From IMG/VR virus record IMGVR_UViG_3300042558_003926, positions 124,001 through 188,000 of that record: a stretch of DNA of 64,000 bases, one strand, 5' to 3'. The notes under the pieces are model-generated. The model worked only from the letters and a program-made list of their open reading frames with translations. It made no database searches and was not told where the DNA came from. Made by a program: the position numbers and the translations under genes. Of this stretch, positions 1 through 64,000 are shown piece after piece. Position 1 is the first letter of the stretch. Each line of letters opens with the position of its first letter.

Positions 1-324
1 TTTGCGGGAGGTTACGTAAAGGAACCAACCAAAGGATTACATGAATGGATAGCTTGTTATGACTTTGCTTCTCTTTATCCAAACACCATGGTTCAATGGG
101 GAATCTCTCCAGAAGTTTACAAGGGAAAGAATCCAGCAAATCCAAAAGAAACCTGGTCTAAAACAGCATCTGGAGCATATTTTGGCGGTGAAGACGAGAA
201 CCCGATATTAAGAACAATCATTAAAGATCTTTATTCCAGAAGGAGGAAAACTAAAGACCGAATGCTAGAGCTACAGATCGAAATTGACAAGCTAGAAAAG
301 TTATTAGAAAAAGAAAAAAATTAA
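1..324 (+). CDS. Family B DNA polymerase, N-terminal half (partial, 3' end only)
   Basis: Frame 1 is open from base 1: FAGGYVKEP...YDFASLYPN (PolB motif A, DxxSLYP). It stops after the first fingers helix. Confidence 0.9.
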   Translation, partial: FAGGYVKEPTKGLHEWIACYDFASLYPNTMVQWGISPEVYKGKNPANPKETWSKTASGAYFGGEDENPILRTIIKDLYSRRRKTKDRMLELQIEIDKLEKLLEKEKN

Positions 325-356
325 CGCTCTAAAGCCTCCGATCTCCAGGGTCTTTT

Positions 357-364
357 GATATATA
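357..364 (+). promoter_or_regulatory. Putative late-type promoter GATATATA
   Basis: Recurrent intergenic motif resembling the T4 late promoter TATAAATA. Confidence 0.45.
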
Positions 365-416
365 AAAAACCCGGTGGATTTAGGCCTAGACACAAACCTA
401 GTCAAAAATCACAATT

Positions 417-896
417 ATGGCAAATATAGACAACCAATGTAAAGATCTTCTCGTTGAGAATGACTACGTAACGTCCACACACCACCTGGAGAAGTTGATG
501 TCCCTTCAGAAAAACACCCAAGAGAGGGTTTATGGTTACAAGTTTGATGACCTTACCCTCGGAGAAATTAAAGACTTTTGGCTTTGGAACACCAGAGCTA
601 TCGAAGACGAAATATCGGAGGCATATGATGCCTTAGGTGGAGTATCTAACAATGGCGAGACATCTATAGGCAACGCAGTATGGAAACCATGGAAAAGCAA
701 CCATAAGAAGGCTTATGAAATGAAAATATCGGATTTATCCGATGACGATGTAAAAGAATTAAAAATGGAGTTAGTAGACATTCAACATTTCATATTCAAC
801 ATGATGGCTTCCGTTGGCATGACCGCTGAGGAGCTTTATAATTATTACCTCTCCAAAAACAAGGAGAACATCAGAAGACAAGAAAACAATTATTAA
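417..896 (+). CDS. Dimeric all-alpha dUTPase/dCTPase (T4 gp56/MazG-like)
   Basis: EISEAYDAL, WKPWK, ELVDIQHF and C-terminal K-x2-EN-x2-RQ-x2-Y motifs. Confidence 0.8.
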   Translation: MANIDNQCKDLLVENDYVTSTHHLEKLMSLQKNTQERVYGYKFDDLTLGEIKDFWLWNTRAIEDEISEAYDALGGVSNNGETSIGNAVWKPWKSNHKKAYEMKISDLSDDDVKELKMELVDIQHFIFNMMASVGMTAEELYNYYLSKNKENIRRQENNY

Positions 897-915
897 TTAA
901 AATTAAAAGTTAACT

Positions 916-1899
916 ATGGAGGAATTATATTCTTTACCTGAGCCTATTTTACAGGAAAACAAAAATCGTTTCGTTTTATTTCCTATCGAACATCATGACA
1001 TCTGGGAAATGTATAAGAAACAACAGGCTTGCATCTGGACTGCAGAAGAGATCGATTTAGCTCAGGATTTGAATGACTGGAGAAATAAGTTAACTGACGA
1101 TGAGAGATACTTCATCAAAAATGTTTTAGCCTTCTTTGCTGCTTCTGATGGTATAGTAAATGAAAACCTAGCTGAGAATTTTGTTTCCGAAGTTCAATAC
1201 ACCGAGGCTAAGTTTTTCTATGGATTCCAAATTATGATGGAAAACATACATTCGGAAACATACTCATTACTCATAGATACGTACATCAATGACCAGGAGG
1301 AGAAAGCCAGATTATTCAATGCTATAGAAACAATTCCCGCGGTGAGAAAAAAAGCGGAATGGGCTCTTAAATGGGTAGATTCACCAAACTTCCAAGAAAG
1401 ATTAGTTGCTTTTGCTGCTGTGGAGGGTATATTTTTTAGTGGATCTTTCTGTTCTATTTTCTGGCTTAAAAAGAGAGGACTTATGCCTGGTCTTTCGTTC
1501 TCCAACGAGCTAATTTCAAGAGACGAAGGTATGCACTGCGATTTTGCAGTTATGCTACACAACAATCATCTTGTAAATAAAGTTAGCGAAGCTAGAATCC
1601 GTGAAATCATAATAAGTGCTCTTGAGATAGAGAAGGAATTTATTATCGAGTCTTTGCCTATTAGATTGATTGGGATGAATTCGGAGTTAATGAAGCAGTA
1701 TCTGGAATTCGTTGCAGACAGACTCTTAGTTGATCTAGGATGTTCTAAAATGTACAACTCTGAAAATCCATTTGATTTCATGATGAATATTTCACTTCAG
1801 GGAAAGACTAATTTCTTCGAGAAAAGAGTTGGTGAATATCAAAAAGCTGGTGTAATGAACAAGTCAGAGGACGCTTTCGATTTCGATGCTGAATTTTAA
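916..1899 (+). CDS. nrdB: Class Ia ribonucleotide reductase beta subunit
   Basis: [30 protein letters not shown] and DEGMH di-iron motifs. Confidence 0.97.
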
Positions 1900-1918
1900 A
1901 AATAATAATCTAAATTAA

Positions 1919-4414
1919 ATGTTTGTAATAAAAAGAGACGGTTCTAAGGAACCCGTTAGGTTTGAAAAAGTTTCTAATAGAATTAAAAAAATGACTTATG
2001 GTCTAAATCCTGATCATATTGATTCTTTAGAGATTGCGCAAAAAGTTATTGCCGGAATCTACGATGGAATTTCTACACAGGAGTTAGACAATCTTGCAGC
2101 TGAAACTGCAGCATCGCTTATCCCAAATCACCCAGATTATTCAATATTAGCTTCAAGAATAGCAGTTTCTAGATTGCATAAGACAACTAAGAAGAAGTTT
2201 TCTGAAACGATAGAAGATCTTTATAGCTATATAGATCCTGAAACTAATACTCCAGCAGGTCTTATTAACGACGAGACATATAAGGTCGTTATGAAGAATA
2301 AACAGAAACTGGATGGAGCCATCATACACGAGAGGGACTTTAATTTCGAATATTTTGGATTCAAAACATTGGAGAAGAGTTATCTTTTAAAGACATATGG
2401 GGAGACAACGGAAACTCCTCAGCATATGTACATGCGAGTAGCAGTTGGTATATGGGGAGATAATCTGAAGAATGTAATTAAAACATACGAGTTACTTTCT
2501 AATCATTTAATGACCCACGCAACGCCAACATTATTTAATGCTGGAACAAAAAAACCACAGCTATCTTCTTGTTTTCTTTTAATGATGTCGGATGATTCTA
2601 TTCCCGGAATCTATAAGACGTTATCCGATGTTGCTGTTATCTCTCAGAATGCCGGAGGTATAGGACTTGCTATTCATAACGTTAGAAGTACGGGTTCTTA
2701 TATTAAAGGAACAAACGGAACTTCCAATGGAATTGTTCCTATGCTAAAAGTTTTCAACGAAACTGCAAGATATGTAGATCAAGGTGGAGGCAAAAGAAAA
2801 GGATCTTTTGCTATTTATGTAGAACCATGGCATGCTGACATTGAGTCTTTTCTAGATCTTAGAAAGAATACAGGGAAAGAAGAACTTAGAGCAAGAGATT
2901 TATTTTTGGCTTTATGGACCCCTGACTTATTTATGAAGAGGGTTAAAGAGAGCGGAGAATGGTCATTATTTTCTCCTTCTGATGTTCCTGGGCTTTGGGA
3001 ATTATACGGAGAGGATTTCGAGAAAGCTTATATCGATGCTGAACTTTCAGGAAAGGCTAGAAAGACAATAAAAGCCAGGGATTTATGGACAAAAATTATT
3101 GATTCACAAATCGAGACCGGAACTCCATATATGCTTTATAAGGATGCTGCTAACAAAAAATCAAATCAGCAAAATCTTGGTACAATAAAAAGTTCTAATC
3201 TTTGTACGGAGATCTTAGAATATACTTCTAAGGACGAGCAAGCTGTTTGTAACCTTGCATCTATCCCGGTAAATAAATTCTTAAAATCTACAGACAATAG
3301 GACTTCAAAGATAGCCAGAGGAAAATGTGAGGTTGATCATAAAGCCTTATATGATGTAGCTTACCAAACAGCTATCAACCTAAATAAGGTTATTGACGTT
3401 AACTATTACCCGACAAAAGAAACTGAGAGATCTAACATGAGACACCGTCCAATCGGTATCGGTATACAAGGTCTAGCAGATCTTTTTGCAATTATGGGTA
3501 TTCCTTTTACTTGTTTAGAGGCTAAGAAAATAAACGAGGAAGTATTTGAGACAATTTACTTTGCGTCAATGTCCGCTTCAATGGACTTAGCTAGAAGAGA
3601 CGGAAAATATGAAACATTTGACGGTTCACCACTTAGCAAAGGAGATTTCCAATTTAACCTTTGGGGATTCAAAGACGAACAACTTTCCGGAAGATGGGAT
3701 TGGGCTAAATTGAGAAAGGAAGTAATGAAACACGGAGCAAGAAACTCTTTGCTTTTAGCTCCAATGCCAACTGCTTCCACTGCACAAATAATGGGTAACA
3801 ACGAGGCTTTTGAACCTTTTACATCCAATATCTATACCAGAAGAACACTAAGTGGTGAGTTTATTCTTGTAAATAAACATCTAGTTAGGGATCTTATTTC
3901 TTTAGGTCTATGGAGCGATGATATGAAAAACATGATTATCCTACATAAGGGATCGGTTCAGAATATTCCACAAATACCAGAAGCTGTTAGAGAAACATAT
4001 AAAACTGTATGGGAAATAAAGCAGAAGGATCTAATAGATATGTCTGCTGGAAGAGGCAAATTTATTTGCCAATCACAATCACTAAATCTCTTTATAGAGA
4101 ATGTTAATGCTGCTAAATTAACTTCGGCACATTTCCATTCTTGGGAATTAGGACTAAAAACAGGAATGTACTACTTAAGGACTAAATCAGCGGTGGATGC
4201 AATTGCTGGTTTGGGTATAGACATGGAAAAGGCAAAGAAATCTTTGAAAACAACAGAGGAAAAAATTCCAACTCCAGTAAAAGAAAATACCGAGGAGAAG
4301 ATAGATATGCTTGGCATGACAAGCGAAGAACTAAGTAAGGCAGCAGAAAATATGATGTCTGATATAGTTTGTAGCTTAGACAATCCTGACGATTGTCTTG
4401 CTTGCGGATCATAA
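1919..4414 (+). CDS. nrdA: Class Ia ribonucleotide reductase alpha subunit
   Basis: ATP cone (VIKRDG), TPTLFNAGT, SSCF, NLCTE catalytic motif, C-terminal CxxC (CLAC). Confidence 0.97.
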   Translation: MFVIKRDGSKEPVRFEKVSNRIKKMTYGLNPDHIDSLEIAQKVIAGIYDGISTQELDNLAAETAASLIPNHPDYSILASRIAVSRLHKTTKKKFSETIEDLYSYIDPETNTPAGLINDETYKVVMKNKQKLDGAIIHERDFNFEYFGFKTLEKSYLLKTYGETTETPQHMYMRVAVGIWGDNLKNVIKTYELLSNHLMTHATPTLFNAGTKKPQLSSCFLLMMSDDSIPGIYKTLSDVAVISQNAGGIGLAIHNVRSTGSYIKGTNGTSNGIVPMLKVFNETARYVDQGGGKRKGSFAIYVEPWHADIESFLDLRKNTGKEELRARDLFLALWTPDLFMKRVKESGEWSLFSPSDVPGLWELYGEDFEKAYIDAELSGKARKTIKARDLWTKIIDSQIETGTPYMLYKDAANKKSNQQNLGTIKSSNLCTEILEYTSKDEQAVCNLASIPVNKFLKSTDNRTSKIARGKCEVDHKALYDVAYQTAINLNKVIDVNYYPTKETERSNMRHRPIGIGIQGLADLFAIMGIPFTCLEAKKINEEVFETIYFASMSASMDLARRDGKYETFDGSPLSKGDFQFNLWGFKDEQLSGRWDWAKLRKEVMKHGARNSLLLAPMPTASTAQIMGNNEAFEPFTSNIYTRRTLSGEFILVNKHLVRDLISLGLWSDDMKNMIILHKGSVQNIPQIPEAVRETYKTVWEIKQKDLIDMSAGRGKFICQSQSLNLFIENVNAAKLTSAHFHSWELGLKTGMYYLRTKSAVDAIAGLGIDMEKAKKSLKTTEEKIPTPVKENTEEKIDMLGMTSEELSKAAENMMSDIVCSLDNPDDCLACGS

Positions 4415-4425
4415 AGATTTTTTAA

Positions 4426-5052
4426 ATGGGACAAATAAAATACTTCGAACAATTTTTAAATGAGAGAGAACTTCCCGATAACCAAGGGGAAGTTCTCGTC
4501 ATTTTAGGGGCACCTGGATCAGGGAAGGGAACACTAGCAAAAGTTCTACAAGATGACTATGGAATCAATCATATATCCACTGGTGATCTAATTAGAAAGT
4601 CGGATGACGAGGAGCTTAAAAAAATAATAGCTGGTGGTGATCTTGTACCTGACTCAATGATAGTTAAAATGCTCGTTTCCGAACTAAAGAATATAGACCC
4701 TTTAGAGGGTGTTATTTTTGATGGATTCCCAAGGACAATTAAACAAGCTAAAAAGCTTGATTCTATTCTTGGCAAGATGGGGCTTGGGTTAAATCACGCG
4801 ATATTTCTTGATCTTGATGAAAAAATAGCCAAGGAAAGGATAAAAGAAAGAGCAAAGAAAGAGGATAGAAAGGATGATTCCAGCGATGAGGTTATAGAAA
4901 ACAGATTCAAAGAATATCACAATAAGACATTCCCTTTAGTTGACTTTTATAAGAGAAGTAGAAAACTTCTAAAAATAGATGCTGAGGGGGGAAAGGATAA
5001 AGTACTCTCTAAAGTTGTTGAAAAACTGGGACTTACTAAGAAGAAAAAGTAA
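4426..5052 (+). CDS. adk: Adenylate kinase with N-terminal leader peptide
   Basis: GAPGSGKGT P-loop, HISTGDLIR, DGFPRT, RKDD. Extra N-terminus MGQIKYFEQFLNE. Confidence 0.92.
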   Translation: MGQIKYFEQFLNERELPDNQGEVLVILGAPGSGKGTLAKVLQDDYGINHISTGDLIRKSDDEELKKIIAGGDLVPDSMIVKMLVSELKNIDPLEGVIFDGFPRTIKQAKKLDSILGKMGLGLNHAIFLDLDEKIAKERIKERAKKEDRKDDSSDEVIENRFKEYHNKTFPLVDFYKRSRKLLKIDAEGGKDKVLSKVVEKLGLTKKKK

Positions 5053-5070
5053 TTCCATAAAATCATATAA

Positions 5071-5718
5071 ATGAGCACCACTAGTGGAGACTTTGTAAAT
5101 TCCGTAAGGGATATTCTAAATAAGAAAAAGACCGATGATAACCGGAGGAGAATTATCTTAAGGGATATTTTTGATAATCTTGTAAGCTATCTAAAAAATT
5201 CAGGAAAAGCTGAGATAAGAAATGTTAAAGATTTCGAGACTAACGAGATGTCTTATCTTCTGAATCTATATCTAGAATCCGATAATATCAACGAGGATTT
5301 TTATAATATTCTGAAAAACAATGGGGTTGTTCTGGATAGGCACGAAATCGATTCTAAAAATTCACTCTATGTAGCTAACTTTGGTAAAATAATGCTATCG
5401 AATTTAAATTCAGATAGTATTTGTTTTTTAGAATTGAAGATAACAGGCAAATATTTCTTCACATTAAGAATAACTCTAAAGACCGAAGCTGTTAGCTATC
5501 GAGTTTATGATACCAATTACTTTTATTTGAAATTATGGGTTTTTGATGGTATTGATTTTTCTAATCACGATATCCAGATAAGAACTCAGGATAGGAGCAA
5601 AAAGAAGATGAGGGTAGATCTAAACTCAAACTACTACTTCAATATAATGTTTGATAAGATGGGTGAAGTAGTTGAAACAAATATTTCAAAAAAAAGAGGA
5701 GCAAAACTGAATCACTAG
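5071..5718 (+). CDS. Hypothetical protein
   Basis: 215-aa ORF in operon context. Confidence 0.6.
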   Translation: MSTTSGDFVNSVRDILNKKKTDDNRRRIILRDIFDNLVSYLKNSGKAEIRNVKDFETNEMSYLLNLYLESDNINEDFYNILKNNGVVLDRHEIDSKNSLYVANFGKIMLSNLNSDSICFLELKITGKYFFTLRITLKTEAVSYRVYDTNYFYLKLWVFDGIDFSNHDIQIRTQDRSKKKMRVDLNSNYYFNIMFDKMGEVVETNISKKRGAKLNH

Positions 5719-5749
5719 GATATAATTATAAACAGATAAACAAAGAATA

Positions 5750-7033
5750 ATGTCAAAGAACAAAATGAAGAAAAAGAGTCCGGTTCCTATGAAGAGCATG
5801 ATTTCTCCCGTAGCTATGAAAAGTCCTTTATCTAACACAGGAAAACAAACGATTAGCTTGTGTCTTGTTATGATCGTAAAAGACGAGGAAGATACGATGG
5901 AGAGATGCTTGAGAGCTGTTGCACCTTATATAGAATACTGGGTAATCGTAGATACTGGATCCGGAGATAAAACCAAAGAGGTTATTAAAGCAACAATGGA
6001 TGATTTAGGAATCCCTGGTGAATTACACGAAAGACCTTGGGTTAACTTTGAAGTTAATAGGACCGAGAGCTTAAACCTGGCTAAGAATAAATGCGACTAC
6101 AGATGGATAATCGATGCCGATGATACATTCTTTACTGAATCACCTACAGTAAACCCGTTCGCAGGTTTGGACACCAAGCCAGATTGTTATCAGCTAATGT
6201 ATAAGCTGAACCAATTACAGTACAACAGAGCACAGATCGTAAAGTCAGATCAAAATTGGGTTTACAAGGGAGTTCTACATGAATATTTATATTTAGACGA
6301 GGAAAGAATAGAGGTGATGCAGGTTCCTATCAGGGGATGCTATGTTATGGCTGATATTTCGCCTCTAAAAAGAGCTGGTAGTTTGGAGGAGAAATATTCA
6401 AACGATGCTAAGATTCTAGAGGATGCTTTAGTTAAAGAACCAGATAATGAGAGATACATGTTCTATCTCGCTCAAAGCTATAGAGATGCAAATCAACTAG
6501 AGAAGGCCATAGAATCATATCAGAAGAGAGTTGATATGAAAGGATGGGAAGAGGAGGTTTATTATTCCATGTATATGATAGCTAAAATTAGCGAAAGAAT
6601 AGGTAAACCAGATTCAGAGATAATCGATCTATATTCCAGAGCTTGGGAGTACAGACCTGCTAGATTAGAAGCGGTCTTCCACACTATGAGAAAGTTAAGA
6701 GACCAGGGAAGACACCTTATATCTTTTGCCTATGGAGACATTGCAATAAAAACTAAGGGTACTGGAGATATACTCTTTATAGAACCAGAAATCTGGCAGT
6801 GGAGACTTCTGGATGAGTATTCGCTAGCCGCATATTATATAGGAAATCCTGAAATTTCGTTGGAAAAAACTGGTGCCATTGTAAATGCTCCTTTCTTTAA
6901 GGATATCCTACAGGAAGAACAGAAGAGACTTCTTAAGAATATGGATTTCTATAAAAGAGGTGCTGAGGAAAAGATGAAAAAACTAAAACAAATGCAGGCA
7001 CTACAGCAAATGCAAGGTTTAAAGAATGTATAG
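5750..7033 (+). CDS. GT2-family glycosyltransferase with TPR-like C-terminus
   Basis: LVMIVKDEE, IVDTGSGD, DADD (DxD), GVLHEY, then helical repeats (FYLAQSYRD). Confidence 0.8.
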   Translation: MSKNKMKKKSPVPMKSMISPVAMKSPLSNTGKQTISLCLVMIVKDEEDTMERCLRAVAPYIEYWVIVDTGSGDKTKEVIKATMDDLGIPGELHERPWVNFEVNRTESLNLAKNKCDYRWIIDADDTFFTESPTVNPFAGLDTKPDCYQLMYKLNQLQYNRAQIVKSDQNWVYKGVLHEYLYLDEERIEVMQVPIRGCYVMADISPLKRAGSLEEKYSNDAKILEDALVKEPDNERYMFYLAQSYRDANQLEKAIESYQKRVDMKGWEEEVYYSMYMIAKISERIGKPDSEIIDLYSRAWEYRPARLEAVFHTMRKLRDQGRHLISFAYGDIAIKTKGTGDILFIEPEIWQWRLLDEYSLAAYYIGNPEISLEKTGAIVNAPFFKDILQEEQKRLLKNMDFYKRGAEEKMKKLKQMQALQQMQGLKNV

Positions 7034-7035
7034 TG

Positions 7036-7043
7036 GATATATA
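7036..7043 (+). promoter_or_regulatory. Putative late promoter GATATATA
   Basis: Ends 18 nt upstream of the ATG at 7062. Confidence 0.55.
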
Positions 7044-7061
7044 CTATAAAAATAGTATAAA

Positions 7062-7616
7062 ATGATACATCTTTTAGAATTTGAATCTTTTTCTAATTTC
7101 CTAGTAAAAGAAAATGAGGTAAAGGGAGGAATTCCTATTTATAATGAGACTGTTTTCATGCAGAGCAATAACACTAAGCCTGCTATGATGGTAAAAGCTC
7201 CTGAACTCGTTTCTACTCTAACTAGATTATTAGAGGACCAGGAAAAAGGAGATATCGAAAAAATAATCGTTATTGCTGAAATTCCGACACAAGGTAAGAA
7301 CGCTCCTCAATACGTAAGAGATGACGTTCAGATCGAAAGAGACCGAATGGCTAAAAGAAAATATGCTTTATACGGAAGTAGGGTAGAAAGAGCGGATAGA
7401 CCGGAAGAAGAGGAATACACTGATGCTATCAATATATTCGTAGATTCAGAATTTATTGTTAAGGGTGTAATTAATAAATTAGGTAAGGACTATATTATAG
7501 CAATTCCAGATTCAAAGAGAAGAAAAGCTGAAGCTAGTAAATCAGAAATGGAATACTACACGGTTTATCTAGAGCCTAAACAAGTAGATGAGGTATTTTT
7601 TACTCCCTCTAAATAA
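7062..7616 (+). CDS. Hypothetical protein with capsid-targeting-like leader
   Basis: N-terminus MIHLLEFESFSNFLVKENE. Has its own motif upstream and a terminator downstream. Confidence 0.65.
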   Translation: MIHLLEFESFSNFLVKENEVKGGIPIYNETVFMQSNNTKPAMMVKAPELVSTLTRLLEDQEKGDIEKIIVIAEIPTQGKNAPQYVRDDVQIERDRMAKRKYALYGSRVERADRPEEEEYTDAINIFVDSEFIVKGVINKLGKDYIIAIPDSKRRKAEASKSEMEYYTVYLEPKQVDEVFFTPSK

Positions 7617-7639
7617 ATCTAAATGAAACATAATCTAGA

Positions 7640-7670
7640 AGCTCCAATATTAGTATTGGAGCTTTTTTTT
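7640..7670 (+). terminator. Rho-independent terminator
   Basis: AGCTCCAATA-TTAG-TATTGGAGCT followed by a T run. Confidence 0.85.
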
Positions 7671-7715
7671 ATGATATAAGATTAGCTACGAATTAAACCA
7701 AAACTGGAAATAAAA

Positions 7716-9509
7716 ATGGCTTCTAACAAGGTAAACAAAACAATTGAGGTATTAACAGACTTTGAACACATTATCAAAAGGCCCACTATGTACGTGGGAT
7801 CTGTTAAAAGAAGCGAAGAGATAATCCCAATAATAGGAGACGGATTTATAAAATCTGTAACCAAGGAACATTCTATAGGGATGTACAAATTATTCGATGA
7901 GGTTTTCGCTAATTCCGTTGATGAAGCTAAGAGAATGCAGACCCCAATGAAGAAGATAACTGTTGAGGTTTCCTCTAAGGAGAATTCAATCTCAATTACC
8001 GATACTGGTGACGGATTTACGAATGGATCTACCGTTAACAAAAAAAGCGGGATGAGCAATATAGAAACAGCGGTTTCTATGTTAAGAGCTGGATCTAACT
8101 TCGATAATGATAATATAGATGAATCTATCGTTGGTACTAATGGTATGGGGGTTAGCTTGGTTAACGCTCTTTCTTACATGTTCGAAATAGAAACAACAAA
8201 CAGCAAAGAAACGTATTACCAGATCTGGAATAATTTTAAATCAGCTAAGCCCACTATAAAGACAAAAGCAAAGAGTAAGGCTACTGGGACAAAGGTTGGA
8301 TTCGTTCCTAACTCCAGTGTTTTCGATAATTCAAAATGGGATTATGCTACTATTCGAACCTATCTCTGTTTAAGAAAAAGAGTTTTAGAAACAGAGGAAA
8401 AGACTGCATCACTGAAGATAGAATTTATCTGGGATGGAAAGACCGAAATGATTTCATCAGAATTGAAGCCAGACTGGTCCGCAAAAACTCCCATTGGTGA
8501 ATTATTGATATGGGAGAAAAAACAAGACTCTGGCTCATTTTCATTTGTTAATAGTGCTTTATGTACGGGGATACACCAAAAGATCGTATACGATAAAATA
8601 AACGGTGAATTAGAGGATTCTTTAGGACATCATTTCTATGATACCCTTCTCATATTAAATATGTCCCCTAGAATAGTTAGGTTCGGAGATCAGAACAAGA
8701 CAAAATTTGTTTCTAAAAGGGAGGAGGTAGAACCAACTATTATAAGAAACTTCGACGGATCATTAAGTAAGTTCTTTAGAAGCGAGACATATAAGAAAAT
8801 AAAAAAATCGGTTGACGACAGGAAGAAAGAAACAGCCTTAAAGAAGATAAGGAAGGAGAAGAAGTCAATTAGGATAAAGCATTCCAATAAATATTTTCCA
8901 CCTACTTCAGGAAGAGCGGAGAATCTTTTTATTGTGGAAGGACTCAGTGCGATGGGATCGATTCTTCAGAAAAGAGACCCGAAGAAGGATGGAGTCTATG
9001 CACTTAAAGGGAAAATAAAAAATGCTAGAAGCTTATCCGATCTCTCCGATAATAGGGAGATTCTCGAACTGATGCAGATATTAAATCTAGATCCCGCAGA
9101 TCAATCATTGAATTGTCCATTCGATAAAGTAGTAATAGCTACAGACCAAGATCCGGACGGAGCTCACATTACTTCTCTTTTGATAAATCTTTTCTATATG
9201 TGGTTCCCGTGGATGATTAAAGACGGAAGAGTTAGTTTTTTAGAAACACCATTAGTTACTGTTGGTGATAGATCTAAGAGATATTATTATTCATTGGAGG
9301 AATTCAAAAAGAATGTATCTAAAAGCGAAAGAGGAGCTATTAGATATCTCAAAGGACTAGGATCTTTATCTTTGGAGGACTGGGATCACGTTATGAAAAA
9401 CAAGAGGATAATATCTATAAAGGATGACACCAAAGCAAAGACGAATCTAGAAATGGCATTTGGAAAATCTTCTCTGGAAAGGAAAAAGTGGCTAAGCTCA
9501 GAGGTTTAA
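7716..9509 (+). CDS. Type II topoisomerase large subunit (GyrB/T4 gp39+60-like)
   Basis: RPTMYVGS, GTNGMGVS ATPase motifs. Toprim motifs VEGLSA, LKGK, TDQDPDG, YLKGLGS. Confidence 0.93.
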   Translation: MASNKVNKTIEVLTDFEHIIKRPTMYVGSVKRSEEIIPIIGDGFIKSVTKEHSIGMYKLFDEVFANSVDEAKRMQTPMKKITVEVSSKENSISITDTGDGFTNGSTVNKKSGMSNIETAVSMLRAGSNFDNDNIDESIVGTNGMGVSLVNALSYMFEIETTNSKETYYQIWNNFKSAKPTIKTKAKSKATGTKVGFVPNSSVFDNSKWDYATIRTYLCLRKRVLETEEKTASLKIEFIWDGKTEMISSELKPDWSAKTPIGELLIWEKKQDSGSFSFVNSALCTGIHQKIVYDKINGELEDSLGHHFYDTLLILNMSPRIVRFGDQNKTKFVSKREEVEPTIIRNFDGSLSKFFRSETYKKIKKSVDDRKKETALKKIRKEKKSIRIKHSNKYFPPTSGRAENLFIVEGLSAMGSILQKRDPKKDGVYALKGKIKNARSLSDLSDNREILELMQILNLDPADQSLNCPFDKVVIATDQDPDGAHITSLLINLFYMWFPWMIKDGRVSFLETPLVTVGDRSKRYYYSLEEFKKNVSKSERGAIRYLKGLGSLSLEDWDHVMKNKRIISIKDDTKAKTNLEMAFGKSSLERKKWLSSEV

Positions 9510-9547
9510 TTTTTTATATCCGTGTTATTTAGTTATTTTTATAGTGC

Positions 9548-9793
9548 ATGAGATCGAAAAAATATAGAATTCCAAGGAAGAAGAAAAAGCAAATCCCGGA
9601 GGGATTCTATTGTTATACCCAAACGTCGGATTTCAAGAAACTTAAGAATGGGAAATATGGGTACACTATAAAAGAGTGTCCTTTCTATTATCAGAAATCA
9701 GAAGGCATTTTTGGTGGTTGGTGTAAACTCATCGGAGGTGAAATAATGGATCAGTGTAAATCATGCGGTGAAAAACTAGGAAAATTTAAATAG
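9548..9793 (+). CDS. Small Cys-rich hypothetical protein
   Basis: 81 aa with several Cys, tightly packed with neighbours. Confidence 0.55.
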   Translation: MRSKKYRIPRKKKKQIPEGFYCYTQTSDFKKLKNGKYGYTIKECPFYYQKSEGIFGGWCKLIGGEIMDQCKSCGEKLGKFK

Positions 9794-10723
9794 ATGGGAA
9801 GATACGGATATTGTTGTATAAATATGAGTCTTTCTGATAGAAAGATCTCTACTAACAGAGGAATGGTAAAGAAAACATTTCTAGAGAAAGGTATAGCATA
9901 TGCTTCAGAGCTAGCTTTAAAGAATGTAATAGATCTAAGAGAAATCTTGCAATGGAATTATGACAACGGAATACAGATGTATAGGATGTCCAGTGATATA
10001 TTTCCTTGGTGCTCCGAATATGAAATAAAGGACCTACCTGATTATGATGCAATCTCGGCCGTTTTAAAAGCATGCGGTTTTTTTGCAATAATGAATGACC
10101 AAAGAATAACATTTCATCCCTCACCATACGGAGTTCTAGCTTCCGAACGTCCCGATGTGGTGGAGAAGGCAATAAAGGAACTTTCTCAACATGCGGAGAT
10201 ATTCGATCTGATGGGACTAGACAAAAGCCATAAGTATCCGATCAATATTCACATAAATACAACGAAGCCAACAAAAGAGGATGCAGCAGACAGATTCTGT
10301 CGTAATTACGAGGTACTCCCGGATTCAGTAAAGGCTAGACTAGTCTTGGAAGTTGATGATAAGAAATCACAATTTCACGCGGAGGATCTTTACGAGATGG
10401 TCCATAAAAGAATTGGTATCCCAGTAACTTTTGATTATCTACATAACAAATGTAACCCATCCTCTCTTAGCGAGCGTGATGCACTGGCATTGTGTGTTAG
10501 CACCTGGCCAGAGGGTATTGTTCCGATAACTCATTATTCGGATTCTAGAAAAATCTTCGAGGATTCTTCTGCTAAGGAAGTAGCTCATTCCGATTGGATT
10601 TGGGAATCACCCGAAACTTATGGGCTTGAGATCGATATAGAATTTGAAGTTAAAATGAAAGATTTAGCTTTACTTAAATACATAAAAGAAAAGGAACTGC
10701 TATATGAAGTCAAAAAATTCTAA
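9794..10723 (+). CDS. uvsE: UV damage endonuclease
   Basis: GYCCIN, RMSSDIFP, RITFHP, LEVDD, TFDYLH, HYSDS, H-S-D and EVKMKD motifs. Confidence 0.92.
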   Translation: MGRYGYCCINMSLSDRKISTNRGMVKKTFLEKGIAYASELALKNVIDLREILQWNYDNGIQMYRMSSDIFPWCSEYEIKDLPDYDAISAVLKACGFFAIMNDQRITFHPSPYGVLASERPDVVEKAIKELSQHAEIFDLMGLDKSHKYPINIHINTTKPTKEDAADRFCRNYEVLPDSVKARLVLEVDDKKSQFHAEDLYEMVHKRIGIPVTFDYLHNKCNPSSLSERDALALCVSTWPEGIVPITHYSDSRKIFEDSSAKEVAHSDWIWESPETYGLEIDIEFEVKMKDLALLKYIKEKELLYEVKKF

Positions 10724-10946
10724 AGAGCTTGAAGAATTTGAGCAGAAGGTGAATAACCAGGATATGAATGCGCAGATTAAGTATCGGATAGATCGTTCTC
10801 TGGAAGCATCTGTTAAATATGAATATCTAATTGAAACTTACGGCGAGGAAAAAGTTGATGAGTTAGTAAAGGACGTTATCGATTTATATGACGTTGATTT
10901 TTATAACTCAGTGAAGAAAAAATTAGAATCGGGAAGTAATGTTTGA
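10704..10946 (+). CDS. Hypothetical protein
   Basis: 80-aa ORF overlapping both neighbours. Confidence 0.55.
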   Translation: MKSKNSKELEEFEQKVNNQDMNAQIKYRIDRSLEASVKYEYLIETYGEEKVDELVKDVIDLYDVDFYNSVKKKLESGSNV

Positions 10947-11295
10947 GAATAACGACGATGAATTCGGATTAGAAAGAGAGGAAGCCCCAGTTAGACACCC
11001 TCAATACGACATTCTAAAAAAACACATAGAGAGATCGGTCCAGGATATGTTTCTTAGTACATTAAGAAACCAGCCAATAGAACTCATTTTTATATTTGAG
11101 AATGAAAATCAAATAGATGGGTTTAGTGATAGGGTTTTAAAATATTGGGAGGGACTGGAAAAATATGAGATATGTTCGGAGGTTATTGAGTTATCTAAAC
11201 AACTAAAAGAAAAATGGAAAAATAGGGATGGTCTGGAAAAAACCGAAGGGTTTGTTAGAATACAGGATATTTTCAGATCAACATTTAAAGCTTAA
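10939..11295 (+). CDS. Hypothetical protein with UVR-like motif
   Basis: EKYEICSEVIEL motif, shared with 28782, 29072 and 29288. Confidence 0.55.
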   Translation: MFENNDDEFGLEREEAPVRHPQYDILKKHIERSVQDMFLSTLRNQPIELIFIFENENQIDGFSDRVLKYWEGLEKYEICSEVIELSKQLKEKWKNRDGLEKTEGFVRIQDIFRSTFKA

Positions 11296-12329
11296 TGATG
11301 TCGCAGAAAGACTACTATAACATATTGGGGATAACAAAGAATGCGACAGCGGACGAGATAAAAAAAGCATACAGAAAACTTGCTCATAAACATCACCCCG
11401 ATAAAGCAGGAAACACCTCAGAGGCAAAGGAAAAATTTCAGGAAATCTCAGAAGCATACGAGACTCTATCCAATCCGGACAAGAAAGCATCATATGATAA
11501 TCCATTCGCCGGATCAAGACAAAACTGGAACTGGCAGAATACAAACCCTTTCCAAACTGGAGATTTCTCTAGTTTCTTTACTGGTAGGCAAACCGCTAAG
11601 GAAACAATGATAAACAGAGGAAGAAATCTTAACGCATATGTTTCAGTTACACTGGAAGAAATGATGACTGGTGCAATCAAGAAGATACGCATAAATCGGA
11701 ATGTCCAATGTGATCCATGTAAAGGTACAGGAGCAGAAAACGGAGAAACTGTAAACTGCTCTACTTGCGGGGGAATGGGGAGAGTTAATAGAACAGTCCA
11801 GCACACTTTCGGAGAAATCGTAATGCAGGAGGACTGCCATACATGTAGAGGAAGCGGTAGCGTTTCCAGAACTAATTGTTCCACCTGCAGGGGAACAGGT
11901 CTAATTAGGAAAGAAGAAGAACTAGAAACCTCAATCCCAAAGGGATCGATAAGCGGTGTTTCTTATCTGGTAATAGGAAAGGGAGACTGGGCAAAATCTC
12001 CAGCAAACCCCGGAGATTTAATTATAAACGTAGAGGAATATGTACATCCAGTTTACCGAAGGGACGGTATAAACCTTATTCATGACAAGTACCTTTCATT
12101 TAAGGATGCTTGTTTAGGAACATCCGTAGACATACCAGATCTAAAGGGATCAACTCTAAGAATAAAAATACCAGCAGGAACTTCTTCTGAAAAGGTATTT
12201 AGATTACAGGGTAAAGGAATTCCTGAATTTAATGGAATTGGAAACGGGGACATCCTTGTTAAAACCTATATAAAGATCCCTAAGGATCTAAGTGATGAAC
12301 AAATGAAAGCACTAGAATTATTTGAATGA
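11295..12329 (+). CDS. dnaJ: DnaJ co-chaperone
   Basis: J-domain with HPD, four CxxCxGxG zinc-finger repeats, C-terminal GDL and LRIKIPAG motifs. Confidence 0.95.
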   Translation: MMSQKDYYNILGITKNATADEIKKAYRKLAHKHHPDKAGNTSEAKEKFQEISEAYETLSNPDKKASYDNPFAGSRQNWNWQNTNPFQTGDFSSFFTGRQTAKETMINRGRNLNAYVSVTLEEMMTGAIKKIRINRNVQCDPCKGTGAENGETVNCSTCGGMGRVNRTVQHTFGEIVMQEDCHTCRGSGSVSRTNCSTCRGTGLIRKEEELETSIPKGSISGVSYLVIGKGDWAKSPANPGDLIINVEEYVHPVYRRDGINLIHDKYLSFKDACLGTSVDIPDLKGSTLRIKIPAGTSSEKVFRLQGKGIPEFNGIGNGDILVKTYIKIPKDLSDEQMKALELFE

Positions 12330-12637
12330 TGGAATTTATTATCTTAATGTTATTTTTTGGATTCTGTATAACTACCACTGTAGTTAATGGATCCATATTC
12401 GAGAAATTTAGAAACTGGACGGGCGTAAAAGTACCACTGCTTTACAAACTAATAACCTGTGTAATGTGTTTTGGTTTTTGGGTAGGCGCGTCTATTTTCT
12501 GGACATTGACCTTCATTGGTAAGATTGGACCTATTGGTGAAATGCCAATCTGGTTTAATCTAATCTTTTATCCATTTATCCAAAGCACTCTTGGCGTATT
12601 CATGGAGTCAATTATAATATTCTTGAGAAAAGCATAA
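12326..12637 (+). CDS. Small membrane protein (DUF1360-like)
   Basis: Three hydrophobic stretches and CxxCxGFW. Confidence 0.55.
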   Translation: MMEFIILMLFFGFCITTTVVNGSIFEKFRNWTGVKVPLLYKLITCVMCFGFWVGASIFWTLTFIGKIGPIGEMPIWFNLIFYPFIQSTLGVFMESIIIFLRKA

Positions 12638-12645
12638 TCATAAAA

Positions 12646-14043
12646 ATGAGTCACATTAATATATCGGATCAAATAAACCGACAGTATCGGACGTACGCAC
12701 TGTATGTTTTACAAAGTAGAGGAATCCCAAATTTCTATGATGGATTAACTCCAGTCCAGAGATTAATATTAGAAAATTCCCCATCTCGGTTTAATAAAAC
12801 GATTGGATTAGTCGGGGAAGTAATTAAAACTGGATTATATCACCACGGTGACTCATCTTTAGCTGGAGCGATATCCAAGTTAGCTAGACCTTTTGGTTGT
12901 TCATATGGAGTACTAGAAGGGGATGGTTTTTTCGGATCCCCAGTAAATCCCAGTCCTTCGGCTCCCAGATACACGTCAGTAAGAATAAACCAAAGGATTA
13001 AGGATATCATTTCAAAAAACTCAGATCTTAATATCAAGAATGAGGAGGGAGGTCATGATTGGATCCATGTAGAATTCCCCGTTGGATTATTAACACATGT
13101 CGTTGGTATAGCGGTCGGATATAGAAGTAATATACTTCCAAGAAAGATGGAGGACGTTTTAGAATATCTCCAGGGATCACCTAAATTACTGAAGCCTTAC
13201 TTTAAGGACTTTTCTGGAAAAATAACCAGATGGATGAACGAGGAAAGTTCATGGTTAATAGAAAGTGGATTTGAGGTTGATAAGAACAAGAAGTTGATTC
13301 GTATTTTCGATCTACCGCCAGTTATGAGATATGACAGTTTTATCAATAAGCTAGACGATAAACTGGATAGAATGGGTCACGACTATAGGATCGAAAATAG
13401 ATCTCAGAGTAAATGTGATCTAATAGTTTCCTTTAGAGGGATGAGCCCGGAAATATTTGAAGAGACGGTTTCTTCAGTTTCTAAATTAACTAAGATTATA
13501 GTTAAGGAGGATGTTATTTTTGTTAAGGACGGGAACGTTATGGATTTCCCGTCGGTTAAGGATTATCTGGACCACTTCAAGGCTCACCTAGAGTTGGTTA
13601 AGCTAAAGAGAATAATAAAAGACGAGCAGGACTTCTCACGAGAATTGGCTTTCTTAGAAGCTAAGTTGAAGTTTTTAAATTTCATGATAGCGAAGAAAAG
13701 GAACAATAATGAGATAGTAGATTTTGTTTCTCAGTTCGAAAATTGGATATCTATTAGACTTCAGAAGATAGAAATAGTTAAGCTAAGTGTTGAACACATA
13801 AAGCAAACCGAGGAAGACATAAAGGAGATAAAAAAGAAAATAGCACAACTAAAGAAGGACATAAAGGAGCAGGAGAAAAATTACAAGCAGGTGTGTAAAA
13901 ATCTGGAAAAGATCTCAAAAACAAAGCAGACTAAAATATCGAATAGTCTTTTTGAGGAAAGCCAAATTAATGGGATAGAAATATTCCAGGTAGAGGAAGA
14001 AGAGGAAAAAATCGAAGAAATAGAACAGGAAGATGAAATTTAA
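12646..14043 (+). CDS. Type II topoisomerase medium subunit (GyrA/T4 gp52-like)
   Basis: DGLTPVQR, YHHGDSS, APRYT (catalytic Tyr), GIAVGY. Confidence 0.92.
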   Translation: MSHINISDQINRQYRTYALYVLQSRGIPNFYDGLTPVQRLILENSPSRFNKTIGLVGEVIKTGLYHHGDSSLAGAISKLARPFGCSYGVLEGDGFFGSPVNPSPSAPRYTSVRINQRIKDIISKNSDLNIKNEEGGHDWIHVEFPVGLLTHVVGIAVGYRSNILPRKMEDVLEYLQGSPKLLKPYFKDFSGKITRWMNEESSWLIESGFEVDKNKKLIRIFDLPPVMRYDSFINKLDDKLDRMGHDYRIENRSQSKCDLIVSFRGMSPEIFEETVSSVSKLTKIIVKEDVIFVKDGNVMDFPSVKDYLDHFKAHLELVKLKRIIKDEQDFSRELAFLEAKLKFLNFMIAKKRNNNEIVDFVSQFENWISIRLQKIEIVKLSVEHIKQTEEDIKEIKKKIAQLKKDIKEQEKNYKQVCKNLEKISKTKQTKISNSLFEESQINGIEIFQVEEEEEKIEEIEQEDEI

Positions 14044-14079
14044 AAAAGAAACAGCAGTAAAACTTAGAAAAGATAAAAT

Positions 14080-14844
14080 ATGAGACTTAGAATCACAAGT
14101 ACCGCAAACCTAATTACACTTTTGCGAAGATTGAAAACGGTAGAAAGGAGCGTTATCCTTGAATTAAAAAAGGATGGAATTTTTTGTAAAGTTCATACAC
14201 CGGATAAGTCGGTAATGAAATATTCTTCCGTTAAATTCGACGATATTCTAGAAGGAGAAATAGATTGGAAAAAAATTAAATGTGATCGTATAAAAATCGG
14301 GATAATTGATGTTACCCGTTTAATAGATGCCTTTAAACACTTCAGACCAGAGGAAGAGATCTTTATGGAGATTGAAACTGATAATTTGGAAGGATCTTGT
14401 GTTTCTACTGAGGTTAAATTAATTTCTGCTTCACTTAGCATTAGACTAAAATGTGCGGATCTTTCACTACTTTCTTATGTTGAGGATAATATATTAGATC
14501 TTGTTCATAGCAGGGAAGATGCTTTATTAAGATTTAAAATCTACCAATCTGACTTCACCACGATTACATCCCTATGTGGATTAGAAACAAACTCCGAGGA
14601 GATTTTATGCTTCAATGTGAAGGACACAAATGTTTATGCTATAGGGGATTCATTCAATTATAAGCTGAACATAGGATCTTCCGAGATAATTTTAGAAGAC
14701 GGTGAGAGTTCACCAAATATCTATAAAAAGGAATTATCTTACATGGAACCAGAAACTTGCGAGGTTTATGTTCATGACAACAGAATGGTTATGGTATCTG
14801 AACAATCTTCTACGTCTATAGCTATGGGATTAGTTGAAAAATAA
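14080..14844 (+). CDS. Putative sliding clamp (gp45/PCNA-like)
   Basis: About 250 aa with alternating beta/alpha pattern, overlapping the start of the PolB C-half. No diagnostic motif. Confidence 0.45.
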   Translation: MRLRITSTANLITLLRRLKTVERSVILELKKDGIFCKVHTPDKSVMKYSSVKFDDILEGEIDWKKIKCDRIKIGIIDVTRLIDAFKHFRPEEEIFMEIETDNLEGSCVSTEVKLISASLSIRLKCADLSLLSYVEDNILDLVHSREDALLRFKIYQSDFTTITSLCGLETNSEEILCFNVKDTNVYAIGDSFNYKLNIGSSEIILEDGESSPNIYKKELSYMEPETCEVYVHDNRMVMVSEQSSTSIAMGLVEK

Positions 14845-15997
14845 AAATATGACACAGGAAGAAATCCTAGAAATAAAACAAAAAATAGAGAGGCTTACTG
14901 AAGTTAAGAACGAACTTAAGAACGAGGAGCAGGCTATTAAATTAACAATGAACTCCATCTATGGAGCGATTGGTAATAACTGGTTTGTGTGTTTCAATCC
15001 TGATGTTGCTGAATCTGTAACCCTACAGGGACAGGACCTAATAAAGTATTCGGAGAAGATTCTCCATAAATACTTCCATGAGCACTGGCACCTAGATAAG
15101 GAGCTCCATGAAAAATTAGGGCTTACCGCCGTGAAGAAGGTTTCTAGACCCCTGGTTGTTTATGGTGATACTGATTCTAATTACGTGACGTTTCAGGAGG
15201 TGGTAGATTCATGTGACTATAAAGGAGACCCAAAGGATTTAATTCTTAAGATAAATGAATATAGACTGAATGATTATCTGAAGAAGTGTTTTGATATCTA
15301 CTCCAAAAAATGGAATACAGACAATTACCAGGACTTTGAGTTAGAGACACTTTCTTTTAACGCCATATTCTTAGGTAAGAAGAAATATGTTGCTAACCTG
15401 GCTTATGATTCAGGTATCCACACAGATCCTCTATCTCAGTTGAAGTTTACTGGAGTTGAGATGATTAAAGGAGGTACACCTCCATTTGTAAGAGAGAAGC
15501 TTGTTTATCTAACAAAATTCATTTTCTCAAAAGGTAGAAATTTTAATATCAGGGACTTTGTTAAGGAACTTAAGGATATAAAGAAGGAATTCAAAGTCCA
15601 GGAACCTAAAAACATATCAGCATCCGTAAATATTAACAATTACGAGAAATTCATTCTGAATGATACCACCGCTTTCGAAGTGGCAAAGGCTTGTCCAATC
15701 CACGTTAGAGCTTCTGGTTATCACAACTACCTTCTAAATTCGTCTAAATATAAGAGTAAATATTCCCTAATAAGAAGCGCTGAGAAGGTTAACTATTACT
15801 TTGTTAAAACAAAATCTATAGCTGACAATAATGTCTTTGCATATCCTCAGGGAACATTTCCCTATGAATTTGCTCCGCCTATAGATTATGATGAGCAGTT
15901 TACTAAGACTATTTTGGATCCTATAAATAGGTTTATTGAAGTTATGGGGTACAATAAAATAAGTCCTAACTTGTTTATGATTAACGCACTTTTTTAA
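14834..15997 (+). CDS. Family B DNA polymerase, C-terminal half
   Basis: KLTMNSIYG (motif B), YGDTDS (motif C), KKKY, C-terminal clamp-binding-like LF. Confidence 0.93.
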   Translation: MKNKNMTQEEILEIKQKIERLTEVKNELKNEEQAIKLTMNSIYGAIGNNWFVCFNPDVAESVTLQGQDLIKYSEKILHKYFHEHWHLDKELHEKLGLTAVKKVSRPLVVYGDTDSNYVTFQEVVDSCDYKGDPKDLILKINEYRLNDYLKKCFDIYSKKWNTDNYQDFELETLSFNAIFLGKKKYVANLAYDSGIHTDPLSQLKFTGVEMIKGGTPPFVREKLVYLTKFIFSKGRNFNIRDFVKELKDIKKEFKVQEPKNISASVNINNYEKFILNDTTAFEVAKACPIHVRASGYHNYLLNSSKYKSKYSLIRSAEKVNYYFVKTKSIADNNVFAYPQGTFPYEFAPPIDYDEQFTKTILDPINRFIEVMGYNKISPNLFMINALF

Positions 15998-16002
15998 ATA
16001 AT

Positions 16003-16209
16003 ATGGGATTCCACAGAAGGCATATACCTGATCTAGAACGATTAAAAGAAATAAGAACATCTTGCAATAGCGATGAAGAATTTTTGGAAAAAATCCTGGG
16101 TAAGGCGGACGCTATTATCGGTTCTGTCGAGTCTGTCCGTTATATGGATGAAGTTTACGAGAACCACAAAAAAACAGGAGAGCAAAATGATGACGGAGGA
16201 AGAGATTAA
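16003..16209 (+). CDS. Hypothetical protein
   Basis: 68-aa ORF in operon. Confidence 0.5.
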   Translation: MGFHRRHIPDLERLKEIRTSCNSDEEFLEKILGKADAIIGSVESVRYMDEVYENHKKTGEQNDDGGRD

Positions 16210-16477
16210 AGAATATCTCGGGTCGCTTAATTCAATGGCATTTACCCGAAGCGAATATGATGAATACAAGCTTCTGATGATAGAAGAGGCAGAAGAAATT
16301 CTATGCAACAAAGAGAAATACATAAATTTCGACGATCTCCCTATAATGACACGTATTTCTAGATTAAATGACCTAATAGACTTCTTTACAATGGAGGAGG
16401 AAAAAGAAATAGTTAGAGATCTAAACTTAGTTAAGACATCAATTAAGCTCAGGTTCTATTTTAAGGAGTTCGTATGA
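16187..16477 (+). CDS. Hypothetical protein (start likely 16187)
   Basis: ATG at 16187 after GGAG. The upstream extension overlaps the previous gene. Confidence 0.5.
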   Translation: MMTEEEIKEYLGSLNSMAFTRSEYDEYKLLMIEEAEEILCNKEKYINFDDLPIMTRISRLNDLIDFFTMEEEKEIVRDLNLVKTSIKLRFYFKEFV

Positions 16478-16722
16478 AGAAATATCTGATCATAGGATTT
16501 TCCTCATTCATTATAGAAGTAGCTAGCACGATGTACATCGCTACGGTAGCTGATCGTTCTGTTTTTATGATATTCTGGGCATTCGTCGGTCCTTTCCTGT
16601 CTCTTCCTTTTGTTGGGTATCTAGTAGAGACTAAATGCTGGAGAGAGAGATCGAAATTAGCTCTTTCTTCTGCTATAGGATATACTATAGGAGCTTATAT
16701 GGTTTATTTATTTGGGATTTAA
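16474..16722 (+). CDS. Small membrane protein
   Basis: Three hydrophobic segments, ATGA overlap. Confidence 0.55.
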   Translation: MKKYLIIGFSSFIIEVASTMYIATVADRSVFMIFWAFVGPFLSLPFVGYLVETKCWRERSKLALSSAIGYTIGAYMVYLFGI

Positions 16723-16756
16723 ATCCCAATGAGTAAGTAGTTAATCCTTTACTTTA

Positions 16757-16764
16757 GATATATA
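16757..16764 (+). promoter_or_regulatory. Putative late promoter GATATATA
   Basis: Ends 21 nt upstream of the ATG at 16786. Confidence 0.55.
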
Positions 16765-16785
16765 AGAAGCAAAATAATTTAAGAT

Positions 16786-18243
16786 ATGCCATCAAATAGA
16801 GTTCTCGATTTTTTCTCCTATATTAATGAGGCTAAGGTAGACACCACAAAAATAGTGGTTCTGACCGGTAACGTTAAGGGAAGTAAGACTTCATCGTCTT
16901 TTGAGAAAGAGTGTAAGAAAAGAAAAATAGAATGCTATATAGTAGACGTAAACGATGCTATTATAGAGAAAACATACAATGGACACACATTTAAGACGGG
17001 GGACAAGGAAATCCAAATAGACCCGAACTCTACTGTAATTGTACCAAGAAGAGGAGTTTTAGAAAACTCATACACTAAGCAGATCCTTTCATATCTGGAG
17101 GATTCCAGATATTTTACAGTAAACACTTTGGAATCTATGGAAGTGTGCGAGAATAAGTATTTAACTTCTCAGATATTGGAGGAGAGTGGTTTACCAGTTC
17201 CTAAATGTGCTTTAGTTCCCAATGAGGATTTTCTAGATTCCGCTCTAAAACAAATAGGTGGTAAATTCCCAGTAGTTATGAAGCTGCTTGCAGGAACTCA
17301 GGGAATAGGAGTTTCTATAGTTGATTCGTACTCTTCATTGAAATCTGTCTACCAAACCATCAGAAAGCTAGATGGAGATAATGAGATTTTAATCCAAGAA
17401 AAAATAGATTCCAACTTTGATCTTAGAATTCAAGTTATAATCAAGAAATTCGACCCTTTACAGCCAGATCCTGATAACTGCATTATCCTGGGATCGATGA
17501 AAAGACAGGCGGTTAAGAAAGACTTTAGAACCAACTATTCTTTAGGTGGATCTGTTTCGAAATACAACATATCTAAAGAAATAGAAGAAATTGCATGTAA
17601 AGCGGCAAATGCAGTAGGTTGCCATTGGTGTGGGGTTGATATTATGATAGATTCTAAAACTAAGAAGCCTTATATACTGGAAGTTAATTCCTCTCCTGGT
17701 ACGGAAGGAATATCGCAAGCAATCGGAAAGCCTATAGTTGATGACGTTATAAATTATCTTGTTGAAAAGAGCAACTGGTCTTATTCCAATTTAGAAATAG
17801 GATACTTAGAAACTATAGAGATACCAGGAATTGGTAATATAGTAGCTAAGTTTGATACCGGAAACGGAGCAAAATCATGCAGTATGCACTGTGATGAGGT
17901 TGAAGAGGTTGACGGTAAGCTAAAATGGAAAATCGGTAAGAAGAATTTTGTTAGCGATATCGTGGGATATTCGGATGCCGAAGTAGGTAGGGATATACAC
18001 ACTAGACCAATAATAGAGATGGACATAATGTTCCACGGTGTTCTGGTACCTGCAGTTAAGATTTCTCCAGTCGACAGGACAGAGAAAAGCACACCATTCT
18101 TAGCAAATAGAGGATTTATGAGAAGACTTGGTCTAATTGTTAATCCATATAAAGCCTTTGTGGTTTCAGAAGAACCTAAAGGAGGATATCAGGTTGGGGC
18201 TTCTAAGGGTAAATCCCACGCAGGAATTAAATTCGAAAAATAA
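16786..18243 (+). CDS. RimK-like ATP-grasp ligase fused to retropepsin-like (DTG) protease domain
   Basis: CENKYLT, GTQGIGV, IQEKI, FRTNYSLGG, GVDI, EVNSSPG. C-terminal AKFDTGNGA. Confidence 0.88.
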   Translation: MPSNRVLDFFSYINEAKVDTTKIVVLTGNVKGSKTSSSFEKECKKRKIECYIVDVNDAIIEKTYNGHTFKTGDKEIQIDPNSTVIVPRRGVLENSYTKQILSYLEDSRYFTVNTLESMEVCENKYLTSQILEESGLPVPKCALVPNEDFLDSALKQIGGKFPVVMKLLAGTQGIGVSIVDSYSSLKSVYQTIRKLDGDNEILIQEKIDSNFDLRIQVIIKKFDPLQPDPDNCIILGSMKRQAVKKDFRTNYSLGGSVSKYNISKEIEEIACKAANAVGCHWCGVDIMIDSKTKKPYILEVNSSPGTEGISQAIGKPIVDDVINYLVEKSNWSYSNLEIGYLETIEIPGIGNIVAKFDTGNGAKSCSMHCDEVEEVDGKLKWKIGKKNFVSDIVGYSDAEVGRDIHTRPIIEMDIMFHGVLVPAVKISPVDRTEKSTPFLANRGFMRRLGLIVNPYKAFVVSEEPKGGYQVGASKGKSHAGIKFEK

Positions 18244-18254
18244 CAAAATATAAA

Positions 18255-18467
18255 ATGGAAAACTTAAGAGAGTTTGGTAATCTTAGCGAATCTGCTCAGG
18301 ATGAAAAAACAGAAAAAATCCAAGTTCTTCTTTCCAAAGAAGATTTAACAGATTTAAGCAGAAAGATCTCTAAAGAGGCTTTAGCTAAGGGTGAAGCACC
18401 TGTTTCTATTTCACACTATGTAAGAAAGCTAATCAGAAGAAATCTAGGAAAAACTACCGAAGATTAA
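18255..18467 (+). CDS. Small ribbon-helix-helix-like protein with leader
   Basis: KIQVLLSKED...SISHYVRKLIR pattern. N-terminus MENLREFGNLSES. Confidence 0.5.
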   Translation: MENLREFGNLSESAQDEKTEKIQVLLSKEDLTDLSRKISKEALAKGEAPVSISHYVRKLIRRNLGKTTED

Positions 18468-18469
18468 TA

Positions 18470-18790
18470 ATGAGGCTTATAATAGAGTTTGATGATTATC
18501 TGGAGGATGACCTAGAACTAGGTGAGCCAGAGAAGGCAATGATCCGGAACTGGATACAGAAATATGAGAAGTACTTTAATTTCCACAATAGCGGAGAATT
18601 TGTAGATTCAATCGAACAGGTAACAAAAGACTGTGTGGAACAGCTCGGTCTAGATAAATCAAAAACAGATGCGGTTCAGGATTACCTAGAAAGTCTCTAT
18701 ACATTAGCGGATGGTCTTTCTGTGGTAATGTCTCCTGGACCAGAATTTCAATACACTAATATAGATCAAGTTCAAAGATTTCAATATTAA
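18470..18790 (+). CDS. Hypothetical protein with leader-like N-terminus
   Basis: MRLIIEFDDYLED. Confidence 0.55.
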   Translation: MRLIIEFDDYLEDDLELGEPEKAMIRNWIQKYEKYFNFHNSGEFVDSIEQVTKDCVEQLGLDKSKTDAVQDYLESLYTLADGLSVVMSPGPEFQYTNIDQVQRFQY

Positions 18791-18791
18791 T

Positions 18792-18821
18792 TGAAACTTT
18801 TTTTAAATCCTATCCTAGAAC
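18792..18821 (+). promoter_or_regulatory. Putative early/middle promoter TGAAAC-N18-TAGAAC
   Basis: Same 18-nt spacing seen at several intergenic sites. Confidence 0.5.
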
Positions 18822-18839
18822 AATTAAAATAATCGTTTT

Positions 18840-20270
18840 ATGGATCTAGTTTCAGCTTTACAACAATCTAATACAACTACCGAGAATGGAATGGTAACAA
18901 ATTCTAGCTCTCTTGATAACTGCGTTGATATGTTTTTTAAAATCGGAGCTTTTAGATCTGCGGAAGAAGCTGATGTGATTAGAGTTTTTTCTCTTGCCTT
19001 TTCAGAGGATCCGGTTTCCGCTTTAAGAATTCTTTTCTGGGCTAGAGACATCAGAGGTGGTGCTGGAGAGAGAAGAGTTTTTAGAATATGCCTGGAATAT
19101 CTTTCCAAAGCTAATAGAGAGGCTATAGTTAGGAACATGCCTCTTATCTCTGAATATGGAAGATGGGATGATTTGCTTGTATTTTTCGGTACGGATCTTC
19201 AGGACGAGGCAGCAAAGTTAATTAAGGGTGCTCTGGATTCTGAGAATGGTCTTTGTGCTAAATGGATGCCTAGAAAGGGATTTGTTGCTAACGAGCTTAG
19301 AAAGTTCATGGGAATGACACCGAAGGATTATCGTAAGACCCTTGTTTCTCTTACTAATGTGGTTGAGCAGAATATGTGTTCCGGTAAATGGGAAGACATT
19401 AACTATTCGCAGGTTCCTTCTGTAGCTGCTGCCAGATACCAGAGAGCTTTCTATAAAAGAGACACAGAAAGGTATGCAGAATACATTAGACTCTTATCTC
19501 TTCCTGCAGAATCTAGACCGGAAGGAGTAAAGATAAATGCGCAAGCCGTTTATCCATACGATGTTCTAAAATCAATCAGAAAAGGTAACGAAGACGTAGC
19601 AACCGCCCAGTGGAACGAACTTCCCGATTATATGGAGGGAAGCTCAGATATGATATTACCTGTAGTGGACGTATCCGGATCTATGACAACCGGGATTTCT
19701 AGCGGATCATCTTTAACCTGTATGGATGTTGCAATTTCTCTTGGACTTTACATCTCCGAAAGAAATGTGGGGCCTTTCCAGGATCACTTCATCACATTTA
19801 GTGAAAGACCTGAACTCCAAAAACTAAAGGGTAATCTTTACGAGAGATATCACCAATTAGAATCTTCTGAGTGGGGGATGTCTACTAATTTAGAATCGGT
19901 GTTTGATTTAGTTTTGCGTCAGGCTATTAAACATAACGTGGGTAAAGAATCGATGCCAACTAAGATATTGATTCTTTCCGATATGGAATTCAACCAGGCC
20001 ATTCGTGGAGGAGAAAGCGTTTCAGCTATAGAGATGATCAGAGGAAAGTACGAGAAAGCTGGATATGATATGCCATCTATTATATTCTGGAACATTCAGA
20101 GTAGGAGTGGAGGAAATAATGTTCCGGTTAGATTCGATGAGTCGGGAACTGCTTTAATCTCCGGATTTTCGCCTTCCATTTTGAAATCGATACTCTCAGG
20201 GAATAACATTACTCCTATTGATATTATGCAAGAGACGATAAATTCGGAAAGATATAAAAATATATCATAA
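18840..20270 (+). CDS. TROVE-like/vWA protein (DUF2828-type)
   Basis: RDIRGGAGERRVF, YGRWDDL, AKWMPRKG. vWA MIDAS motif DVSGSM and ILSDMEF. Confidence 0.85.
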   Translation: MDLVSALQQSNTTTENGMVTNSSSLDNCVDMFFKIGAFRSAEEADVIRVFSLAFSEDPVSALRILFWARDIRGGAGERRVFRICLEYLSKANREAIVRNMPLISEYGRWDDLLVFFGTDLQDEAAKLIKGALDSENGLCAKWMPRKGFVANELRKFMGMTPKDYRKTLVSLTNVVEQNMCSGKWEDINYSQVPSVAAARYQRAFYKRDTERYAEYIRLLSLPAESRPEGVKINAQAVYPYDVLKSIRKGNEDVATAQWNELPDYMEGSSDMILPVVDVSGSMTTGISSGSSLTCMDVAISLGLYISERNVGPFQDHFITFSERPELQKLKGNLYERYHQLESSEWGMSTNLESVFDLVLRQAIKHNVGKESMPTKILILSDMEFNQAIRGGESVSAIEMIRGKYEKAGYDMPSIIFWNIQSRSGGNNVPVRFDESGTALISGFSPSILKSILSGNNITPIDIMQETINSERYKNIS

Positions 20271-20274
20271 TCAA

Positions 20275-20304
20275 TGAAACATTATCTTCAGACCAATATA
20301 TAAA
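20275..20304 (+). promoter_or_regulatory. Putative promoter TGAAAC-N18-TATAAA for an ncRNA cassette
   Basis: Matches the window-wide motif. The predicted start near 20311 precedes the first stem. Confidence 0.6.
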
Positions 20305-20314
20305 AATAAAATAA

Positions 20315-20399
20315 GGAATCTTTTCAGCAAAACTAACTTACAATTTATGAATATCGATCAGTCTGGTTCTACGGTTCCAGTCGTAAAAAAAGAGATTCC
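20315..20399 (+). ncRNA. Candidate structured ncRNA unit 1 (Y-RNA-like architecture)
   Basis: GGAATCTTTT pairs with AAAGAGATTCC. CAGCAAAAC follows the 5' strand and TTCTACG is internal. Confidence 0.6.
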
Positions 20400-20410
20400 G
20401 TTAACATTAA

Positions 20411-20466
20411 AGGATTGTTACAGCAAAACATATTCTACGCAACTATAGGAAAGAAAAAGCAATCCT
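20411..20466 (+). ncRNA. Candidate structured ncRNA unit 2
   Basis: AGGATTGTT pairs with AGCAATCCT. Same CAGCAAAAC and TTCTACG elements. Confidence 0.6.
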
Positions 20467-20476
20467 GAAACATTAA

Positions 20477-20507
20477 AAGTCCGAGTGAAAGCTCGGACTT
20501 TTTTTTT
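20477..20507 (+). terminator. Rho-independent terminator
   Basis: AAGTCCGAG-TGAAAG-CTCGGACTT followed by a T run. Confidence 0.9.
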
Positions 20508-20559
20508 CTCCCGAGATTATTCCATATGTTTACCAAGCAAACCAATAAAAATATAAGTT

Positions 20560-20892
20560 ATGGAAGAACAAAAAAGAATTAATTGGAACGAAGCTCGCAA
20601 CAAGGCTTTAGATTTTTTCAAAGCCTCAATTAAAGTGATTTTCATTCTGGTAGCTATTGCTTCTGGATATGCTATCTCGGAAATACACCATAGGTATTCT
20701 GAGAAAAATAGTCAGAAAGAGGGAGCACCGATGGAAACCAGAAATTCATCGGAAATCTCTGTTGCTATTAACGAGAGAAACGAGCTAATGATAATAGATC
20801 GTAGAAATGGAGAATATGAGATCTATCAGGATTCTACTGGGATTCAGATATTCAATCTCTATGCAAATAAAATGTATAATGATAACAAATAG
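20560..20892 (+). CDS. Membrane-anchored hypothetical protein
   Basis: N-terminal hydrophobic helix. Confidence 0.6.
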   Translation: MEEQKRINWNEARNKALDFFKASIKVIFILVAIASGYAISEIHHRYSEKNSQKEGAPMETRNSSEISVAINERNELMIIDRRNGEYEIYQDSTGIQIFNLYANKMYNDNK

Positions 20893-20897
20893 AAATC

Positions 20898-21410
20898 ATG
20901 AAAAACCGTATTTACATGATCGCTATGAGCGTTCTTTTGCTACCGATATTCTTTCTACTTCTTAGTAGCTCTACGTCTCCTAAAAACGAAGTACCGATAT
21001 CTTCTCCTAAGACATCTATGAAAGTACCACCTTGTATAGAGATGCACAATTGCATAGAAAAATACTCCGAAATATATCATATCCCCAAAAAATACGCTTA
21101 TGGTGTAGCCTGGAAGGAAACGAGATATTCTGGTGCATTTCACTGGGAATATGATCCAGGACAGACTAGTTGTGTAGGAGCAGTAGGTCCGATGCAGGTA
21201 ATGTATTCAACGGCCCAGATGATGTGGAAGAATAAGGAATTTACTAGGGAAGAATTGAGGAATGATATAGAATTCAACGTGGAAACTAGTATGAAGTTAC
21301 TTAGACATCTACATGACAGATACGGCGATTGGAAAATAGTTTTCGGGTGTTATAACACAGGAAAGCCTATCGTTAACCAGTACGCCATAGATGTTTATAA
21401 TTTTAACTAA
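20898..21410 (+). CDS. Lytic transglycosylase (SLT domain) with signal/anchor
   Basis: AWKETRY (catalytic Glu), AVGPMQVM, GCYNTG. Confidence 0.85.
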   Translation: MKNRIYMIAMSVLLLPIFFLLLSSSTSPKNEVPISSPKTSMKVPPCIEMHNCIEKYSEIYHIPKKYAYGVAWKETRYSGAFHWEYDPGQTSCVGAVGPMQVMYSTAQMMWKNKEFTREELRNDIEFNVETSMKLLRHLHDRYGDWKIVFGCYNTGKPIVNQYAIDVYNFN

Positions 21411-21424
21411 ATAAGGGAATAATA

Positions 21425-22387
21425 ATGAAATGCTCGGCTATAAAGGTCGAGCATTTTTTTTTGACAATGAAAGCTGTTTATGTAGATTGGCACCTTCCCA
21501 GAAAAATGAAGGGAGTAGAAATACCAGTAAAAAAACACTGGGAAGTGGTTATGATAATTAGAACGACTTATTTCTCTAGGGAAATAAATGGATTCTCTCC
21601 GGTTCTTTATTGCGATCAAGCGACATATGATTACTATGAAAGCTTAGATCTGATCAAGCATTTTGATGAGGTTTTTCCAGTTTTGCCTAATGACCCCGAA
21701 GAGATAGATTTCGACCCTACAGTTTTTTGGGCAGCTGCAAAATTCTTAGCTATAGAGAAATGCGATTCCCCTTTTATTATGATAGATCTGGATGCAGAGA
21801 TAAGGTTTAAAATAAATCCGGAAAATCACGAGGCATTCTTTGCACACTATGAAATGGTTCGTGAAGATGATATTAATTTTTATCCTCCACCAGAATTCTT
21901 GGATAAGAGTGGTTTTTTAGAATCTCGACATGGAATAGAATGGAGCGATGTAGCAATAAATACATCTATAATATATTTTAAAGATCTTTCACTAGCAAAG
22001 GAGTTTGCTACTTCAGCTTTGGAATTCATGAAAAATATAGAGGAGATTGATCTATCCTTCGATTCGGTTTCTTATATCCTATTAGTAGAACAAAGATTAG
22101 CTTATGAGCTTTGTAAAATGAGAGGAATAGACGTTGGAACACTAATATCCGGTATTTATATACCTAGAGAGGCAAGAGATGGGAAGGAACCGGAGTTTAT
22201 TGATTCCGATGTTAATGAAGTATCCGAAAGAGGATTCCTGCATATATGGGGATATAAGAAAGCATTAAATGCTGATCCCCGATTGGAGGAGAAACTCTTA
22301 GGAGATCTGATATCATCGAGATTGGAGCTCAAGGAAGATATTATAGGATCGATATCTAAAAATTTCGAGATCTATATGAATAAATAG
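21425..22387 (+). CDS. Nucleotide-sugar transferase-like protein (DUF6734-like)
   Basis: FWAAAKFLAI, MIDLD (DxD), INTSIIYF, LVEQRL, FLHIWG. Confidence 0.5.
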   Translation: MKCSAIKVEHFFLTMKAVYVDWHLPRKMKGVEIPVKKHWEVVMIIRTTYFSREINGFSPVLYCDQATYDYYESLDLIKHFDEVFPVLPNDPEEIDFDPTVFWAAAKFLAIEKCDSPFIMIDLDAEIRFKINPENHEAFFAHYEMVREDDINFYPPPEFLDKSGFLESRHGIEWSDVAINTSIIYFKDLSLAKEFATSALEFMKNIEEIDLSFDSVSYILLVEQRLAYELCKMRGIDVGTLISGIYIPREARDGKEPEFIDSDVNEVSERGFLHIWGYKKALNADPRLEEKLLGDLISSRLELKEDIIGSISKNFEIYMNK

Positions 22388-22390
22388 TGG

Positions 22391-22570
22391 ATGGAAGGAG
22401 ATAAGGAAATAGAGAAAGATTTTTACAACTATCTTAGGGATTTTGCAGAGTCCAATGGGATAAGTGTTACTAAGGTTATTAAAATGCCAAAGTTAGTAGA
22501 AGATCTTAGAAATCTTTATCTCGCTAAAAAAAATACAACTGACTCTTCGAGTAAGAAAGAAGATAAGTGA
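22391..22570 (+). CDS. Small hypothetical protein (59 aa, not in ORF track)
   Basis: MEGDKEIEKDFYNYLRDF...KKEDK fills the gap before the tmRNA. Confidence 0.45.
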   Translation: MEGDKEIEKDFYNYLRDFAESNGISVTKVIKMPKLVEDLRNLYLAKKNTTDSSSKKEDK

Positions 22571-22573
22571 TAT

Positions 22574-23062
22574 GGGCCCGCTTTGGATTTGACAGGCGGA
22601 GGTAGTTCTTTGAGATGCAGGCAGTCTTAGATTGGAAAGACTTTAATTACCTATCAAACAATAAACGCAAACGTTTACAATTCTGAGGATATCATGAGTA
22701 TCCCAACTTCACTTACTCGTTCGGTAGTAACTGAAGAGGTTGAGCTAGCTGTTGCAGCCTAACCAATTGGCGGCAACTGCCAATCATAAAAGAAAGTTGC
22801 AAGCTGGCAAGAAAAAAGGTTCGTAGTATTGCCTATTTGACATTGAGTGGAACCTTGAGGATTAGTCCAATACCCATTTAGATCGTCACTATCAATGTCA
22901 GTGAAACTTGGCTAATACCTGGGAGTAGACCAGACTGAGCGTTAAGTCTGAAAGAAAAAAGAAACGCACCCAAAGTTTGTTGATGTCAAACAATCAACTA
23001 AGCCTGTGAATGAGTCCAATGGACATTCGATCTGGACGAGGGTTCGACCCCCTCCGGGTCCA
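22574..23062 (+). ncRNA. ssrA: tmRNA (about 489 nt)
   Basis: 5' GGGCCCG pairs with 3' CGGGTCC+A, giving the G3-U70 Ala determinant. GATTTGACAGG D-loop analog, GGTTCGACCCC T-arm, internal tag ORF ending LAVAA. CCA is not encoded. Confidence 0.93.
22667..22762 (+). other. tmRNA tag reading frame ANVYNSEDIMSIPTSLTRSVVTEEVELAVAA*
   Basis: GCA resume codon after ATAAAC. Ends in AVAA-TAA. Confidence 0.8.
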
Positions 23063-23070
23063 CTAAATTA

Positions 23071-23099
23071 ATCCCATCCTCTACCGGATGGGATTTTTT
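23071..23099 (+). terminator. Terminator after ssrA
   Basis: ATCCCATCC / GGATGGGAT followed by a T run. Confidence 0.85.
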
Positions 23100-23101
23100 G
23101 T

Positions 23102-23109
23102 GATATATA
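23102..23109 (+). promoter_or_regulatory. Putative late promoter GATATATA
   Basis: Ends 5 nt before the ATG at 23115. Confidence 0.55.
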
Positions 23110-23113
23110 GGAA

Positions 23114-23179
23114 TATGAAACACATTAAATTATTTGAAGATTTCATGAATCTAGATAATCTTAAGGGATTACAAATGAT
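23114..23179 (+). repeat. 66-nt exact direct repeat, copy 1
   Basis: Identical to 23861-23926. Encodes MKHIKLFEDFMNLDNLKGLQMI. Confidence 0.95.
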
Positions 23180-23729
23180 TGATGAGGATATTTTTGATTT
23201 AATTGGTAAACATCCAAATTACTTTAACAGTTCTTACGTTTCAAAAATAGCTAATAAGTTAGGATATAAACTAAAAATAAATTTAGATTCAGGTAATAAT
23301 GGTGTTGCCTATATATTAGATGGCGGTAAAGTATTAAAAATAACTACGGATAAAACAGAATTTTTAGTAGCTAATAAATTAAAAGGTAAAAATTTAAAAA
23401 GAATAAGTAACATATATGAAACTTACAAAATTAAAGACCAAGGCGTTTATATAATAGTTTTGGAATATTTAGATAGTTTACCAGAAGAATTGTTTGAATT
23501 AGTGAAAAATTATAACGGATCCTTTGGTTGGGGGCCAGAATTTGATTGGTTGATAATACAATTGAATGATATTGAAACCGAATTAAAGAATAACGGTATA
23601 TCAGATCCAAAAGATTTTGATTGGGGGATGAATATGGGATTAAAAAATGGAAATTTAGCGGTATTCGATGTTGGTGATCAAACTATTAATTATGGTGATT
23701 ATCCAGAATTAGATATTTCAAATTTATAA
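23115..23729 (+). CDS. Protein-kinase-like fold protein with leader (start 23115)
   Basis: SGNNGVAY Gly loop, VLK, E helix, VLEYL hinge, D...N and FDVG. Very AT-rich. Confidence 0.55.
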   Translation: MKHIKLFEDFMNLDNLKGLQMIDEDIFDLIGKHPNYFNSSYVSKIANKLGYKLKINLDSGNNGVAYILDGGKVLKITTDKTEFLVANKLKGKNLKRISNIYETYKIKDQGVYIIVLEYLDSLPEELFELVKNYNGSFGWGPEFDWLIIQLNDIETELKNNGISDPKDFDWGMNMGLKNGNLAVFDVGDQTINYGDYPELDISNL

Positions 23730-23848
23730 CGCGGGTGGGATTTTTCTTTTAAAATTTTCAACCGAAATTTTGATTAGAACGATGAACGGAACACTTACAC
23801 ATAACTTTTTAATCCCCTCCGGTCCTAGGGCATTTGGGACTCCGTACG

Positions 23849-23856
23849 GATAAATA
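23849..23856 (+). promoter_or_regulatory. Putative late promoter GATAAATA
   Basis: Ends 5 nt before the ATG at 23862. Confidence 0.55.
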
Positions 23857-23860
23857 GTAT

Positions 23861-23926
23861 TATGAAACACATTAAATTATTTGAAGATTTCATGAATCTA
23901 GATAATCTTAAGGGATTACAAATGAT
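23861..23926 (+). repeat. 66-nt exact direct repeat, copy 2
   Basis: Identical to 23114-23179. Confidence 0.95.
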
Positions 23927-24689
23927 AAATGAATACTTAGTAAATGATGTAATAAGGTTTAAGAAATATCTCGAATCCCCAAAATCTTTAAAGAAGAAAT
24001 CTCTTCCTCATAAATACTACTATCTCTTTGATGATTTTATTTTAGAAACCGGGTATAAATTTAAGGGGTCTAAAGAAATTGATGGAGATAAAATAATATC
24101 ATGGATAGAGAATAATGATAAGAAAGCCTACGAAGAATTTGCAGAATATCTGTACAATAAGATAGAAGATGAAACCCTCCCGATAGAAAAACGTAAGTAT
24201 CCTGCTTGGAGGTGGCTTAAATCCCCTGAGATAATTAAAAACCAATGGCTCATACATTTTACTGATTATGCGAAAGAGATCAGTAAAGATGGATTCAAAT
24301 ATGGAGCTAAAAATCTTGATGATCTGGCAGCTACTACAAGATTATCTAAAGCTGATAAAGAGGCAGGAGGATATAATTTTGCATTTTCAATCGATGATTT
24401 TCCTAAGTACTATAGCTATTATACTAATTACGGTCTTTTACCAAAATATGGACCTCTTGCTGTGTTATTTAAAGCTTCAGGTATTAGGGTTTGGCATGAA
24501 AAGGATCAGGAGTATCAGGTGATTTTTTATGGGAGAGAGGCTACTGATATAATACCTATAGTGTTCGGAGAAAAGAATTGGGCAATATTTGATAAAGATG
24601 GAAGAGTATTATTTGAGAATGATGACTTGGATAGGGTTGTTAAATGGGCGATAGATAACTATAATCAATATCGCAAAAAAATTGATTGA
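23862..24689 (+). CDS. Hypothetical protein with leader
   Basis: Same first 22 aa as 23115 but an unrelated body (WLIHFT, GYNFAF, YG...VLF). Confidence 0.7.
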   Translation: MKHIKLFEDFMNLDNLKGLQMINEYLVNDVIRFKKYLESPKSLKKKSLPHKYYYLFDDFILETGYKFKGSKEIDGDKIISWIENNDKKAYEEFAEYLYNKIEDETLPIEKRKYPAWRWLKSPEIIKNQWLIHFTDYAKEISKDGFKYGAKNLDDLAATTRLSKADKEAGGYNFAFSIDDFPKYYSYYTNYGLLPKYGPLAVLFKASGIRVWHEKDQEYQVIFYGREATDIIPIVFGEKNWAIFDKDGRVLFENDDLDRVVKWAIDNYNQYRKKID

Positions 24690-24751
24690 TAAAAATCAAT
24701 ACTTACAGTTTTATTTGACCCCCTACCAGGAGGATAATGCTAAGCAATTTT

Positions 24752-24781
24752 TGAAACTTTTTAGATAAATACTAATATAAA
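24752..24781 (+). promoter_or_regulatory. Putative promoter TGAAAC-N18-TATAAA
   Basis: Motif with 18-nt spacer. Also contains GATAAATA. Confidence 0.5.
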
Positions 24782-24797
24782 AATTAAACAAATTATT

Positions 24798-25142
24798 ATG
24801 ACACTTACTATTACTACAATTTTATTGGTTGCATTGATCCTTGGATTTTGGTACCTATATTCTAGAAATTCGTCTACCAACACAACAGGATCTATCGATG
24901 TTGATCTTGACATTAAATTAGATGGAACTGATGAAAGCTCCGAAGAAAACTCAGCTACAGTTTCTGTTGGATTCAGCGGAACTACTGGTGAACCTGAAGC
25001 TAATGAAATTAAAGAACCAATTATCAAGGAAACAGTTTCTGAGGGTAAAAAATCAGCAAAAGCTAAAGCACCAAAGAAAGGACCTTCCAAAAAAGGGAGA
25101 AAACCAAAAAAGGATAAAGGAAACGATCTACTACTAAGCTAA
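24798..25142 (+). CDS. Membrane-anchored protein with basic tail
   Basis: N-terminal TM helix and Lys-rich C-terminus. Confidence 0.6.
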   Translation: MTLTITTILLVALILGFWYLYSRNSSTNTTGSIDVDLDIKLDGTDESSEENSATVSVGFSGTTGEPEANEIKEPIIKETVSEGKKSAKAKAPKKGPSKKGRKPKKDKGNDLLLS

Positions 25143-25148
25143 ATAAAA

Positions 25149-25176
25149 ACTCCTTCAGAAAGAAGGAGTTTTTTTT
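25149..25176 (+). terminator. Rho-independent terminator
   Basis: ACTCCTTC / GAAGGAGT followed by a T run. Confidence 0.85.
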
Positions 25177-25240
25177 GCTATTTAATTTTTTATTCCCGTT
25201 ATAGAAATCTAATTTTAGGCAACTTCTAAAAAAAATACCA

Positions 25241-25717
25241 ATGATACTAAGAACTATCAAAAACAAAGTCTTATTAAGATTCTACAAGATGTCCAGATTC
25301 TTTAAAAGAGGACACTATAACAAAACCAAGCTATCCAAGAAAGAAAGGACGCTCAAAAAAATACTAAGAGAGATCCTTGAAAATCCAGATAGCAGAATCT
25401 ACTACTCTCCTGAGAGTTACCGGATATTCACTCACAATAAAGAGAAAACCTACATAATATCATTTGATGATAGGGAGGTAAGAATCACGAACCATAAATC
25501 ATTTTCGAGGTTTGATATACATCCAGATTTTGGTAAATCAATCATCCGAGATGCTTTTGCTAGAATAGAATCTGATATGCAAAAGCTGGAAAGCGAAGCG
25601 GTTTCAAATGAGGATCTTTTTCTAGATGGGGTTTACGATAATTTCAAAAATCCAGAATCCGGTGAGAATGGAATTCCTGAAAAGTACTTTCAATCAATTC
25701 TAGAGGAAGCTAATTAA
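25241..25717 (+). CDS. Hypothetical protein
   Basis: 158-aa ORF. Confidence 0.55.
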   Translation: MILRTIKNKVLLRFYKMSRFFKRGHYNKTKLSKKERTLKKILREILENPDSRIYYSPESYRIFTHNKEKTYIISFDDREVRITNHKSFSRFDIHPDFGKSIIRDAFARIESDMQKLESEAVSNEDLFLDGVYDNFKNPESGENGIPEKYFQSILEEAN

Positions 25718-25719
25718 GT

Positions 25720-26088
25720 ATGAGAATAGCTGTAATTGCACACGATAACAAGAAAGCTGATCTCGTTGCTTTTATTCTGAAGAGACTTGATTTTTTTAAA
25801 AAACACGAGATCGTAGCAACTGGGACCACAGGTAAGCATATAGAGCACGCCGGCATAGAGGTAACAAAAAAGCTTTCCGGTCCTAAAGGAGGAGATGCAC
25901 AGATAGCAGCGGAACTTGTTGAAGGTCGAATAGATGGGGTTCTTTTTTTCATTGATCCCTTAACATCTCATCCACATGAGGTTGACGTCCAGATGTTGCT
26001 AAGACTTTGTAATGTGTGGAATATTCCAATAGCAACAAACTATTCTACGGCTAAGCTTCTAGTAGAAGCTATAATTAAAGAGAAGTAA
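25720..26088 (+). CDS. mgsA: Methylglyoxal synthase
   Basis: IAHDNKK, ATGTTG, SGPKGGDAQI, DPL, PHEVDVQMLLRLC, PIATN. Confidence 0.95.
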   Translation: MRIAVIAHDNKKADLVAFILKRLDFFKKHEIVATGTTGKHIEHAGIEVTKKLSGPKGGDAQIAAELVEGRIDGVLFFIDPLTSHPHEVDVQMLLRLCNVWNIPIATNYSTAKLLVEAIIKEK

Positions 26089-26089
26089 A

Positions 26090-26782
26090 ATGATACTGTG
26101 CTTTATATCAGATACTCATGGCCAGCACGAGAATCTTAAATTAAACCTATTCCTAGAGAAAATTCTTGGCAAATATCCTGATTCGGTTTTGATCCACTGT
26201 GGGGATATTTCAAATAGAGGCAGAGATTATGAGGTAGTGGATTTTATTTCCTGGTACGATAGTTTAGGGTTTAAAAAAAAGATACTGGTAGCAGGAAATC
26301 ATGATTTTCTTTTCGAAACTAATCCTGAAAGATGTAACGAAATACTAGACGGAAAGACGATAATATATCTGAATGATTCTGGTGTAGAGATAGATGGTAT
26401 TAAATTTTGGGGAAGTCCAGTAACTCCCTGGTTCTATGACTGGGCTTTTAACAGGAGAGGCGAAATTGTTGATCACTGGGATCTAATACCTTCGGATATA
26501 AATATACTCATTACACACGGTCCTCCAAAAGATATTCTTGATTACACTTTCAATGGACACAAAAATGTTGGTTGTCCAGAGCTTTCCAGAAAGATTGGGG
26601 ATCTAAAGAATCTTATAGCACATTCCTTCGGTCACATCCACGAATCATTTGGAACAGATATCATAGATGGGGTTACCTATATTAACGCCTCTTTTCTGAA
26701 TCTTTCCTATTATCCAGCCAACTATCCCATCATATTTGATACCGAGGAAAAAAAATCCTATATTTTTTCAGACCTAGACTGA
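26090..26782 (+). CDS. Calcineurin-like metallophosphoesterase
   Basis: SDTH, GD, GNHD, THGPP, GHIHE. Confidence 0.9.
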   Translation: MILCFISDTHGQHENLKLNLFLEKILGKYPDSVLIHCGDISNRGRDYEVVDFISWYDSLGFKKKILVAGNHDFLFETNPERCNEILDGKTIIYLNDSGVEIDGIKFWGSPVTPWFYDWAFNRRGEIVDHWDLIPSDINILITHGPPKDILDYTFNGHKNVGCPELSRKIGDLKNLIAHSFGHIHESFGTDIIDGVTYINASFLNLSYYPANYPIIFDTEEKKSYIFSDLD

Positions 26783-26829
26783 AATCTTATTGATATTTGT
26801 TCATAGAAAAATAAAACAATAAATTTTAA

Positions 26830-27606
26830 ATGAGAACTTTCCAAAAACCATCCGATGCTATAAAATGGACTAAGGAGCGGTTGTCTGATTGTGGGTATGT
26901 AGTTAAAACGGAAAAATGGCAGGGTATAGAAGCACCCGACGATATGTTTGAGATTATGAACCATTCTTTCCAAATGTTTATCCCACATTCTTTGGAAGAA
27001 CTTATTGATGAGGTAAAACCGAATCTTGACTGGGCGGATGAGCACTTCTTTGAAAGAGTTGGGGGTCTTCCCCTTAATCCACCTCCTTCCCATGTTAACT
27101 GGCCATTTGCTCAAAAGAATAACGAGAAGTTTGGTGGGAATAGTAGATTTTCCCACACCTATCCGGAAAGGATATGGCCTAAATACGCATCAGAAGAACC
27201 CAATACCAAATTATCAGGAATACGTTTCGATTACGGAGATCTTGCTGATGTTGTTGATTTATTAGAGAAGGAGCCATTTACCAGACAGGCTTTTTTGCCC
27301 ATATGGTTTCCTGAGGATACCGGAGTAACCCACGGAGAAAGAGTACCGTGTACTATAGGGTATCATTTTATGCGGAGAGGAAATTGGTTCCATATAGCTT
27401 ACTTTATTAGATCATGTGATTATATAAGACACTTTAGAGATGACATATATCTAGCGATAAGAAAACTTATGTGGATATTAGATGAGCTTAAAAAGAGAAA
27501 TCCGGATACATGGAACGATGTTGTTCCTGGGTATTTTTCTATGCACATAATATCTTTGCATTGCTTTAATAGCGAGAAGGGATTATTAAAATTAAGTAAT
27601 AAGTAG
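26830..27606 (+). CDS. Divergent thymidylate-synthase-fold enzyme (candidate dCMP-modifying)
   Basis: TRQA, catalytic PC, RSCDYIRHFRDD where canonical ThyA has RSxDxxxGxxFN. Confidence 0.75.
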   Translation: MRTFQKPSDAIKWTKERLSDCGYVVKTEKWQGIEAPDDMFEIMNHSFQMFIPHSLEELIDEVKPNLDWADEHFFERVGGLPLNPPPSHVNWPFAQKNNEKFGGNSRFSHTYPERIWPKYASEEPNTKLSGIRFDYGDLADVVDLLEKEPFTRQAFLPIWFPEDTGVTHGERVPCTIGYHFMRRGNWFHIAYFIRSCDYIRHFRDDIYLAIRKLMWILDELKKRNPDTWNDVVPGYFSMHIISLHCFNSEKGLLKLSNK

Positions 27607-27607
27607 C

Positions 27608-27787
27608 ATGAACGAGATCTTAATGAAAGCGGTAAAAGAACTAGCTGATCAATATCAGGAAATAGTAAATTTAGCTAGAAAATATCCCAATGACGCCGAA
27701 TTAGGAAAGCAGGTTAGAATTTCTATCAGAGATTATATTTCTAATAAAGAGACTGATAAAAAAGTTGAATCCCAAGATAAAAAATAG
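27608..27787 (+). CDS. Small hypothetical protein (59 aa, not in ORF track)
   Basis: MNEILMKAV...YPNDAELGKQVR fills the intergenic gap. Confidence 0.45.
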   Translation: MNEILMKAVKELADQYQEIVNLARKYPNDAELGKQVRISIRDYISNKETDKKVESQDKK

Positions 27788-27790
27788 AAA

Positions 27791-28069
27791 ATGGATCTAA
27801 AATCAAGTTATTTCAAAGAGATAAAAAAGCCAACGGACAACATGTTATCTTTTTATGAAAAAATGTTTAAAAGAAACCAATCTAAGTTTATTAGAAGATC
27901 CAGTCTAGAGGTTTCCCATTTGGGTGTCGAGTTTGATTATGACGATAAAAAAATGAAGTTACTGGGATCAATGGACGCCAATCTCATGGTAGCTGAGGAT
28001 ATAAATGACGGAAAATGTTATATAATACATTGTGACAGCGTTACAAACTCGGTTTTAAAAAAAGATTAG
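27791..28069 (+). CDS. Hypothetical protein
   Basis: 92-aa ORF. Confidence 0.5.
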   Translation: MDLKSSYFKEIKKPTDNMLSFYEKMFKRNQSKFIRRSSLEVSHLGVEFDYDDKKMKLLGSMDANLMVAEDINDGKCYIIHCDSVTNSVLKKD

Positions 28070-28071
28070 TC

Positions 28072-28293
28072 TTGTTAGAATTCTACATTAAAACATATAG
28101 CCCGGAGGTACACATTCAGATATGTGAGCTAATTTCTTTGACATTATCCAAGATTCTTTCGGATAAGATGGGTGATGAATCTGACGATTTTTATGGGATG
28201 TTCCTATTGAGAAGCAGCGATGAAATTTATGAGATTTTTTCTGAGTTTAGAGATATAACTTTAGAAATGCCAGAAGGAAAAGTTATCAGATAG
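28072..28293 (+). CDS. Hypothetical protein
   Basis: 73-aa ORF, non-ATG start. Confidence 0.4.
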   Translation: MLEFYIKTYSPEVHIQICELISLTLSKILSDKMGDESDDFYGMFLLRSSDEIYEIFSEFRDITLEMPEGKVIR

Positions 28294-28315
28294 ATCTCTT
28301 ATCCATATTCTTGTC

Positions 28316-28323
28316 GATATATA
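28316..28323 (+). promoter_or_regulatory. Putative late promoter GATATATA
   Basis: Intergenic, upstream of 28372. Confidence 0.5.
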
Positions 28324-28371
28324 GTCCGTATCTATATCTTTTTGAAATCGGGCAATAAAACAAATTGATAT

Positions 28372-28755
28372 ATGGACGAGAATAACATAAACCAAGCGTT
28401 CTTAATGAAGCAAATATTGGACGAGCTTACCAAACTCAAGTCCAATATGCCTAATGGGGAGCTAAAGCACCTCCAAGACAGCATAGAAGATTTGAAAAGG
28501 GACCAAAAGTCCTTAAAGGATGACATATCTGATATTAAGAAAAAGCTTCTTGATCCAGAAACTGGTGTAATTGTGAAGGTTAACGAAAACACAAAATTTA
28601 GAGTGCAGGAGGAGGGAAGATATGAGGACTATTTGGAGTTCAACGCGGATCTTCAGAACCTAAAAAAATGGCAGGGCGGAATAAATAAGGCAATGTGGAT
28701 AATTTTTACAGCCATTGCAGCTATTGCGCTTAAAGTTATTTTCGACGTGGGGTAA
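28372..28755 (+). CDS. Coiled-coil protein with C-terminal TM (holin/spanin-like possible)
   Basis: Heptad pattern and hydrophobic C-terminus. Confidence 0.55.
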   Translation: MDENNINQAFLMKQILDELTKLKSNMPNGELKHLQDSIEDLKRDQKSLKDDISDIKKKLLDPETGVIVKVNENTKFRVQEEGRYEDYLEFNADLQNLKKWQGGINKAMWIIFTAIAAIALKVIFDVG

Positions 28756-28781
28756 ACCCCACATAAAAAAAAGATTGGACC

Positions 28782-29075
28782 ATGGAATCAGGAAGCTTCA
28801 AAGAATTCATGGATATGCAGGACAACGAAGGTCCTTTCCTAGGGGATTTAATTTACCCCAAAGTTAAGGAGGCGATTCTAGAGAACTATGAGGAGGCTTC
28901 TTTATTTACACTGATTCCCACAGACAACAAGGAATATCCCGAGGGTATTGTTTTTACGTTAGATCGAGCTCAATTTTCAATATTTCTGGAAAATTATTTA
29001 AAGCTGTGCGAAGATGAGGAGCAGTATGAAAGATGTTTGGAAATATTGGATCTACAGGAGCTCATTACAGAATGA
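28782..29075 (+). CDS. UVR-like motif protein
   Basis: EQYERCLEILDL. Confidence 0.55.
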   Translation: MESGSFKEFMDMQDNEGPFLGDLIYPKVKEAILENYEEASLFTLIPTDNKEYPEGIVFTLDRAQFSIFLENYLKLCEDEEQYERCLEILDLQELITE

Positions 29076-29266
29076 CGTTAAGCATGAACGGGGAGGAGAA
29101 GAAAATATATGATAAGGCACTCGCAAAGTATTCCATAATTGTGAGATGCGGAGGAAATTCGATAGAAGAAATCAAAGAATGTATTAGCATATTTGAAGAA
29201 TTTGAAGATTATGAAAAATGTGCCGACCTACTCGAAATATTAAAGGCTTACGAGACTAAAAAGTAG
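29072..29266 (+). CDS. UVR-like motif protein (start likely 29072)
   Basis: EDYEKCADLLEIL, ATGA overlap. Confidence 0.55.
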   Translation: MTLSMNGEEKKIYDKALAKYSIIVRCGGNSIEEIKECISIFEEFEDYEKCADLLEILKAYETKK

Positions 29267-29287
29267 TGAGAATAGAGAAATTAAAAG

Positions 29288-29554
29288 GTGAAGATAATCA
29301 ATAGACAGATTTTTGAGAATGCTCTGAAGAGCATGGAGGTTTATGGACTAGATGGGATGAGCTCTCCTAGAATATTAGCTAAGAGAAATATTATAAAAGA
29401 TTCACTCATCAGATATTATGAATCTACCGAAGAATTCGAGAAGTGTAAGTACATAGTTGGCTTTTTCGAGGATCTAGAAAAAGAGATAGCTCTAAATAAC
29501 AAAAAAGTCAAGGCTCTAAAAGCCAGAAAAAACAAATCCGATAAGGATAGTTGA
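29288..29554 (+). CDS. UVR-like motif protein
   Basis: EEFEKCKYI. Confidence 0.55.
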   Translation: MKIINRQIFENALKSMEVYGLDGMSSPRILAKRNIIKDSLIRYYESTEEFEKCKYIVGFFEDLEKEIALNNKKVKALKARKNKSDKDS

Positions 29555-29573
29555 TGCCTAATCAGCCAGTTAT

Positions 29574-29603
29574 TGAAACCTTTAGTTCTAAATTAGGTAT
29601 AAT
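29574..29603 (+). promoter_or_regulatory. Putative promoter TGAAAC-N18-TATAAT
   Basis: Perfect -10 box with 18-nt spacer. Confidence 0.65.
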
Positions 29604-29629
29604 TGTTATCAAAAACAAACAACTAATCA

Positions 29630-31204
29630 ATGAAGTTTTCAGAATTATCGTCAGAGCAAGTATTTGAGATTTCCAAAATATATTGGGATCGAAAGATGGG
29701 ATGGGACGAAAGAATGGAGGCTCTCAGTCAGTATCTAGGTAAATCCGAAAGAACTGTTCAGAAGTGGATATCAAAATTAGGTATCACAGAGAAATCCATA
29801 CAAGAATCCCCTCAGCTAATTAGAGCAAAGGAAAAAAAATTCAATAAGAGAAAAAGAAGATTCATTGTAACTTGGGCTCAAAATGATACCCCAGTTCATG
29901 ATAACTTTATTCTTAATATAGAGACATACGCTAATCATATTAACGCTGACATTCACGTCATAGCAGGAAGATATAAAAATCCAACATCAGTTTTTACTGA
30001 TAAAAAATACGAGCAGTGGCCGGATAGGATTATAAAGTATTTAGATGCAAACAGACACGAGATCCATAAATATATGTGGATAATGTCCGATGTTAAAATA
30101 CAGCCTACTGCGGTTGATCCTATGACTGGGCTTCAGGGTATGACCGGGATAAATTCATGTATATTCGGATCACCCAAGGTTCAGATGGAAACAATTCCAG
30201 TGCTTGAAGGAAATCTACCCAAGATTATGATGACTACCGGCGCATGCACGGTGAAAAATTATACAGATTCAAAATCGGGTAAAAAAGGAGAATTCCATCA
30301 CACATTGGGATTTGTCGTAGTTGAAATTAAAGATGATGAAACATTTTTTGCCCGACAGGTAACAGCAAATGAAGCTGGTGATTTTACCGACCTTTACTAC
30401 AGGGTAGAATATGATCCGGACTCAGATCAAAGCACAGTAAAAACAATAGATAGAGTCTCTGCAATTATCCTGGGAGATGTCCATTATGGACAACATGACC
30501 AGGAGGTTCTTGATAATACTCTGGGAATGTTTAAAAACATCAAGCCTGATTATGTGGTACTTCATGATGTTTTCGATGGTCTTTCTATAAATCATCACGA
30601 ATCCAATGATCCTTTCGTTCAGTATCATCGTGAGATAGAAGGCACTAATTCTCTTAGAAATGAGATAGATGCCATGCTAAATGGTCTGGAGGAGTTCAGA
30701 AACTATAAAACAGTTATAGTAAGAAGTAACCATGATGATTTCTTAGATCGATGGTTAAAGAACACCGACTGGAGAAAGGCAACTACAATGAAGAATTCCA
30801 TAGAATACATGGAGTTTAGTACGTTGCTTCTTAAAGGGGAAGCACCAAATGGGATCATTCCGTACCTCATAAAGCAAAAATTCCCAGATTTTATTACTCT
30901 AGGAAGAAGCGACAGTTTTGTTATAAAAGACTGGGAGTTGGGACAGCACGGTGATATTGGTTCAAATGGAGCCAGAGGTTCTCTTTTACAATTCAGAAAA
31001 TTGAATAGAAAATTAGTGGTAGGACATTATCATTCACCAGGAAGAAAGGACGGAGCACTTGCTGTTGGTACCTCTACTAAACTAAGAGTAAATTACAATC
31101 TAGGACCTAGCGGATGGCTACATTCACATGTGATTATACATGATGATGGTAAGGCACAGCACATAAACTTCATAAAGGGTGGATTTACCACTCTAAAGAA
31201 TTAA
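29630..31204 (+). CDS. HTH-containing calcineurin-like phosphoesterase/nuclease
   Basis: N-terminal HTH (SERTVQKW), GDVH, LHDVFD, SNHD, QHGD, GHYHS. Confidence 0.75.
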   Translation: MKFSELSSEQVFEISKIYWDRKMGWDERMEALSQYLGKSERTVQKWISKLGITEKSIQESPQLIRAKEKKFNKRKRRFIVTWAQNDTPVHDNFILNIETYANHINADIHVIAGRYKNPTSVFTDKKYEQWPDRIIKYLDANRHEIHKYMWIMSDVKIQPTAVDPMTGLQGMTGINSCIFGSPKVQMETIPVLEGNLPKIMMTTGACTVKNYTDSKSGKKGEFHHTLGFVVVEIKDDETFFARQVTANEAGDFTDLYYRVEYDPDSDQSTVKTIDRVSAIILGDVHYGQHDQEVLDNTLGMFKNIKPDYVVLHDVFDGLSINHHESNDPFVQYHREIEGTNSLRNEIDAMLNGLEEFRNYKTVIVRSNHDDFLDRWLKNTDWRKATTMKNSIEYMEFSTLLLKGEAPNGIIPYLIKQKFPDFITLGRSDSFVIKDWELGQHGDIGSNGARGSLLQFRKLNRKLVVGHYHSPGRKDGALAVGTSTKLRVNYNLGPSGWLHSHVIIHDDGKAQHINFIKGGFTTLKN

Positions 31205-31233
31205 TATAGGGTCCAGGTAGACATGCTAATTTG

Positions 31234-31241
31234 GATATATA
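31234..31241 (+). promoter_or_regulatory. Putative late promoter GATATATA
   Basis: Upstream of the homing endonuclease. Confidence 0.55.
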
Positions 31242-31260
31242 ATTTAAAAAAATCTAAATT

Positions 31261-31932
31261 ATGATAATCTACAAAACTACCAATTTGATAAACGGGAAGA
31301 TATACATAGGGCAAGACACCAATAACGATCCGAATTATATGGGTTCAGGAAAAATAATTAAGGAAGCAATTAAAAAATACGGAAAGTCTAGCTTTGTTAA
31401 GGAAATTCTGGAAGAATGTAAAACTATAGATCAACTGAACGAGAGGGAGATTTATTGGATCTCTTTATTTAATTCAACCGATAATAAGATAGGCTATAAT
31501 ATACTAAGGGGTGGTCTGGGATCTAAAGGATTTAAACAATCACCTGATGTTATAGAAAAGATAAGAGAAAATAGCAATTCCGATAAATTTAAGGAAATTA
31601 TGTCTTCTCCAGAAGTTTCTTCTAGGATATCTGAGGGACAATTAAAATCGGAAAAAAAGAAGGAGTTACATTCTTCTGAGGAATACAGAGAAAAAATGAG
31701 CAAAGCTCTTAAGGGTAGGACTTTTACCGACGAGCAGAGAAAAAAAATATCAGAAAGCCTGAAGGGAAAGAAAAAAACCGAGGAACACATAAAAAATCTA
31801 TCGGATTCTCTGAAAAACAGCGAAAAAATAAAAGGAGAAAAAAACCCATTCTATGGAATGAAACATTCTGAGGAAACAAAGGATAAAATAAGAAAATCAA
31901 TCCAAAGTAAAAATAATGATAGAAAAAAATAA
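31261..31932 (+). mobile_element. Free-standing GIY-YIG homing endonuclease with NUMOD3-like repeats
   Basis: IIYKTTN...YIGQ, YMGSG, E...GYN. C-terminal repeats KKISESLKGK and NPFYGMKHSEETK. Confidence 0.92.
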
Positions 31933-32522
31933 TCCACCTCTTCTTCGCGAGCTAAAGTTTATTGCTGGCGTTGATGAGGTGGGCTGAAGGCCGAGGATGT
32001 CTTTCTGGTCCAGTGGTAGCTGCTGCTGTGATACTACCCGATGGATTTTACGATCCGAGAATTAAAGACAGCAAATTAATTAAAAGTCAAAAGAAAAGAG
32101 AGGAAGTAGAACTAATCATAAAGGAGAATGCAATATCATGGGGAATAGGAGCTAGTTCACCTCAAGAGATTGATCAGATGAATATACTTCAGGCAACATT
32201 CTTGGCTATGAAAAGAGCCATAGATTCTTGCTCAAAAAAGCCCGATTTTCTATATGTGGACGGAGATAAATTCCCAGGACATAACGGAATTCCCTACGAG
32301 TGTGTCATAAAGGGTGATTCCAAGATACATTCAATTTCAGCAGCATCTATTCTGGCTAAGGTACACCGGGATAAGCTTATGAGACAGATAGGAATTGAAT
32401 ATCCAGCATATAAATGGGAAACCAATGTTGGGTACGGTACTGCTGACCACATTAATGAGATAAGAAGATCTGGATTAACAAAGCACCACAGAAAAACTTT
32501 TTGTTTAAATTTTATAAAATGA
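31916..32522 (+). CDS. rnhB: Ribonuclease HII interrupted by a 7-nt insertion with in-frame TGA (31985-31987)
   Basis: ATG at 31916 gives MIEKNNPPLLRELKFIAGVDEVG*. The +1 frame continues GRGCLSGPVVAAAV...IKDSK...YVDG...KGD...ISAASILAKVHRD...GYGT...HRKTF. Removing 7 nt yields a 199-aa RNase HII. Confidence 0.85.
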
Positions 32523-32866
32523 ATACTATGGAATCGCAAGAAATCAACCAACCTATGTCAGAATCGGAAGAAATGAAAATCCTTGGTATAGAGGAATTCG
32601 ATAGAGCCGAGTGGGTTTTCCAATTTGATGATGAGGAACCTATTGTTATTGCTTGGAGCAATAGTAAAGAAGAGCCAGGCGAATTATCTTTTATTCTTAA
32701 GGCTAATAGCGAGAGCAATCTAACTTTTAGATCTGCTAATGGATCTAAGAAAATGCAAATATTTGCCCGAAGAATGCCGGATGAAAGAAGAGCTGAACTA
32801 GATGAACTTAGCAGGATAGAGGAAGAAAATATAGAAAAGATAAACCAAACCGAGGTTAAAGAATAA
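32519..32866 (+). CDS. Hypothetical protein
   Basis: ATGA overlap with the rnhB stop. Confidence 0.55.
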   Translation: MNTMESQEINQPMSESEEMKILGIEEFDRAEWVFQFDDEEPIVIAWSNSKEEPGELSFILKANSESNLTFRSANGSKKMQIFARRMPDERRAELDELSRIEEENIEKINQTEVKE

Positions 32867-32871
32867 TTATT

Positions 32872-33942
32872 ATGAATAAAACTAAATTCGATTTCGATGA
32901 TATCCTGATTCAACCTTCTATAGTTAGCGATATATCTTCTCGTAGTGAGGTTACCGTTACATATAATGATGGGTACCTCCCTCTATTTACTGCTCCTATG
33001 GATACTGTAGTTAGCGAGAATAATATTGAACTTTTTCAGGCTAAAGGGATAAGAGTTGTGAAGCCAAGAACCCTGAATACACCATACAGTGGTTATGGAA
33101 CGGATTTCAATGAATTCATTTCTCTTGGTTTAGACGAATTCATTAAAATTTATCTAGGTAAAAAAAAGAATGAATATGATGACCAGATGTTTATTCTCAT
33201 CGACATTGCAAATGGGCATATGAGAAAGCTTATTGATTCTGTTAAGAAAGCTAAAGAAACATACGGTGATTCTTTAATTCTCATGGTGGGTAATATAGCC
33301 AATCCTAAGACATACTCCGATCTTTCCGAAGCAGGAGCTGATTTTGTAAGAGTTGGGATAGGAAACGGCGGAGGTTGCTTAACGACGGTTCAAACTGGAG
33401 TTGGCTATCCTATGGCATCTTTAATTAAAGAATGTTACATCGAAAGCTGTTTGATGAATACCCCCGCGAAGATTGTTGCTGATGGCGGATTTAAAAGCTA
33501 TTCTGATATTATAAAAGCTCTTGGACTAGGAGCAGATTATGTTATGCTTGGTTCAATATTGAATAAAGCTTTGGAGAGCGCAGGTGACACATACTTAGCT
33601 AATACTAAAGGTGAGGGATGGACTGAGCCGGGTGAAAGGATCAATCAATATGCTGCTGAGACAGAGAATCTGTTCAAGTACGGTACTAAGATGTTTAAGA
33701 AGTTTAGAGGGATGAGTACCAAGGAGGCTCAGAAGGCTATGGGTAAGACAGAGTTGAAAACTAGCGAAGGAGTTAGTCGAATGCAACCAGTAGAATACAC
33801 ATTAGAAGGATGGACTGAAAACTTTAGAAGCTACCTTTCCTCCGCAATGAGCTATTCCGATGCAGCCGATCTTAAGAGCTTTATAGGTCTTGCTAAGTTC
33901 AACTACGTAACTCCAAATTCTTTAAACAGATATAAAAAATGA
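32872..33942 (+). CDS. IMPDH/GMP-reductase family protein
   Basis: FDFDDILI, APMDTV, IDIANGH, VGNIAN, VGIGNGGGCLT, ADGG, GADYVMLGS, FRGMS, SEG. Confidence 0.88.
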   Translation: MNKTKFDFDDILIQPSIVSDISSRSEVTVTYNDGYLPLFTAPMDTVVSENNIELFQAKGIRVVKPRTLNTPYSGYGTDFNEFISLGLDEFIKIYLGKKKNEYDDQMFILIDIANGHMRKLIDSVKKAKETYGDSLILMVGNIANPKTYSDLSEAGADFVRVGIGNGGGCLTTVQTGVGYPMASLIKECYIESCLMNTPAKIVADGGFKSYSDIIKALGLGADYVMLGSILNKALESAGDTYLANTKGEGWTEPGERINQYAAETENLFKYGTKMFKKFRGMSTKEAQKAMGKTELKTSEGVSRMQPVEYTLEGWTENFRSYLSSAMSYSDAADLKSFIGLAKFNYVTPNSLNRYKK

Positions 33943-34247
33943 GAAAGGGAGATTTCTGCTTACTTAATTCGGAGGGATGCCTATTGTACTGCAAGAGGCA
34001 TAATGAATATGTAACTAAAAACTCTGAAGAGGAAATATGTCACCATGTGTTTGTTATCTACGATATGGAAGACTGTATAGTTGATATTTTAGATTCCGAT
34101 AAAATGAAGGAATTCATCCACGGTGATTTGGAACTACATGGCCAATTAAAAAGCTACAAATATTCAGAATTTCCGGGGAGCATGAAACCAGACCTTAGAA
34201 GCCTGGATGAATTTATAGGTATAGATACTACGGGAAAAATATATTAA
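33939..34247 (+). CDS. Hypothetical protein
   Basis: 102-aa ORF. Confidence 0.5.
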   Translation: MRKGDFCLLNSEGCLLYCKRHNEYVTKNSEEEICHHVFVIYDMEDCIVDILDSDKMKEFIHGDLELHGQLKSYKYSEFPGSMKPDLRSLDEFIGIDTTGKIY

Positions 34248-34283
34248 AATTTTTTTGGTATATAAAGCAAAAAAAAAATTTTA

Positions 34284-34733
34284 ATGAAATCTAGCTATTA
34301 TTTAAACATAGATCTCGTATCGAAAAGAAAATTTACTCAGGAGGATTTAGAAAAAATAAAAAATTCTCTGGAGCTAAATGAGGATTTCTTCGATCTTTGC
34401 TCCATACTTGCAGAATCTATATCAATGAACTTTAGCAGCCACATAGAAATATATGTGGAGGATGCAGAATTCGATTCCGATAAATTAAATGAGGTTGAGG
34501 AATTCGTAAATATTCTCGATTCGACTATATCAGGTGGATGGGGTAACGATTCTAAAATAGAGTGGACATCCGAATATCCAAATGTCTCTTATTTGTGGTT
34601 TAAGAATGACGATTCTTGGGATCTGGTAACAAAGGATCATGATAGAGGCGTATGGGGTGAGGAGGAAGAATGGGATTCCAAAGATTCCGGTTATGGATAC
34701 GGTGGAGATTTAGATCCCGATGATAATTGGTAA
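34284..34733 (+). CDS. Acidic hypothetical protein
   Basis: 149-aa ORF. Confidence 0.55.
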   Translation: MKSSYYLNIDLVSKRKFTQEDLEKIKNSLELNEDFFDLCSILAESISMNFSSHIEIYVEDAEFDSDKLNEVEEFVNILDSTISGGWGNDSKIEWTSEYPNVSYLWFKNDDSWDLVTKDHDRGVWGEEEEWDSKDSGYGYGGDLDPDDNW

Positions 34734-34736
34734 ATA

Positions 34737-34766
34737 CGGAACATTCTAGAAAATCAAATATATAAT
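34737..34766 (+). promoter_or_regulatory. Putative promoter CGGAAC-N18-TATAAT
   Basis: Variant of the TGAAAC motif. Predicted start near 34772. Confidence 0.55.
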
Positions 34767-34771
34767 AACTG

Positions 34772-34866
34772 AGGAAAGAGCCTTTAGCACTTATCGTCTC
34801 GGGTCATTTGGCCTTAGAGTTGTTTTAAAAGAGCAACGAAGAGATATTAAAAAAACAAAAGGTAAT
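34772..34866 (+). promoter_or_regulatory. Structured 5' leader whose first 11 nt complement the 3' end of the transcript
   Basis: AGGAAAGAGCC is the reverse complement of GGCTCTTTCCT (35725-35735). Internal hairpins GGTCA/TGGCC and GTTGTTT/GAGCAAC. Confidence 0.55.
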
Positions 34867-35712
34867 ATGAAAAAAAGCAGATCGGGAGTGGATATCTCCC
34901 AAAGACCCCAAGCATGGATCGCCGTATCCAACAACAGGCAAAAACTCTACGGCGAAGATCAGGATAAGATCTATTTGGAAGATGGACAAGAATTCCAAAT
35001 AGAATTATACAATCCAACATCAACCACTTATCTTTCTAAGATTTACATCAACGGGAAACTAATGTCTAGTTCTGGATTGGTTTTAAAACCAGGACAGAGG
35101 TATTTTCTAGACAGACACATAGATGTAAAGAAGAAGTTAGTTTTCTCAACTTATGATGTTGAGAACAGCGAGGAGGTGAAAAAGGCAATTGAAAAAAATG
35201 GTCTAGTTAAGGTTGAATTTTACGCCGAGACAACACCTAACGATTGGCATGGGCAAAAAATAACTTGGGACACATACACATCGTATCCAACTTATACTTC
35301 GCCAACTTATAATCCACCAACTTATAATCCTACGATAACTTTTGGTGGATCCACAATTAACACTCTTTTCACGACAACGAATACCTCAAATCAGATAGTA
35401 GGAAATTCTAGCTACACAACTAATCTAGTTAATTGCTCAGCAGCTGGATCTTTATCCACTACATCTATTTTATCCACTACACCTATTGAAACAGGAAGAG
35501 TAGAGGAAGGAAGTAAATCGGACCAGAATTTTGGAAAAGATAATGGTACGTATTCAATCTTTAAATCTTATGAATCTGAGTATCAGATTCTACCAAGATC
35601 TACTAAACCTGTAGAGATCAGCGAGATTAGAGAGTACTGCACTGAGTGTGGAACAAGAATAAAGAAAAAAAGCTGGAAATTCTGCCCATCTTGCGGCGGA
35701 AATCTAGAATAA
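34867..35712 (+). CDS. Hypothetical protein with C-terminal zinc ribbon
   Basis: CxxCG...CPxCG. Ig-like N-terminus and PTY low-complexity linker. Confidence 0.75.
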   Translation: MKKSRSGVDISQRPQAWIAVSNNRQKLYGEDQDKIYLEDGQEFQIELYNPTSTTYLSKIYINGKLMSSSGLVLKPGQRYFLDRHIDVKKKLVFSTYDVENSEEVKKAIEKNGLVKVEFYAETTPNDWHGQKITWDTYTSYPTYTSPTYNPPTYNPTITFGGSTINTLFTTTNTSNQIVGNSSYTTNLVNCSAAGSLSTTSILSTTPIETGRVEEGSKSDQNFGKDNGTYSIFKSYESEYQILPRSTKPVEISEIREYCTECGTRIKKKSWKFCPSCGGNLE

Positions 35713-35786
35713 ATTAAATTGCGGGGCTCTTTCCTTTTTTATAGAGAACTATTCTCAAAATCCGCATATAATTAAAAAAGATCTAG

Positions 35787-37724
35787 GTGAAAGTATTTTT
35801 TATTGTACCACATTTGTCTACCGGAGGAATGCCGGAATACCTAAAGAACAAGATAGAAAAAATTAAGGACTCCTGCGATATCTGGGTTTTAGAAAAATCA
35901 CATGAGAGAACTTATAATACCATCCGAAAAAGAATAGAATCATTAATAGGCGAGGATCGAATTGTAACATGGGGGGTTAAGAAAAAGATGATTCTTGACA
36001 TGATAGAATCTATCAAGCCCGATGTAATACATTTCGAAGAACCCTGTGAACACTTCCTATCGGATGACATTCTGATGAGGATATTCAGTAAGGATAGAAA
36101 TTACAGAATTATAGAGACTTTCCACGACTCGTCAATGGAAGCAGAGGAGAAAAGATTTCTCCCAGATAAATTTATTGTAGTTAGCCCTTGGCAAGTAAAG
36201 TTACTCCAGAAATTAAAAGTACCAATGGAAGTTATAGAACATAAATTAGAAGAGAAACCAGTTAGAGATAGTTCTCTTGCTAAAAAGAAACTTGGAATGG
36301 ATCCATCTAGGAAACACATTGTCCAGGTAGGAATATTCACCCCAAGAAAAAACCAATCAGAAACAATCAATATAGCCAGAATCCTTCCGGATTGTGATTT
36401 CTATTTAATAGGAACTTTGGCTGATAATTTTAAATGGTACTGGACTCCACTCATGGAAAATTTACCTTCAAATTGTAAAGTCCTGGGGGAAAGAGACGAC
36501 GTAGATCTTTTTTACGAAGCCGCTGATCTTATTATATTCCCATCGGTAGAGAACTTTAATGATAAGGAAACAAGTCCATTAGTTCTTAAAGAAGCAACTT
36601 CTTGGAAAGCACCTCTTCTTATGAAAAATACACCGGTCTACTCTGACATGTATCAGGAATCTGATCGGATTCATTTTATGGGAGATTCTATTAACTATAA
36701 TGCAAATAAAATTTTAAAAATATTCGGAAATATGGAAAACACGGCTCAGAAATTTTTTGCCAGATTTGAATCAGAAGAAAACAAGATAATAATAAATCTG
36801 ATGGAGAATAATGTTGGTGATGTTAATGTGTCAATTAAAGATCGTGATTCAAACACCTGCGTATACTCATTTTCTCTAAATGCAGATCACTCTGGATCCG
36901 AATGGTGGACTATTCCGATTCCTAAACCATACTTTGATTTTCAGGAAGATCGTAACTTTAGCGGGTTTCTTATTGAATTTTACAGCTCACAGACTGGCGA
37001 AATTATACAATCGATAACGATTGATCTTGGTAAAAAACCAATCATGAAGAAAAGAATAGTTGCTAATGGACCAATTAATTTTGATCCTATATTTGTTAAC
37101 TATACGCAGTTCTTTGTAGATGGAATATACAACCAGTTTTTTGCTGGATCTAGAATCAGCACAGCTATAGACATCGGAGCTAACGTTGGACTTTTCACTG
37201 AATGGGTTTTGGATAGGTTTGGTAGTGATACAAGAGTAATTTCGGTAGAGCCTAACTCTAAGGCTTGTTTATCTTTTGAGTCCATGCACTCCGGAAAAGA
37301 AAATGTTACATTGGATAAGCTGGCGGTAACATCCACAGATGGTGAAACTATTAGACTCATGGTAAATCCAGAAAACACCCTGATATCTAGTGTAGAGGGA
37401 ACCGGCGATGGTTATTCTGAATTCGAAGAAGTTGGAACAATATCTCTCATTGGACTTATGAAGAAATACGATCTTGAGGAAGTAGATCTTTTAAAAGTTG
37501 ATGTCGAGGGAGCTGAGTATGATATATTTAGTTCTGTTGAAGAGAATGATCTTAGAAGATTTAAACATCTTCTGATAGAATTTCACAATAATCAGGGAAG
37601 AGCTTCTTCTCTTATTTCTAAGATAGTTTCGGCTGGGTTTGAAATAGATCTTAGAGACGATGATACCAGATACGCAGTGGATCAAAATAACGACAGAGGA
37701 ACAATATTTGCTACAAGGAAATGA
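35787..37724 (+). CDS. GT4 glycosyltransferase fused to FkbM-family methyltransferase
   Basis: HLSTGGMPE, RKNQ, E(x7)E region. C-terminal IDIGANVG, VEP, LKVDVEGAEY. Confidence 0.88.
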   Translation: MKVFFIVPHLSTGGMPEYLKNKIEKIKDSCDIWVLEKSHERTYNTIRKRIESLIGEDRIVTWGVKKKMILDMIESIKPDVIHFEEPCEHFLSDDILMRIFSKDRNYRIIETFHDSSMEAEEKRFLPDKFIVVSPWQVKLLQKLKVPMEVIEHKLEEKPVRDSSLAKKKLGMDPSRKHIVQVGIFTPRKNQSETINIARILPDCDFYLIGTLADNFKWYWTPLMENLPSNCKVLGERDDVDLFYEAADLIIFPSVENFNDKETSPLVLKEATSWKAPLLMKNTPVYSDMYQESDRIHFMGDSINYNANKILKIFGNMENTAQKFFARFESEENKIIINLMENNVGDVNVSIKDRDSNTCVYSFSLNADHSGSEWWTIPIPKPYFDFQEDRNFSGFLIEFYSSQTGEIIQSITIDLGKKPIMKKRIVANGPINFDPIFVNYTQFFVDGIYNQFFAGSRISTAIDIGANVGLFTEWVLDRFGSDTRVISVEPNSKACLSFESMHSGKENVTLDKLAVTSTDGETIRLMVNPENTLISSVEGTGDGYSEFEEVGTISLIGLMKKYDLEEVDLLKVDVEGAEYDIFSSVEENDLRRFKHLLIEFHNNQGRASSLISKIVSAGFEIDLRDDDTRYAVDQNNDRGTIFATRK

Positions 37725-40036
37725 GAATAGCACAAATAACTCCAGGTGTAATTCCAATCCCTCCAAATGGATGGGGTGCGGTCGAGAAAATAATATGGGA
37801 ATACACGAAGGTGCTGAGATCTTTGGGCCACGAGGTAGAAATACTTTATGCTAATGAGGTAAACCTGGATGATTGGGATATCGTTCATGTGCATATGGCT
37901 AACCTTGCCTTGAACCTAAAAGAAAGAGGAATACCCTACGTCTTTTCCCACCACGATCACCACGCATATCATTTTGGAAAGGATTCCCACGTTTATAAGG
38001 AAAATCTTGAAGCTATAGAGGGATCTGTCGTTTCGTTTGTCCATGCTAAATACCTAGTTGAATATTTTGGCGGTGGAGATAAGATAAGGTATCTAAGCCA
38101 CGGAGTTAATATTAGGGATTACCAGTTTTCTGATAGAACCCAGGAGGTTAGATCTGGGAAATTCTCTTTGCTAATGTTGGCAAATAACGGGTTAGGTGGA
38201 GATAAGTTATACGATCGGAAGGGATTCAGATACGGTATAGAATCTGCTAGAAAGTTGGATCTCCCAATAACCATAATATGCCCCGGGACAAATTCAGATC
38301 TAATTAACTCCATAGATCCATACGAAAATCTGACGGTTAAATATGATCTGGATTATGCAGACACACTGAATGAAATTAGGAATCATCACATTTTTCTAAA
38401 TCCTTCTATGTTGGAAGCTGGACACCCAAATTTAACTGTTACGGAGATGGTAGCACTGGGAATACCGGTGGTCGGAACATCCGAATCAGAAATGCTGGGA
38501 TTGAAAAGAATAGAGCTGGGAAGCGATTTGAAAATTGATGAATCTAGTCTAGTTTCTAGTATTTATGAGGTGATGAGCAAATACCCCCAAATGGTTTTGG
38601 AATGCAAACAGGCTCGCGAATCCATATCATGGGAGGTCATAGTTTCCAAAATGCTAATGGATTATGCAAACTATTCTAAAATAGATCAAAGGGAGCTAAT
38701 TTTAAGCTCATATAGAGCTCCTATCAGGAAAGACTTATTATCCGATGGGAAAGGCTTCGATTGTTCGTTTAGCGGCTCTATTTATGCTTACAAGTCCATA
38801 AATACACCATCCATTGTCTCGGTTTTGTTTAAAGACAGGAGAACCAATAGAATAATTCACAGGAATAATTTCGCTAAAAGCTCTAAGTCCTGGGTAATGT
38901 ATGCGGATTCGCCAGATATTTTTATTGATTGGGAGGTTATATTTAAGTTAGGCGACAGAGTTCTTTTTAGTAAAAATGCAGATCTGAATAACAACCACGT
39001 TCTCGTTTATGGAAATCTGGACCACGGTCATTCCGAAATCCTCAGAAAATTTGAGGAAAGTACCGGATGTGTGATATCTATTTCTGATTCAGGGATACCA
39101 GGATTCTTTAAATGCGATGGGTCTTACGATCTCTATTACAGAAAATTAAATATTAATCAGATCCTAGATTATTTTATGTCACCAAAGCAGATCCAGGATA
39201 GAACTCTAATTAAGTTAGAGACAGGATCGCTAGGAGATAATATTGCTTTTGTTCCCTATGCTAATGAATACGGTAGAATTAGAGGTAGTGTAGTTGATGT
39301 TATGATGGCACATAAATCTCTCTTTCTAAAGGAATATGAGTGGATAAACTTCGTAGAATCGGATAGCCTATATGATTATACCAACTATATTGCGGTTGAT
39401 TATATTTTCGAAAAGCCCCTGCAGGAGGGGGTAGCCTACCAGCTAAATCTAGGATACGAAGAAATAAGACCCAAAATAAGGAGGAGGGATTCGAAAAACA
39501 CACCCAAGGGGAAATACGTTTGTTTTTCTATGCACAGTACAGCACAGGCTAAACACTGGAACTATCCGAAGGGATGGGAAAAATTGTGCAATGAATTAAA
39601 GATAAGGGGGCTAGAACCAGTCTGTATAGACAGATATGAATCATTTGGGACCGAAGGAAACTGGAATCATGTTCCTCCAAATTGCACTAATATGACGGGA
39701 GGAGATCTGGAAAGAATGAGAGAGATAATTAGCGGATGTGAATTTTTCATTGGCCTTTCTAGCGGTCTATCCTGGTTAGCTCATGCTCTAGGAAAAAGAG
39801 TTGTTATGATATCAGGAGTAACCTTACCCGAGAATGAATTTACAATCGACTGTTTAAGAATACATTCGGAATCATCTTGCAATTCTTGCTTCAATAAAAC
39901 CACAGATTATGAGTTTGATGCGGGGGATTGGATGTGGTGTCCGGAGTTCAGAGGGACTGAGAGACAGTTTGAATGTACTAGAAGTATCTCTCATTTATCC
40001 ATATTATCAAGGATAAAGGAAATTGGATGGATTTAA
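37721..40036 (+). CDS. GT4 domain fused to autotransporter-heptosyltransferase (TibC/Aah)-like domain
   Basis: IPPNGWGAVE. C-terminal LGDNIAF, AQAKHWNY, FIGLSSGLSWLAH and Cys cluster CNSC...WCP...FEC. Confidence 0.8.
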   Translation: MRIAQITPGVIPIPPNGWGAVEKIIWEYTKVLRSLGHEVEILYANEVNLDDWDIVHVHMANLALNLKERGIPYVFSHHDHHAYHFGKDSHVYKENLEAIEGSVVSFVHAKYLVEYFGGGDKIRYLSHGVNIRDYQFSDRTQEVRSGKFSLLMLANNGLGGDKLYDRKGFRYGIESARKLDLPITIICPGTNSDLINSIDPYENLTVKYDLDYADTLNEIRNHHIFLNPSMLEAGHPNLTVTEMVALGIPVVGTSESEMLGLKRIELGSDLKIDESSLVSSIYEVMSKYPQMVLECKQARESISWEVIVSKMLMDYANYSKIDQRELILSSYRAPIRKDLLSDGKGFDCSFSGSIYAYKSINTPSIVSVLFKDRRTNRIIHRNNFAKSSKSWVMYADSPDIFIDWEVIFKLGDRVLFSKNADLNNNHVLVYGNLDHGHSEILRKFEESTGCVISISDSGIPGFFKCDGSYDLYYRKLNINQILDYFMSPKQIQDRTLIKLETGSLGDNIAFVPYANEYGRIRGSVVDVMMAHKSLFLKEYEWINFVESDSLYDYTNYIAVDYIFEKPLQEGVAYQLNLGYEEIRPKIRRRDSKNTPKGKYVCFSMHSTAQAKHWNYPKGWEKLCNELKIRGLEPVCIDRYESFGTEGNWNHVPPNCTNMTGGDLERMREIISGCEFFIGLSSGLSWLAHALGKRVVMISGVTLPENEFTIDCLRIHSESSCNSCFNKTTDYEFDAGDWMWCPEFRGTERQFECTRSISHLSILSRIKEIGWI

Positions 40037-40063
40037 AGATACGGAGAAACATTATTAAAAAAG

Positions 40064-40071
40064 GATATATA
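40064..40071 (+). promoter_or_regulatory. Putative late promoter GATATATA
   Basis: Upstream of the ATG at 40090. Confidence 0.55.
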
Positions 40072-40089
40072 ACTAAAAAAGAAAATAAA

Positions 40090-40650
40090 ATGTCAAGAAT
40101 AGTTTCATTTGATCAGTTCAAAACAACATCAGATAAAATGAGCGGAAAATCACGTTCATACAGCTCTTCTAAAAACGAAGGGCACGAAGAGCACGAAGAG
40201 CATGATAACCGTGGAGGACATCAGCACTATATGTTTTTCCAAAATCTAATTTCAATTAAGCATCACATTGAGGAGATACTAAATATGAATCCGGATCAGG
40301 TTGATGATCTACTTCAAAATGGACACGATTGGGCTTGCGATCATATTGCAACATCTAAAGATGATATCCAAGAGGTAGGGGAATGGCTAAGAAACGAAAT
40401 GGAAATGTCAGGAGAAGGTGGAGAGCACCACGAAGAGGAAGAAGAGGAAGAGCCAGAAAACGTTGTCGTTGACATCGAAGGAGATAATGACGAAGTTGAG
40501 GTAGCTGACAACGGTGAAGAATCCGGGGAAGATGAGGAAGAGGAGGAAGACGATGACGAGGAAGAAGAGGAAGAAGAGGAGCAACCTTATAATGAGGATG
40601 ACGATTACAACCTCGGTGAAGGTTTTGATGACGATGATTACGAAGAGTAA
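40090..40650 (+). CDS. Highly acidic protein with leader (start likely 40090)
   Basis: MSRIVSFDQFK, and an Asp/Glu-rich C-terminal half. Confidence 0.7.
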   Translation: MSRIVSFDQFKTTSDKMSGKSRSYSSSKNEGHEEHEEHDNRGGHQHYMFFQNLISIKHHIEEILNMNPDQVDDLLQNGHDWACDHIATSKDDIQEVGEWLRNEMEMSGEGGEHHEEEEEEEPENVVVDIEGDNDEVEVADNGEESGEDEEEEEDDDEEEEEEEEQPYNEDDDYNLGEGFDDDDYEE

Positions 40651-40672
40651 ATAGCACAACAAAATATTAAAA

Positions 40673-40695
40673 AGCCGTCAATGACGGCTTTTTTT
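40673..40695 (+). terminator. Rho-independent terminator
   Basis: AGCCGTC / GACGGCT followed by a T run. Confidence 0.85.
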
Positions 40696-40696
40696 G

Positions 40697-40726
40697 TGAA
40701 ACAAAGTTTGGGTTAAGCGATAATAC
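40697..40726 (+). promoter_or_regulatory. Putative promoter TGAAAC-N18-TAATAC
   Basis: Motif directly after the terminator. Confidence 0.5.
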
Positions 40727-40730
40727 TTTC

Positions 40731-41378
40731 ATGGAAATAAAATTTGCTGACAGTTTCGAACAGAGTCTAAAAAGATTAATTAGACAGAACACCTGGTGGT
40801 ATAAAACATATTCACTATTCCGATATGATATACCTAGATTTTTAAAGAACACCTGGAAATTCAGAAAGGCATTATGGAACCATTACTGGTTCGATCATCA
40901 TGGAACTCTAAGATTTATGGAAATTTCACTTAGAGATATGGCCGAAAAGATAGAAAAATATGGACTGGAAGTAGATCACTCTAGACTAAAAAAAGTTTCT
41001 GCTATGAGGAGGGCTGCTGATCTTATAAAGAACTACAACGAAGATCTTTATCTGGATATGGCAGAGTCAGAATTAGGTGAGATCACTTACAGAAAACCCC
41101 TATTTGAGAAGGATCCGAATAATCCAGATTACTATACAATGGTAGATCAGGATACACAGGAAGAGAGCGAGCATAAGGAAAAAGTTTATGCTAGAACAAG
41201 GGAAATAGAGGAGCAAGAATGGAATGAACTCTGGACTATTATAAGAGGCCAAGATATGAATCAATTCAGAGCATTCTACAAGAAAGTAAAAGTGGGTGAA
41301 GCTGACGATTTCGAGAAGGAGCAAGGGGAGTGGGACAATTGGTTTGATGGGACCGGAATGAAGGGATGGTGGGATTAA
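40731..41378 (+). CDS. Hypothetical phage protein
   Basis: 215-aa Trp-rich ORF. Confidence 0.65.
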   Translation: MEIKFADSFEQSLKRLIRQNTWWYKTYSLFRYDIPRFLKNTWKFRKALWNHYWFDHHGTLRFMEISLRDMAEKIEKYGLEVDHSRLKKVSAMRRAADLIKNYNEDLYLDMAESELGEITYRKPLFEKDPNNPDYYTMVDQDTQEESEHKEKVYARTREIEEQEWNELWTIIRGQDMNQFRAFYKKVKVGEADDFEKEQGEWDNWFDGTGMKGWWD

Positions 41379-41525
41379 AAAATTTATCATGAAATTTTTA
41401 TCAAAAATCAAAAGAATCATTTCTTCCTGGATATCAAGGCACATCATAGCAGAATTACCTCCTGATGAAGATGAGGAGTTCTCAGAAAAATATCGAAAAT
41501 AAATTTAACACTTAAAATCCACAAG

Positions 41526-41798
41526 ATGAACTACACAAATCCAAATAATCTAGATCATAACGATACACCGGAAGACTGGTTAAACTCCTCTTTAATTTTT
41601 GCAAGATCCCTGAGTCTAATTTTTAAAGAAAATGAAGGTGTGGTTGTAGATCTTATGGGCGATATGAGGTTTGGTGATGAGGGAAATATAAAAAAAGTTA
41701 TAGTTTTTAAATCTAACGATATGGTTAGGGTTATTGAGTGCGAGGAGGATCTGAAAGAGGGTTCTTGGGTTATTGTTCATGACATAAACCCTAATTAA
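41526..41798 (+). CDS. Hypothetical protein
   Basis: 90-aa ORF. Confidence 0.5.
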   Translation: MNYTNPNNLDHNDTPEDWLNSSLIFARSLSLIFKENEGVVVDLMGDMRFGDEGNIKKVIVFKSNDMVRVIECEEDLKEGSWVIVHDINPN

Positions 41799-41853
41799 TT
41801 TTTTATACCCGAATAATCATAATATCTTTATACTAATTTTTTAATAGTTAAGG

Positions 41854-42240
41854 ATGAATAAACTGTCTAAGAATGATCTAAAAGCCCGCCACCATGGGTT
41901 AACAGTGGGAGGCCTCCGAAAGTTCCTTATGGATCATCCAGAGATCTCAGATGACCAACCGGTTCTGATAGAAAGAGTGGAGGATATCTACTTTAAAAAA
42001 CACGGATGGAGTGTTTATCTAAAGGAAGGGGAGATGTACCACAATATGCTTTCTTTTAACGAAAACATGAGGAAGGAAATAGACAGAAGAGCCAGAGGAG
42101 AAGAACCAGAGTATGGTATGAAGGATCCTTCCGTGTACATCAAAGAGCCAAGCGAAGAAGATATGAATCAATACGTTCCTGCTTGGTGCTGTGTTAAATA
42201 TAAAGACGACGAAGCACTATTCATAGATCTGCACTATTAA
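41854..42240 (+). CDS. Hypothetical protein
   Basis: 128-aa ORF. Confidence 0.55.
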   Translation: MNKLSKNDLKARHHGLTVGGLRKFLMDHPEISDDQPVLIERVEDIYFKKHGWSVYLKEGEMYHNMLSFNENMRKEIDRRARGEEPEYGMKDPSVYIKEPSEEDMNQYVPAWCCVKYKDDEALFIDLHY

Positions 42241-42241
42241 G

Positions 42242-42772
42242 ATGGAGGAGAAAGACAAACAAACAAAAAATAGACCATGTAATCCCGATCACAATGGGGA
42301 ATGCCTGGTGTGTGATTGCTGGCTAGATAACTGCGCATACGACAGATATCTAAATAAGGACTATAAGTGGGAAACGGAAGAAGAATTGAACAAGATGTTC
42401 GGAGAAGATAAGCAGGACGACGACCTATACAATGGGGTTTCTGAAACACCCCACAAATGGGTGGTTGTTAAAATAGAAAAGGACGGTAATGTGTATTACA
42501 AAGTCTACGGATCGTGGATGGGCGGATATTTGGATGGAGACAGATGGAAAATGAATAGCGGGATTTCTTCTATCCAGGAAGATGAGAAGGCATTTTTCTT
42601 CTCCGGCCTATCTGGATCTAAATACCTGTGTCTTAAAGGACATTATGGTATAGCATCGGCCTACACAGAGTCGGTATTGGAAAACGTAATCTCCAATTCA
42701 CATAAGGTGGATGCCAAAATGGAGATAATGGATGCTGAGACCAATTGGATGGAATTATTTAGTAAGAAATAA
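42242..42772 (+). CDS. Hypothetical protein (Cys-rich N-domain plus conserved phage domain)
   Basis: CNPDHNGECLVCDC and SWMGGYLDGDRWKMNSGI. Confidence 0.6.
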   Translation: MEEKDKQTKNRPCNPDHNGECLVCDCWLDNCAYDRYLNKDYKWETEEELNKMFGEDKQDDDLYNGVSETPHKWVVVKIEKDGNVYYKVYGSWMGGYLDGDRWKMNSGISSIQEDEKAFFFSGLSGSKYLCLKGHYGIASAYTESVLENVISNSHKVDAKMEIMDAETNWMELFSKK

Positions 42773-42956
42773 AGAATCTAAAAACTTAAATTAATAATAA
42801 AAATGAGCAAAGAAGAAGCAAAGGACCAACTTATAGATTTATTGATGGGACAAGTCGCTGACTTAAGTATGATGTCTAAGATTGAATTAGGGAACGATGT
42901 GATCGAAGAAATTAATAGACTAAGATCGATAATTAACGAAGAAAAGAAAATTAAAG

Positions 42957-43208
42957 ATGAATAGTCCCAGGAAAAGAGTCCTTTTCGTTTCGATAGTATT
43001 CTCAATCATATTTATCCCTCTTGCCTTTATGTTAATCCAGGAGAAGTCGTGCGATGAACACGTGGTTCTGGAGGATGGTACCGAATACGACTGCACCAGA
43101 GTCCTTTCTTATGTAAACGGGATGAGTACAATAAACACATGCGAGGGAGAAAGAATAAATGTTCCCACACATAGAATTAAGAGAGTAACAAAAATAAAAA
43201 ACCGATAG
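42957..43208 (+). CDS. Membrane-anchored hypothetical protein
   Basis: N-terminal TM helix. Confidence 0.5.
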   Translation: MNSPRKRVLFVSIVFSIIFIPLAFMLIQEKSCDEHVVLEDGTEYDCTRVLSYVNGMSTINTCEGERINVPTHRIKRVTKIKNR

Positions 43209-43210
43209 TT

Positions 43211-43483
43211 ATGGCAATAAGTCCAAACATGCTAAGTAGTCAATTTATGAAGGAAGTTGATCACTATGAAAAACTAATAGACCAGATTTTAATAGAGAAG
43301 ACCCTTTCACCGGGATCTTCCATATCTCTGGATGTACCAACTTCTATGACACATCAGCATTTTAAAATCATCAGAGAAAGATACATGTCCGCTGGATGGT
43401 GCAATGTCATCTGGCATTCAGATCAAAGAGATGGTGATTACTTATCTTTTATTATGACGAATAAGTCAGCGAAGAACAATTGA
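43211..43483 (+). CDS. Hypothetical protein
   Basis: 90-aa ORF. Confidence 0.5.
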   Translation: MAISPNMLSSQFMKEVDHYEKLIDQILIEKTLSPGSSISLDVPTSMTHQHFKIIRERYMSAGWCNVIWHSDQRDGDYLSFIMTNKSAKNN

Positions 43484-43803
43484 TAATGGAAGATTGGTTA
43501 CTAAATTGGACTGCATTTGTTACACGAAATACACATGCAGTAATGGACGGGATATCACATGATGATGGTCCTGAGTGGTACGATAAGATGTGGGAGTCTT
43601 GGAAGAGAAATTCAGATCATGGACAGAAGTTAAATGAGATACGCTACCGGGACATAGATCCGGATTCTGGTGACATTTCATCTGATAAGATCATATGCAC
43701 ATGCCACGGCGTTTCTATAACTAATTGGGTTTATGGTGCGATTAGTACCAAGTCAATAGAATTAGATGACCCAAATAGGGAAATCTATATAAAAGAAAAT
43801 TAA
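43480..43803 (+). CDS. Hypothetical protein
   Basis: 107-aa ORF. Confidence 0.5.
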   Translation: MIMEDWLLNWTAFVTRNTHAVMDGISHDDGPEWYDKMWESWKRNSDHGQKLNEIRYRDIDPDSGDISSDKIICTCHGVSITNWVYGAISTKSIELDDPNREIYIKEN

Positions 43804-43828
43804 AGAGTAACAATTAAAAACAAATAAG

Positions 43829-44224
43829 ATGAATGAGTACAGAGAGGAAGAGAGATTCTTCAAAAGAATGGTTTATTGGGTGATTGGTTTAGTAATCGTC
43901 CTATCAGTCGGTGGATTTGTAATCCACAAATTTAGAGAGGCAACACGGGTTGATACTGCTGTTCAGAACTACGAGGAGTATCAGGAGATCTACAACACTT
44001 GTGTTAAGATCAATATGGATATCTGCAACATGAAAGATGTCCCAGAAACAGATCCTATGTTTAGCCAGTTTAGTAAAGCACAAAGAATCCTGACTTTAAG
44101 AACAAACCTTAACCGATGGATCGAGGAATATAATGCTAAGTCAAAGATGTGGGGCAGAGCATTATGGAAGTCAAATAGTTTACCATATCAATTAAGTAAC
44201 CAAGAGTTTAATTGTAACAATTAA
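43829..44224 (+). CDS. Membrane-anchored hypothetical protein
   Basis: TM helix, EYNAKS motif. Confidence 0.6.
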   Translation: MNEYREEERFFKRMVYWVIGLVIVLSVGGFVIHKFREATRVDTAVQNYEEYQEIYNTCVKINMDICNMKDVPETDPMFSQFSKAQRILTLRTNLNRWIEEYNAKSKMWGRALWKSNSLPYQLSNQEFNCNN

Positions 44225-44228
44225 GAAA

Positions 44229-44801
44229 ATGAAAAAATTATTAGCAATTTTAGTATTGATGTTTGCGATAACATCATGTGACCGAGAATTAGAAAATACT
44301 TCTGCTTTAGACGAGCAAAAGAAAACTGAAGCAAACCAAAGAGATCTGAATGCGATCCAGCCCGCACCAAAAATTTCATGGTCATTAGAAAGGGATAACC
44401 TAATCAAAAGATTTAAGTTGCAAAACGATAGATCGATTTCTTTCTATATGTATGTATTCGTAGAAGGTGTGGGGGAGCCTATTGGCTATTACCAAGTTAA
44501 TAAGGTATCTTCAGTAAATTCTCAACTTACTAATACTGAGCAAATTGTAACTTATACATCTCCACATTCTGGTGATGGTTGGGGTCAACATGTGTTACCA
44601 AGTCCTGCTGAAGATGGTTCTTATGGTACTAACGGAGATGCTGTTTTTGGGTTTACTCCAGAAGATATTTACATCGAACACAACATGCACTACATGGTTT
44701 CTACAGTTCCTTTATCATTCACCAAACCTGTGAATAGATTAACTATCATTAATGTTGAGACGGAGAAACAGTTGAAAGATATAATGGCTAAAATTAGATA
44801 G
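44229..44801 (+). CDS. Putative lipoprotein
   Basis: Signal peptide with lipobox ITSC. Confidence 0.7.
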   Translation: MKKLLAILVLMFAITSCDRELENTSALDEQKKTEANQRDLNAIQPAPKISWSLERDNLIKRFKLQNDRSISFYMYVFVEGVGEPIGYYQVNKVSSVNSQLTNTEQIVTYTSPHSGDGWGQHVLPSPAEDGSYGTNGDAVFGFTPEDIYIEHNMHYMVSTVPLSFTKPVNRLTIINVETEKQLKDIMAKIR

Positions 44802-44810
44802 CATTGGATT

Positions 44811-44881
44811 AGTCAGGTGGCTTAGTGGTAAAGCCCGACCTTTTAAGTCGGAGTACGTAGGTTCGATTCCTGCCCTGACTA
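44811..44881 (+). tRNA. tRNA-Lys (anticodon TTT at 44842-44844)
   Basis: Acceptor stem AGTCAGG/CCTGACT, D-arm GCTT/AAGC, anticodon stem CCGAC/GTCGG with loop CTTTTAA, T-loop TTCGATT. No encoded CCA. Confidence 0.9.
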
Positions 44882-44894
44882 CTAAAAACAAAAT

Positions 44895-45494
44895 ATGAAT
44901 AAACTTGAATTAACTGACGAGCAACTTTGGATAGTACAGAAGGCTTTAGATTTCTACTCTAGAGTGGGTATAGGTCAATTCTGGACAATCAAGGAGCATC
45001 CAACTTTTGAGAATCATCTAATAGATGAATTTACGCCAAAGAGGGGGATTCCACTAGAAGTCGGGGACAAGACAGTTAGAGGCGAAGTTGTTGAGATTGG
45101 CAAGAAATGGGTAAAAACCAAGGGATCCTGGGGTGAGGGAGAAGAGATTAAAAAATGGACTGATGTTGATAAGATAAGAAGATCGCCAGATTATCGTAGA
45201 TATCATGAAGTTAGAGAATCCGTAGATGCTTCCCTGATTCAACCCCGAAACATGCTGATCAACGATCCGCTCATGTCTAAACATGGATCGTGGGGAATAC
45301 ACAACAAGTCGGTCGACGATTCATGTAGGATAGCCTTTGATATAATCCAAGTAATCCGACACGAGAGATGGAAACTAAATCCAGAAAGGTCTCAAGCAAC
45401 AGTGGATTCACACATACACTTTACCCACTCTAAAGATGGATCTTCTAATAAGATCAAATGCCAACTTAATATCGAAGACGATGAAAACAATTAA
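44895..45494 (+). CDS. Hypothetical protein
   Basis: 199-aa ORF. Confidence 0.6.
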   Translation: MNKLELTDEQLWIVQKALDFYSRVGIGQFWTIKEHPTFENHLIDEFTPKRGIPLEVGDKTVRGEVVEIGKKWVKTKGSWGEGEEIKKWTDVDKIRRSPDYRRYHEVRESVDASLIQPRNMLINDPLMSKHGSWGIHNKSVDDSCRIAFDIIQVIRHERWKLNPERSQATVDSHIHFTHSKDGSSNKIKCQLNIEDDENN

Positions 45495-45720
45495 AATAAG
45501 ATTTGTAAAAAGAACCAGCGATTATCTTATCCAAAGAAAAACGTGGCTAGGTAGATGGAAATATATTGGATATACCGTTGATATGGGGTATGGGGGTTAC
45601 TATCAACTTTATTGTAAAGACACTAAGAATGAATTACTTGAGGAAGTTTTGGATAGACATTATCAGGTATGTAGAAAACACGTTGAAATTGTAGAATATC
45701 CCGGGATAAAAATTTATTAG
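45481..45720 (+). CDS. Hypothetical protein
   Basis: Likely ATG at 45481. Confidence 0.45.
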   Translation: MKTIKIRFVKRTSDYLIQRKTWLGRWKYIGYTVDMGYGGYYQLYCKDTKNELLEEVLDRHYQVCRKHVEIVEYPGIKIY

Positions 45721-45723
45721 TAT

Positions 45724-45942
45724 ATGGAAGACACAAATAGGGAGATAGATTTTAAAAGAGTTTCTAAATCCATATCGGATCACATGTCGAATCTAAAATA
45801 CGATAATGGGGATTTATCTGATATTGGAAATGAAATAGGATTTTCTATAGGTCAGTCATTAAAGAATATGAGTCAGGACGAGATCGACGATTTTATATCC
45901 GGATTTAAACATGGAGTTAGTCTAACAAACGGAACACACTAA
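45724..45942 (+). CDS. Hypothetical protein
   Basis: 72-aa ORF. Confidence 0.5.
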   Translation: MEDTNREIDFKRVSKSISDHMSNLKYDNGDLSDIGNEIGFSIGQSLKNMSQDEIDDFISGFKHGVSLTNGTH

Positions 45943-45952
45943 AATATAAATT

Positions 45953-46504
45953 ATGGTAAGAGAAGAATTAACAAAGGAAGAGATCTTAGAGATCGAAAGA
46001 TTAACCGGAGGAAAAATAGGAACTCACACGTTCGGACCGAATAACGAGCATGTGTTGGAAAACTCATTTTTATCACCAGATGGAACTTATATCGGTAACA
46101 TAGACAATGCCAAATGGTACGTCAATAACCAAATGATGGTTGATGAGGAATATCCTCATGGTGTTGCCGCAGTCATCACCAAGGAGACTTATGGAACTGA
46201 TGCTCCAGTAATCGAGGGGATGTATGGATACACCCATAGAGGTGGTAATCTTTTTAGAATCGGGGATAGGTTGTTTGATGAATCTTACAAACCAAAGAAG
46301 GAAGATTACGAGGAGAGCCAATGGAATGAATGGGAGTTAAAATTTGCCCAGTCATATGACGAGGGTGATGAGCTTGATAAGAAATGGATGGACGAGTCTG
46401 GAATATCCCACGTTATTCCATTCAAGTTAAGAGGCAGCAAAACCATAGAAAATATGAGAGAGGCATTTGTTGCTGCAAAAAATATGTCTAACTATTTAAG
46501 TTAA
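45953..46504 (+). CDS. Hypothetical protein
   Basis: 183-aa ORF. Confidence 0.6.
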   Translation: MVREELTKEEILEIERLTGGKIGTHTFGPNNEHVLENSFLSPDGTYIGNIDNAKWYVNNQMMVDEEYPHGVAAVITKETYGTDAPVIEGMYGYTHRGGNLFRIGDRLFDESYKPKKEDYEESQWNEWELKFAQSYDEGDELDKKWMDESGISHVIPFKLRGSKTIENMREAFVAAKNMSNYLS

Positions 46505-46509
46505 TAACC

Positions 46510-47421
46510 ATGGCTCAAAGTATATTAGAAACAGCTTATAATAATAAAATCCGAAACATGGTTGGATCTCTTCCTTATCTGGAATTTGGATTCCCCTATA
46601 TGGAATCCTTCGAGCCTTACCATAATTTATCTGAGGAAAGAATTATGCAAGCCCACGTCAGGCATTTCAATTTGGAAAGATACCAAGTATCGTCCACTAT
46701 AGCTATAGAAACCGTAAATTCTTTAAAACATTTTCATGGCGTAGATGCGGGAGAGACGATCAAGGAGGTATTATTTAATGAGTTTAAAAGATTAAAGGAG
46801 AAGAATTTATATAAGATTTATGTGGAGAATTCTACCAACGAGCTTAAACCATCTGATACCAAACTAGGTTCTTGGATTAAACGAAATTTATTTAAGACCA
46901 AGAGTTTTCCCCATTATATAGACAATGATCCTACTCGATTGCTTTCAATCATAAGGGAAGCTTCATATAAAATAGCAGAATCATGCAAATTCGGTCCAGG
47001 AGATTTCGTAATCGGTTCTCCCTCTGTGGTTTCAATCATAAAAGCACACCCCCTATTTAGACCAACGATGTCAGAATATGAAGGATCGATAGAGAAGGAG
47101 GGATGTTTTGATGCAATTATCCCTATTGATGTCTACATAAACCCTGCACTTTCTTGGGACGACACTAAAATAATTGTTGGTAGATCGAATAATGCTAATT
47201 TAGAAAATGGATTCTTTGTTATTAGCGCTGAGGACTATCCCACATTGGAGACGATAGCTACTGTATCACCAACGGGGGAAAAAATTACAAGAGCGGTGGA
47301 TCATATTTCCATAGGGAAGCTTTCCCCTGAAAATTCACACAAGAGATTAATCAGCATCCAAATTGATCTAGGAAAGAAACCTTTGTGGAGAAGAATTCTA
47401 GAATTACTTGGAGCTAGATAG
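46510..47421 (+). CDS. Divergent truncated major-capsid (gp23/gp24)-like paralog
   Basis: STIAIETVNSLKHFHGVDA, GPGDFVIGSPSV and IDVYINP...IIVG recall gp23 segments such as ELAQDLKAxHGLDAE, GNFVVCSP and VYVDP. Confidence 0.5.
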   Translation: MAQSILETAYNNKIRNMVGSLPYLEFGFPYMESFEPYHNLSEERIMQAHVRHFNLERYQVSSTIAIETVNSLKHFHGVDAGETIKEVLFNEFKRLKEKNLYKIYVENSTNELKPSDTKLGSWIKRNLFKTKSFPHYIDNDPTRLLSIIREASYKIAESCKFGPGDFVIGSPSVVSIIKAHPLFRPTMSEYEGSIEKEGCFDAIIPIDVYINPALSWDDTKIIVGRSNNANLENGFFVISAEDYPTLETIATVSPTGEKITRAVDHISIGKLSPENSHKRLISIQIDLGKKPLWRRILELLGAR

Positions 47422-47671
47422 GATTAATATTATGGAGGAGAAAAAAGAAATCATAGTTAAGTGCGTGGACAACTGTTCATGTCTTTCTGTTGATAAAGAC
47501 ATAACAGGAGATACGACTGATTATTATGTTACATTGTACAGAAGTTATTCAGGGAAGAGTTTTTGGTTTAGATTAAGGGATGCCTGGATGATATTGACGG
47601 GAAAGGACATAAGTACCTGGGATATGGTGCTAACGGAGGAAGAGTTTAACAGATTAAGAAATTTCGAATGA
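47408..47671 (+). CDS. Hypothetical protein
   Basis: 87-aa ORF. Confidence 0.45.
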   Translation: MELDRINIMEEKKEIIVKCVDNCSCLSVDKDITGDTTDYYVTLYRSYSGKSFWFRLRDAWMILTGKDISTWDMVLTEEEFNRLRNFE

Positions 47672-48012
47672 GCAAATTAATTTATCTAGCATCACCTTAT
47701 TCACATCCAGAGGATAGCGTAAGACGTGAGAACTATCTCATAGTAACTAAGATCGCAGCTGATTTAGTTTATAGAGGCTATGTTGCAATATCACCAATAA
47801 CATATGGACACATGCTACTAGAGCATGCAAAGATGCCAACTGATTGGGAATTTTGGGAAAATTTCTGCATTACTCTTCTGGAGAAATGCGAGAAGATTAT
47901 AGTTTGCAACAACATGGTGGGATGGGATAAATCCCGAGGTGTTTCAGCTGAGATCGAGTTCGCAAAAAACAACGGGATAGAAATTGAATATCTAGTTAAA
48001 CCTAAGACATAG
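47668..48012 (+). CDS. DUF1937/DUF4406 nucleoside-deoxyribosyltransferase-like protein
   Basis: IYLASPYS, SPI, W...C, GWDKSRGVSAEIEFA. Confidence 0.75.
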   Translation: MSKLIYLASPYSHPEDSVRRENYLIVTKIAADLVYRGYVAISPITYGHMLLEHAKMPTDWEFWENFCITLLEKCEKIIVCNNMVGWDKSRGVSAEIEFAKNNGIEIEYLVKPKT

Positions 48013-48015
48013 ATT

Positions 48016-48723
48016 ATGGATGGTAGATTTACATGGTGCGGACATGAATGGATAACATCAGAGAGATGGGGATTGATCCATCAGGATAAGCCATATTGCT
48101 GGTACGACAACTCCGCGATTCATATGAATACGGACAAATCAATAATTTTAAAGACGCATAAGAATCCGAGATATTTTGATAATCTAAAAATATCATCTCC
48201 GGTAGGTATAGGACTGATATCATGCACAACTAAATTCGGTCACGGTAGATTTTCTCTAGAAGCAAAGATGCCATCCGGACCTAACCTATGGCCAGCATTT
48301 TGGATGTGGAGCTGGGATTCATGGCCTCCGGAAATAGATGTATTTGAAGGATACACTAACTCTAAAGGAAGCTACTTTAAACCTAGATTTCCTGAGATTC
48401 TTGGGTTCTGGAATATCCAGAGTAACGTTCATTACAAGAAAGAAGGAGATAATAAGATGCTGGGAGCAAAGAACCACTGGCTGGGAACGAAAAGTCCAGA
48501 TAAGCTATTTATGGAATATGCTGTGGAGTGGAGACCTGACAGAATAGATTTCTTTTGGAATGGTAAAAAGATCAGAACGGTAAAAGACAGAACTATTCTG
48601 GATCAGTTGAATTCCACAACGATGAACGTGATAATAAATAACAGCATCACAGCAGAGGCAGATCTGGAAAATCCTCCTTACTCTGAATTTACTGTTAGAA
48701 ATTTTAGCTACTACAAATTATAG
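48016..48723 (+). CDS. Glycoside hydrolase family 16
   Basis: WPAFWM and catalytic EIDVFE, YAVEW. Confidence 0.85.
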   Translation: MDGRFTWCGHEWITSERWGLIHQDKPYCWYDNSAIHMNTDKSIILKTHKNPRYFDNLKISSPVGIGLISCTTKFGHGRFSLEAKMPSGPNLWPAFWMWSWDSWPPEIDVFEGYTNSKGSYFKPRFPEILGFWNIQSNVHYKKEGDNKMLGAKNHWLGTKSPDKLFMEYAVEWRPDRIDFFWNGKKIRTVKDRTILDQLNSTTMNVIINNSITAEADLENPPYSEFTVRNFSYYKL

Positions 48724-48725
48724 AA

Positions 48726-48941
48726 ATGGAAAAAGAAAACAATAACCATAGGAAGATAACTTGGGAATGTGAGCTTTGTAATTCAGTTCAGACTTCATAT
48801 TCTAATAAAAGATGGGATATGGACATTTGTGAATGTGGTAATTCAGGATACGATTTAGAGGAATGGTACTCAAGAACAATGGGAAAAATTAAAATAATCT
48901 CAGAGGAAAAAATAGATGCGACAATCAGGGAGAACAACTAG
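48726..48941 (+). CDS. Small Zn-ribbon-like protein
   Basis: CELC...CECG. Confidence 0.5.
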   Translation: MEKENNNHRKITWECELCNSVQTSYSNKRWDMDICECGNSGYDLEEWYSRTMGKIKIISEEKIDATIRENN

Positions 48942-49206
48942 GATAGCAAATTTTGTTGTTGATCAGCTATACACCTGCGGAAAGTGTATAGCGACAGACC
49001 ATGTCGCATATGATTTACGAGGAGATTCTTTCCGAATGTTAACTCACCTAATAGATAAAGTAAAAGAGCAAATTAGAATTAACTCAAACGGAAGATTGCA
49101 GTGCAATCACAGAATAGTTAGACTTGAAGGAACCGGTATTCCTGTTGTTTATTTTGAGCTAATACATGTTGGCGAGGACAATCTAGAATTCATTCAGATT
49201 AGATAG
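48916..49206 (+). CDS. Hypothetical protein
   Basis: Begins MRQSGRTT (degenerate P-loop-like). Confidence 0.45.
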   Translation: MRQSGRTTRIANFVVDQLYTCGKCIATDHVAYDLRGDSFRMLTHLIDKVKEQIRINSNGRLQCNHRIVRLEGTGIPVVYFELIHVGEDNLEFIQIR

Positions 49207-49274
49207 GGATATTTGTGTTTCCGTAATATCTTATTTTTTGGGTATATAGCATAAAAATAAGAAGACAGAGGAGA

Positions 49275-49610
49275 ATGAAAGCACAAATGTTTAACCACTC
49301 AGAATGGGTAACAGAGACTAATCCATTTAAATTAAGAAACAAGTACACCGAACTACTCAAAGATAGCGGATTTGGTATACTTAGCTTCGTTGAGTATAAT
49401 TTCGAACCACAAGGATACACAGCTCTCTGGCTTCTTTCTGAAAGCCATTTTGCAATACACACTTTCCCGGAGGAAAATAAATCTTATATAGAACTCTCCT
49501 CCTGCATAGAAAAGCAGTATTTAAAGTTTATGGATCTTAATGACTCCTCACTGGAGGCAGAGGTATCTTCTATTAAGGAAGATCTAGAATCCGTTCAATT
49601 TTCTAAGTAA
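49275..49610 (+). CDS. speD: S-adenosylmethionine decarboxylase proenzyme-like
   Basis: FEPQGYTA, LSESHFAIHTFPE (Ser-derived pyruvoyl site), SC. Confidence 0.88.
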   Translation: MKAQMFNHSEWVTETNPFKLRNKYTELLKDSGFGILSFVEYNFEPQGYTALWLLSESHFAIHTFPEENKSYIELSSCIEKQYLKFMDLNDSSLEAEVSSIKEDLESVQFSK

Positions 49611-49834
49611 TTTTTCTGATATTCAAATCCCTGTGAGAACATTTTTGTGTTCGTAGAATACAATTAGAAAGTATTAAAGATGAGAGGAATAAGAATTATC
49701 TATGATTTCTTTAGATTGTGGATCCTATGGGGAGACAGAAAAGAAGCATGGCAAGATGCTAAAATTAAAAACGACCCACATTTCCAGAATGAAATGAAGA
49801 AATTTGATGAGAACTATTCCGATAAATTGAACTG

Positions 49835-50050
49835 ATGGAAACTAAAGGAAAAAATTATTCGTTGTCGTTTGAATTGAATGACAAGCAGCAAAAAAAGTAT
49901 GATGGGTGGAAATCACACATTAAAGCATTATATGGGGAGTATGGATCATTCACTTGGACAATAACCCCTACAGGAATTGGTTTAGGAATTTCCGTTTTTA
50001 GCGAACTTGCAAAAGTTGAATTAGATTTAACCGACGTTGATAGCTGGTAA
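49835..50050 (+). CDS. Hypothetical protein
   Basis: 71-aa ORF with TPTGIG motif. Confidence 0.55.
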   Translation: METKGKNYSLSFELNDKQQKKYDGWKSHIKALYGEYGSFTWTITPTGIGLGISVFSELAKVELDLTDVDSW

Positions 50051-50060
50051 AAATAAAAGT

Positions 50061-51179
50061 ATGAATAGCATAGATAAACAATATCAAACTCTCCTTCAGG
50101 ACATACTAGACAATGGAGTAGAAAAGAAGGATAGAACCGGGACAGGGACAATATCCGTGTTTGGTAGGCAGATCAGACATAATATGTCGGAAGGATTCCC
50201 TTTGCTCACCACAAAGAAGATGTACTGGAAAGGAATAGTAACTGAGCTACTATGGTTTTTAAGAGGTGACACCAATATTAAATTTCTTATTGATAATGAT
50301 TGTCATATTTGGGATGGTGATGCTTACAAGAACTACGAGAGAACGGTAAAACAATCGATCGATAAGGCTGTTCAGGACGGAATCTTAAAAGGTGACGATT
50401 CTGAAGGATATAGCTATCTGGATAAGGAATCATTTATACACAGGATTAAAACAGATTCAGTTTTTTCTGAAAAATGGGGAGATCTTGGACCTATCTACGG
50501 AAAACAATGGAGAGCATTTGGACAGTCTGAAGAATACCACGATGGATCTGTGTATTTTTTATACCCTCCGATAGATCAAATATCTCAGGTAATAAAAACC
50601 CTCCAGGAAGATCCGGATTCGAGAAGATTGATGGTAACCGCATGGAATCCATCTGAACTGCATCTTTCAGTCCTTCCGCCATGCCACTATGGTTTCCAAT
50701 TATATACGAGAGAATTCAGCTTATCTGAAAGGTGTAAGCTATGGTCGGATTCAAGAGGGAAAAGTTTAACCTTTACGGAGGATTTCACGCACAAGCATCT
50801 CGATTCCCTTAAGTTTCCCTCGAGAGGAATTTCTCTAATGTATAATGCTAGAAGCCAGGACGTTCCTCTAGGTACCCCTTTTAATATAGCATCATATGCC
50901 CTACTTCTATCTATAATAGCAAAAGTTGTAGGTATGATACCCGACGAGGTAGTAGCAAACATGGGAGATTGCCACATATATCTAAACCAGATAGAGGGAG
51001 TAAAAGAACAATTAGGCAGGGATTCTTATCCTTTACCCGATTTAAAACAAATGAAGAGTGATGATTTCTACAAGTCAGTTCGGGAAAATTTCAATCTAAT
51101 CACTCATTTAGATAATACCGATTTTATTATAGAAAACTACCAATCCCACGCACCTATAAAAATGCCATTAAGTAATTAA
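50061..51179 (+). CDS. thyA: Thymidylate synthase (with insertions, start likely 50061)
   Basis: DRTGTGT, PLLTTKK, ELLWF, LGPIYG, LPPCH, RSQDVPLGTPFN, GDCHIY. Confidence 0.95.
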   Translation: MNSIDKQYQTLLQDILDNGVEKKDRTGTGTISVFGRQIRHNMSEGFPLLTTKKMYWKGIVTELLWFLRGDTNIKFLIDNDCHIWDGDAYKNYERTVKQSIDKAVQDGILKGDDSEGYSYLDKESFIHRIKTDSVFSEKWGDLGPIYGKQWRAFGQSEEYHDGSVYFLYPPIDQISQVIKTLQEDPDSRRLMVTAWNPSELHLSVLPPCHYGFQLYTREFSLSERCKLWSDSRGKSLTFTEDFTHKHLDSLKFPSRGISLMYNARSQDVPLGTPFNIASYALLLSIIAKVVGMIPDEVVANMGDCHIYLNQIEGVKEQLGRDSYPLPDLKQMKSDDFYKSVRENFNLITHLDNTDFIIENYQSHAPIKMPLSN

Positions 51180-51190
51180 AACAACATTAA

Positions 51191-51616
51191 ATGAAGACAG
51201 GAATAATAGCAGGAAATTTTGATGTCATCCATCCGGGATACATTAATATGTTTGATCAATGTAAAGAACATTGCGATTCTTTAGTTGTTTTGTTGCACGA
51301 AGATCCTAGTGTCGAGAGACCGGAGAAAATTAAACCAATCCTACCAGTAATAGACAGGATGAGAATGCTTAAAGCTCTAAATCACGTGGATGGGGTAATG
51401 GTTTATAAATTGGAGAAAGATCTGCATGATATAATAAGTACGGGGTTTAGGATGAACATCTTCCACGTTAGGTTTTTAGGAGATGATTACATAGATAAAT
51501 CCTTTACCGGGGACGATATAGGAATTCCTGTACACTATCTAAATAGAGATCATGGATGGTCGACAACAAAATACAAAAGGATGATTGCGGAATCGATATC
51601 TGCTAAATATAACTAG
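51191..51616 (+). CDS. Cytidylyltransferase (TagD-like)
   Basis: GNFDVIHPGY, LGDDY, WSTT. Confidence 0.85.
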   Translation: MKTGIIAGNFDVIHPGYINMFDQCKEHCDSLVVLLHEDPSVERPEKIKPILPVIDRMRMLKALNHVDGVMVYKLEKDLHDIISTGFRMNIFHVRFLGDDYIDKSFTGDDIGIPVHYLNRDHGWSTTKYKRMIAESISAKYN

Positions 51617-51620
51617 GATT

Positions 51621-51833
51621 CTAGTTCCTATTAGGAAATAATGGATCTGGCTCTATTACAACATCTTTCTTATTGTTAAGATAATGTAATGCTGTTTGCC
51701 CCATTTGATCCATGATCGAAGGCATCGAAAATGGCTCTTGACAACTGGATCCATTTACTTGGTTTGCACTGGGGTTCATTGCTTCCAATCTCTTAGAGAT
51801 GTAATCAAGATATTCCTTACTTGGTCTCGTCAT
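51621..51833 (-). CDS. Small antisense-oriented protein (70 aa, start 51833)
   Basis: Minus-strand GATATATA at 51839-51846, 5 nt before the ATG. MTRPSKEYLDYISKRLE... Confidence 0.5.
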   Translation of the reverse strand: MTRPSKEYLDYISKRLEAMNPSANQVNGSSCQEPFSMPSIMDQMGQTALHYLNNKKDVVIEPDPLFPNRN

Positions 51834-51900
51834 AATTTTATATATCGGTAATTTTTTTTTATCGGCTCTTTTTATTATCTTTAGGATCAAACCAATCAAA

Positions 51901-52371
51901 ATGACATTCGATAAATTTTCAGACATTATAGAGAGATTAAAAAGGCATTCGGAGATAGTAAATCAGGCATACTCTTTAAAAATAGATCTAATAGATTTTA
52001 GCGATGATCTTCATCGAATAATAGATGATCTAGTTAGAGAAATATACGGTGAAACCGGGTATGATTGGTTTTCTTGGTTTTGCTGCGAGAATGATTTTGG
52101 TAGAAAGGATTGGTCATCACTTCCTATCTTGGGATCTTCTAGAGAAATAGATGGTAAAACAGCTAGTGTAGGAAAAATAAACGGCGGAGAGATTGGAATA
52201 GGTGCATGGGATGAGAACGGGGATCCTATCTGTTACGACGTAAGATCAACCTGGACGTTTCTTGAAAAAAATTATTCGAGAATTCAAAAGAATGATGAAA
52301 TAGATCCTTCCCTGTGGGAAACAATCAAAGACAGCGGAGATAAAATTAAAAATAGAAAAAATAACAAATAA
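51901..52371 (+). CDS. Hypothetical protein
   Basis: 156-aa ORF. Confidence 0.55.
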   Translation: MTFDKFSDIIERLKRHSEIVNQAYSLKIDLIDFSDDLHRIIDDLVREIYGETGYDWFSWFCCENDFGRKDWSSLPILGSSREIDGKTASVGKINGGEIGIGAWDENGDPICYDVRSTWTFLEKNYSRIQKNDEIDPSLWETIKDSGDKIKNRKNNK

Positions 52372-52384
52372 TAAATTTTAAAAA

Positions 52385-52711
52385 ATGAAAAATCTTTATC
52401 TTCCTCTAGTCTTATTTTTTGCTTCAGGCAGTATAGTAGCTCAAACATCCTATAAGTCGGATATAATAAATCCGGTTTATGCAGACTTTGCATACGCTAA
52501 CCCAAGTCGGGATACATTATTTCTTTCTATAGATGGAAATGAGATGGGGAGAAGAACGTATCTTATATGGGAGGGAGATCCTAACTGGGATAGAAAAAAT
52601 CCGATTGTTTTGCTTGTTCCTCAGGAATTCATAGATCAAAGAAAATCGATATACCTAAATACCGATTCAGAATCTAATAATAGATCTAGAACAAAGAGAA
52701 ATAGAAAATAA
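52385..52711 (+). CDS. Exported hypothetical protein
   Basis: Signal-peptide-like N-terminus. Confidence 0.55.
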   Translation: MKNLYLPLVLFFASGSIVAQTSYKSDIINPVYADFAYANPSRDTLFLSIDGNEMGRRTYLIWEGDPNWDRKNPIVLLVPQEFIDQRKSIYLNTDSESNNRSRTKRNRK

Positions 52712-52719
52712 ATTATAGA

Positions 52720-53697
52720 ATGGTGAGAAATACAAGGATACGTAAAAGAATTTTGGATATGGTGGAAAGAACAGAAGAACTCTCTTACCCTCAGAGTAAC
52801 GAGGATAACGAAAACATTGACGTTAAAAACGACTTCGTACAGTGGTCAATAGTGGGAGACGGCAGTTTCTGTCCATCTTCTAAAACCATGGATATGCTAG
52901 ATCCAGGTTTATACGAGCCTTGTTATAATAACCGTATGGGTGAATGGACATTACTGAAGATGACCGTTAACACAGACGAGCTTTTTGAACTTCCAACTCC
53001 GGAAATAAGCGAGATATTAGATGATCTAAAAAAGTTCTGGCAGAAGAAAGATGAATATAAAAGCTTCGGTGTTCTCCATAAAAGAGGTATTTTATTATAT
53101 GGAGATCCAGGATGTGGTAAATCTGGTATACTCCAGCTTTGCATGAAGCACATAATAAAGGATCTCAATGGTTTAGTTATAAATCTAAAGGACGAGGATA
53201 CAGTTAGAGGTTACATTTCCATAGTGGATAAACTCAGACAAATAGAGCCAAGAAGACCGATTATAGTTATACTCGAAGATATTGATTCCATAGCTTCCGA
53301 GGGAAATTTTGTAACTTCTCAGCTGCTAAATATGCTGGACGGGATTAAGCAAACGGAGAATGTTGCTTATATAGCAACGACTAACTATCCGGAGAGATTG
53401 GAAGAAAGAATAACTAATAGGCCATCTCGATTTGATAGAAGATATTATGTTTCGCCTCCTTGTGAAAATGTGAGAAGATCCTATCTTGAAAGAAAAACAA
53501 AAGGAAACATGGAACAAGAGGAGATTGAAGTGTGGATCAAAGATACTGAAGGTATGTCTCTTTCTCATCTTAAAGAACTCCTAATATCTGTTAAAGTTTT
53601 AGAAACACCTTATCAACAGGCAATAAACCATCTTAGAGGTTTAGAAACCAAACCAAGAGGAAAGGGGCAGAAAAGAGTAGGATTTAGCGGAAATTAG
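52720..53697 (+). CDS. AAA+ ATPase (BCS1-like)
   Basis: GDPGCGKS, ILEDID, LLNMLDG, TTN, RPSRFDR. Confidence 0.92.
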   Translation: MVRNTRIRKRILDMVERTEELSYPQSNEDNENIDVKNDFVQWSIVGDGSFCPSSKTMDMLDPGLYEPCYNNRMGEWTLLKMTVNTDELFELPTPEISEILDDLKKFWQKKDEYKSFGVLHKRGILLYGDPGCGKSGILQLCMKHIIKDLNGLVINLKDEDTVRGYISIVDKLRQIEPRRPIIVILEDIDSIASEGNFVTSQLLNMLDGIKQTENVAYIATTNYPERLEERITNRPSRFDRRYYVSPPCENVRRSYLERKTKGNMEQEEIEVWIKDTEGMSLSHLKELLISVKVLETPYQQAINHLRGLETKPRGKGQKRVGFSGN

Positions 53698-53698
53698 C

Positions 53699-53926
53699 AT
53701 GGAACTTAATAAAGATCAGAAAAAACACATCGAGGAAGCTCTGGACTTTTATCCGGAGCTTACCTATGAAAACTTAGAAGAAATTCACGAGGAGATTCTC
53801 CATAACATGATAGACGATTTTATCATAGATCTTTCAGATGACGAGGAGGGGGATTTGCATATGACTTACTCAAACCTAGTCTATGATGATCTGGAGGAAA
53901 GAATAAAAAAAATAAAAGCAAAATGA
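53699..53926 (+). CDS. Small acidic protein
   Basis: 75-aa ORF. Confidence 0.5.
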   Translation: MELNKDQKKHIEEALDFYPELTYENLEEIHEEILHNMIDDFIIDLSDDEEGDLHMTYSNLVYDDLEERIKKIKAK

Positions 53927-54780
53927 AAGATGCGCTAGGCGACAGAATGAAGGACTTCTATGAAGACCGAACACGTTACAAGTTGGGACGTCGCACCAAC
54001 ACAATCATCCGTATCGACGGAAAAGCATTCCATACTTACACACGAGGACTTAAACGTCCATTCGACGAAGGGTTAATGGAAGACATGAATCGTACAACTG
54101 AGTACCTATGTCAGAATATCCAAGGAGCAAAATTTGGATACGTTCAATCAGATGAGATTTCAATTCTCATCACTGATTACGATGACATTTCTACACATGC
54201 TTGGTTTGACGGAAACTTGCAGAAAATGGCAAGTATTGCTGCTTCATTGGCAACTGCTGAATTTAATAGACTAAGATTGGCAAGAATTCTTTATGAAGAC
54301 CCGACCAAAGTTTGGGGTGAGATAATCTCATCATATAAACTTGCAATGTTTGATGCACGAGTATTTCAAATCCCTTACCAAGAGGAAGTGATTAACTACT
54401 TTATTTGGAGACAACAAGATGCTACAAGAAATTCTATTTCTTCTGTTGCTCAAGCTTATTTTTCTTCAAAGGAGTTGCACGGTAAGAAAACCAATCAGAT
54501 GCAAGATATGCTAATGTTGGAAAAAGGGATTAACTGGAATGACTTTACCCCTCGTGAAAAAAGAGGAAGTTTGATTCGTAAAGTAGAAAAGAAATTTATC
54601 AAATCGGATTCTATCGAAGATGTAGCAAAAACACCAAACACTGAGAGAATTGATGATAAACACATTTATACTAGATCAAAATTTGAAGCCGATCCGGAAA
54701 CTCCAATCTTTACCCAAGATAAAGACTATCTTAGATTGATGATGCCTCAAGAAAGAGTGACTACAGAATCACTAGTTTGA
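53923..54780 (+). CDS. tRNA-His guanylyltransferase (Thg1-like 3'-5' polymerase)
   Basis: RMKDFYE, RIDGKAFH, YVQSDEIS, FDARV, WRQQD. Confidence 0.93.
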   Translation: MKDALGDRMKDFYEDRTRYKLGRRTNTIIRIDGKAFHTYTRGLKRPFDEGLMEDMNRTTEYLCQNIQGAKFGYVQSDEISILITDYDDISTHAWFDGNLQKMASIAASLATAEFNRLRLARILYEDPTKVWGEIISSYKLAMFDARVFQIPYQEEVINYFIWRQQDATRNSISSVAQAYFSSKELHGKKTNQMQDMLMLEKGINWNDFTPREKRGSLIRKVEKKFIKSDSIEDVAKTPNTERIDDKHIYTRSKFEADPETPIFTQDKDYLRLMMPQERVTTESLV

Positions 54781-55340
54781 TAACCATGGAGGGGAAAAAG
54801 ATATTATTTCTGGATCACGATGGAGTTATCTGCTTATGTGATCAATGGGGAAGTAGATATAAGAAAAAAGGATACGACAGTAATCCAGAAACCCCTATGG
54901 ACATAAGAATGGATAACTTCGACAGAAAAGCAGTTAAAGTTCTAAATGAAATCGTAGATGTTACTGGATGTGACATAGTGATTTCTTCAGATTGGAAAAG
55001 ATGGGGAACCCTGGAACAAATACAGGAAATGTATCGAACCAGGGGTATCAAACCCCCTATAGATACTACCCCCTTCTTCTCCGCTTTACTCAAAGAAAAA
55101 AAGATTCCGTCTTTTCTAGAATACACCAGGGAAGATTCTCTTGAAATAGAGAGAAGTTATGAGATAAATTACTGGTTAGAAACACACCCGGAAGTGACAC
55201 ATTGGGTTGCTCTTGATGATCTGGATATGTCGAAAAGAGAAGCATGGGGTCTCGATAATTTCGTTCATTGTAAAAGATCATACAGGGAAGGCATAAAACA
55301 ATCAGGGCTTAAAGATAAAATAATAAAGCACCTGATTTAA
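54777..55340 (+). CDS. HAD-superfamily protein (RNA-repair 'Swiss Army Knife' type)
   Basis: FLDHDGV, ISSDW, EI..W, WVALDD, G. Confidence 0.85.
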   Translation: MITMEGKKILFLDHDGVICLCDQWGSRYKKKGYDSNPETPMDIRMDNFDRKAVKVLNEIVDVTGCDIVISSDWKRWGTLEQIQEMYRTRGIKPPIDTTPFFSALLKEKKIPSFLEYTREDSLEIERSYEINYWLETHPEVTHWVALDDLDMSKREAWGLDNFVHCKRSYREGIKQSGLKDKIIKHLI

Positions 55341-55365
55341 ATCCATCCATCAATTATATTTTTTG

Positions 55366-55373
55366 GATATATA
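55366..55373 (+). promoter_or_regulatory. Putative late promoter GATATATA
   Basis: Ends 5 nt before the ATG at 55379. Confidence 0.55.
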
Positions 55374-55378
55374 ATAGT

Positions 55379-56872
55379 ATGGAAAATATCATATCTTTTA
55401 GCACATTTTCATCGATTAATGAATCGGTGGATCCTAATGCTACTAATATCATTATAGGAGATTCTGCATCCCCTCTGATGGCTTTAAATATCAAAAATGC
55501 TAGTCTTTTGTCTAATCAACAGGGAGAAGGTTCTCTTTGGAAAGGTGGGAAGGGAGTTAAATGGTTAAAATCTGCAGTTTCTAAATATCCAATTTCTCCG
55601 AGAATACAGAACGTTGTCATCAACATTGGCACCAACGGAGGTTTTAATAAGAAGGATGACATAAAGGGACTATACACCGAACTTAAGAGAGTATTCCCTA
55701 ATGCTAGATTCCTACAATTACAGGGAAGCTGGGGATGGGGAGGAAATAGGAATGTAACAGAGGCACAGGTTAAGGAATACTACAAAGGGTACGAAAAGGA
55801 GGGAGCTATCATAGTTTATCCAGCAAAGGGATATGTTGCAACCGATAGAGAAGCACACACCAATAGACCAGTCTTGGCTAAGATCGGTGCTGAAGTAGAC
55901 CGTTTAATAAATACACCAGGTAAAGTCGTTTCTTCTGAAGTTTCGTATTCTACTACATCCTCAGGACAGGGAGAAAATACACAACAGTATTCTACCGGAT
56001 CTTCTAATGTTATAGGAGGAATTATATCCAGAAAAGGAGATCCATATAAATACAAGGTGGAAAATGATCACTGGATGGCAAAAAGAGACGATCACACTAG
56101 ATGGTATGAAATAACAGGGAAGGACTTTAAACCGGCATATCAAGTTTCAATTGATATATTAGATACAGAAAATCCTACCTCTAGAACAGAAAAAGCTCCA
56201 AAAAGAACTGTTAAAAATCCAGGGACTAGTACCAATACCAATACAAACACGGTCACTAACACCCAAGACGATATAGATCAGGTTATTCTTCCTTTAGAGA
56301 AGGGAGCGGATCCGGAAAAGCTAGATCCTAAGATCTCCAAGGAATTCAATTTTCATTTAATTCCCGACGGGAAAGAAACCAACTACAGAAGTGCTCAATT
56401 ACCTATGAAGCACATGAAGAACATGTATATTAAATACGGTATTAAGAGAGTTATCAGATTAAACGGCGACGGGAAGGACGCAAAACATCATATGCTAAAC
56501 AAAGCAGTTACCATAGAGGAAGAAAAAGCTCTATGTAAGGAGATAGGATGTGAATTCCATAAGTTATCATCAGTTAAAGATCAAGCGAAAGTAAACGAGC
56601 TTCTAGCTAAGGGAAACACACTTATACACTGTGCCCACGGAGCTGATAGGACTGGGGGTAACGTCGGAGGATATTTATATGACACCAAAGTCAATTCTTC
56701 TTTAATCACACCGGAAGCAATCTGGAAATACACAACACAATACAACAACTGGAACTCAATGGCTAAGAATAGGCCAAAGAAATTTGCAGATGGGGGATAT
56801 TTAACGCAGGCACAAAAATTTGGAGTAGAGGATTTAGAATCTGCCAACGCTCTAGCTAAAAAATACAAATAA
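55379..56872 (+). CDS. Multidomain protein: leader, SGNH-like domain and Cys-phosphatase (PTP/DSP-like) domain
   Basis: MENIISFSTFSSINES, IIGDS and NIGTNG, HCAHGADRTG (CX5R). Confidence 0.7.
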   Translation: MENIISFSTFSSINESVDPNATNIIIGDSASPLMALNIKNASLLSNQQGEGSLWKGGKGVKWLKSAVSKYPISPRIQNVVINIGTNGGFNKKDDIKGLYTELKRVFPNARFLQLQGSWGWGGNRNVTEAQVKEYYKGYEKEGAIIVYPAKGYVATDREAHTNRPVLAKIGAEVDRLINTPGKVVSSEVSYSTTSSGQGENTQQYSTGSSNVIGGIISRKGDPYKYKVENDHWMAKRDDHTRWYEITGKDFKPAYQVSIDILDTENPTSRTEKAPKRTVKNPGTSTNTNTNTVTNTQDDIDQVILPLEKGADPEKLDPKISKEFNFHLIPDGKETNYRSAQLPMKHMKNMYIKYGIKRVIRLNGDGKDAKHHMLNKAVTIEEEKALCKEIGCEFHKLSSVKDQAKVNELLAKGNTLIHCAHGADRTGGNVGGYLYDTKVNSSLITPEAIWKYTTQYNNWNSMAKNRPKKFADGGYLTQAQKFGVEDLESANALAKKYK

Positions 56873-56873
56873 G

Positions 56874-57161
56874 ATGAATATAGAGATTATCGATTTTTAC
56901 GCTGAATGGTGTGGACCTTGCAAGGCAATGTCACCCATGATTGAATCAATGCAGAAGCAATTTCCTGAGGGAAATGAATCGGGGGTTACCATTAGAAAGG
57001 TTAACGTGGACTCCGATCCAGAACTTGCTAGAAAGTACAACATAAGAAGCATACCAACCCTGGTTTTTCTTAAAAATGGAGTCGAAAAAGAAAGAGCCTC
57101 GGGTCTAAAAAATAAAGCATTTATGGACGAGAAAATAAATGAAATGATACTAAACAACTAA
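56874..57161 (+). CDS. trxA: Thioredoxin
   Basis: FYAEWCGPCK, IRSIPT. Confidence 0.95.
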   Translation: MNIEIIDFYAEWCGPCKAMSPMIESMQKQFPEGNESGVTIRKVNVDSDPELARKYNIRSIPTLVFLKNGVEKERASGLKNKAFMDEKINEMILNN

Positions 57162-57184
57162 AAATCCAATATAATTTAACGTAG

Positions 57185-57219
57185 TCCCGGAGTTATTAAC
57201 AACTTCGGGATTTTTTTTT
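57185..57219 (+). terminator. Rho-independent terminator
   Basis: TCCCGGAGTT / AACTTCGGGA followed by a T run. Confidence 0.85.
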
Positions 57220-57295
57220 GATTTTTTTCCAAATTTCTTAAACTTTTCCAAAACCTTTGCATATAAACTAGTATAAAATAAAAAAAAAACAAATT

Positions 57296-57769
57296 ATGGA
57301 AAACTTAATGATTAAAACAGAATTAATTAAAGCTCTTAACAACGACACAAGAGCTAAGGCATGGATTGCTCCAAATCTAGCATTATTTGCTAACAGCGAA
57401 AAAAATCAGGATATGTTTCTAACAACATACCGGATCAGAAATTCTTACGAGTATCTTCTTGATAAGCTAGAGGTTGGCGAGGAAATCACCGAGGATAAGG
57501 ATATGGTATTGATCCAAAGGTTATTTGATATGGACTTTTATCCACCAAGAAAGATGAGTCTTACTGATTGGAAAAATGGAAAGGATCCGAAAGTATCTAT
57601 AAAGAAAGCATACAAGGATAGAAGATGGAAAGGCAATCGCCGTAGAAAGTTTGAAATAACATTGGAGTTAGATAATGGAGATATTTATCAGATAAACCCA
57701 AACGACATTATGAATAAATTCTTAAACATAACATCGTCCCTCCCGTCACTTCTACAATCAAATCTTTAA
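57296..57769 (+). CDS. Hypothetical protein
   Basis: 157-aa ORF after TTAAAC-N18-TATAAA (57238-57267). Confidence 0.6.
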   Translation: MENLMIKTELIKALNNDTRAKAWIAPNLALFANSEKNQDMFLTTYRIRNSYEYLLDKLEVGEEITEDKDMVLIQRLFDMDFYPPRKMSLTDWKNGKDPKVSIKKAYKDRRWKGNRRRKFEITLELDNGDIYQINPNDIMNKFLNITSSLPSLLQSNL

Positions 57770-57770
57770 C

Positions 57771-57803
57771 AAAAAAGCCAATCGTAAGATTGGCTTTTTT
57801 TTT
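57771..57803. terminator. Bidirectional terminator at the strand switch
   Basis: A6-GCCAATC-GTAA-GATTGGC-T run between convergent genes. Confidence 0.9.
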
Positions 57804-57942
57804 ATTTCCCTTGTCCTCTATACCCTTTTACGTATTTCTTGGACCTTTTATTGTTAGAAGTTTTGCTCTTAGCGTGTCGATCACAGGAGCTTCTGTTTTT
57901 CTTAACGAAGTTATTAGTTGATTGTACTTTTGCCTTTGCCAT
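57802..57942 (-). CDS. Small basic protein (46 aa, not in ORF track)
   Basis: MAKAKVQSTNNFVKKNRSSCDRHAKSKTSNNKRSKKYVKGYRGQGK. Confidence 0.6.
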   Translation of the reverse strand: MAKAKVQSTNNFVKKNRSSCDRHAKSKTSNNKRSKKYVKGYRGQGK

Positions 57943-57959
57943 TTTTTGGTTTGTTATTT

Positions 57960-58568
57960 TTAAGCTATGTCAGTTGACTCTATTAGAGTGTAAGAAAAAG
58001 CGTTACCGTGTATCTTAGCAGCTTTCTTACATATCGACATGAATTGATCAAAATCTTTAACTCTTTTAAAAACCTGGCATCCTTCGCTCCAGTTTTCTAC
58101 CCACATTGAATCCTGTCCAGCTTTATGTATATTAATACCGAACATACCAGTGTCCGTTACTTTCTCCTCGTATATCATATCCCTATTTGCATCTCTCCAT
58201 ACAGTGACATTACCCTTTCTTTGGCAAAGAGCTTCATATTTACCCTGGTGCTTATCGATCATCCAAACACCTCGGTATTGTCCAGGAACTAATCTAGCAA
58301 CACCTTTCTTATTATGGAATTCCATGACACCTTTTTTGCCAGGATCACATGTACCTGCCCAGCAGAAGTATTGCCAATTTCCAGACTCATCCTTATACGA
58401 TATAGTTAAATGATCATCAAAAACGTTTGTTACCTTATCTGCAACACTGGGAGCGTTATTTCTAACACCAACAATGTTTACATCATAAGTCTTATTTGAA
58501 GCGTCTTCGAACCATTTATAGCCTTTACCTTTAATGGCTTTTTCAATCTGTTCCCTTGTGTAACTCAT
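57960..58568 (-). CDS. Putative L,D-transpeptidase-like (YkuD-fold) cell-wall enzyme/lysin
   Basis: GINIH...WSEGCQVF (H...S.GC). Minus-strand GATAAATA at 58610-58617. Confidence 0.65.
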   Translation of the reverse strand: MSYTREQIEKAIKGKGYKWFEDASNKTYDVNIVGVRNNAPSVADKVTNVFDDHLTISYKDESGNWQYFCWAGTCDPGKKGVMEFHNKKGVARLVPGQYRGVWMIDKHQGKYEALCQRKGNVTVWRDANRDMIYEEKVTDTGMFGINIHKAGQDSMWVENWSEGCQVFKRVKDFDQFMSICKKAAKIHGNAFSYTLIESTDIA

Positions 58569-58627
58569 AGTTTATTTTTCTTATTTTTAGTAGGATTCAT
58601 GATCCGATATATTTATCTTTTCCTGAC

Positions 58628-59080
58628 CTAATTTTTGTAATACTCTATCATTTTTAGAGCATTTTGAATTAACCAAGGATCTACTCCTGGTATTTTATTT
58701 AGAAAGTGAAGTTCGTACGTATAGCAGAGAACTTCTTCATTTCTAGGATCTAATTTAGAGCATAGCTGTTTGATGTATAGGTGCATGGATTCATGCACTA
58801 AAATAGCTGCTATATTGTAAATATTAGATCCTTTTATGTCATTAACAGATATGGTTATCATGGTGTCGCCTTCAGTTGTGGAAAATCCCCCATTCCAGTA
58901 TCCTATCGATTGACATGTCTCCAACAACATATTATACTTTTCAAGATCGTATTTTTTGATAATACTAATAGCGCTATCAACTTTATCTTTCCATCCATCA
59001 CCAACGTCTGCCACTTTAATCTGACCAAACGAATATGTTAGTGAAAGAGAGAATAGTATGGTTATAATTACATTCTTCAT
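58628..59080 (-). CDS. Exported HExxH metallopeptidase-like protein
   Basis: Signal peptide, VHESMH, downstream EE. Confidence 0.6.
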   Translation of the reverse strand: MKNVIITILFSLSLTYSFGQIKVADVGDGWKDKVDSAISIIKKYDLEKYNMLLETCQSIGYWNGGFSTTEGDTMITISVNDIKGSNIYNIAAILVHESMHLYIKQLCSKLDPRNEEVLCYTYELHFLNKIPGVDPWLIQNALKMIEYYKN

Positions 59081-59529
59081 AGCTTCATTACTGCTTCATG
59101 TATTGCTTTTTTTAGAGCTGATGATACAGTCATTTTTTCGAATGGGATTCCTCCTTCTTTAACCTCAATCATTATCGCTCTAATCTCTGTTTCAGATTCT
59201 CCTATACCTTCGTAGCATTTCCCATTATAGTATAGTCTAACACCAACCTGAGTAACCGATTCTGTTTTTTCTACACCAACTATCCTTATTGTGGTCTTAG
59301 GTAATCCAAAGTAAAATACTTCAACATCGATGTCGTTTCCTTCATCGGATAAACAAAACTTTTGAGACACCTCATCTTCAACAATTTGTCTTATGCCAAA
59401 TCGGATGTCCCTGTTTCCCATCTCTTTTAGTTTTGCAGTATTGTAAACCGAATCAACATAAACACACTGCTGTGCTTGTAGGTTCAGACTAAATAGGGTT
59501 AGTCCGAAAAGTAAAATCACATTTTTCAT
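59077..59529 (-). CDS. Exported hypothetical protein
   Basis: Signal peptide. The C-terminus resembles a CsgG-like tail (SSALKKAI). Confidence 0.55.
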   Translation of the reverse strand: MKNVILLFGLTLFSLNLQAQQCVYVDSVYNTAKLKEMGNRDIRFGIRQIVEDEVSQKFCLSDEGNDIDVEVFYFGLPKTTIRIVGVEKTESVTQVGVRLYYNGKCYEGIGESETEIRAIMIEVKEGGIPFEKMTVSSALKKAIHEAVMKL

Positions 59530-60116
59530 TTTATTAGATATTTATTGTAATCTGTAGATGCTGGCTTTTCATTCTTGAAATAATATCTTTCAACTTTATC
59601 TCCATATCTTATTGTTTTGTAATATCCGTCAGGAACTGTTGCACCTGTTGGAAGTACTATTGACTTGGCTGTATATACACATCTGATCTCAACCACAACG
59701 GATTTGTTTGTTTTCGCTAATTCTCTTTCCCTTGCTTCCAATAACCTCCAGGTAGTTCTATTTAGATTCTCTTGCTGGAGTGAGCAATTTAAATATGTGA
59801 AAGTTCTGAATAACATCTCTTTGGTGCAGTTAAAATCTGCTGCCGGGGCAAGATGTCCCTTATCGTAGGGATTTCCCTCGTAATCTTTATTATCGGATGT
59901 CACAATCGAATCACAGATATAAAAGTCCATACCTGTTCTTGGTGCAGATCCATTTGGACACTGTACTGTATATCTGATAAATTTAGGTTGTTGTAGTTTC
60001 TCCGAATATACAATTTCAAACATGTCGGTTTTGATGTAGACCGAATCTCTCAATGACTCTTGCGAAAAAGAAAATAGTGGAAAAATGATAATTAAAGTAA
60101 GTAGTAGTTTTTTCAT
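59526..60116 (-). CDS. Exported DNA/RNA non-specific endonuclease (NucA/Serratia type)
   Basis: YDKGHLAPAAD, N..LQ...LN...W, E, VPDGYYK. Confidence 0.92.
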   Translation of the reverse strand: MKKLLLTLIIIFPLFSFSQESLRDSVYIKTDMFEIVYSEKLQQPKFIRYTVQCPNGSAPRTGMDFYICDSIVTSDNKDYEGNPYDKGHLAPAADFNCTKEMLFRTFTYLNCSLQQENLNRTTWRLLEARERELAKTNKSVVVEIRCVYTAKSIVLPTGATVPDGYYKTIRYGDKVERYYFKNEKPASTDYNKYLIK

Positions 60117-61793
60117 TTAGTAATTTACTGTTGTTTTATAAGCTGGAGCGATGAGATAATAATTAGTACTCCCCCCACTCAAGGGTGAGTTTATTGTTAT
60201 CGATGATACACCCGGGATAGCTAATCTCATATCGGATGTATTTGCTATCAATGTGTTATATTGTGCTGTTGTATATAATTTTGATGGTGTCATACCTATC
60301 CAATTTGGCAGAAACCCAAATCTTCTTAAATTGATATATGTTTCATCAGCGACGTTTATCTTACCGTCGTAGTTAACGTCATATCTATTGTAATGAATAC
60401 TCTTAAGCGGGGTTGTACCTAAAATCAGCTTAGATACTTCAACCATATCATTTATATTTAAAGATGTGATTGGAGTTAAAGCATCTATTTGTATGTACCA
60501 TTCAGTTGCTGGGTTTGTAGGTTGGGAAAAACTATAATATCCGGAAGAATTAGTATATACTATTTGGTGTAATGCCCATGGTGTAAAATCATTGATATAA
60601 TCAAACTCTATAACATAAGGTAATGAGGTGTTTGCTAAATCGTTCCACTTGCCACCACCAACAAATTGGGTATAATCCTCAGTTCCTGAGTTGTTTGGTT
60701 CTCCTGGGTTCCAATTGGTATATTGGTTTGTCCTATATCTGTATGCGTACAGGTTAAATGTTCTATCAATTTCATCCACTGTAATTGCTCTATCGAAAAA
60801 CTGGATGAGACCTAATCTAAACGCTCCGAACCCGCCATGGCCCATATTGGTAGCATCATTCAGACCAAAAGCAAAATGTTGTTGTCCGTTACCACCATGT
60901 ATAAATGCGGCTTGGCGAGAAAAGTTAACACTACCAAAGCTTACATTATTAAGATATCCTCTCATAGTGGTTCCATCGTAAGTAATGCAGACCATATTCC
61001 AAGTATTAAGAGTGATAGCAGTACTCAATTGAACAATTCCGCTAGCGCTCCAAAAACCAACTCGTAATGTGTTAGATCCAGTAATCTCCATAATTGACTC
61101 GTGCCAACCTGACGATGGATTCGCAACATTTAATTCTGAAGCTATCACTCCATTTCCAGTAGGATAAACCCAAGCAACTACTGATATTGCTGTTGATGAG
61201 AACTGCGAAGATAAGTTATTAGTTATTGCATACTGATTAGACCCATTAAAGGCTAAGTATTTACCGCCCGTACTTGTATAGACTGGAGAATTGTATAGTG
61301 TTGCATTTACGGATGATTTTATATCCACTAAAGTTGATCCCGATGTGTAGGATGACACATCATAATCCGTCTTCAATCCACTAGTAACCTGTGTTTCTGT
61401 CCAACGATATCCCCCAACCGGTTCGGAATAAGTATATCCAGCAACTTTATCCTGATAGTATCCAATCCAACCCGATGGCCATGTATTAAACAAGAAGTTA
61501 TTTTCAGAAACATTAGAAACAGTTGCTAAGTGACCTCCCATGTTTTCACAAGCAGTTTTTGCGCTTGTCCAAGTCATCGATCCAGTAGAACGATAATATG
61601 AATGCCCGTTATAATTTGTTTGTGATGTAAATCCTACTAATGTCGGAGTGGTTCTTCTATATAATTTAATTGGCACATTTACAGCACCAGTTCCATCCGC
61701 GTTGTAGATATAACCGGAATGTGTAAAAGTTTGTGCATCTAGCGGTAACACACAAAATAATATTATTGCCCAACTAATAATCTTGTTCCACAT
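60117..61793 (-). CDS. Exported C-type lectin / LamG / dockerin-like protein
   Basis: TWTSAKTACENMGGHLA, WIG, WNPGEPN, WND. LamG-like insert and YDVNYDGKINVAD. Confidence 0.75.
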   Translation of the reverse strand: MWNKIISWAIILFCVLPLDAQTFTHSGYIYNADGTGAVNVPIKLYRRTTPTLVGFTSQTNYNGHSYYRSTGSMTWTSAKTACENMGGHLATVSNVSENNFLFNTWPSGWIGYYQDKVAGYTYSEPVGGYRWTETQVTSGLKTDYDVSSYTSGSTLVDIKSSVNATLYNSPVYTSTGGKYLAFNGSNQYAITNNLSSQFSSTAISVVAWVYPTGNGVIASELNVANPSSGWHESIMEITGSNTLRVGFWSASGIVQLSTAITLNTWNMVCITYDGTTMRGYLNNVSFGSVNFSRQAAFIHGGNGQQHFAFGLNDATNMGHGGFGAFRLGLIQFFDRAITVDEIDRTFNLYAYRYRTNQYTNWNPGEPNNSGTEDYTQFVGGGKWNDLANTSLPYVIEFDYINDFTPWALHQIVYTNSSGYYSFSQPTNPATEWYIQIDALTPITSLNINDMVEVSKLILGTTPLKSIHYNRYDVNYDGKINVADETYINLRRFGFLPNWIGMTPSKLYTTAQYNTLIANTSDMRLAIPGVSSITINSPLSGGSTNYYLIAPAYKTTVNY

Positions 61794-63592
61794 GTTATTG
61801 TATAATTTAGAGTGTTTACTTTTATAGCCCAGGCTCCCCCTGCATTTATGTTAAATTTAAATCTTTTGGTTATGTTTATGTTAGTACCAAGACTAGGTAG
61901 AACAACATAAGGTGACTTTAATACCAAATCATTATAGTAACTTACATATGGAGAATAAACGAACAGTGCCATTATCTTCATGTCTATTCTTCTTCCGAAT
62001 TTTAGATCATACATACCACCAGCGATTAAAGCAGATCCTAGGAAAGGTGTTTTATAAACTTGCCCATATGATATTGTCCCCATATAAACTGCCTTCAGAT
62101 TCGGTATCTTCGGGAACATAAACATTTGACCTCCTGCTAATGTTCCGTAAATAGAACCTCTTCCTTCAAATCCTACCGATAATGTTCCAGATAAAAGACC
62201 AACACTTTTCTTATTTATCCATGCATGATATCCAGTTAGATTTGGCCCTTTCTGAGCAGATACGTAGTCTAGTAAACCCCCACGAGCAGTTTCTCCATCC
62301 CATCTCATATTGTGATACCCACCTGTTAATTTTAGTCCTGTTCTGACTTCAGAATTTTGAAAATTAAATCCAACAAAATCACTTGATGCTATTACAGTAG
62401 GCTTACCCCCATCCTTATTTTGATTTATAGTCTTCGTAGCTCCCTGTGTAATATTTGTTTGCCCACCTTGTTCTTCTTGAGGTTTCGTCGTTTCCTCCGA
62501 ATTTGTAGTGTTTCCATTTTCATTAGGAGATCCACTATTTGAATTTCCACCGGAGTTAGAGTTGCTATTTGTTGAATTGGTAGGAGTAGGAGTAGGAGTA
62601 GGATTACCGTTAGTTATTCCCTGATTCGTTTCTCCTTTTTCCCCTTGCCCGGAAGTACTAGACCCCATATTGCCATTCCCGACAGAGCCGCTAGGATTAT
62701 TATTGACAGTGCTATTGATATTAGTTCCATTGGTATTTGAATTTTGATTATTTACAGACGGCAAAGTCTGTGTATTTCCATTTTCATTTGATCCATTTTG
62801 AGCTGCATTGCTTCCTGTTGGTGTCTCACCTTGAGCTCCAGCATTTGAACCAGAGGTTCCAATTCCTCCATTGTTTGAGCCTCCTTCATTTGATCCAGAA
62901 GTGGCTTGATTTCCTCCATTAGTGTTACCTGTTCCATTAGTTCCATTTTGATTATTTGATGCGGTGCTATTGGAGATTCCCCCTGAATTTGAATTTGTAC
63001 CGGTGCTATTGCTTGTACTGGTCTCTGAGTTATTATTAGGATTTAAGTTACTGTTTGAACTTCCCGCATTATTTGTAGATCCGCCGGCATTAGTTCCACT
63101 ATTTACAGTTCCTGAAGCCGTCTGCTGAGAATTAGCATTCCCACCGTTATTATTCTTTTTATCCCCTTTTTTTTCCCGTGTATTTGATGAATTTGATGCT
63201 GCTGTTAAAGTTCCACTTAAAAAATCAGTAGCACCATTAGATAAATCCATGAGGGAAGAAAGAGAGTTAATTATACTTATAGTATTAAGAGCAACATCCT
63301 GAGCCATGTTTATCTGGCCGCCAAGTCCAATTATCTCAGAGCATGGAGATCCATTATATTGGGAAAATATATTATTAGCCCATGATTCAAAATTCCCATT
63401 GGAGAAGTCCTGCTGTGAAAAATTACCAATAAATCCATAGTATCCCACAGTAACAGTACCGTTTATTGGTACTATTAGATTTTTAATATTGCCAGTACAT
63501 GGATCAGTGTAAGAATAATTATACGTTTGCGCATTTGTTTTTAAAAAAGCAAACACCAAAAAAAATAAAGATATAGAAATTCTTATTCTCAC
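61763..63592 (-). CDS. Exported protein with Asn/Ser/Gly/Thr-rich linker and C-terminal beta-barrel-like domain
   Basis: Signal peptide, long low-complexity stretch, amphipathic beta strands at the C-terminus. Confidence 0.7.
   Translation of the reverse strand: MRIRISISLFFLVFAFLKTNAQTYNYSYTDPCTGNIKNLIVPINGTVTVGYYGFIGNFSQQDFSNGNFESWANNIFSQYNGSPCSEIIGLGGQINMAQDVALNTISIINSLSSLMDLSNGATDFLSGTLTAASNSSNTREKKGDKKNNNGGNANSQQTASGTVNSGTNAGGSTNNAGSSNSNLNPNNNSETSTSNSTGTNSNSGGISNSTASNNQNGTNGTGNTNGGNQATSGSNEGGSNNGGIGTSGSNAGAQGETPTGSNAAQNGSNENGNTQTLPSVNNQNSNTNGTNINSTVNNNPSGSVGNGNMGSSTSGQGEKGETNQGITNGNPTPTPTPTNSTNSNSNSGGNSNSGSPNENGNTTNSEETTKPQEEQGGQTNITQGATKTINQNKDGGKPTVIASSDFVGFNFQNSEVRTGLKLTGGYHNMRWDGETARGGLLDYVSAQKGPNLTGYHAWINKKSVGLLSGTLSVGFEGRGSIYGTLAGGQMFMFPKIPNLKAVYMGTISYGQVYKTPFLGSALIAGGMYDLKFGRRIDMKIMALFVYSPYVSYYNDLVLKSPYVVLPSLGTNINITKRFKFNINAGGAWAIKVNTLNYTITCGTRLLVGQ
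62581..62602 (-). repeat. 6-nt tandem repeat encoding Pro-Thr
   Basis: (TAGGAG)n on the plus strand, read as PTPTPTPT. Confidence 0.8.
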
Positions 63593-64000
63593 CTTGGAAA
63601 TATCCCTTTCGATATAAGCCTAGTTACAACTCTTGATGAAGCTGTTTCTAAAGCTTTCTTTGTTGATATACCAACAGTAGATTGATTAAACTTCACATCA
63701 TCGCTAATGTCACCCAATATAGAAGATGTCTTGATTGTTACAGCTTCTCCCAGACCAGATCCAACTATAACCTGACTTGTTTCTGCATCAACGAATTTAA
63801 TCTGCAATCCTAATCTTGTAGTCTGATTTACTGTTTGCTGTCCATTTACCTTAATTATCTCATCTTCAGATACACTAAAGTCATAAACCTCTATATAAAC
63901 AAAATATTTAGCTAAAACCACATTACCTTTAACTTCAATCTTGTTCGAAGACACACCTTTATCTGAAGCCTTGTCCTGTGCGATCATCCTCTGCTTGATG
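63589..64000 (-). CDS. CsgG/HfaB-like protein, C-terminal part (runs off the window)
   Basis: YIEVYDFS, IKFVDAETSQVIVGSGLGEA, KKALETA. Frame open beyond 64000. Confidence 0.7.
   Translation of the reverse strand, partial: IKQRMIAQDKASDKGVSSNKIEVKGNVVLAKYFVYIEVYDFSVSEDEIIKVNGQQTVNQTTRLGLQIKFVDAETSQVIVGSGLGEAVTIKTSSILGDISDDVKFNQSTVGISTKKALETASSRVVTRLISKGIFPR

What the first reader, a model, noticed from the sequence alone, without database searches (positions are those of the whole stretch)
26830..27606. Second TS-fold enzyme with Asp at the base-specificity position: likely cytosine modification
Seen: the canonical ThyA (50061) has RSQDVPLGTPFN, while this paralog has RSCDYIRHFRDD and keeps the catalytic PC. 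Known: Asn at this position selects dUMP and Asp selects dCMP, as in T4 gp42 dCMP hydroxymethylase, and T4-like phages pair it with a dCTPase (compare 417-896). The Gly-to-His change is atypical. Inference: a non-standard dC modification, possibly extended by one of the glycosyltransferases.
Basis: partly seen in the sequence, partly recalled or inferred. Interest (0 to 1): 0.65.

Follow-up and report, generated by a model that had tools for sequence, protein, structure and literature searches.

The report
Virus-only thymidylate-synthase-like cytosine enzyme
A freshwater jumbo phage carries, besides a normal thymidylate synthase, a second very divergent enzyme of the same fold whose active site is built for cytosine rather than uracil nucleotides. 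It belongs to a large, virus-only, untested family that databases call "thymidylate synthase", so these phages may make a modified cytosine for their DNA.

Summary
ORF 26830-27606 (+, 258 aa) has the motif RSCDYIRHFRDD and a Pro-Cys nucleophile. The canonical ThyA at 50061-51179 has RSQDVPLGTPFN.

The fold is a full thymidylate-synthase (TS) core (AF2 pLDDT 93.5; Z about 20 to all TS-fold structures), but Pfam TS scores only 15.9 bits, below its cut-off. The protein belongs to a distinct family of 583 clusters at 50% identity. That family is essentially absent from cellular genomes.

In 57 diverse members Cys174, Arg194 and Asp205 are invariant. Asp205 aligns with the cytosine-selecting Asp of T4 dCMP hydroxymethylase, MilA, the phage dCMP hydroxylase AfhB and the Xp12 dCMP methylase.

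The phage also encodes a 39%-identical homologue of T4 gp56 dCTPase, an NMP kinase and a dCMP deaminase. Four of four complete jumbo relatives keep both ThyA and this gene.

My best reading is a dCMP C5-modifying enzyme. Hydroxymethyl is more likely than methyl because the C-terminal lid is missing and Thr replaces His147. The product, and whether it reaches the DNA, are untested. The glycosyltransferase link is unsupported.

In small siphophages, including Muddy, the family sits in a conserved cassette: kinase, MazG, a second TS-like protein, this gene, deaminase, PolA.

The parts
26830..27606 (+). TS-fold enzyme of a distinct virus-only clade ('T family'), 258 aa. Key residues in E. coli ThyA numbering: Cys174 (=C146), Arg171 (=L143), Thr175 (=H147), RSCD 194-197 (=R166-D169), His201 (=G173), Asp205 (=N177), His244 (=H207), Tyr111 (=Y94), Arg152 (=R126). 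Only 14 residues follow His244.
417..896 (+). Homologue of T4 gp56 dCTPase/dUTPase (all-alpha MazG/dUTPase_2 type). It could supply dCMP and remove dCTP.
   Evidence: 39% identity over 142 aa to T4 gp56, E 1e-28; phmmer 7.6e-27; phrog_173 and PF08761
4426..5052 (+). Adenylate/UMP-CMP kinase family NMP kinase. It is the only NMP kinase found in this genome and the candidate for phosphorylating the modified dCMP (inferred).
   Evidence: PF00406 132.8 bits; NCBIfam adk and UMP-CMP kinase family hits below equivalog cut-offs; no PF02223 and no T4 gp1 homologue in the genome
50061..51179 (+). Canonical thymidylate synthase ThyA with Asn at position 177, His at 147 and a full C-terminus. It carries an insert of roughly 100 aa.
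   Evidence: PF00303 300.7 bits; TIGR03284 299 bits
26090..26782 (+). Calcineurin-like metallophosphoesterase immediately upstream. The adjacency is kept only in the closer jumbo relatives. Its role is unknown; a nucleotidase is a guess.
   Evidence: PF00149 51.1 bits; adjacency (12 of 64 non-redundant loci)
25720..26088 (+). Methylglyoxal synthase (MgsA) two genes upstream. There is no evident functional link to the TS-like gene.
   Evidence: NF003559 165.6 bits against a cut-off of 84; TIGR00160 158.1 against 146.9

Best explanation
The gene encodes an active pyrimidine-C5-modifying enzyme of the thymidylate-synthase superfamily that works on a cytosine mononucleotide, most likely dCMP, and not on dUMP. 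Proposed mechanism (inferred from the fold and residues): Cys174 attacks C6 of the base. Arg194, Ser195 and Arg152 hold the 5'-phosphate. His244 contacts the sugar. Asp205 reads N3 and the N4-amino group of cytosine. Asp197 and Tyr111 serve the one-carbon transfer from methylene-tetrahydrofolate. The protein stops at the equivalent of E. coli residue ~221, so it lacks the C-terminal lid that canonical TS needs for hydride transfer. It also has Thr/Ser in place of His147, as T4 dCMP hydroxymethylase, MilA and AfhB do. I therefore favour release of 5-hydroxymethyl-dCMP over 5-methyl-dCMP. In the cell it would work as in T4: the gp56-like dCTPase (417-896) makes dCMP and removes dCTP; this enzyme modifies dCMP; an NMP kinase (candidate 4426-5052) raises it toward the triphosphate; the dCMP deaminase (genome 19647-20213) and the canonical ThyA (50061-51179) keep dTTP synthesis going. 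Shown here: the fold, the residue conservation, the residue equivalences, the gene inventory, and the family's restriction to viruses. Inferred: the substrate, the cofactor, the product, and incorporation into DNA.
For: The fold is a TS core, with Z 20.3 to AfhB, 20.2 to MilA and 19.6 to E. coli TS. The Foldseek top hits are MilA and AfhB. The profile-to-PDB ranking is MilA 7e-10, AfhB 1e-8, L. casei TS N229D mutant 4.5e-8, T4 dCH 5e-6, E. coli TS 8e-5. Asp205 is invariant in 57 of 57 members and aligns with the Asp of MilA, AfhB, Xp12 TS and T4 D179. The family motif F-R-[DN]-D mirrors T4 gp42's F-R-N-D. N177D is known to switch TS to dCMP, and both D177 and position 147 associate with C-modified phage contigs (PMC8670742; PMC13326640). 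Cys174, Arg194, His244 and Tyr111 are invariant; Asp197 is Asp in 56 of 57. The median tail after the conserved His is 17 aa, against 57 in E. coli ThyA and about 63 in Xp12 TS; the model spans only E. coli residues 1-221. A gp56 homologue is present and so is a dCMP deaminase. Four of four complete jumbo relatives keep both canonical ThyA and this gene, which argues for a non-redundant role. The family is virus-restricted, with only 12 MAG contigs among 185,579 species genomes. Distant members sit in the cassette MazG/PRA-PH, TS-like, dCMP deaminase, PolA. That is the same domain set reported to mark cytosine-modified contigs (bioRxiv 10.1101/2024.12.05.627091; PMC8670742).
Against: No biochemical or DNA-composition data exist for any member. 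Position 143 is an invariant Arg. It is neither the Asp/Glu of known hydroxymethylases and hydroxylases nor the Leu of TS, so the published product rule does not apply. The equivalents of R127 (Gln) and R21 are not conserved, and Y209 is Phe, so nucleotide binding differs from all solved relatives. No homologue of the T4 gp1 dNMP kinase or of beta-glucosyltransferase was found. The genome under-represents several C-containing palindromes: ATGCAT 9 observed against 45.6 expected, CGCG at 0.5 of expectation, GGATCC at 0.69. A fully C-protected genome would not be expected to need that. gp56 homologues also occur in phages with canonical C (PMC13390438). In small phages the cassette can equally be read as ordinary dTMP synthesis (kinase, dUTPase, TS, dCMP deaminase), as published annotations do (PMC10353413).
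Confidence: 0.5

Rival explanations
1. It is a dCMP methyltransferase that makes 5-methyl-dCMP, as the Xp12 enzyme does. The product either replaces C in DNA or, after deamination by the phage deaminase, serves as a dUMP-free route to thymidylate.
For: The family profile scores highest against the Xp12 5mdCMP synthase among the four references tested locally (41.9 bits). In small phages the gene is directly followed by a dCMP-deaminase-family gene and sits near a thymidylate-kinase-family kinase. That is the arrangement described for 5mC phages with 5mC-selective deaminases, where 5 of 7 neighbouring N177D enzymes made 5mdCMP (bioRxiv 10.1101/2024.12.05.627091).
Against: The protein lacks the C-terminal ~40 residues that methyl-forming TS enzymes, Xp12's included, retain. 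No DHFR is present in this genome or in the six cassettes inspected, whereas Xp12 has one beside its TS. Position 147 is Thr/Ser, as in the non-methylating cytosine enzymes, whereas Xp12 has Pro. In this jumbo phage a canonical ThyA already supplies dTMP.
Confidence: 0.15
2. It is simply a very divergent thymidylate synthase or dUMP hydroxymethylase acting on dUMP, as databases annotate it. The Asp is a lineage quirk.
For: It is annotated 'thymidylate synthase' in 100+ phage records. In five small phages it is the only PF00303-detectable gene. There it is flanked by a 'dUTPase', a thymidylate kinase and a dCMP deaminase, a set that fits classical dTTP synthesis (PMC10353413). RSCD and the Tyr94 equivalent are retained.
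Against: Asp at position 177 is invariant in 57 of 57 members, and every characterised TS-fold enzyme with Asp there uses cytosine nucleotides (PMC13326640). Gln165, His147 and the C-terminal lid of TS are all missing. Four of four complete jumbo genomes keep a canonical ThyA alongside it. The clade is absent from cellular genomes, which is odd for a housekeeping dTMP synthase.
Confidence: 0.15
3. It carries out different chemistry at C5 of cytosine, with another cofactor or another substituent. Examples would be flavin-dependent hydroxylation as in AfhB/RB69 gp48, or a group not yet described.
For: The closest structures by Z and by identity are the flavin enzyme AfhB (Z 20.3, 18% identity) and MilA. 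It has the same truncated C-terminus as AfhB. Many family-specific invariant polar residues have no TS counterpart: Trp30, Glu75, Arg76, Asn83, Glu113, Arg114, Arg171, His201.
Against: The published signature of 5-hydroxy-dCMP synthases, Asn at position 169, is not met: Asp in 56 of 57 (PMC13326640). Asp169 is the folate-contacting residue of TS. Nothing here indicates another cofactor.
Confidence: 0.13
4. It is a non-catalytic or non-nucleotide TS-fold protein, for example a regulatory subunit, an RNA-binding protein or a decoy.
For: TS proteins can bind their own mRNA. In small phages the gene is paired with a second degenerate TS-fold protein, which would allow a structural or regulatory partnership.
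Against: The nucleophile, the phosphate-binding Arg residues, the sugar-binding His and the base-reading Asp are strictly conserved across members that are 31-52% identical to the query. Inteins sit in the catalytic region in some members, which is typical of essential enzymes.
Confidence: 0.05

Closest known systems
T4 gp42 deoxycytidylate 5-hydroxymethyltransferase (PDB 1b5e/1b49)
   Same: TS fold (Foldseek TM 0.67). Both have a Cys nucleophile, the R-S-x-D motif and Asp at the base-reading position inside an F-R-[ND]-D motif. Both have Thr at position 147 and a short C-terminus without the TS lid. Both occur in a T4-related genome that also has gp56, a dCMP deaminase and a separate ThyA.
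   Different: Identity is only about 14% and the profile E-value is 5e-6, so they are not orthologous. Position 143 is Arg, not Asp. Gly173 is replaced by His. The N-terminal half has its own invariant residues. No gp1 kinase or alpha/beta-glucosyltransferase homologues were found.
MilA CMP 5-hydroxymethylase (PDB 5jnh/5b6d)
   Same: Best sequence-profile hit (7e-10) and best Foldseek hit (3e-13, TM 0.70). Both have Asp at position 177, Thr at 147, and Arg three residues after the R-x-x-D motif.
   Different: MilA is a bacterial antibiotic-pathway enzyme acting on the ribonucleotide. It has a ~100-aa C-terminal extension and Asp at position 143. Identity is 16%.
AfhB / RB69 gp48-type 5-hydroxy-dCMP synthases (PDB 9iqc/9iqu; PMC13326640)
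   Same: Highest structural Z (20.3) and identity (18%). Same truncated C-terminus, Asp at 177 and Thr at 147. Phage-encoded.
   Different: Their diagnostic Asn at position 169 is absent here (Asp). They use a flavin and O2, not folate. Position 143 is Glu.
Xanthomonas phage Xp12 5-methyl-dCMP synthase
   Same: Asp at position 177. Neighboured by a dCMP-deaminase-family gene, as the distant T-family members are. Best local profile score (41.9 bits).
   Different: Xp12's enzyme is a regular PF00303 member (138 bits, against 15.9 here). It keeps the C-terminal segment, has Pro at position 147, and has a DHFR next door.
Canonical ThyA (E. coli; window 50061-51179)
   Same: Same fold (Z 19.6). The P-C nucleophile, RSCD motif, and Tyr94 and His207 equivalents are shared.
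   Different: The differences are Asn177 to Asp, His147 to Thr, Leu143 to Arg, Gln165 to Ile, Gly173 to His, and Arg127 to Gln. Residues 222-264 are missing. The Pfam score is below the gathering cut-off. The clade is not found in cellular genomes.

Membership tests
Thymidylate synthase ThyA (PF00303, EC 2.1.1.45) | Scores above the Pfam gathering cut-off (24.3 bits) | tested here: not met
   15.9 bits, E 0.0076, with only residues 136-198 matched. Other family members score 16-38 bits.
Thymidylate synthase ThyA (PF00303, EC 2.1.1.45) | TS alpha/beta fold with a Pro-Cys nucleophile and the R-S-x-D phosphate/folate motif | tested here: met
   Z 19-20 to TS structures. Cys174, Arg194 and Ser195 are conserved and Asp197 is Asp in 56 of 57.
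Thymidylate synthase ThyA (PF00303, EC 2.1.1.45) | Asn177 (uracil-selecting) together with His147 and Gln165 | tested here: not met
   Asp in 57 of 57; Ser/Thr in 57 of 57; Ile/Met/Leu at position 165.
Thymidylate synthase ThyA (PF00303, EC 2.1.1.45) | C-terminal segment (E. coli 222-264) that closes over the folate for hydride transfer | tested here: not met
   The model aligns to E. coli residues 1-221 only. 14 residues follow His244; the family median is 17.
T4 gp42-type dCMP hydroxymethylase | Asp179 and Cys148 equivalents | tested here: met
   The profile alignment places the family Asp on D179 and the Cys on C148.
T4 gp42-type dCMP hydroxymethylase | Acidic residue at the E. coli-143 position (rule in PMC13326640) | tested here: not met
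   Arg171 is invariant in 57 of 57.
T4 gp42-type dCMP hydroxymethylase | Converts dCMP and CH2-THF to 5hmdCMP | not testable with these tools
   Needs an enzyme assay or LC-MS.
5-hydroxy-dCMP synthase (AfhB / RB69 gp48) | Asn at the E. coli-169 position | tested here: not met
   Asp197 is Asp in 56 of 57 and Glu in 1. The signature is from PMC13326640.
Xp12-type 5-methyl-dCMP synthase | A regular PF00303 member with Asp177 and a retained C-terminus | tested here: not met
   Xp12 TS scores 138.4 bits on PF00303 and has about 60 residues after the conserved His. Here the score is 15.9 bits and 14 residues follow the His. Only the Asp is shared.
MetaGPA-type cytosine-modification module (TS-N177D + PRA-PH/MazG + dCMP deaminase + PolA) | These genes lie within a few kb of the TS homologue | tested here: inconclusive
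   Met in distant family members: Muddy, P744, Opt-155, PMBT14, Zuko, and L092-L100. Not met in this jumbo phage or its close relatives, where the dCTPase, deaminase and TS-like gene are 26 kb and 131 kb apart and the polymerase is family B.

The most novel reading that the evidence does not exclude
The T family installs a C5 substituent on cytosine that has not been described, or uses a cofactor other than those known. The basis would be its unique invariant active-site residues: Arg at position 143, His at 173, and Glu75, Arg76, Asn83, Glu113 and Arg114. If so, an abundant lineage of freshwater T4-related jumbo phages, and many isolated siphophages now annotated as having a 'thymidylate synthase' (Mycobacterium phage Muddy, Gordonia, Serratia, Pseudomonas and Streptomyces phages), would carry a new modified cytosine. 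In the small phages it would be made with the help of a second, degenerate TS-fold partner.
Probability: 0.13. Interest if true: 0.85.

Novelty: new variant of a known kind. Interest (0 to 1): 0.6.

Why it matters
TS-superfamily enzymes are the entry point of nearly all known phage pyrimidine hypermodifications. Each newly characterised clade has so far revealed a new base: 5hmC, 5hmU, 5mC, and recently 5-hydroxy-C. This clade is large (583 clusters at 50% identity), virus-only, untested, and uniformly annotated as plain thymidylate synthase. It occurs in cultivable phages, including Muddy, a phage I know from therapeutic use (my own knowledge, not checked here). The prediction is therefore cheap to test. 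If it is right, it would change how those genomes are read with respect to restriction and CRISPR evasion, sequencing bias and engineering. It would also add a new specificity signature (Arg143 / His173 / Asp177) to the TS toolbox.

Tried and rejected
1. A direct sequence search of P0001 against PDB gave only E 0.4-1. A family profile was needed.
2. NCBIfam gave no specific family: archaeal TS at 24.9 bits against a cut-off of 174.
3. ESM Atlas returned only 'thymidylate synthase family protein' clusters.
4. The literature searches found no paper that tests this clade. The AfhB paper is not in the library.
5. Sequencing runs: 20 lake-water metagenomes hold the stretch, but all are kept as contigs and none is RNA. 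Read laying could show neither modification nor expression and was not used.
6. I looked for the small-phage partner 'X' in the jumbo genome by BLAST, phmmer and HMM and found none.
7. The hhalign comparison of X with T was only weakly significant (E 0.073). The TS-fold assignment of X rests on the AF2 model (pLDDT 82) having almost only TS-fold chains among its top 50 Foldseek rows, at weak E-values of 0.01-0.08, and on its Cys / R-[ST] / Asp motif.
8. The conserved neighbours of T in the large-phage subclade are small unknown ORFs and replication genes (RecA-like, DnaB-like). They give no modification clue.
9. Long family members are intein or LAGLIDADG insertions, not informative fusions.
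10. I considered and rejected 5-hydroxy-dCMP synthase membership (D169N signature absent) and gp42 orthology.
11. I did not build a phylogeny against gp42, td, SPO1 gp29 and the rest. At 9-18% identity it would not fix function, and I lacked referenced sequences for several of them.

Full report
**1. The observation**

ORF 26830-27606 on the + strand is open, starts with ATG and encodes 258 aa, stored as P0001. It contains VPC (Cys174) and RSCDYIRHFRDD at residues 194-205. The second TS gene, with ATG at 50061 and stop at 51179, has PPCH and RSQDVPLGTPFN. It is a regular ThyA at 300.7 bits on PF00303 and 299 bits on TIGR03284.

**2. The genome**

- The window is bases 124001-188000 of a 289,651-bp IMG/VR virus record that CheckV rates complete.
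- GC content is about 36%.
- The stretch is held by 20 lake-water metagenome runs.
- It has no close isolate relative. There are only weak DNA matches, to Maribacter phage Panino and to an uncultured 462-kb phage.
- It is distantly T4-related. It has homologues of gp56, gp43 (in two ORFs), gp44, gp4, gp3 and gp61 and a Gp23-type capsid domain.

**3. What the protein is**

- Pfam TS scores only 15.9 bits against a cut-off of 24.3. PHROG 160 'thymidylate synthase' gives 4e-24.
- An exhaustive HMMER search of 1.84 billion cluster representatives finds 583 clusters at E<=1e-3 and 144 at E<=1e-30.
- The word search finds 4031 proteins, nearly all unnamed.
- An AF2 model built on 57 diverse members is confident: pLDDT 93.5, pTM 0.92.
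- VIA-align gives Z 19-20 to every TS-fold structure. These are ties: AfhB 20.3, MilA 20.2, Mtb ThyA 19.7, E. coli TS 19.6.
- Sequence identity is highest to the cytosine enzymes, at 16-18% against 9-13% for the others.
- Foldseek ranks MilA and AfhB first.
- The family profile against PDB ranks MilA 7e-10, AfhB 1e-8, L. casei TS N229D mutant 4.5e-8, T4 dCMP hydroxymethylase 5e-6 and E. coli TS 8e-5.

So it is a complete TS-core fold, but a clade of its own, roughly equidistant from all characterised branches.

**4. Active-site reading**

Residue equivalences come from the HMMER and BLAST alignments. Numbering in brackets is E. coli ThyA.

Retained residues:

| Residue here | E. coli equivalent | Conservation in 57 members |
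|---|---|---|
| Cys174 | C146 | 57/57 |
| Arg194 | R166 | 57/57 |
| Ser195 | S167 | 55/57 |
| Asp197 | D169 | 56/57 |
| Tyr111 | Y94 | 57/57 |
| Arg152 | R126 | 56/57 |
| His244 | H207 | 57/57 |

Changed residues:

| E. coli residue | Residue in this family | Conservation |
|---|---|---|
| N177 | Asp205 | 57/57 |
| H147 | Ser/Thr | 57/57 |
| L143 | Arg171 | 57/57 |
| G173 | His201 | 52/57 |
| Q165 | Ile/Met/Leu | 56/57 |
| R127 | Gln | 54/57 |
| Y209 | Phe | 50/57 |

- Asp205 aligns with the Asp of MilA, AfhB, the Xp12 5mdCMP synthase and T4 D179, and with the engineered Asp of L. casei N229D.
- The family motif F-R-[DN]-D resembles T4 gp42's F-R-N-D.
- The role of position 177 in choosing dUMP or dCMP is established knowledge (Hardy & Nalivaika 1992; Liu & Santi 1992; Graves et al. 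1992). Those papers are cited in PMC8670742 and PMC13326640, which also link position 147 and Asp177 to C-modified phage DNA.
- The D169N signature of 5-hydroxy-dCMP synthases (PMC13326640) is absent.
- The protein ends at the equivalent of E. coli residue ~221. The median tail after the conserved His is 17 aa, against 57 in E. coli ThyA, about 63 in Xp12 TS, 30 in T4 gp42 and 12 in AfhB.
- In TS the C-terminus closes the folate site for hydride transfer (established TS enzymology, from my own knowledge). Together with Thr147, its absence is my reason to prefer a hydroxymethyl product over a methyl one. This step is inference.

**5. Genomic evidence in this phage**

- ORF 417-896 is 39% identical to T4 gp56 dCTPase/dUTPase, E 1e-28.
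- An ADK/UMP-CMP-family NMP kinase lies at 4426-5052.
- A dCMP-deaminase-family gene lies at genome 19647-20213.
- RNR genes lie at 916-4414.
- No DHFR, C5 DNA methyltransferase, thymidylate kinase, gp1 or beta-glucosyltransferase homologue was found.
- Four of four complete jumbo relatives (270-434 kb, 74-76% identical T protein) keep both a canonical ThyA and the T gene. This argues for distinct functions.
- In the closer relatives the gene stays next to a metallophosphoesterase, and often next to a methylglyoxal synthase. The adjacency fades in more distant large phages.

**6. Evidence from distant family members**

- In isolated siphophages the T gene (39-46% identical) sits in a conserved cassette. 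These are Mycobacterium Muddy, Yersinia P744, Serratia Opt-155, Pseudomonas PMBT14, Streptomyces Zuko and Brevundimonas Strzyga, together with many Gordonia records.
- The cassette order is: thymidylate-kinase-family kinase, MazG/dUTPase_2 pyrophosphatase, unknown protein X, T, dCMP deaminase, PolA, Cas4-like nuclease. IMG/VR loci L092-L100 show the same order.
- In five such genomes T is the only PF00303-detectable gene.
- X is itself a degenerate TS-fold protein. It has a conserved Cys, an R-[ST] motif and an Asp eight residues after the position that corresponds to TS Asp169. Its AF2 model (pLDDT 82) has TS-fold chains in 49 of its 50 listed Foldseek rows, AfhB first, though at weak E-values of 0.01-0.08.
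- The jumbo phage has no X.
- The domain set TS(N177D) + PRA-PH + dCMP deaminase + PolA is what two MetaGPA studies found enriched in experimentally selected cytosine-modified contigs. The neighbouring TS homologues that were tested made 5mdCMP in 5 of 7 cases (PMC8670742; bioRxiv 10.1101/2024.12.05.627091). I could not establish whether any tested enzyme belongs to this clade.
- Published phage announcements read the cassette as 'thymine synthesis' (PMC10353413).

**7. Distribution**

Among one genome for each of 185,579 prokaryote species, only 12 loci were found. All are on MAG contigs, and one is a Saprospirales bin at 67% identity. The clade is in effect viral. Some members carry inteins or LAGLIDADG inserts in the catalytic region.

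**8. Evidence against full replacement of C in this phage**

- Several C-containing palindromes are under-represented: ATGCAT 9 observed against 45.6 expected (z -5.4), CGCG at 0.50 of expectation, GCGC at 0.67, GGATCC at 0.69, GAGCTC at 0.57. This hints at continuing restriction pressure, though the evidence is weak.
- gp56 homologues are also found in Krischvirus, where one isolate has canonical C (PMC13390438).
- The glycosyltransferases in the window are one GT2, one GT1 fused to an FkbM methyltransferase, and one GT9/GT4. None is close to the gene. I give the 'extended by a glycosyltransferase' idea no support.

**9. Verdict**

- The core inference, a cytosine-directed second TS-fold enzyme working with a dCTPase, is the best-supported reading. 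I give about 0.5 to my best reading, a folate-dependent dCMP C5 one-carbon enzyme, and about 0.8 to any cytosine-nucleotide substrate (the cytosine-directed readings together). The specific 5hmdCMP product gets about 0.3.
- It is not proven.
- The protein is not a member of ThyA proper, of gp42-type hydroxymethylases, of 5-hydroxy-dCMP synthases or of Xp12-type methylases by their defining features. It is a new, large, virus-only variant within the TS superfamily.

No alternative genetic code was used. 

Noticed in passing
window 25720-26088 (+): A phage-encoded, apparently genuine methylglyoxal synthase. MgsA equivalog models score above their cut-offs: 165.6 against 84, and 158.1 against 146.9. 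It is kept next to the metallophosphoesterase and the TS-like gene in close jumbo relatives. This is an unusual auxiliary metabolic gene and its role is unknown.
   Followed up: partly
window 417-896 (+): A clear homologue of T4 gp56 dCTPase/dUTPase (39% identity, E 1e-28) directly upstream of the RNR genes. 1400 phage records hold homologues, almost all of them Straboviridae.
   Followed up: yes
genome 122918-124324 (ends at window base 324) and window 14834-15997 (+): The T4 gp43-like family-B DNA polymerase is encoded as two ORFs about 14.5 kb apart. The dCTPase, RNR, kinase, GT2, topoisomerase II, UvdE and DnaJ genes lie between them.
   Followed up: no
L002:5045-5938, L003:5214-6047, L004:5192-6001, L006:4153-4941, L007:3889-4950, L008:4138-4977, L016:1558-2292: In small siphophages the T gene is preceded by, and often overlaps, a second and far more divergent TS-fold protein 'X'. 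X has its own conserved Cys, an R-[ST] motif and an Asp at the base-reading register. The two may form a heterodimer or carry out consecutive steps. X is absent from the jumbo phage.
   Followed up: partly
P0122, P0144, P0162, P0221, P0255 (family members elsewhere): Some T-family genes carry inteins or LAGLIDADG endonuclease inserts. In P0122 the Hint domain starts at residue 174, the catalytic Cys position.
   Followed up: partly
whole genome G000: ATGCAT is five-fold under-represented (9 observed, 45.6 expected). CGCG, GCGC, GGATCC and GAGCTC are also low. This suggests restriction pressure on C-containing sites.
   Followed up: partly
window 50037-51179 (+): The canonical ThyA is 372-380 aa and has an insert of roughly 100 aa relative to the Pfam model. 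The ORF caller's TTG start at 50037 is probably wrong; the ATG at 50061 fits the family N-terminus.
   Followed up: no
window 53923-54780, 16786-18243, 18840-20270, 32872-33942: Other unusual cargo: a Thg1-like tRNA-His guanylyltransferase, a RimK-like ATP-grasp ligase, a DUF2828/DUF7788 protein, and an IMPDH/GMP-reductase-like protein.
   Followed up: no
window 35787-37724 and 37721-40036 (+): Two large glycosyltransferase genes, one GT1 fused to an FkbM methyltransferase and one GT9 plus GT4. Relative L012 has the same pair. There is nothing to show that they act on DNA.
   Followed up: partly
L014:1284-5524: In one metagenomic T-family contig the gene sits beside an asparagine-synthase-like amidotransferase, a PRA-PH pyrophosphatase, a C5 DNA methyltransferase and an N4/N6 methyltransferase. 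A C5 DNA methyltransferase next to T is hard to square with complete replacement of C in that phage.
   Followed up: no

Follow-up and report, generated by a model that had tools for sequence, protein, structure and literature searches.

How does a giant/jumbo phage make RNase HII when its rnhB gene carries an in-frame stop codon within the catalytic motif? In the window (the whole 64,000-nt stretch of DNA analysed here) an ATG at 31916 begins MIEKNNPPLLRELKFIAGVDEVG, and this reading frame closes with GGC (31982-84), TGA (31985-87) and a spare A (31988). Every element of the split DEVGRG motif that an earlier note on this DNA had described, the stop included, was found where the note had placed it. 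The catalytic Asp-Glu pair is encoded before the stop, in FIAGVDEVG, and not by the downstream piece, in which the DSK, VDGD, KGDS and AASILAK motifs are all intact. The two pieces were searched separately and never joined. The downstream piece matches the Pfam RNase_HII family (PF01351) at 8.9e-31, starting at profile position 7, which is the point where GVDEV should join, and Thermotoga maritima RNase HII (3o3g) at 5.5e-38, in an alignment that begins at the landing Gly. If the two frames are read as one across the take-off/landing pair, the conserved motif is recovered with no residue gained or lost relative to uninterrupted ('empty') alleles; when both Gly codons are counted once the product has 22 + 177 = 199 aa, as the note had calculated. 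The features discussed below are collected in Table 1.

Table 1. Features of the interrupted rnhB locus, in window coordinates.
Feature	Position	Strand	Description
Mobile cassette	31205..31988	+	leader, endonuclease gene, replacement rnhB N-exon, stop and one base
GIY-YIG/NUMOD3 homing endonuclease gene	31261..31932	+	223 aa; Pfam and PHROG matches
N-terminal exon of rnhB (N-exon), cassette-borne	31916..31984	+	23 codons; new start, 14-residue leader, FIAGVDEVG
Predicted mRNA hairpin, conserved	31933..31983	+	outer 8-bp stem UCCACCUC/GAGGUGGG; inner stems CGC/GCG and AGC/GCU
Take-off codon GGC (Gly)	31982..31984	+	invariant in 19/19 alleles
Stop TGA and extra A	31985..31988	+	with the landing codon, a 7-nt coding gap
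Landing codon GGC, host-derived Gly of the GRG motif	31989..31991	+	Pfam and PDB alignments begin here
Downstream, host-derived rnhB part	31989..32522	+	177 codons and stop; begins GRGCLSGP; stop at 32520-22

Why is the motif broken at this point? The anatomy of the locus and the mobility of its alleles indicate that the interruption belongs to a homing-endonuclease mobile cassette. Some 780 nt long, the cassette takes the place of about 55 native nt, made up of intergenic sequence and the 5' end of rnhB. Homology to empty alleles such as L004 ends at the stop codon of the upstream gene and restarts at the landing codon, and cassette alleles share a 5' end motif, GGGTCCAGGTAGnCAT; the 5' boundary at 31205 is approximate. 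The 7-nt gap that had been proposed is present in the window, but it was not dropped into a native gene, since 31916-31988 is cassette-derived throughout. The endonuclease ORF overlaps the rnhB start by 17 nt in a different frame, an overlap that had also been noticed previously. It matches NUMOD3 (Pfam 2.4e-15, 56.6 bits against a cut-off of 20.4), PHROG 314 'homing endonuclease' (4e-44) and PHROG 5123, likewise a homing endonuclease family, and its GIY-YIG Pfam match of 21.6 bits lies slightly below the 22.6 cut-off. Six diverged copies retain IYK...YIG, the ERE Glu and the GYN Asn, and dN/dS between diverged copies is 0.04-0.1. Between copies dS ranges from 1.1 to more than 3, implying that the cassette is ancient and the arrangement long-lived.

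Cassette and empty alleles are polymorphic at this one site. Among the WIN/L005/L106 pairs the cassettes are 97.5-99% identical although the flanks have dS > 1, and the endonuclease genes differ at 0.8-2.5% of nucleotides. The differences between L019 and L020 are concentrated in the 24 nt downstream and the 112 nt upstream, as footprints of co-conversion. The stop insert, the replacement exon and the GIY-YIG gene together form a single unit that enters empty rnhB alleles by recombination, with the insert plausibly shielding its carrier from the carrier's own endonuclease.

The interruption recurs widely. We found 19 distinct interrupted alleles, a recurrence far greater than chance would give. 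They come from no fewer than 17 independent IMG/VR metagenome datasets and from additional metagenomes, and in every N-exon-bearing allele (19/19) the sequence GAGGTGGGC (GAG GTG GGC) is followed by a stop, by no base or one, and by a host-derived GGN-Arg-Gly. The stop may be TGA, TAG or TAA and is never a sense codon; the base after it is absent, A or T. The gap is accordingly 6 nt in three unrelated alleles (L007, L023, L168) and 7 nt, the length given in the earlier note, in the window and the remainder. The landing codon always specifies Gly, but the identity of the flanking codons seen in the window is not general: GGC occurs at the landing site in 11 of the 19, GGA in seven and GGT in one, leaving eight alleles with only a two-out-of-three match to the take-off codon. 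The insert is confined to cassette alleles. All 13 empty alleles, from the same phage clades, have (I/V)AGVDEVGRG unbroken and without length variation.

Viral and metagenome contigs scanned without regard to the form of the junction gave no fused N-exon lacking the stop among the matches listed, and in bacterial genomes the cassette pattern gave 12 matches, all of them chance occurrences in GC-rich genomes. A crude screen of 80 loci behind distant endonuclease homologs recovered the architecture only in the rnhB cassette; the remaining matches in that screen seem fortuitous or lie near an ordinary Met. At the DNA level the search of deposited phages returned a single weak match, to a 462-kb uncultured phage without annotation.

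Could the insert be absent from what the ribosome reads? It might be corrected before translation, by editing of the RNA, by removal of 6-7 nt or through an insert-less genome subpopulation, or might be an artefact of sequencing or assembly. We regard this as highly improbable. The recurrence of the junction across independent datasets, with heritable variants, rules out an assembly error. There is no homopolymer at the site on which a polymerase could slip, and the region matches no Rfam family or intron-like RNA (zero matches, even at E = 1), ruling out a group I intron or other known RNA family. We know of no system that excises 6-7 nt, and a duplicated Gly codon around a stop is a specific signature of tRNA re-pairing. 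An alternative genetic code is ruled out, since all three stop codons are found at the site and all three end normal genes in the window.

Is the interrupted gene still in use, or has the cassette killed it? A pseudogene might seem intact through fresh invasions or re-imported downstream sequence, and the cassette is indeed mobile: both allele types interleave in every host subclade, and L019 and L020 are near-identical (dS 0.06) outside their short co-conversion tracts. Recombination between the two allele types means that some of the low dN/dS reported here could date from uninterrupted genes. Other features of the alleles make a dead gene very unlikely. The endonuclease gene is full length in eight of the 19 cassette alleles and is a stub or absent in 11; these 11 are unable to home, yet they retain the exon, the stop and an intact downstream frame of 176-177 codons, and none has acquired a second lesion. 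Such a frame, with all catalytic motifs conserved, is present in 15/15 alleles readable to the end, bearing out the earlier suggestion that the downstream part is intact. The endonuclease gene has undergone one and the same clean deletion in the sister alleles L038 and L105, which differ by 57 synonymous and only 2 non-synonymous codon changes in rnhB (dN/dS = 0.006 over a dS of 0.86, binomial p = 2e-34). Across comparisons dN/dS for the downstream piece is 0.006-0.10, so that selection on it is not relaxed.

The N-exon argues in the same direction. Although known solely in the interrupted state, it keeps IAGVDEVG through synonymous change: across the 19 alleles every change in the I, G, V and D codons is synonymous (ATT/ATA, GGC/GGT, GTT/GTG/GTA/GTC, GAT/GAC), and the replacements are limited to F to Y and V to L, both tolerated by RNase HII. 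This codon pattern indicates translation of the N-exon as RNase HII. The leader is conserved, following the pattern (N/D)PP(L/Q/H)(L/S)(R/Q)ELK(F/Y) with Pro-Pro invariant, and dS for the N-exon is 3-10 times lower than that of the endonuclease gene and both flanks. The GAG GTG GGC codons and the stop are invariant in cassette alleles despite saturated endonuclease dS, the same three codons being variable in empty alleles, and the stop has never become TGG. As judged from these substitution patterns, both pieces of rnhB are under strong purifying selection, which persists after loss of the endonuclease.

Might the two pieces be made separately? A 23-residue N-peptide and a separately initiated C-fragment, associated or not, could conceivably share the work; there are known cases, such as Aeh1 nrdA/mobE, of genes that a homing endonuclease has divided into functional parts, and the window has an in-frame ATG (31974) and TTGs ahead of the landing codon. 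The start available in the window is missing elsewhere, however: in six alleles (L007, L022, L023, L024, L027 and L168) the downstream frame has no ATG, GTG or TTG, making independent initiation impossible there. The first in-frame GTG past the landing codon is not conserved, and a fragment begun at it would be without the catalytic Asp-Glu. The endonuclease gene, moreover, lies upstream of both pieces and not between them. Expression in two pieces is therefore scarcely credible.

A single product could still be reached by recoding of other kinds, namely a +1 frameshift at GGC-UGA-A in the 7-nt alleles and readthrough in the 6-nt alleles, giving DEVG-X-GRG with two extra residues; the junction peptide predicted for the frameshift is FIAGVDEVGEGR, compared with FIAGVDEVGR for a hop. 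An A-site stop beside the SD-like GAGGUG does resemble the prfB +1 site, and downstream selection by itself cannot tell such events from a hop. We nonetheless consider them unlikely. They would require two mechanisms among close relatives, repeatedly swapped by 1-nt indels, and would insert Glu, Ser, Arg or a readthrough residue into a motif whose length is constant in the 13 empty alleles and in solved RNase HII structures. For the frameshift in particular, tRNA-Gly would be unable to re-pair in the +1 frame on GCU, the SD-to-shift-codon spacing is 0 nt and not 3 nt, and the SD is a signal that Bacteroidia ribosomes normally ignore. Frameshifting and readthrough also leave the duplicated Gly codon pointless. 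The switching between 6- and 7-nt gaps, the three types of stop and the A or T extra base together imply a mechanism that is independent of frame, and only a hop gives the same product throughout.

We think it probable, on these sequence comparisons, that rnhB is expressed by a programmed translational hop from Gly to Gly over the stop. A ribosome on the N-exon would arrive with GGC 31982-84 in its P site and the stop in its A site; instead of terminating, its peptidyl-tRNA-Gly would unpair, the mRNA would slip by 7 nt (6 nt in certain relatives), and the same tRNA would re-pair on the next GGN, at 31989-91. The Arg codon CGA (31992-94) would be decoded next, yielding a continuous ...GVDEVG-RGC... 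RNase HII of 199 aa. Duplication of a Gly codon around the stop favours such a hop, as in gene 60 and synthetic stop-hops, and so does an architecture that matches the gene 60 MobA element feature for feature. On the other side, the strong GGC:GCC pairing must break, and a tRNA-Gly(GCC) would mismatch the GGA landing codon of 7/19 alleles at the wobble position. GGC is the rarest Gly codon of the window's phage (63 of 1011 Gly codons). Synthetic stop-hops are inefficient, at about 1%, and the yield of the rnhB hop may likewise be low.

What would move the ribosome? The hop is probably driven or biased by a conserved mRNA hairpin, whose strong 8-bp outer stem takes in the final 8 nt leading to the take-off codon. 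Its 3' arm finishes at the second base of that codon and its inner part ends 9 nt 5' of take-off; zipping at the exit side of the ribosome would draw the mRNA ahead and mask the take-off codon, although a movement of 6-7 nt would free the 3' arm from the ribosome only partly. The hairpin includes the perfect pairing, noted previously, between CCACCTC (31934-40) and GAGGTGG (31976-82). The predicted MFE is -28 kcal/mol, with z of -4.1 to -4.9 in cassette alleles compared with 0 to +1.4 in six empty alleles. Of the hairpin cells 99% are paired, against 30-63% in slid controls; with little variation available, there is one compensatory change only, and 189/500 shuffles score equally well for covariation. 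Third-codon positions are invariant at 5/8 paired but 0/8 unpaired sites (Fisher p = 0.013). The predicted hairpin is specific to the cassette and accompanied by suppressed synonymous change; with the invariant GAG GTG GGC codons and the low dS of the N-exon it forms a set of signals at the level of the RNA that favours the hop. No structure 3' of the stop is conserved across alleles, a 3' barrier being predicted in the window alone, and the gap of just 6-7 nt contains no take-off stem-loop for the A site.

The earlier note had also drawn attention to the SD-like GAGGTG, which does end 7 nt before the landing codon. Its role as an SD is doubtful, however, because the phage genes lack SD sequences (an SD core precedes only 4 of 50, the leaders being A-rich at -3, -6, -9 and -12) and because the host is probably a member of the Bacteroidia (Bacteroidota-like), whose ribosomes sequester the anti-SD. 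We have downgraded the SD as main stimulator of the hop on these grounds.

To our knowledge, programmed bypassing in bacteria has essentially one well-studied example, T4 gene 60 with its homologs, plus a short-gap candidate in phiHau3. We lean towards the view that the rnhB site is the first natural, selected stop-hop: a 6-7-nt bypass, independent of gene 60, that would serve as the self-repair/immunity module of a GIY-YIG cassette, with its own leader peptide and exit-side hairpin driver, in non-SD, Bacteroidota-type translation. If so, endonuclease cassettes that break a catalytic motif yet bring the signals for skipping the break have originated independently, by convergent evolution. The cassette also offers a minimal test system. 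Between its take-off and landing codons lie a stop and 0-1 nt; one hairpin and a 14-residue leader accompany them, and about 19 natural variants are available. These variants could show what drives take-off, direction and landing, and whether pairing of mRNA at the exit side is alone enough to move a ribosome. Gene callers split or truncate rnhB, and similar short hops may hide among 'pseudogenes' beside homing endonucleases.

How does this site compare with known recoding systems? The prfB (RF2) +1 frameshift likewise has an A-site stop, and directly 5' of its recoding site lies an SD-like element. It is a one-base shift onto an overlapping codon, however, with the SD 3 nt upstream, whereas in rnhB no spacer separates the SD-like sequence from the P-site codon, the movement would be 6 or 7 nt and the frame outcome depends on the allele. 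The byps of Magnusiomyces capitatus mitochondria differ in being GC-rich inserts of 27-55 nt at 81 sites, with relaxed decoding, an unused codon rather than a stop, and no endonuclease.

Closer in form are the synthetic stop-hops of E. coli (Weiss et al. 1987; O'Connor et al. 1989), in which a stop has matched codons on either side and 9 nt give one amino acid; L007, L023 and L168, with GGC-stop-GGN, have exactly this form. The synthetic sites are artificial, operate at a low level and have no stimulatory signals, whereas the rnhB site is natural, conserved and selected, with a hairpin and a leader peptide. A 2016 review knew of no natural in-frame stop-hop, although shorter counterparts of bypassing had 'long been presumed'.

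The terminase candidate of the Streptomyces phage phiHau3 (PMC10732093) also has short inserts (10 nt; 7 nt in one prophage) that break up a conserved motif in an enzyme essential to the phage, and the putative rnhB hop is as short. There too a 5' stem-loop and a flanking SD before the short gap are proposed as stimulators, and frameshifting is disfavoured since extra residues would enter the conserved junction; a +1-frame stop in the gap served as a test of hop against frameshift (PMC10732093). In phiHau3, however, the trigger is a rare sense codon, UUA, and not a stop, and the proposed role is regulatory (sensing of host growth phase) with no link to a homing endonuclease. That candidate is known from three genes only, and has partial experimental support from a junction peptide in E. 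coli after UUA was changed to UAA.

Finally, the T4 gene 60 bypass and its MobA element (Huang 1988; Bonocora 2011; Manning & Atkins, bioRxiv 10.1101/2022.08.31.505936) provide the nearest parallel. In both systems the homing endonuclease gene comes first; next is a new N-terminal extension, overlapping the endonuclease ORF in another frame (by 17 nt here, 8-32 nt there), and after it a segment that re-encodes the replaced target residues ('HomR'). In each, a stop adjoins the Gly take-off codon and the insert runs to a landing codon that also specifies Gly; a stem-loop stands some 9 nt 5' of take-off, and 6-7 nt 5' of landing comes a GAG-type motif. In both, many lineages have lost the endonuclease but retained the bypass, and GIY-YIG endonucleases are present in some gene 60 clades. 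The idea in the earlier note of a miniature gene 60/MobA-type cassette with a bypassed stop is supported, having come through all the computational tests; the mobile unit turns out to carry a replacement N-exon and a hairpin as well. The differences are equally marked. There is no sequence homology, the enzymes are RNase HII and topoisomerase II, and the phage group and the leader are different. The gap is 6-7 nt, compared with 50 (20 in one clade), and is too small for an A-site take-off stem-loop. The rnhB cassette lies upstream of rnhB in its entirety and provides the gene's start, whereas MobA splits its gene in two; the take-off and landing codons of rnhB often match at only two of three positions, and its host is probably non-SD. 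We conclude from these comparisons that the rnhB element is an analogue of the gene 60 cassette, neither homologous to it nor a member of its family, and that the rnhB site is apparently the first natural stop-hop, paralleling the T4 gene 60 bypass but of separate origin.

The rnhB gene of this jumbo phage (an identical contig is 289,651 bp long) is split exactly where the earlier note had placed the break, with a TGA and a single base lying between the GGC that ends the short upstream piece (the take-off codon) and the GGC that opens the downstream piece (the landing codon). The two pieces were searched separately and were never joined. The downstream piece matches the Pfam RNase_HII profile from position 7 (8.9e-31), and its alignment with solved RNase HII structures begins exactly at the landing Gly (3o3g, 5.5e-38); the short upstream piece thus contains the catalytic Asp-Glu, and the downstream one the DSK, VDGD and KGDS catalytic motifs. 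The overlap of a GIY-YIG endonuclease ORF with the start of rnhB, also noted earlier, is confirmed.

Features of the rnhB locus and its surroundings (window coordinates)
Feature	Position	Strand	Remarks
tmRNA	22574-23065	+	Rfam RF00023, 85.5 bits; ARAGORN tag peptide EEVELAVAA
T5 A1-like 'DNA transfer protein' gene	29630-31204		neighbour; metallophosphoesterase region; PHROG 1745, 3e-149
Conserved motif GGGTCCAGGTAGnCAT	31207-31225		5' end of cassette
5' part of endonuclease gene	31234-31502		69.5% match to unannotated 462-kb 'uncultured phage' LR756500.1, the only DNA-level match among deposited phages
Homing endonuclease ORF	31261-31932	+	GIY-YIG/NUMOD3; 17-nt overlap with rnhB upstream piece, different frame
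rnhB upstream piece	ATG 31916 to GGC 31982-84, then TGA 31985-87	+	reads MIEKNNPPLLRELKFIAGVDEVG
N-exon hairpin	31933-31983	+	8-bp outer stem UCCACCUC/GAGGUGGG, ending on second base of take-off codon
rnhB downstream piece	GGC 31989-91 to stop 32520-22	+	177 codons; opens GRGCLSGP...
Next ORF	ATGA 32519-22, ends 32866		ATG overlaps rnhB TGA stop
IMPDH/GMP-reductase-family dehydrogenase gene	32872-33942		neighbour; Pfam PF00478, 7e-42
tRNA-Lys(UUU)	44811-44882		

A protein-guided scan yielded 29 related loci, with more coming from DNA-pattern scans of viral, metagenome and genome collections; in bacterial genomes, every match to the cassette DNA patterns was due to chance. In 13 distinct empty alleles (I/V)AGVDEV runs uninterrupted into GRG, and rnhB lies directly behind the upstream A1-like gene. 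The split recurs in 19 distinct cassette alleles, which share a common replacement 5' end, an N-terminal exon (N-exon) of 23-25 codons ending in GAG GTG GGC plus a stop. The junction takes eight forms (TGA-A-GGC, TGA-A-GGA, TGA-GGA, TGA-GGC, TAA-GGC, TAG-T-GGA, TAG-A-GGA and TAG-A-GGT). The codon after the take-off is a stop in every cassette allele, although which stop drifts, and a junction-agnostic scan of viral and metagenome contigs for the middle of the N-exon gave no copy without a stop among the matches listed. The 7-nt insert originally described is the gap of the window allele, but the N-exon is cassette-borne as well and the gap is 6 nt in three alleles; the flanking Gly codons are identical in the window (GGC/GGC) but imperfectly matched where the landing codon is GGA or GGT.

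The downstream frame appears intact, as had been suggested: it spans 176-177 codons, with every catalytic motif, in all 15 cassette alleles readable to the end, and its dN/dS is 0.01-0.10, the same as in empty alleles. Because recombination with empty alleles could mimic such low values, the informative case is that of L038 and L105, sister cassette loci (100% bootstrap support) with the same clean deletion of the endonuclease gene, which leaves them unable to home. Their codons differ by 57 synonymous and 2 non-synonymous changes (dN/dS 0.006, dS 0.86, binomial p = 2e-34). In the N-exon, which is found in interrupted genes only, RNase HII residues are preserved while their codons change synonymously (ATT/ATA, GGC/GGT, four types of Val codon, GAT/GAC), a pattern that would make sense only if translation makes the exon part of the enzyme. 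These substitution patterns indicate that the interrupted rnhB is functional.

How is the stop passed? Independent initiation of the downstream frame is ruled out by six loci (L007, L022, L023, L024, L027 and L168) that have no ATG, GTG or TTG for it. Rescue by +1 frameshifting in the 7-nt alleles and by readthrough in the 6-nt alleles is unlikely, as it would require repeated switches between two mechanisms and would lengthen a motif without length variation by two residues, Gly and a second one (Glu, Ser, Arg or whatever readthrough inserts). A hop of peptidyl-tRNA-Gly from GGC to the next GGN, over the stop, would make the product canonical DEVGRG whatever the allele. This Gly-to-Gly hop fits every allele and would explain why a Gly codon is duplicated beside the stop; the comparative evidence thus supports the core of the original proposal, an endonuclease-linked stop insert bypassed by hopping. 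In the three 6-nt alleles one amino acid would be specified by 9 nt, the exact 'stop-hop' form that has until now been seen only in synthetic constructs. A 2016 review knew of no natural stop-hop, and our literature search found no report of one, or of bypassing in RNase HII.

Since the rnhB stop shares bases with the ATG of the following ORF, expression of that gene may be coupled to ribosomes that complete rnhB, that is, to successful hopping. The phage-encoded tmRNA may be relevant to ribosomes whose hop fails.

Several candidate recoding signals were found. None of the 19 cassette alleles departs from GAG GTG GGC, whereas these Glu and Val codons change freely among empty alleles; dS in the N-exon is 3-10 times below the value for its own cassette's endonuclease gene and is also below both flanks. 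The take-off GGC is the rarest Gly codon of the phage (6% of Gly codons), and a leader Pro-Pro is invariant across cassette alleles. The N-exon hairpin, whose inner part stops 9 nt before the take-off, folds with ∼-28 kcal/mol; z runs from -4.1 to -4.9 for four cassette subtypes and from 0 to +1.4 for six empty alleles. Its pairing is retained in 99% of cells (slid controls, 30-63%), and third-codon positions are invariant at 5/8 paired but 0/8 unpaired sites (p = 0.013); covariation is not significant because there is a single compensatory change. For gene 60, forward movement has been proposed to be driven by a 5' stem-loop lying 9 nt before the take-off and by exit-side mRNA pairing, and by analogy the N-exon hairpin may do the same.

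The SD-like GAGGTG ends 6-7 nt before the landing codon, positioned like the mini-SD of gene 60, but the SD role once proposed for it is doubtful. SD cores precede only 4 of the 50 window ORFs of at least 150 aa, leaders of window genes are rich in A, which peaks at -3, -6, -9 and -12, and Bacteroidia ribosomes have a sequestered anti-SD, their prfB frameshifting normally running without SD pairing; it is thus safer to take GAGGUG for the 3' arm of the hairpin. The GC content is 36%. A-rich, SD-poor start sites are characteristic of Bacteroidota-type initiation, and the nearest isolated-phage homologs of a neighbouring gene infect Maribacter and Flavobacterium. We infer a Bacteroidia-type host.

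The interruption is also part of a mobile cassette. Homology between cassette and empty alleles stops at the stop codon of the upstream gene and restarts at the landing codon; the two kinds are interleaved in every host subclade, and cassette subtypes are clade-specific (all TAG forms, for example, fall in one clade). The window allele and loci L005 and L106 are 97.5-100% identical in endonuclease gene and N-exon but have dS >1 in both flanks, with divergence jumping within one or two codons of the landing codon. L019 (cassette) and L020 (empty) are nearly identical. The little that separates them is concentrated near the cassette edges (downstream 4/7 differences within 24 nt, upstream 11/14 within 112 nt), which is a co-conversion footprint. 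The insert may confer immunity to the cassette's own endonuclease.

Between subtypes, dS of the endonuclease genes is saturated (1.1 to over 3) and dN/dS is 0.04-0.1, implying an old element with an enzyme under selection. The endonuclease gene is lost in 11/19 cassette alleles, through several independent events that left stubs of 10-47 codons or clean deletions. L040, a 319-kb contig with a 30-codon stub, and L069, with a full endonuclease gene, share the same junction and identical N-exon and downstream sequence, a snapshot of very recent loss. In L022 and L027 (2640-2930) the endonuclease gene has given way to a pair of small, unrelated ORFs, one of them with a hydrophobic segment, and this lineage retains N-exon, stop and rnhB. 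The motif GGGTCCAGGTAGnCAT also lies upstream of the N-exon in L015, L024, L036, L040 and L168; it is kept where the endonuclease gene is internally deleted and missing from the clean deletions L038 and L105, and may serve as a promoter or regulatory site or mark a boundary of recombination.

If the hop is real, the rnhB cassette would be a mobile bypass element of gene 60-like design, with a natural stop-hop form. In architecture it closely resembles the gene 60/MobA element, with an endonuclease gene followed by an overlapping, out-of-frame N-terminal extension and a re-encoded target segment, a Gly take-off with a stop, and an insert that ends at the landing codon; in both, the endonuclease has been lost with the bypass retained. 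The two are not homologous, however. The rnhB gap is 6-7 nt compared with 50 nt in gene 60 and cannot hold an A-site stem-loop, and its cassette lies upstream of the whole gene. The phiHau3 terminase candidate (PMC10732093) likewise has a short gap and a 5' stem-loop proposed for it, but it depends on a rare sense codon and lacks an endonuclease.

What the first reader, a model, noticed from the sequence alone, without database searches (positions are those of the whole stretch)
34737..35740. Transcript whose 5' and 3' ends are complementary, with a whole ORF in the loop
Seen: the predicted start (about 34772) begins AGGAAAGAGCC. Just after the stop codon lies its exact reverse complement GGCTCTTTCCT (35725-35) followed by a U run, and pairing extends to about 14 bp with G-U. 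No strong local terminator hairpin is evident, so the terminator stem arms appear to be about 950 nt apart. The 95-nt leader also folds, and CCTTT (34781-85) can alternatively pair with AAAGG next to the start codon. Inference: long-range, switchable termination or translation control, an end-closed nuclease-resistant mRNA, or terminal inverted repeats of a small mobile cassette carrying the zinc-ribbon protein.
Basis: partly seen in the sequence, partly recalled or inferred. Interest (0 to 1): 0.7.

Follow-up and report, generated by a model that had tools for sequence, protein, structure and literature searches.

The report
Phage mRNA closed by end-to-end pairing
The two ends of this roughly 970-base phage messenger RNA really are complementary, the pairing is kept through compensating changes in dozens of distant huge-phage relatives, and it sits beside a previously undescribed folded leader, so it is a genuine RNA device whose purpose is still untested.

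Summary
AGGAAAGAGCC (34772-34782) and its exact complement (35725-35735) flank ORF 34867-35712. With G-U pairs the helix is 14 bp, plus 3 more inner pairs. Inside this one 289.7-kb phage genome such a match is not significant: 1.7% of random upstream/downstream pairs score as high.

Comparison settles it. The ORF is a conserved huge-phage protein with 673 homologues. In 46 of 61 distinct homologous loci, the segment just before the leader pairs with a segment 0-21 nt after the stop codon. The arm sequences differ completely between clades. Self-pairing beats cross-locus pairing (0 of 20000 permutations). Mismatches inside helices are G-U type 11 times and A-C type once, which points to sense-strand RNA. 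The nearest relatives show a compensatory A-U to G-C change and a compensatory 1-nt deletion in both arms.

The leader is a new three-way-junction RNA: 17 of 19 pairs covary and Rfam has no match. The 5' segment also carries a covarying complement of the ribosome-binding site.

A mobile cassette is rejected. Roles in termination, RNase III processing, stability or translation remain inferred. The closest known cases are hok tac/fbi and the icaR 5'-3' UTR pairing.

The parts
34738..34766 (+). Putative promoter: GGAAC(A), an 18-nt spacer, then TATAAT (34761-34766). The expected start is about 34772-34774.
   Evidence: The GGAAC/GAAAC box and the ATATA(A/T)A box are conserved in the leader alignment. 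The pattern GAAC-N16-18-TATAAT matches here and again at 35746-35772. The promoter is inferred, not mapped.
34771..34789 (+). 5' arm (P0 segment) at the very start of the transcript. 34771-34784 pairs with 35723-35736, and 34787-34789 pairs with 35720-35722.
   Evidence: Base-pair probability is 1.00 in the whole-transcript fold. Covariation is shown.
34780..34785 (+). GCCUUU, a complement of the ribosome-binding site. It overlaps the 5' arm and can alternatively pair with 34858-34863.
   Evidence: Leader-alone minimum-energy fold. Clade-specific covariation: GCCUGA:UCAGGU, UUUCCUU:AAGGAAA, UCUGG:CCAGA and others. Permutation test: 2 of 20000.
34791..34850 (+). Conserved three-way-junction leader. 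P1 is 34791-34800 with 34841-34850. P2 is 34801-34805 with 34810-34814. P3 is 34819-34824 with 34832-34837. The junctions are UAGAG (34815-19) and GAA (34838-40).
   Evidence: RNAalifold finds 17 of 19 pairs with compensatory changes. Pair counting gives 95.8% paired and a covariation score of 0.744 against 0.283 in shuffles, 0 of 500. The covariance model hits this genome once.
34858..34869 (+). Ribosome-binding site AAAGGU (34858-34863) and start codon ATG (34867-34869), preceded by an A-rich spacer.
34867..35712 (+). ORF of 281 aa with an N-terminal beta-sandwich domain, a low-complexity Thr/Ser/Asn linker and a C-terminal CxxC...CxxC zinc ribbon. It is a conserved huge-phage protein of unknown function.
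35720..35736 (+). 3' arm, starting 8-10 nt after the stop codon.
35735..35741 (+). T (U) run directly after the 3' arm. It may be a termination tract for the long-range helix. It also lies just upstream of the next promoter's GAAC box.
   Evidence: It is kept in L008, which has lost the 3' arm.
35746..35772 (+). Second promoter-like site of the same type (GAAC-N17-TATAAT), serving the downstream glycosyltransferase/FkbM-methyltransferase gene. It marks the end of the unit.

Best explanation
This is a conserved RNA device, not a chance repeat.

What is shown: the monocistronic mRNA of a conserved huge-phage gene is closed into a panhandle. Its first 11-25 nucleotides pair with a segment that begins 0-21 nt after the stop codon. 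These first nucleotides (the P0 segment) start at the predicted +1, or in some relatives 2-3 nt after an upstream tRNA. Right next to the 5' arm lies a conserved three-way-junction leader, then an A-rich spacer and the ribosome-binding site. The 5' segment has three competing partners: its own 3' half (a local P0 hairpin), the ribosome-binding site (it contains a covarying complement such as GCCUUU for AAAGGU), and the 3' arm.

What is inferred: once the 3' arm has been transcribed, it captures the 5' end together with that complement. I propose three consequences. (i) The 5' end is hidden from 5'-end-dependent decay, and the region after the stop codon is tied up. (ii) The ribosome-binding site stays open only on full-length RNA. 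(iii) Start and stop regions are brought together. In the window's clade the 3' arm is followed directly by a U run and there is no proper local hairpin, so the same helix may also serve as the terminator stem.
For: - Sequence and fold in the window.
- In 46 of 61 distinct homologous loci the duplex is -18 kcal/mol or stronger, at the same two places, with unrelated arm sequences.
- Self versus cross-locus helix score over 24 cluster representatives is 25.9 against 16.7 (sd 4.0). None of 20000 permutations reaches the observed sum.
- The four positions outward from the shared GCC/GGC anchor show 2-4 different standard pair types, apart from one invariant G-C.
- With a strand-symmetric helix definition, mismatches are G-U type 11 times and A-C type once.
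- In the nearest clade, L100 changes A-U to G-C at the outermost Watson-Crick pair (34772-35735). L046 and L102 delete one base in both arms. The inner helix changes GCA:UGC to CGC:GCG and to AAGCUU:AAGUUU.
- The helix is in the global minimum-energy fold of the whole 0.86-1.0 kb transcript in 23 of 23 representatives, with base-pair probability 0.82-1.00.
- The 5' arm starts at the predicted +1, or 2-3 nt after a tRNA-Ser gene end in L059, L077 and L086.
- The leader junction covaries.
- The complement of the ribosome-binding site covaries with that site.
- Adding the 3' arm to the leader raises the predicted unpaired fraction of the ribosome-binding site from 0.64 to 0.78; a reversed-arm control gives 0.64.
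- The same leader, with yet another arm pair, occurs in a 462-kb huge phage.
Against: - No transcript ends are mapped. The metatranscriptome contigs are sparse.
- One RNA-library contig crosses the promoter and the 5' arm (34707-34856), so read-through RNA or contaminating DNA exists.
- Seven of 24 clusters lack a 3' arm, including L008, which belongs to the window's own 5'-arm cluster. The helix is therefore dispensable.
- In whole-transcript models, removing the 3' arm changes ribosome-binding-site accessibility very little (window 0.74 against 0.71). It matters clearly only in L017 and L048.
- The complementarity to the ribosome-binding site is short, 5-7 bp, and exceeds the cross-locus control only modestly: 12.4 against 10.7.
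- Transcript ends in the folds were set at the arms, which favours a closing helix.
- The T run may belong to the next promoter's upstream region.
Confidence: 0.6

Rival explanations
1. Processing stalk. The 17-27 bp long-range duplex is cut by the host's RNase III or another double-strand-specific nuclease. This excises the gene's mRNA from longer precursors, as the helices flanking 16S and 23S rRNA do, and leaves paired, stable ends.
For: - There is no terminator between the upstream gene and the promoter.
- An RNA-library contig spans 34707-34856.
- In L059, L077 and L086 the 5' arm begins 2-3 nt after a tRNA gene, so there is no room for a promoter.
- Duplexes of 20 bp or more with internal loops occur in many clades.
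- Two independent metatranscriptome contigs of close relatives end at 35724, inside the helix.
- icaR shows that a 5'-3' UTR duplex can be an RNase III substrate (PMC3868564).
Against: - Several clades have helices of only 9-12 bp (L021, L059, L077), which by established knowledge is short for RNase III.
- The phage encodes no RNase III.
- Most loci have a promoter-like box placing +1 at the arm, so no 5' cut is needed.
- Contig ends in assembled RNA data are weak evidence.
Confidence: 0.25
2. Long-range intrinsic terminator. When the 3' arm emerges from RNA polymerase it pairs with the free 5' end about 950 nt upstream. This helix, followed by the U run, releases the transcript, so termination depends on the state of the 5' end.
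For: - In the window's clade and some others (L002, L041, L042, L046, L060, L096, L100) the 3' arm is followed at once by 4-8 U. No local hairpin of 5 bp or more with 3 G-C pairs is found.
- From established knowledge (Yarnell and Roberts 1999), an oligonucleotide annealing in place of the upstream half of a terminator hairpin can release the transcript. A distant upstream arm is therefore mechanistically possible.
Against: - At least nine clusters have a normal 9-12 bp local terminator after the 3' arm.
- Others have neither a U run nor a local terminator.
- L008 keeps the T run without the arm.
- The T run lies just upstream of the next promoter's GAAC box.
- The 5' arm could be occupied by the local P0 hairpin or by pairing with the ribosome-binding site.
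- No 3' end is mapped at about 35741. Two RNA contigs end earlier, at 35724.
Confidence: 0.15
3. hok-like fold-back lock. The full-length RNA is kept inert by the 5'-3' helix and becomes translatable only after 3' trimming removes the 3' arm.
For: The layout is the same as in hok mRNA: a 5'-terminal element, a 3'-terminal partner, and an alternative local partner that is a complement of the ribosome-binding site (PMC9841398).
Against: - Here the 3' arm covers the complement of the ribosome-binding site itself. Models therefore predict the full-length form to be the more open one.
- The product is a 281-aa conserved phage protein, not a small toxin.
- No antisense RNA is evident: no strong promoter on the minus strand is aimed at the leader.
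Confidence: 0.08
4. DNA-level inverted repeat: terminal repeats of a mobile or invertible cassette, or two binding sites for one DNA-binding protein.
For: An exact 11-bp inverted repeat flanks a single ORF. Recombination can keep inverted repeats matched.
Against: - Gene order around the ORF is conserved in relatives at 60-98% identity.
- No empty site, target duplication or transposase is seen.
- The promoter lies outside the arms and always in the same orientation.
- The arms carry bulges and differ in length between clades.
- Mismatches are strand-asymmetric, G-U 11 against A-C 1.
- The arm sequences are too varied for a single protein's specificity.
Confidence: 0.03
5. Chance complementarity with no function.
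For: Within this genome 1.7% of random upstream/downstream pairs score as high. One-mismatch matches to the 11-mer are at chance level.
Against: Cross-locus permutation gives 0 of 20000. Compensatory changes occur in the nearest clade. Position is conserved.
Confidence: 0.01

Closest known systems
hok mRNA tac/fbi fold-back of the hok/Sok type I toxin-antitoxin system (PMC9841398)
   Same: The extreme 5' end pairs with the 3' end of the same mRNA. The 5' element has an alternative local partner that is a complement of the ribosome-binding site. The structure is supported by covariation, and nascent and full-length RNA are expected to fold differently.
   Different: hok mRNA is about 400 nt and encodes a small toxin. 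It has an antisense regulator, and its full-length form is the closed, untranslatable one. Here the mRNA is about 970 nt and encodes a 281-aa conserved phage protein. No antisense RNA is seen. The 3' arm covers the complement of the ribosome-binding site, so the full-length form is predicted to be open.
icaR mRNA 5'-3' UTR pairing in Staphylococcus aureus (PMC3868564)
   Same: A bacterial protein-coding mRNA whose 3' UTR pairs with its own 5' UTR. The pairing has consequences for ribosome access and creates double-stranded RNA.
   Different: In icaR a UCCCC motif in a long 3' UTR pairs with the Shine-Dalgarno sequence itself, represses translation and triggers RNase III cleavage. Here the 3' arm lies 8-10 nt after the stop codon. 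It pairs with the 5'-terminal nucleotides and the complement of the ribosome-binding site, not with the site itself.
rRNA precursor processing stalks: helices formed by the flanks of 16S and 23S rRNA and cut by RNase III (established knowledge)
   Same: A helix formed by sequences 1 kb or more apart encloses a whole functional RNA. In some relatives a tRNA lies directly upstream.
   Different: The enclosed RNA here is an mRNA. Cleavage is not shown, and in several clades the helix is shorter than typical RNase III substrates.
Rho-independent (intrinsic) terminators (established knowledge)
   Same: A G+C-containing helix is followed immediately by a U run at the end of a gene, in the window's clade.
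   Different: The two stem arms are about 950 nt apart rather than separated by a 3-8 nt loop. Other clades carry an ordinary local terminator after the 3' arm.
5'-terminal stem-loop mRNA stabilisers, such as the ompA 5' UTR (established knowledge)
   Same: The first nucleotides of the transcript are base-paired. In known cases this blocks 5'-end-dependent decay.
   Different: Here the partner can be a distant 3' segment as well as a local strand. A stability effect has not been measured.

Membership tests
Rho-independent terminator | Local G+C-rich hairpin (stem of about 5-14 bp, loop of 3-8 nt) immediately before the U tract | tested here: not met
   The consensus scan finds none on the + strand at 35700-35760. 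Local folding gives only a 4-bp GGGG/UUCC stem with two G-U pairs and a z-score of 0.05.
Rho-independent terminator | U tract directly after the stem | tested here: met
   There are seven T at 35735-35741, the first of which (35735) pairs with A34772 in the helix.
Rho-independent terminator | Transcript 3' ends map in the U tract | tested here: inconclusive
   Only sparse assembled metatranscriptome contigs are available. Two of them end at 35724, not at 35741.
hok-like type I toxin mRNA (tac/fbi) | 5'-terminal element pairs with a 3'-terminal element of the same mRNA, supported by covariation | tested here: met
hok-like type I toxin mRNA (tac/fbi) | Small (about 50 aa) hydrophobic toxin ORF and a cis-encoded antisense RNA | tested here: not met
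   The ORF is a 281-aa beta-sandwich and zinc-ribbon protein with 673 phage homologues. No convincing antisense promoter faces the leader.
hok-like type I toxin mRNA (tac/fbi) | The full-length form sequesters the ribosome-binding site, and 3' trimming activates it | tested here: not met
   Models predict the ribosome-binding site to be equally or more open with the 3' arm present. This is modelling only; there is no experiment.
Transposon, MITE or invertible cassette with terminal inverted repeats | Presence/absence or inversion polymorphism, target-site duplication, an associated recombinase, and repeats at synteny breakpoints | tested here: not met
   Neighbours and orientation are constant in relatives. 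No direct repeat flanks the arms. The only ORF is the conserved phage protein.
RNase III processing site | Double-stranded RNA of about two helical turns | tested here: inconclusive
   The window has 14+3 bp with an internal loop. Some clades have 22-27 bp, others only 9-12 bp.
RNase III processing site | Cleavage by RNase III | not testable with these tools
   No end-mapped data exist. The phage encodes no RNase III.
Any Rfam 15 family | Match to a curated covariance model | tested here: not met
   In 34000-36500 the six listed matches (E 0.75-6.6, 14-19 bits) lie far below their gathering scores, and none overlaps the leader.
Riboswitch or protein-binding leader (operator) | Conserved junction nucleotides in a covarying multi-helix fold upstream of a ribosome-binding site, with alternative pairing | tested here: met
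   The three-way junction has invariant U.GA and A positions in its junctions. The alternative pairing with the ribosome-binding site is shown.
Riboswitch or protein-binding leader (operator) | An identified ligand or binding protein | not testable with these tools
   The complex prediction was not folded. The protein's function is unknown.

The most novel reading that the evidence does not exclude
The mRNA's own 5' end is the upstream half of its terminator and also the licence for its translation. On this reading, transcription stops at the U run only when the nascent 3' arm can capture the free 5'-terminal segment about 950 nt upstream. The resulting end-to-end closed mRNA is the only form that is both protected and translatable. 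This would be a self-checking, full-length-only mRNA design, conserved across huge phages and tuned by the adjacent three-way-junction leader, which may bind a protein or a ligand.
Probability: 0.12. Interest if true: 0.9.

Novelty: new variant of a known kind. Interest (0 to 1): 0.72.

Why it matters
Pairing between the 5' and 3' ends of one bacterial-type mRNA is known from only a few cases, such as hok-like toxin mRNAs and icaR. Those cases are short RNAs or single species.

Here an ordinary protein-coding mRNA of nearly 1 kb is closed by a helix that has been maintained, with complete turnover of its sequence, across a very broad set of uncultivated huge phages with genomes of about 250-460 kb. 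The helix comes with a leader fold that is not in Rfam.

This gives a natural, richly covarying system for asking how long-range RNA contacts form during coupled transcription and translation. It can also test whether they control decay, processing, termination or ribosome loading, and whether a distant 5' arm can stand in for a terminator hairpin. Finally, it marks an unknown but very widespread huge-phage protein as one whose expression is under unusual control.

Tried and rejected
- Nucleotide search of 50,697 phage records with the 2-kb region found no match.
- Rfam at a permissive threshold gave nothing on the leader or the 3' end.
- Pfam and PHROGs found only a C-terminal zinc ribbon. 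The AlphaFold model is poor (mean pLDDT 51.5). Foldseek and the ESM Atlas returned only generic beta-sandwich hits or unnamed phage clusters. The protein's function stays unknown.
- The protein-plus-leader complex prediction was not folded by the tool, so it is no evidence either way.
- Metatranscriptomes hold only six short contigs on this stretch, with no read-level ends and no joints.
- My first G-U versus A-C count on RNAduplex structures was biased. The antisense control also collected many G-U pairs (29 G-U against 12 A-C). I replaced it with a strand-symmetric helix definition.
- I looked for stronger local P0 hairpins in clades without a 3' arm. This was not supported: mean -2.9 against -4.6 kcal/mol, and the segments were truncated.
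- The idea that the 3' arm strongly unmasks the ribosome-binding site is only weakly supported in whole-transcript models. The run was completed for 14 of 20 representatives.
- A genome-wide scan for other genes with end pairing gave mostly A/T-run matches. One apparent case (G000 263705-264004) is really a direct repeat of a hairpin-plus-promoter module.
- The hammerhead and other small ribozymes were considered for the junction. They were rejected because the core sequences do not fit and Rfam gave no match.
- T4-type mobile promoter/stem-loop cassettes were considered for the repeat (from memory, not tested). They were rejected because those are direct repeats flanking variable ORFs, whereas here the gene and its neighbours are stable.
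Full report
**Setting.** The window is bases 124001-188000 of a single 289,651-bp contig with 37% G+C. It is a virus record judged complete. It carries phage replication and nucleotide-metabolism genes. DNA runs holding the region come from lake water metagenomes. The finding concerns ORF 34867-35712 (281 aa) and its flanks.

**The observation.**
- AGGAAAGAGCC is at 34772-34782 and its exact reverse complement is at 35725-35735, running into a T stretch through 35741. Each 11-mer occurs once in the genome.
- With wobble pairs the helix is 34771-34784 with 35723-35736, that is 11 Watson-Crick and 3 G-U pairs. After a 2-nt bulge, 34787-34789 pairs with 35720-35722.
- A TATAAT box at 34761-34766, with GGAAC 18 nt upstream, puts the likely start at about 34772.
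- No local terminator hairpin is detected. Local folding finds only a 4-bp stem and is no better than shuffled sequence.
- The leader-alone fold pairs GCCUUU (34780-85) with AAAGGU (34858-63). The whole-transcript fold instead pairs the 5' arm with the 3' arm.

On its own, this would not be convincing. Among the 345 ORFs called in this genome, 1.7% of random upstream/downstream pairs reach the same score.

**The gene.** The protein has a C-terminal zinc ribbon and no other family match. It has 673 homologues at E of 0.001 or better, many on contigs of 250-430 kb. tblastn also finds it in Lak phages and other published huge-phage genomes. The alignment shows a conserved N-terminal domain, a variable low-complexity linker and a conserved C-terminal part. 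Structure prediction and fold searches gave a low-confidence beta-sandwich and no function. Gene order is conserved in relatives at 63-98% identity: RNase HII, an IMPDH-like gene, a 102-aa ORF, a 149-aa ORF, this ORF, then the glycosyltransferase/FkbM gene. The immediate neighbours, the 149-aa ORF and the downstream gene, are the same again in further relatives at about 60% identity. This is not how a mobile cassette behaves.

**Comparative test of the arms.** I collected 88 loci and kept 61 with distinct flanks.
- The closest relatives (86-98% identity) have identical intergenic regions and are uninformative.
- In more distant loci the same arrangement recurs with quite different sequences. 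The segment just upstream of the leader's first helix is complementary to a segment beginning 0-21 nt after the stop codon.
- Examples are UAGAGCCUGAAA/UUUCAGGCUCUA, AUAGAGCCCUUCUA/UAGAAGGGCUCUAU, GAGCCUCGCUCU/AGAGCGAGGCUC, AAGUGGUGCCA/UGGCACCACUU and GGGGAGCCAA/UUGGCUCCCC. In one large clade a nearly continuous duplex of 22-27 bp forms.
- Forty-six of the 61 distinct loci, representing 17 of 24 sequence clusters, have a duplex of -18 kcal/mol or stronger.
- Across the 24 cluster representatives, a locus's own 5' and 3' segments give a mean helix score of 25.9. Mismatched partners from other clusters give 16.7 (sd 4.0). None of 20000 permutations reaches the observed sum.
- Anchored on the shared GCC/GGC centre, three of the four neighbouring positions show 2-4 different standard pair types; the fourth is an invariant G-C.
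- With a helix definition that treats both strands alike, mismatches inside helices are G-U type 11 times and A-C type once. This is expected for pairing in sense-strand RNA, not for a DNA repeat. An earlier count on RNAduplex output was biased and is discarded.
- In the window's own clade, L100 has GGGAAAGAGCC/GGCUCUUUCCC, an A-U to G-C exchange at the outermost Watson-Crick pair. L046 and L102 have lost one A from the 5' arm and one U from the 3' arm. The short inner helix changes from GCA:UGC to CGC:GCG and to AAGCUU:AAGUUU.
- In 23 of 23 representatives the helix is part of the minimum-energy fold of the whole 0.86-1.0 kb transcript, with base-pair probability 0.82-1.00. The caveat is that I set the transcript ends at the arms.
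- A 462-kb huge phage (LR756500) has the same leader and yet another arm pair.

**Position of the arms.**
- The 5' arm begins 5-7 nt after a conserved ATATA(A/T)A box.
- In L059, L077 and L086 it begins 2-3 nt after the annotated end of a tRNA-Ser gene. No promoter fits there, so tRNA 3' processing would create the mRNA's 5' end at the arm.
- In at least nine clusters the 3' arm lies between the stop codon and an ordinary local terminator of 9-12 bp.
- In the window's clade, and in L002, L041, L042 and L060, it is followed directly by a U run without a proper local hairpin.

**The leader.** An alignment of the 61 leaders shows a three-way junction. P1 is 34791-34800 with 34841-34850, P2 is 34801-05 with 34810-14, and P3 is 34819-24 with 34832-37. 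A few invariant junction bases are present. RNAalifold finds compensatory changes in 17 of 19 pairs. On a model-fitted alignment of 52 sequences, 95.8% of cells pair and the covariation score is 0.744. Shuffles give 0.283 (0 of 500 as high), and slid partners give at most 0.24. The model hits this genome once, at this gene. It finds the leader in four of six huge-phage records tested, but not in the two Lak phages tested. Rfam has nothing comparable.

**A third partner for the 5' segment.** The segment that pairs with the 3' arm also contains a stretch complementary to the ribosome-binding region, and the two change together between clades. The pairs seen are GCCUUU:AAAGGU, GCCUGA:UCAGGU, UUUCCUU:AAGGAAA, UCUGG:CCAGA, GGUGC:GCACU and AGAGGUU:AAUCUUU. 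Self-scores exceed cross-locus scores modestly but significantly: 12.4 against 10.7, with 2 of 20000 permutations as high. The 3' arm always covers this stretch. In two-strand models, adding the 3' arm raises the unpaired fraction of the ribosome-binding region from 0.64 to 0.78, while a reversed arm leaves it at 0.64. In whole-transcript models the effect is small, 0.74 against 0.71 in the window, except in two clades. The switch is therefore an inference with weak quantitative support.

**What is shown and what is inferred.**
- Shown: a conserved, covarying, sense-strand RNA helix joins the start of the transcript to the region just after the stop codon. It sits next to a conserved structured leader, and a covarying alternative pairing to the ribosome-binding region exists.
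- Inferred: the helix hides the 5' end and the complement of the ribosome-binding site on full-length RNA, favouring stability and translation of complete transcripts.
- Possible additional or alternative roles: a processing stalk, or the terminator stem in clades with a U run.
- Against an essential role: 7 of 24 clusters lack the 3' arm, including L008, which belongs to the window's own 5'-arm cluster.
- Against the terminator reading: the T run is kept in L008, and it lies just before the GAAC box of a second GAAC-N17-TATAAT site at 35746-35772.

**Transcript data.** Six short contigs from six metatranscriptomic runs lie on the stretch. They show that the ORF occurs in RNA libraries, and nothing more. 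Two contigs from different runs, both from close relatives, end at 35724, and one crosses 34707-34856. I record these as unexplained. They could reflect a processing site and read-through RNA, or strain variation and contaminating DNA.

**Comparison with known systems.** The nearest analogues are the hok tac/fbi fold-back and the icaR 5'-3' UTR interaction. By its defining features the element is not a member of either family. It is also not a canonical intrinsic terminator, a transposon-like cassette or any Rfam family. It is best described as a new variant of the known kind "intramolecular 5'-3' UTR pairing in a prokaryotic mRNA", coupled to a new leader motif.

Noticed in passing
window 35720-35725: Two assembled contigs from two different metatranscriptomic runs (X24, X26) both end at 35724. 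They come from close relatives, each with 5 mismatches. The end lies inside the inner part of the long-range helix, 1 nt before the exact 3' arm. This could be an RNA end, or a break in assembly caused by strain variation.
   Followed up: partly
window 34707-34856: A 151-nt contig from an RNA library (X28) spans the end of the upstream gene, the promoter boxes, the 5' arm and much of the leader. Either read-through transcripts exist or DNA contaminates the library. It carries T>C at 34820, a change also seen in L008 where it is compensated within P3.
   Followed up: no
window 34739-34766 and 35746-35772: Two GAAC-N17/18-TATAAT promoter-like sites bracket the ORF. Only one other match occurs in the 64-kb window (61588-61615). 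Relatives have GGAAC or GAAAC at the same place. This resembles an ECF-type -35 box combined with a sigma-70-type -10 box.
   Followed up: partly
window 35787-35830: The start of the downstream glycosyltransferase/FkbM-methyltransferase fusion gene is ambiguous. The mechanical ORF starts at GTG 35787 (645 aa). Some relatives are called 14 residues shorter (631 aa), which corresponds to ATG 35829, preceded by GGAGG.
   Followed up: partly
window 35287-35331 and 35451-35486: There are in-frame tandem repeats inside the ORF's linker: three copies of a 15-nt unit (encoding P-T-Y-type repeats) and two copies of an 18-nt unit. Homologues differ greatly in this low-complexity Thr/Ser/Asn-rich region.
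   Followed up: no
window 34243-34285: A perfect 14-nt A/T-only inverted repeat (ATTAAAATTTTTTT / AAAAAAATTTTAAT, 15 nt apart) lies exactly at the junction of ORF 33939-34247 and ORF 34284-34733.
   Followed up: no
L008:2960-3080 and 3913-3990: This is a natural variant at 63% protein identity with the same neighbours. It keeps the leader, the T run and the next promoter, but has lost the 3' arm. Its local 5' hairpin is a perfect 6-bp stem (AAGCGC/GUGCUU), whereas the window's has a mismatch.
   Followed up: partly
G000:C1:259313-259714 (minus strand), outside the window: Another gene of the same phage has a 13-nt complementarity with one mismatch (GGTGTAATCAACT / AGTAGATTACACC). It joins position -66 upstream of the start codon to position +12 after the stop codon. 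It may be a second end-pairing mRNA.
   Followed up: no
G000:C1:263600-264100, outside the window: An intergenic module is repeated directly on both sides of a 99-aa ORF. It consists of the hairpin GGCCCAGG...CCTGGGCC followed by TAATTGTGTACTTTTATA. It looked like end pairing in the scan but is a direct repeat of a hairpin-plus-promoter unit.
   Followed up: partly
L044, L054, L055, L063, L085, L087 (3' UTRs): In this clade there is no 3' arm next to the stop codon. However, the loop and 3' strand of the local terminator are weakly complementary to the 5' hairpin (about -14 kcal/mol, with many G-U pairs). This may be a degenerate version of the arm, or chance.
   Followed up: no
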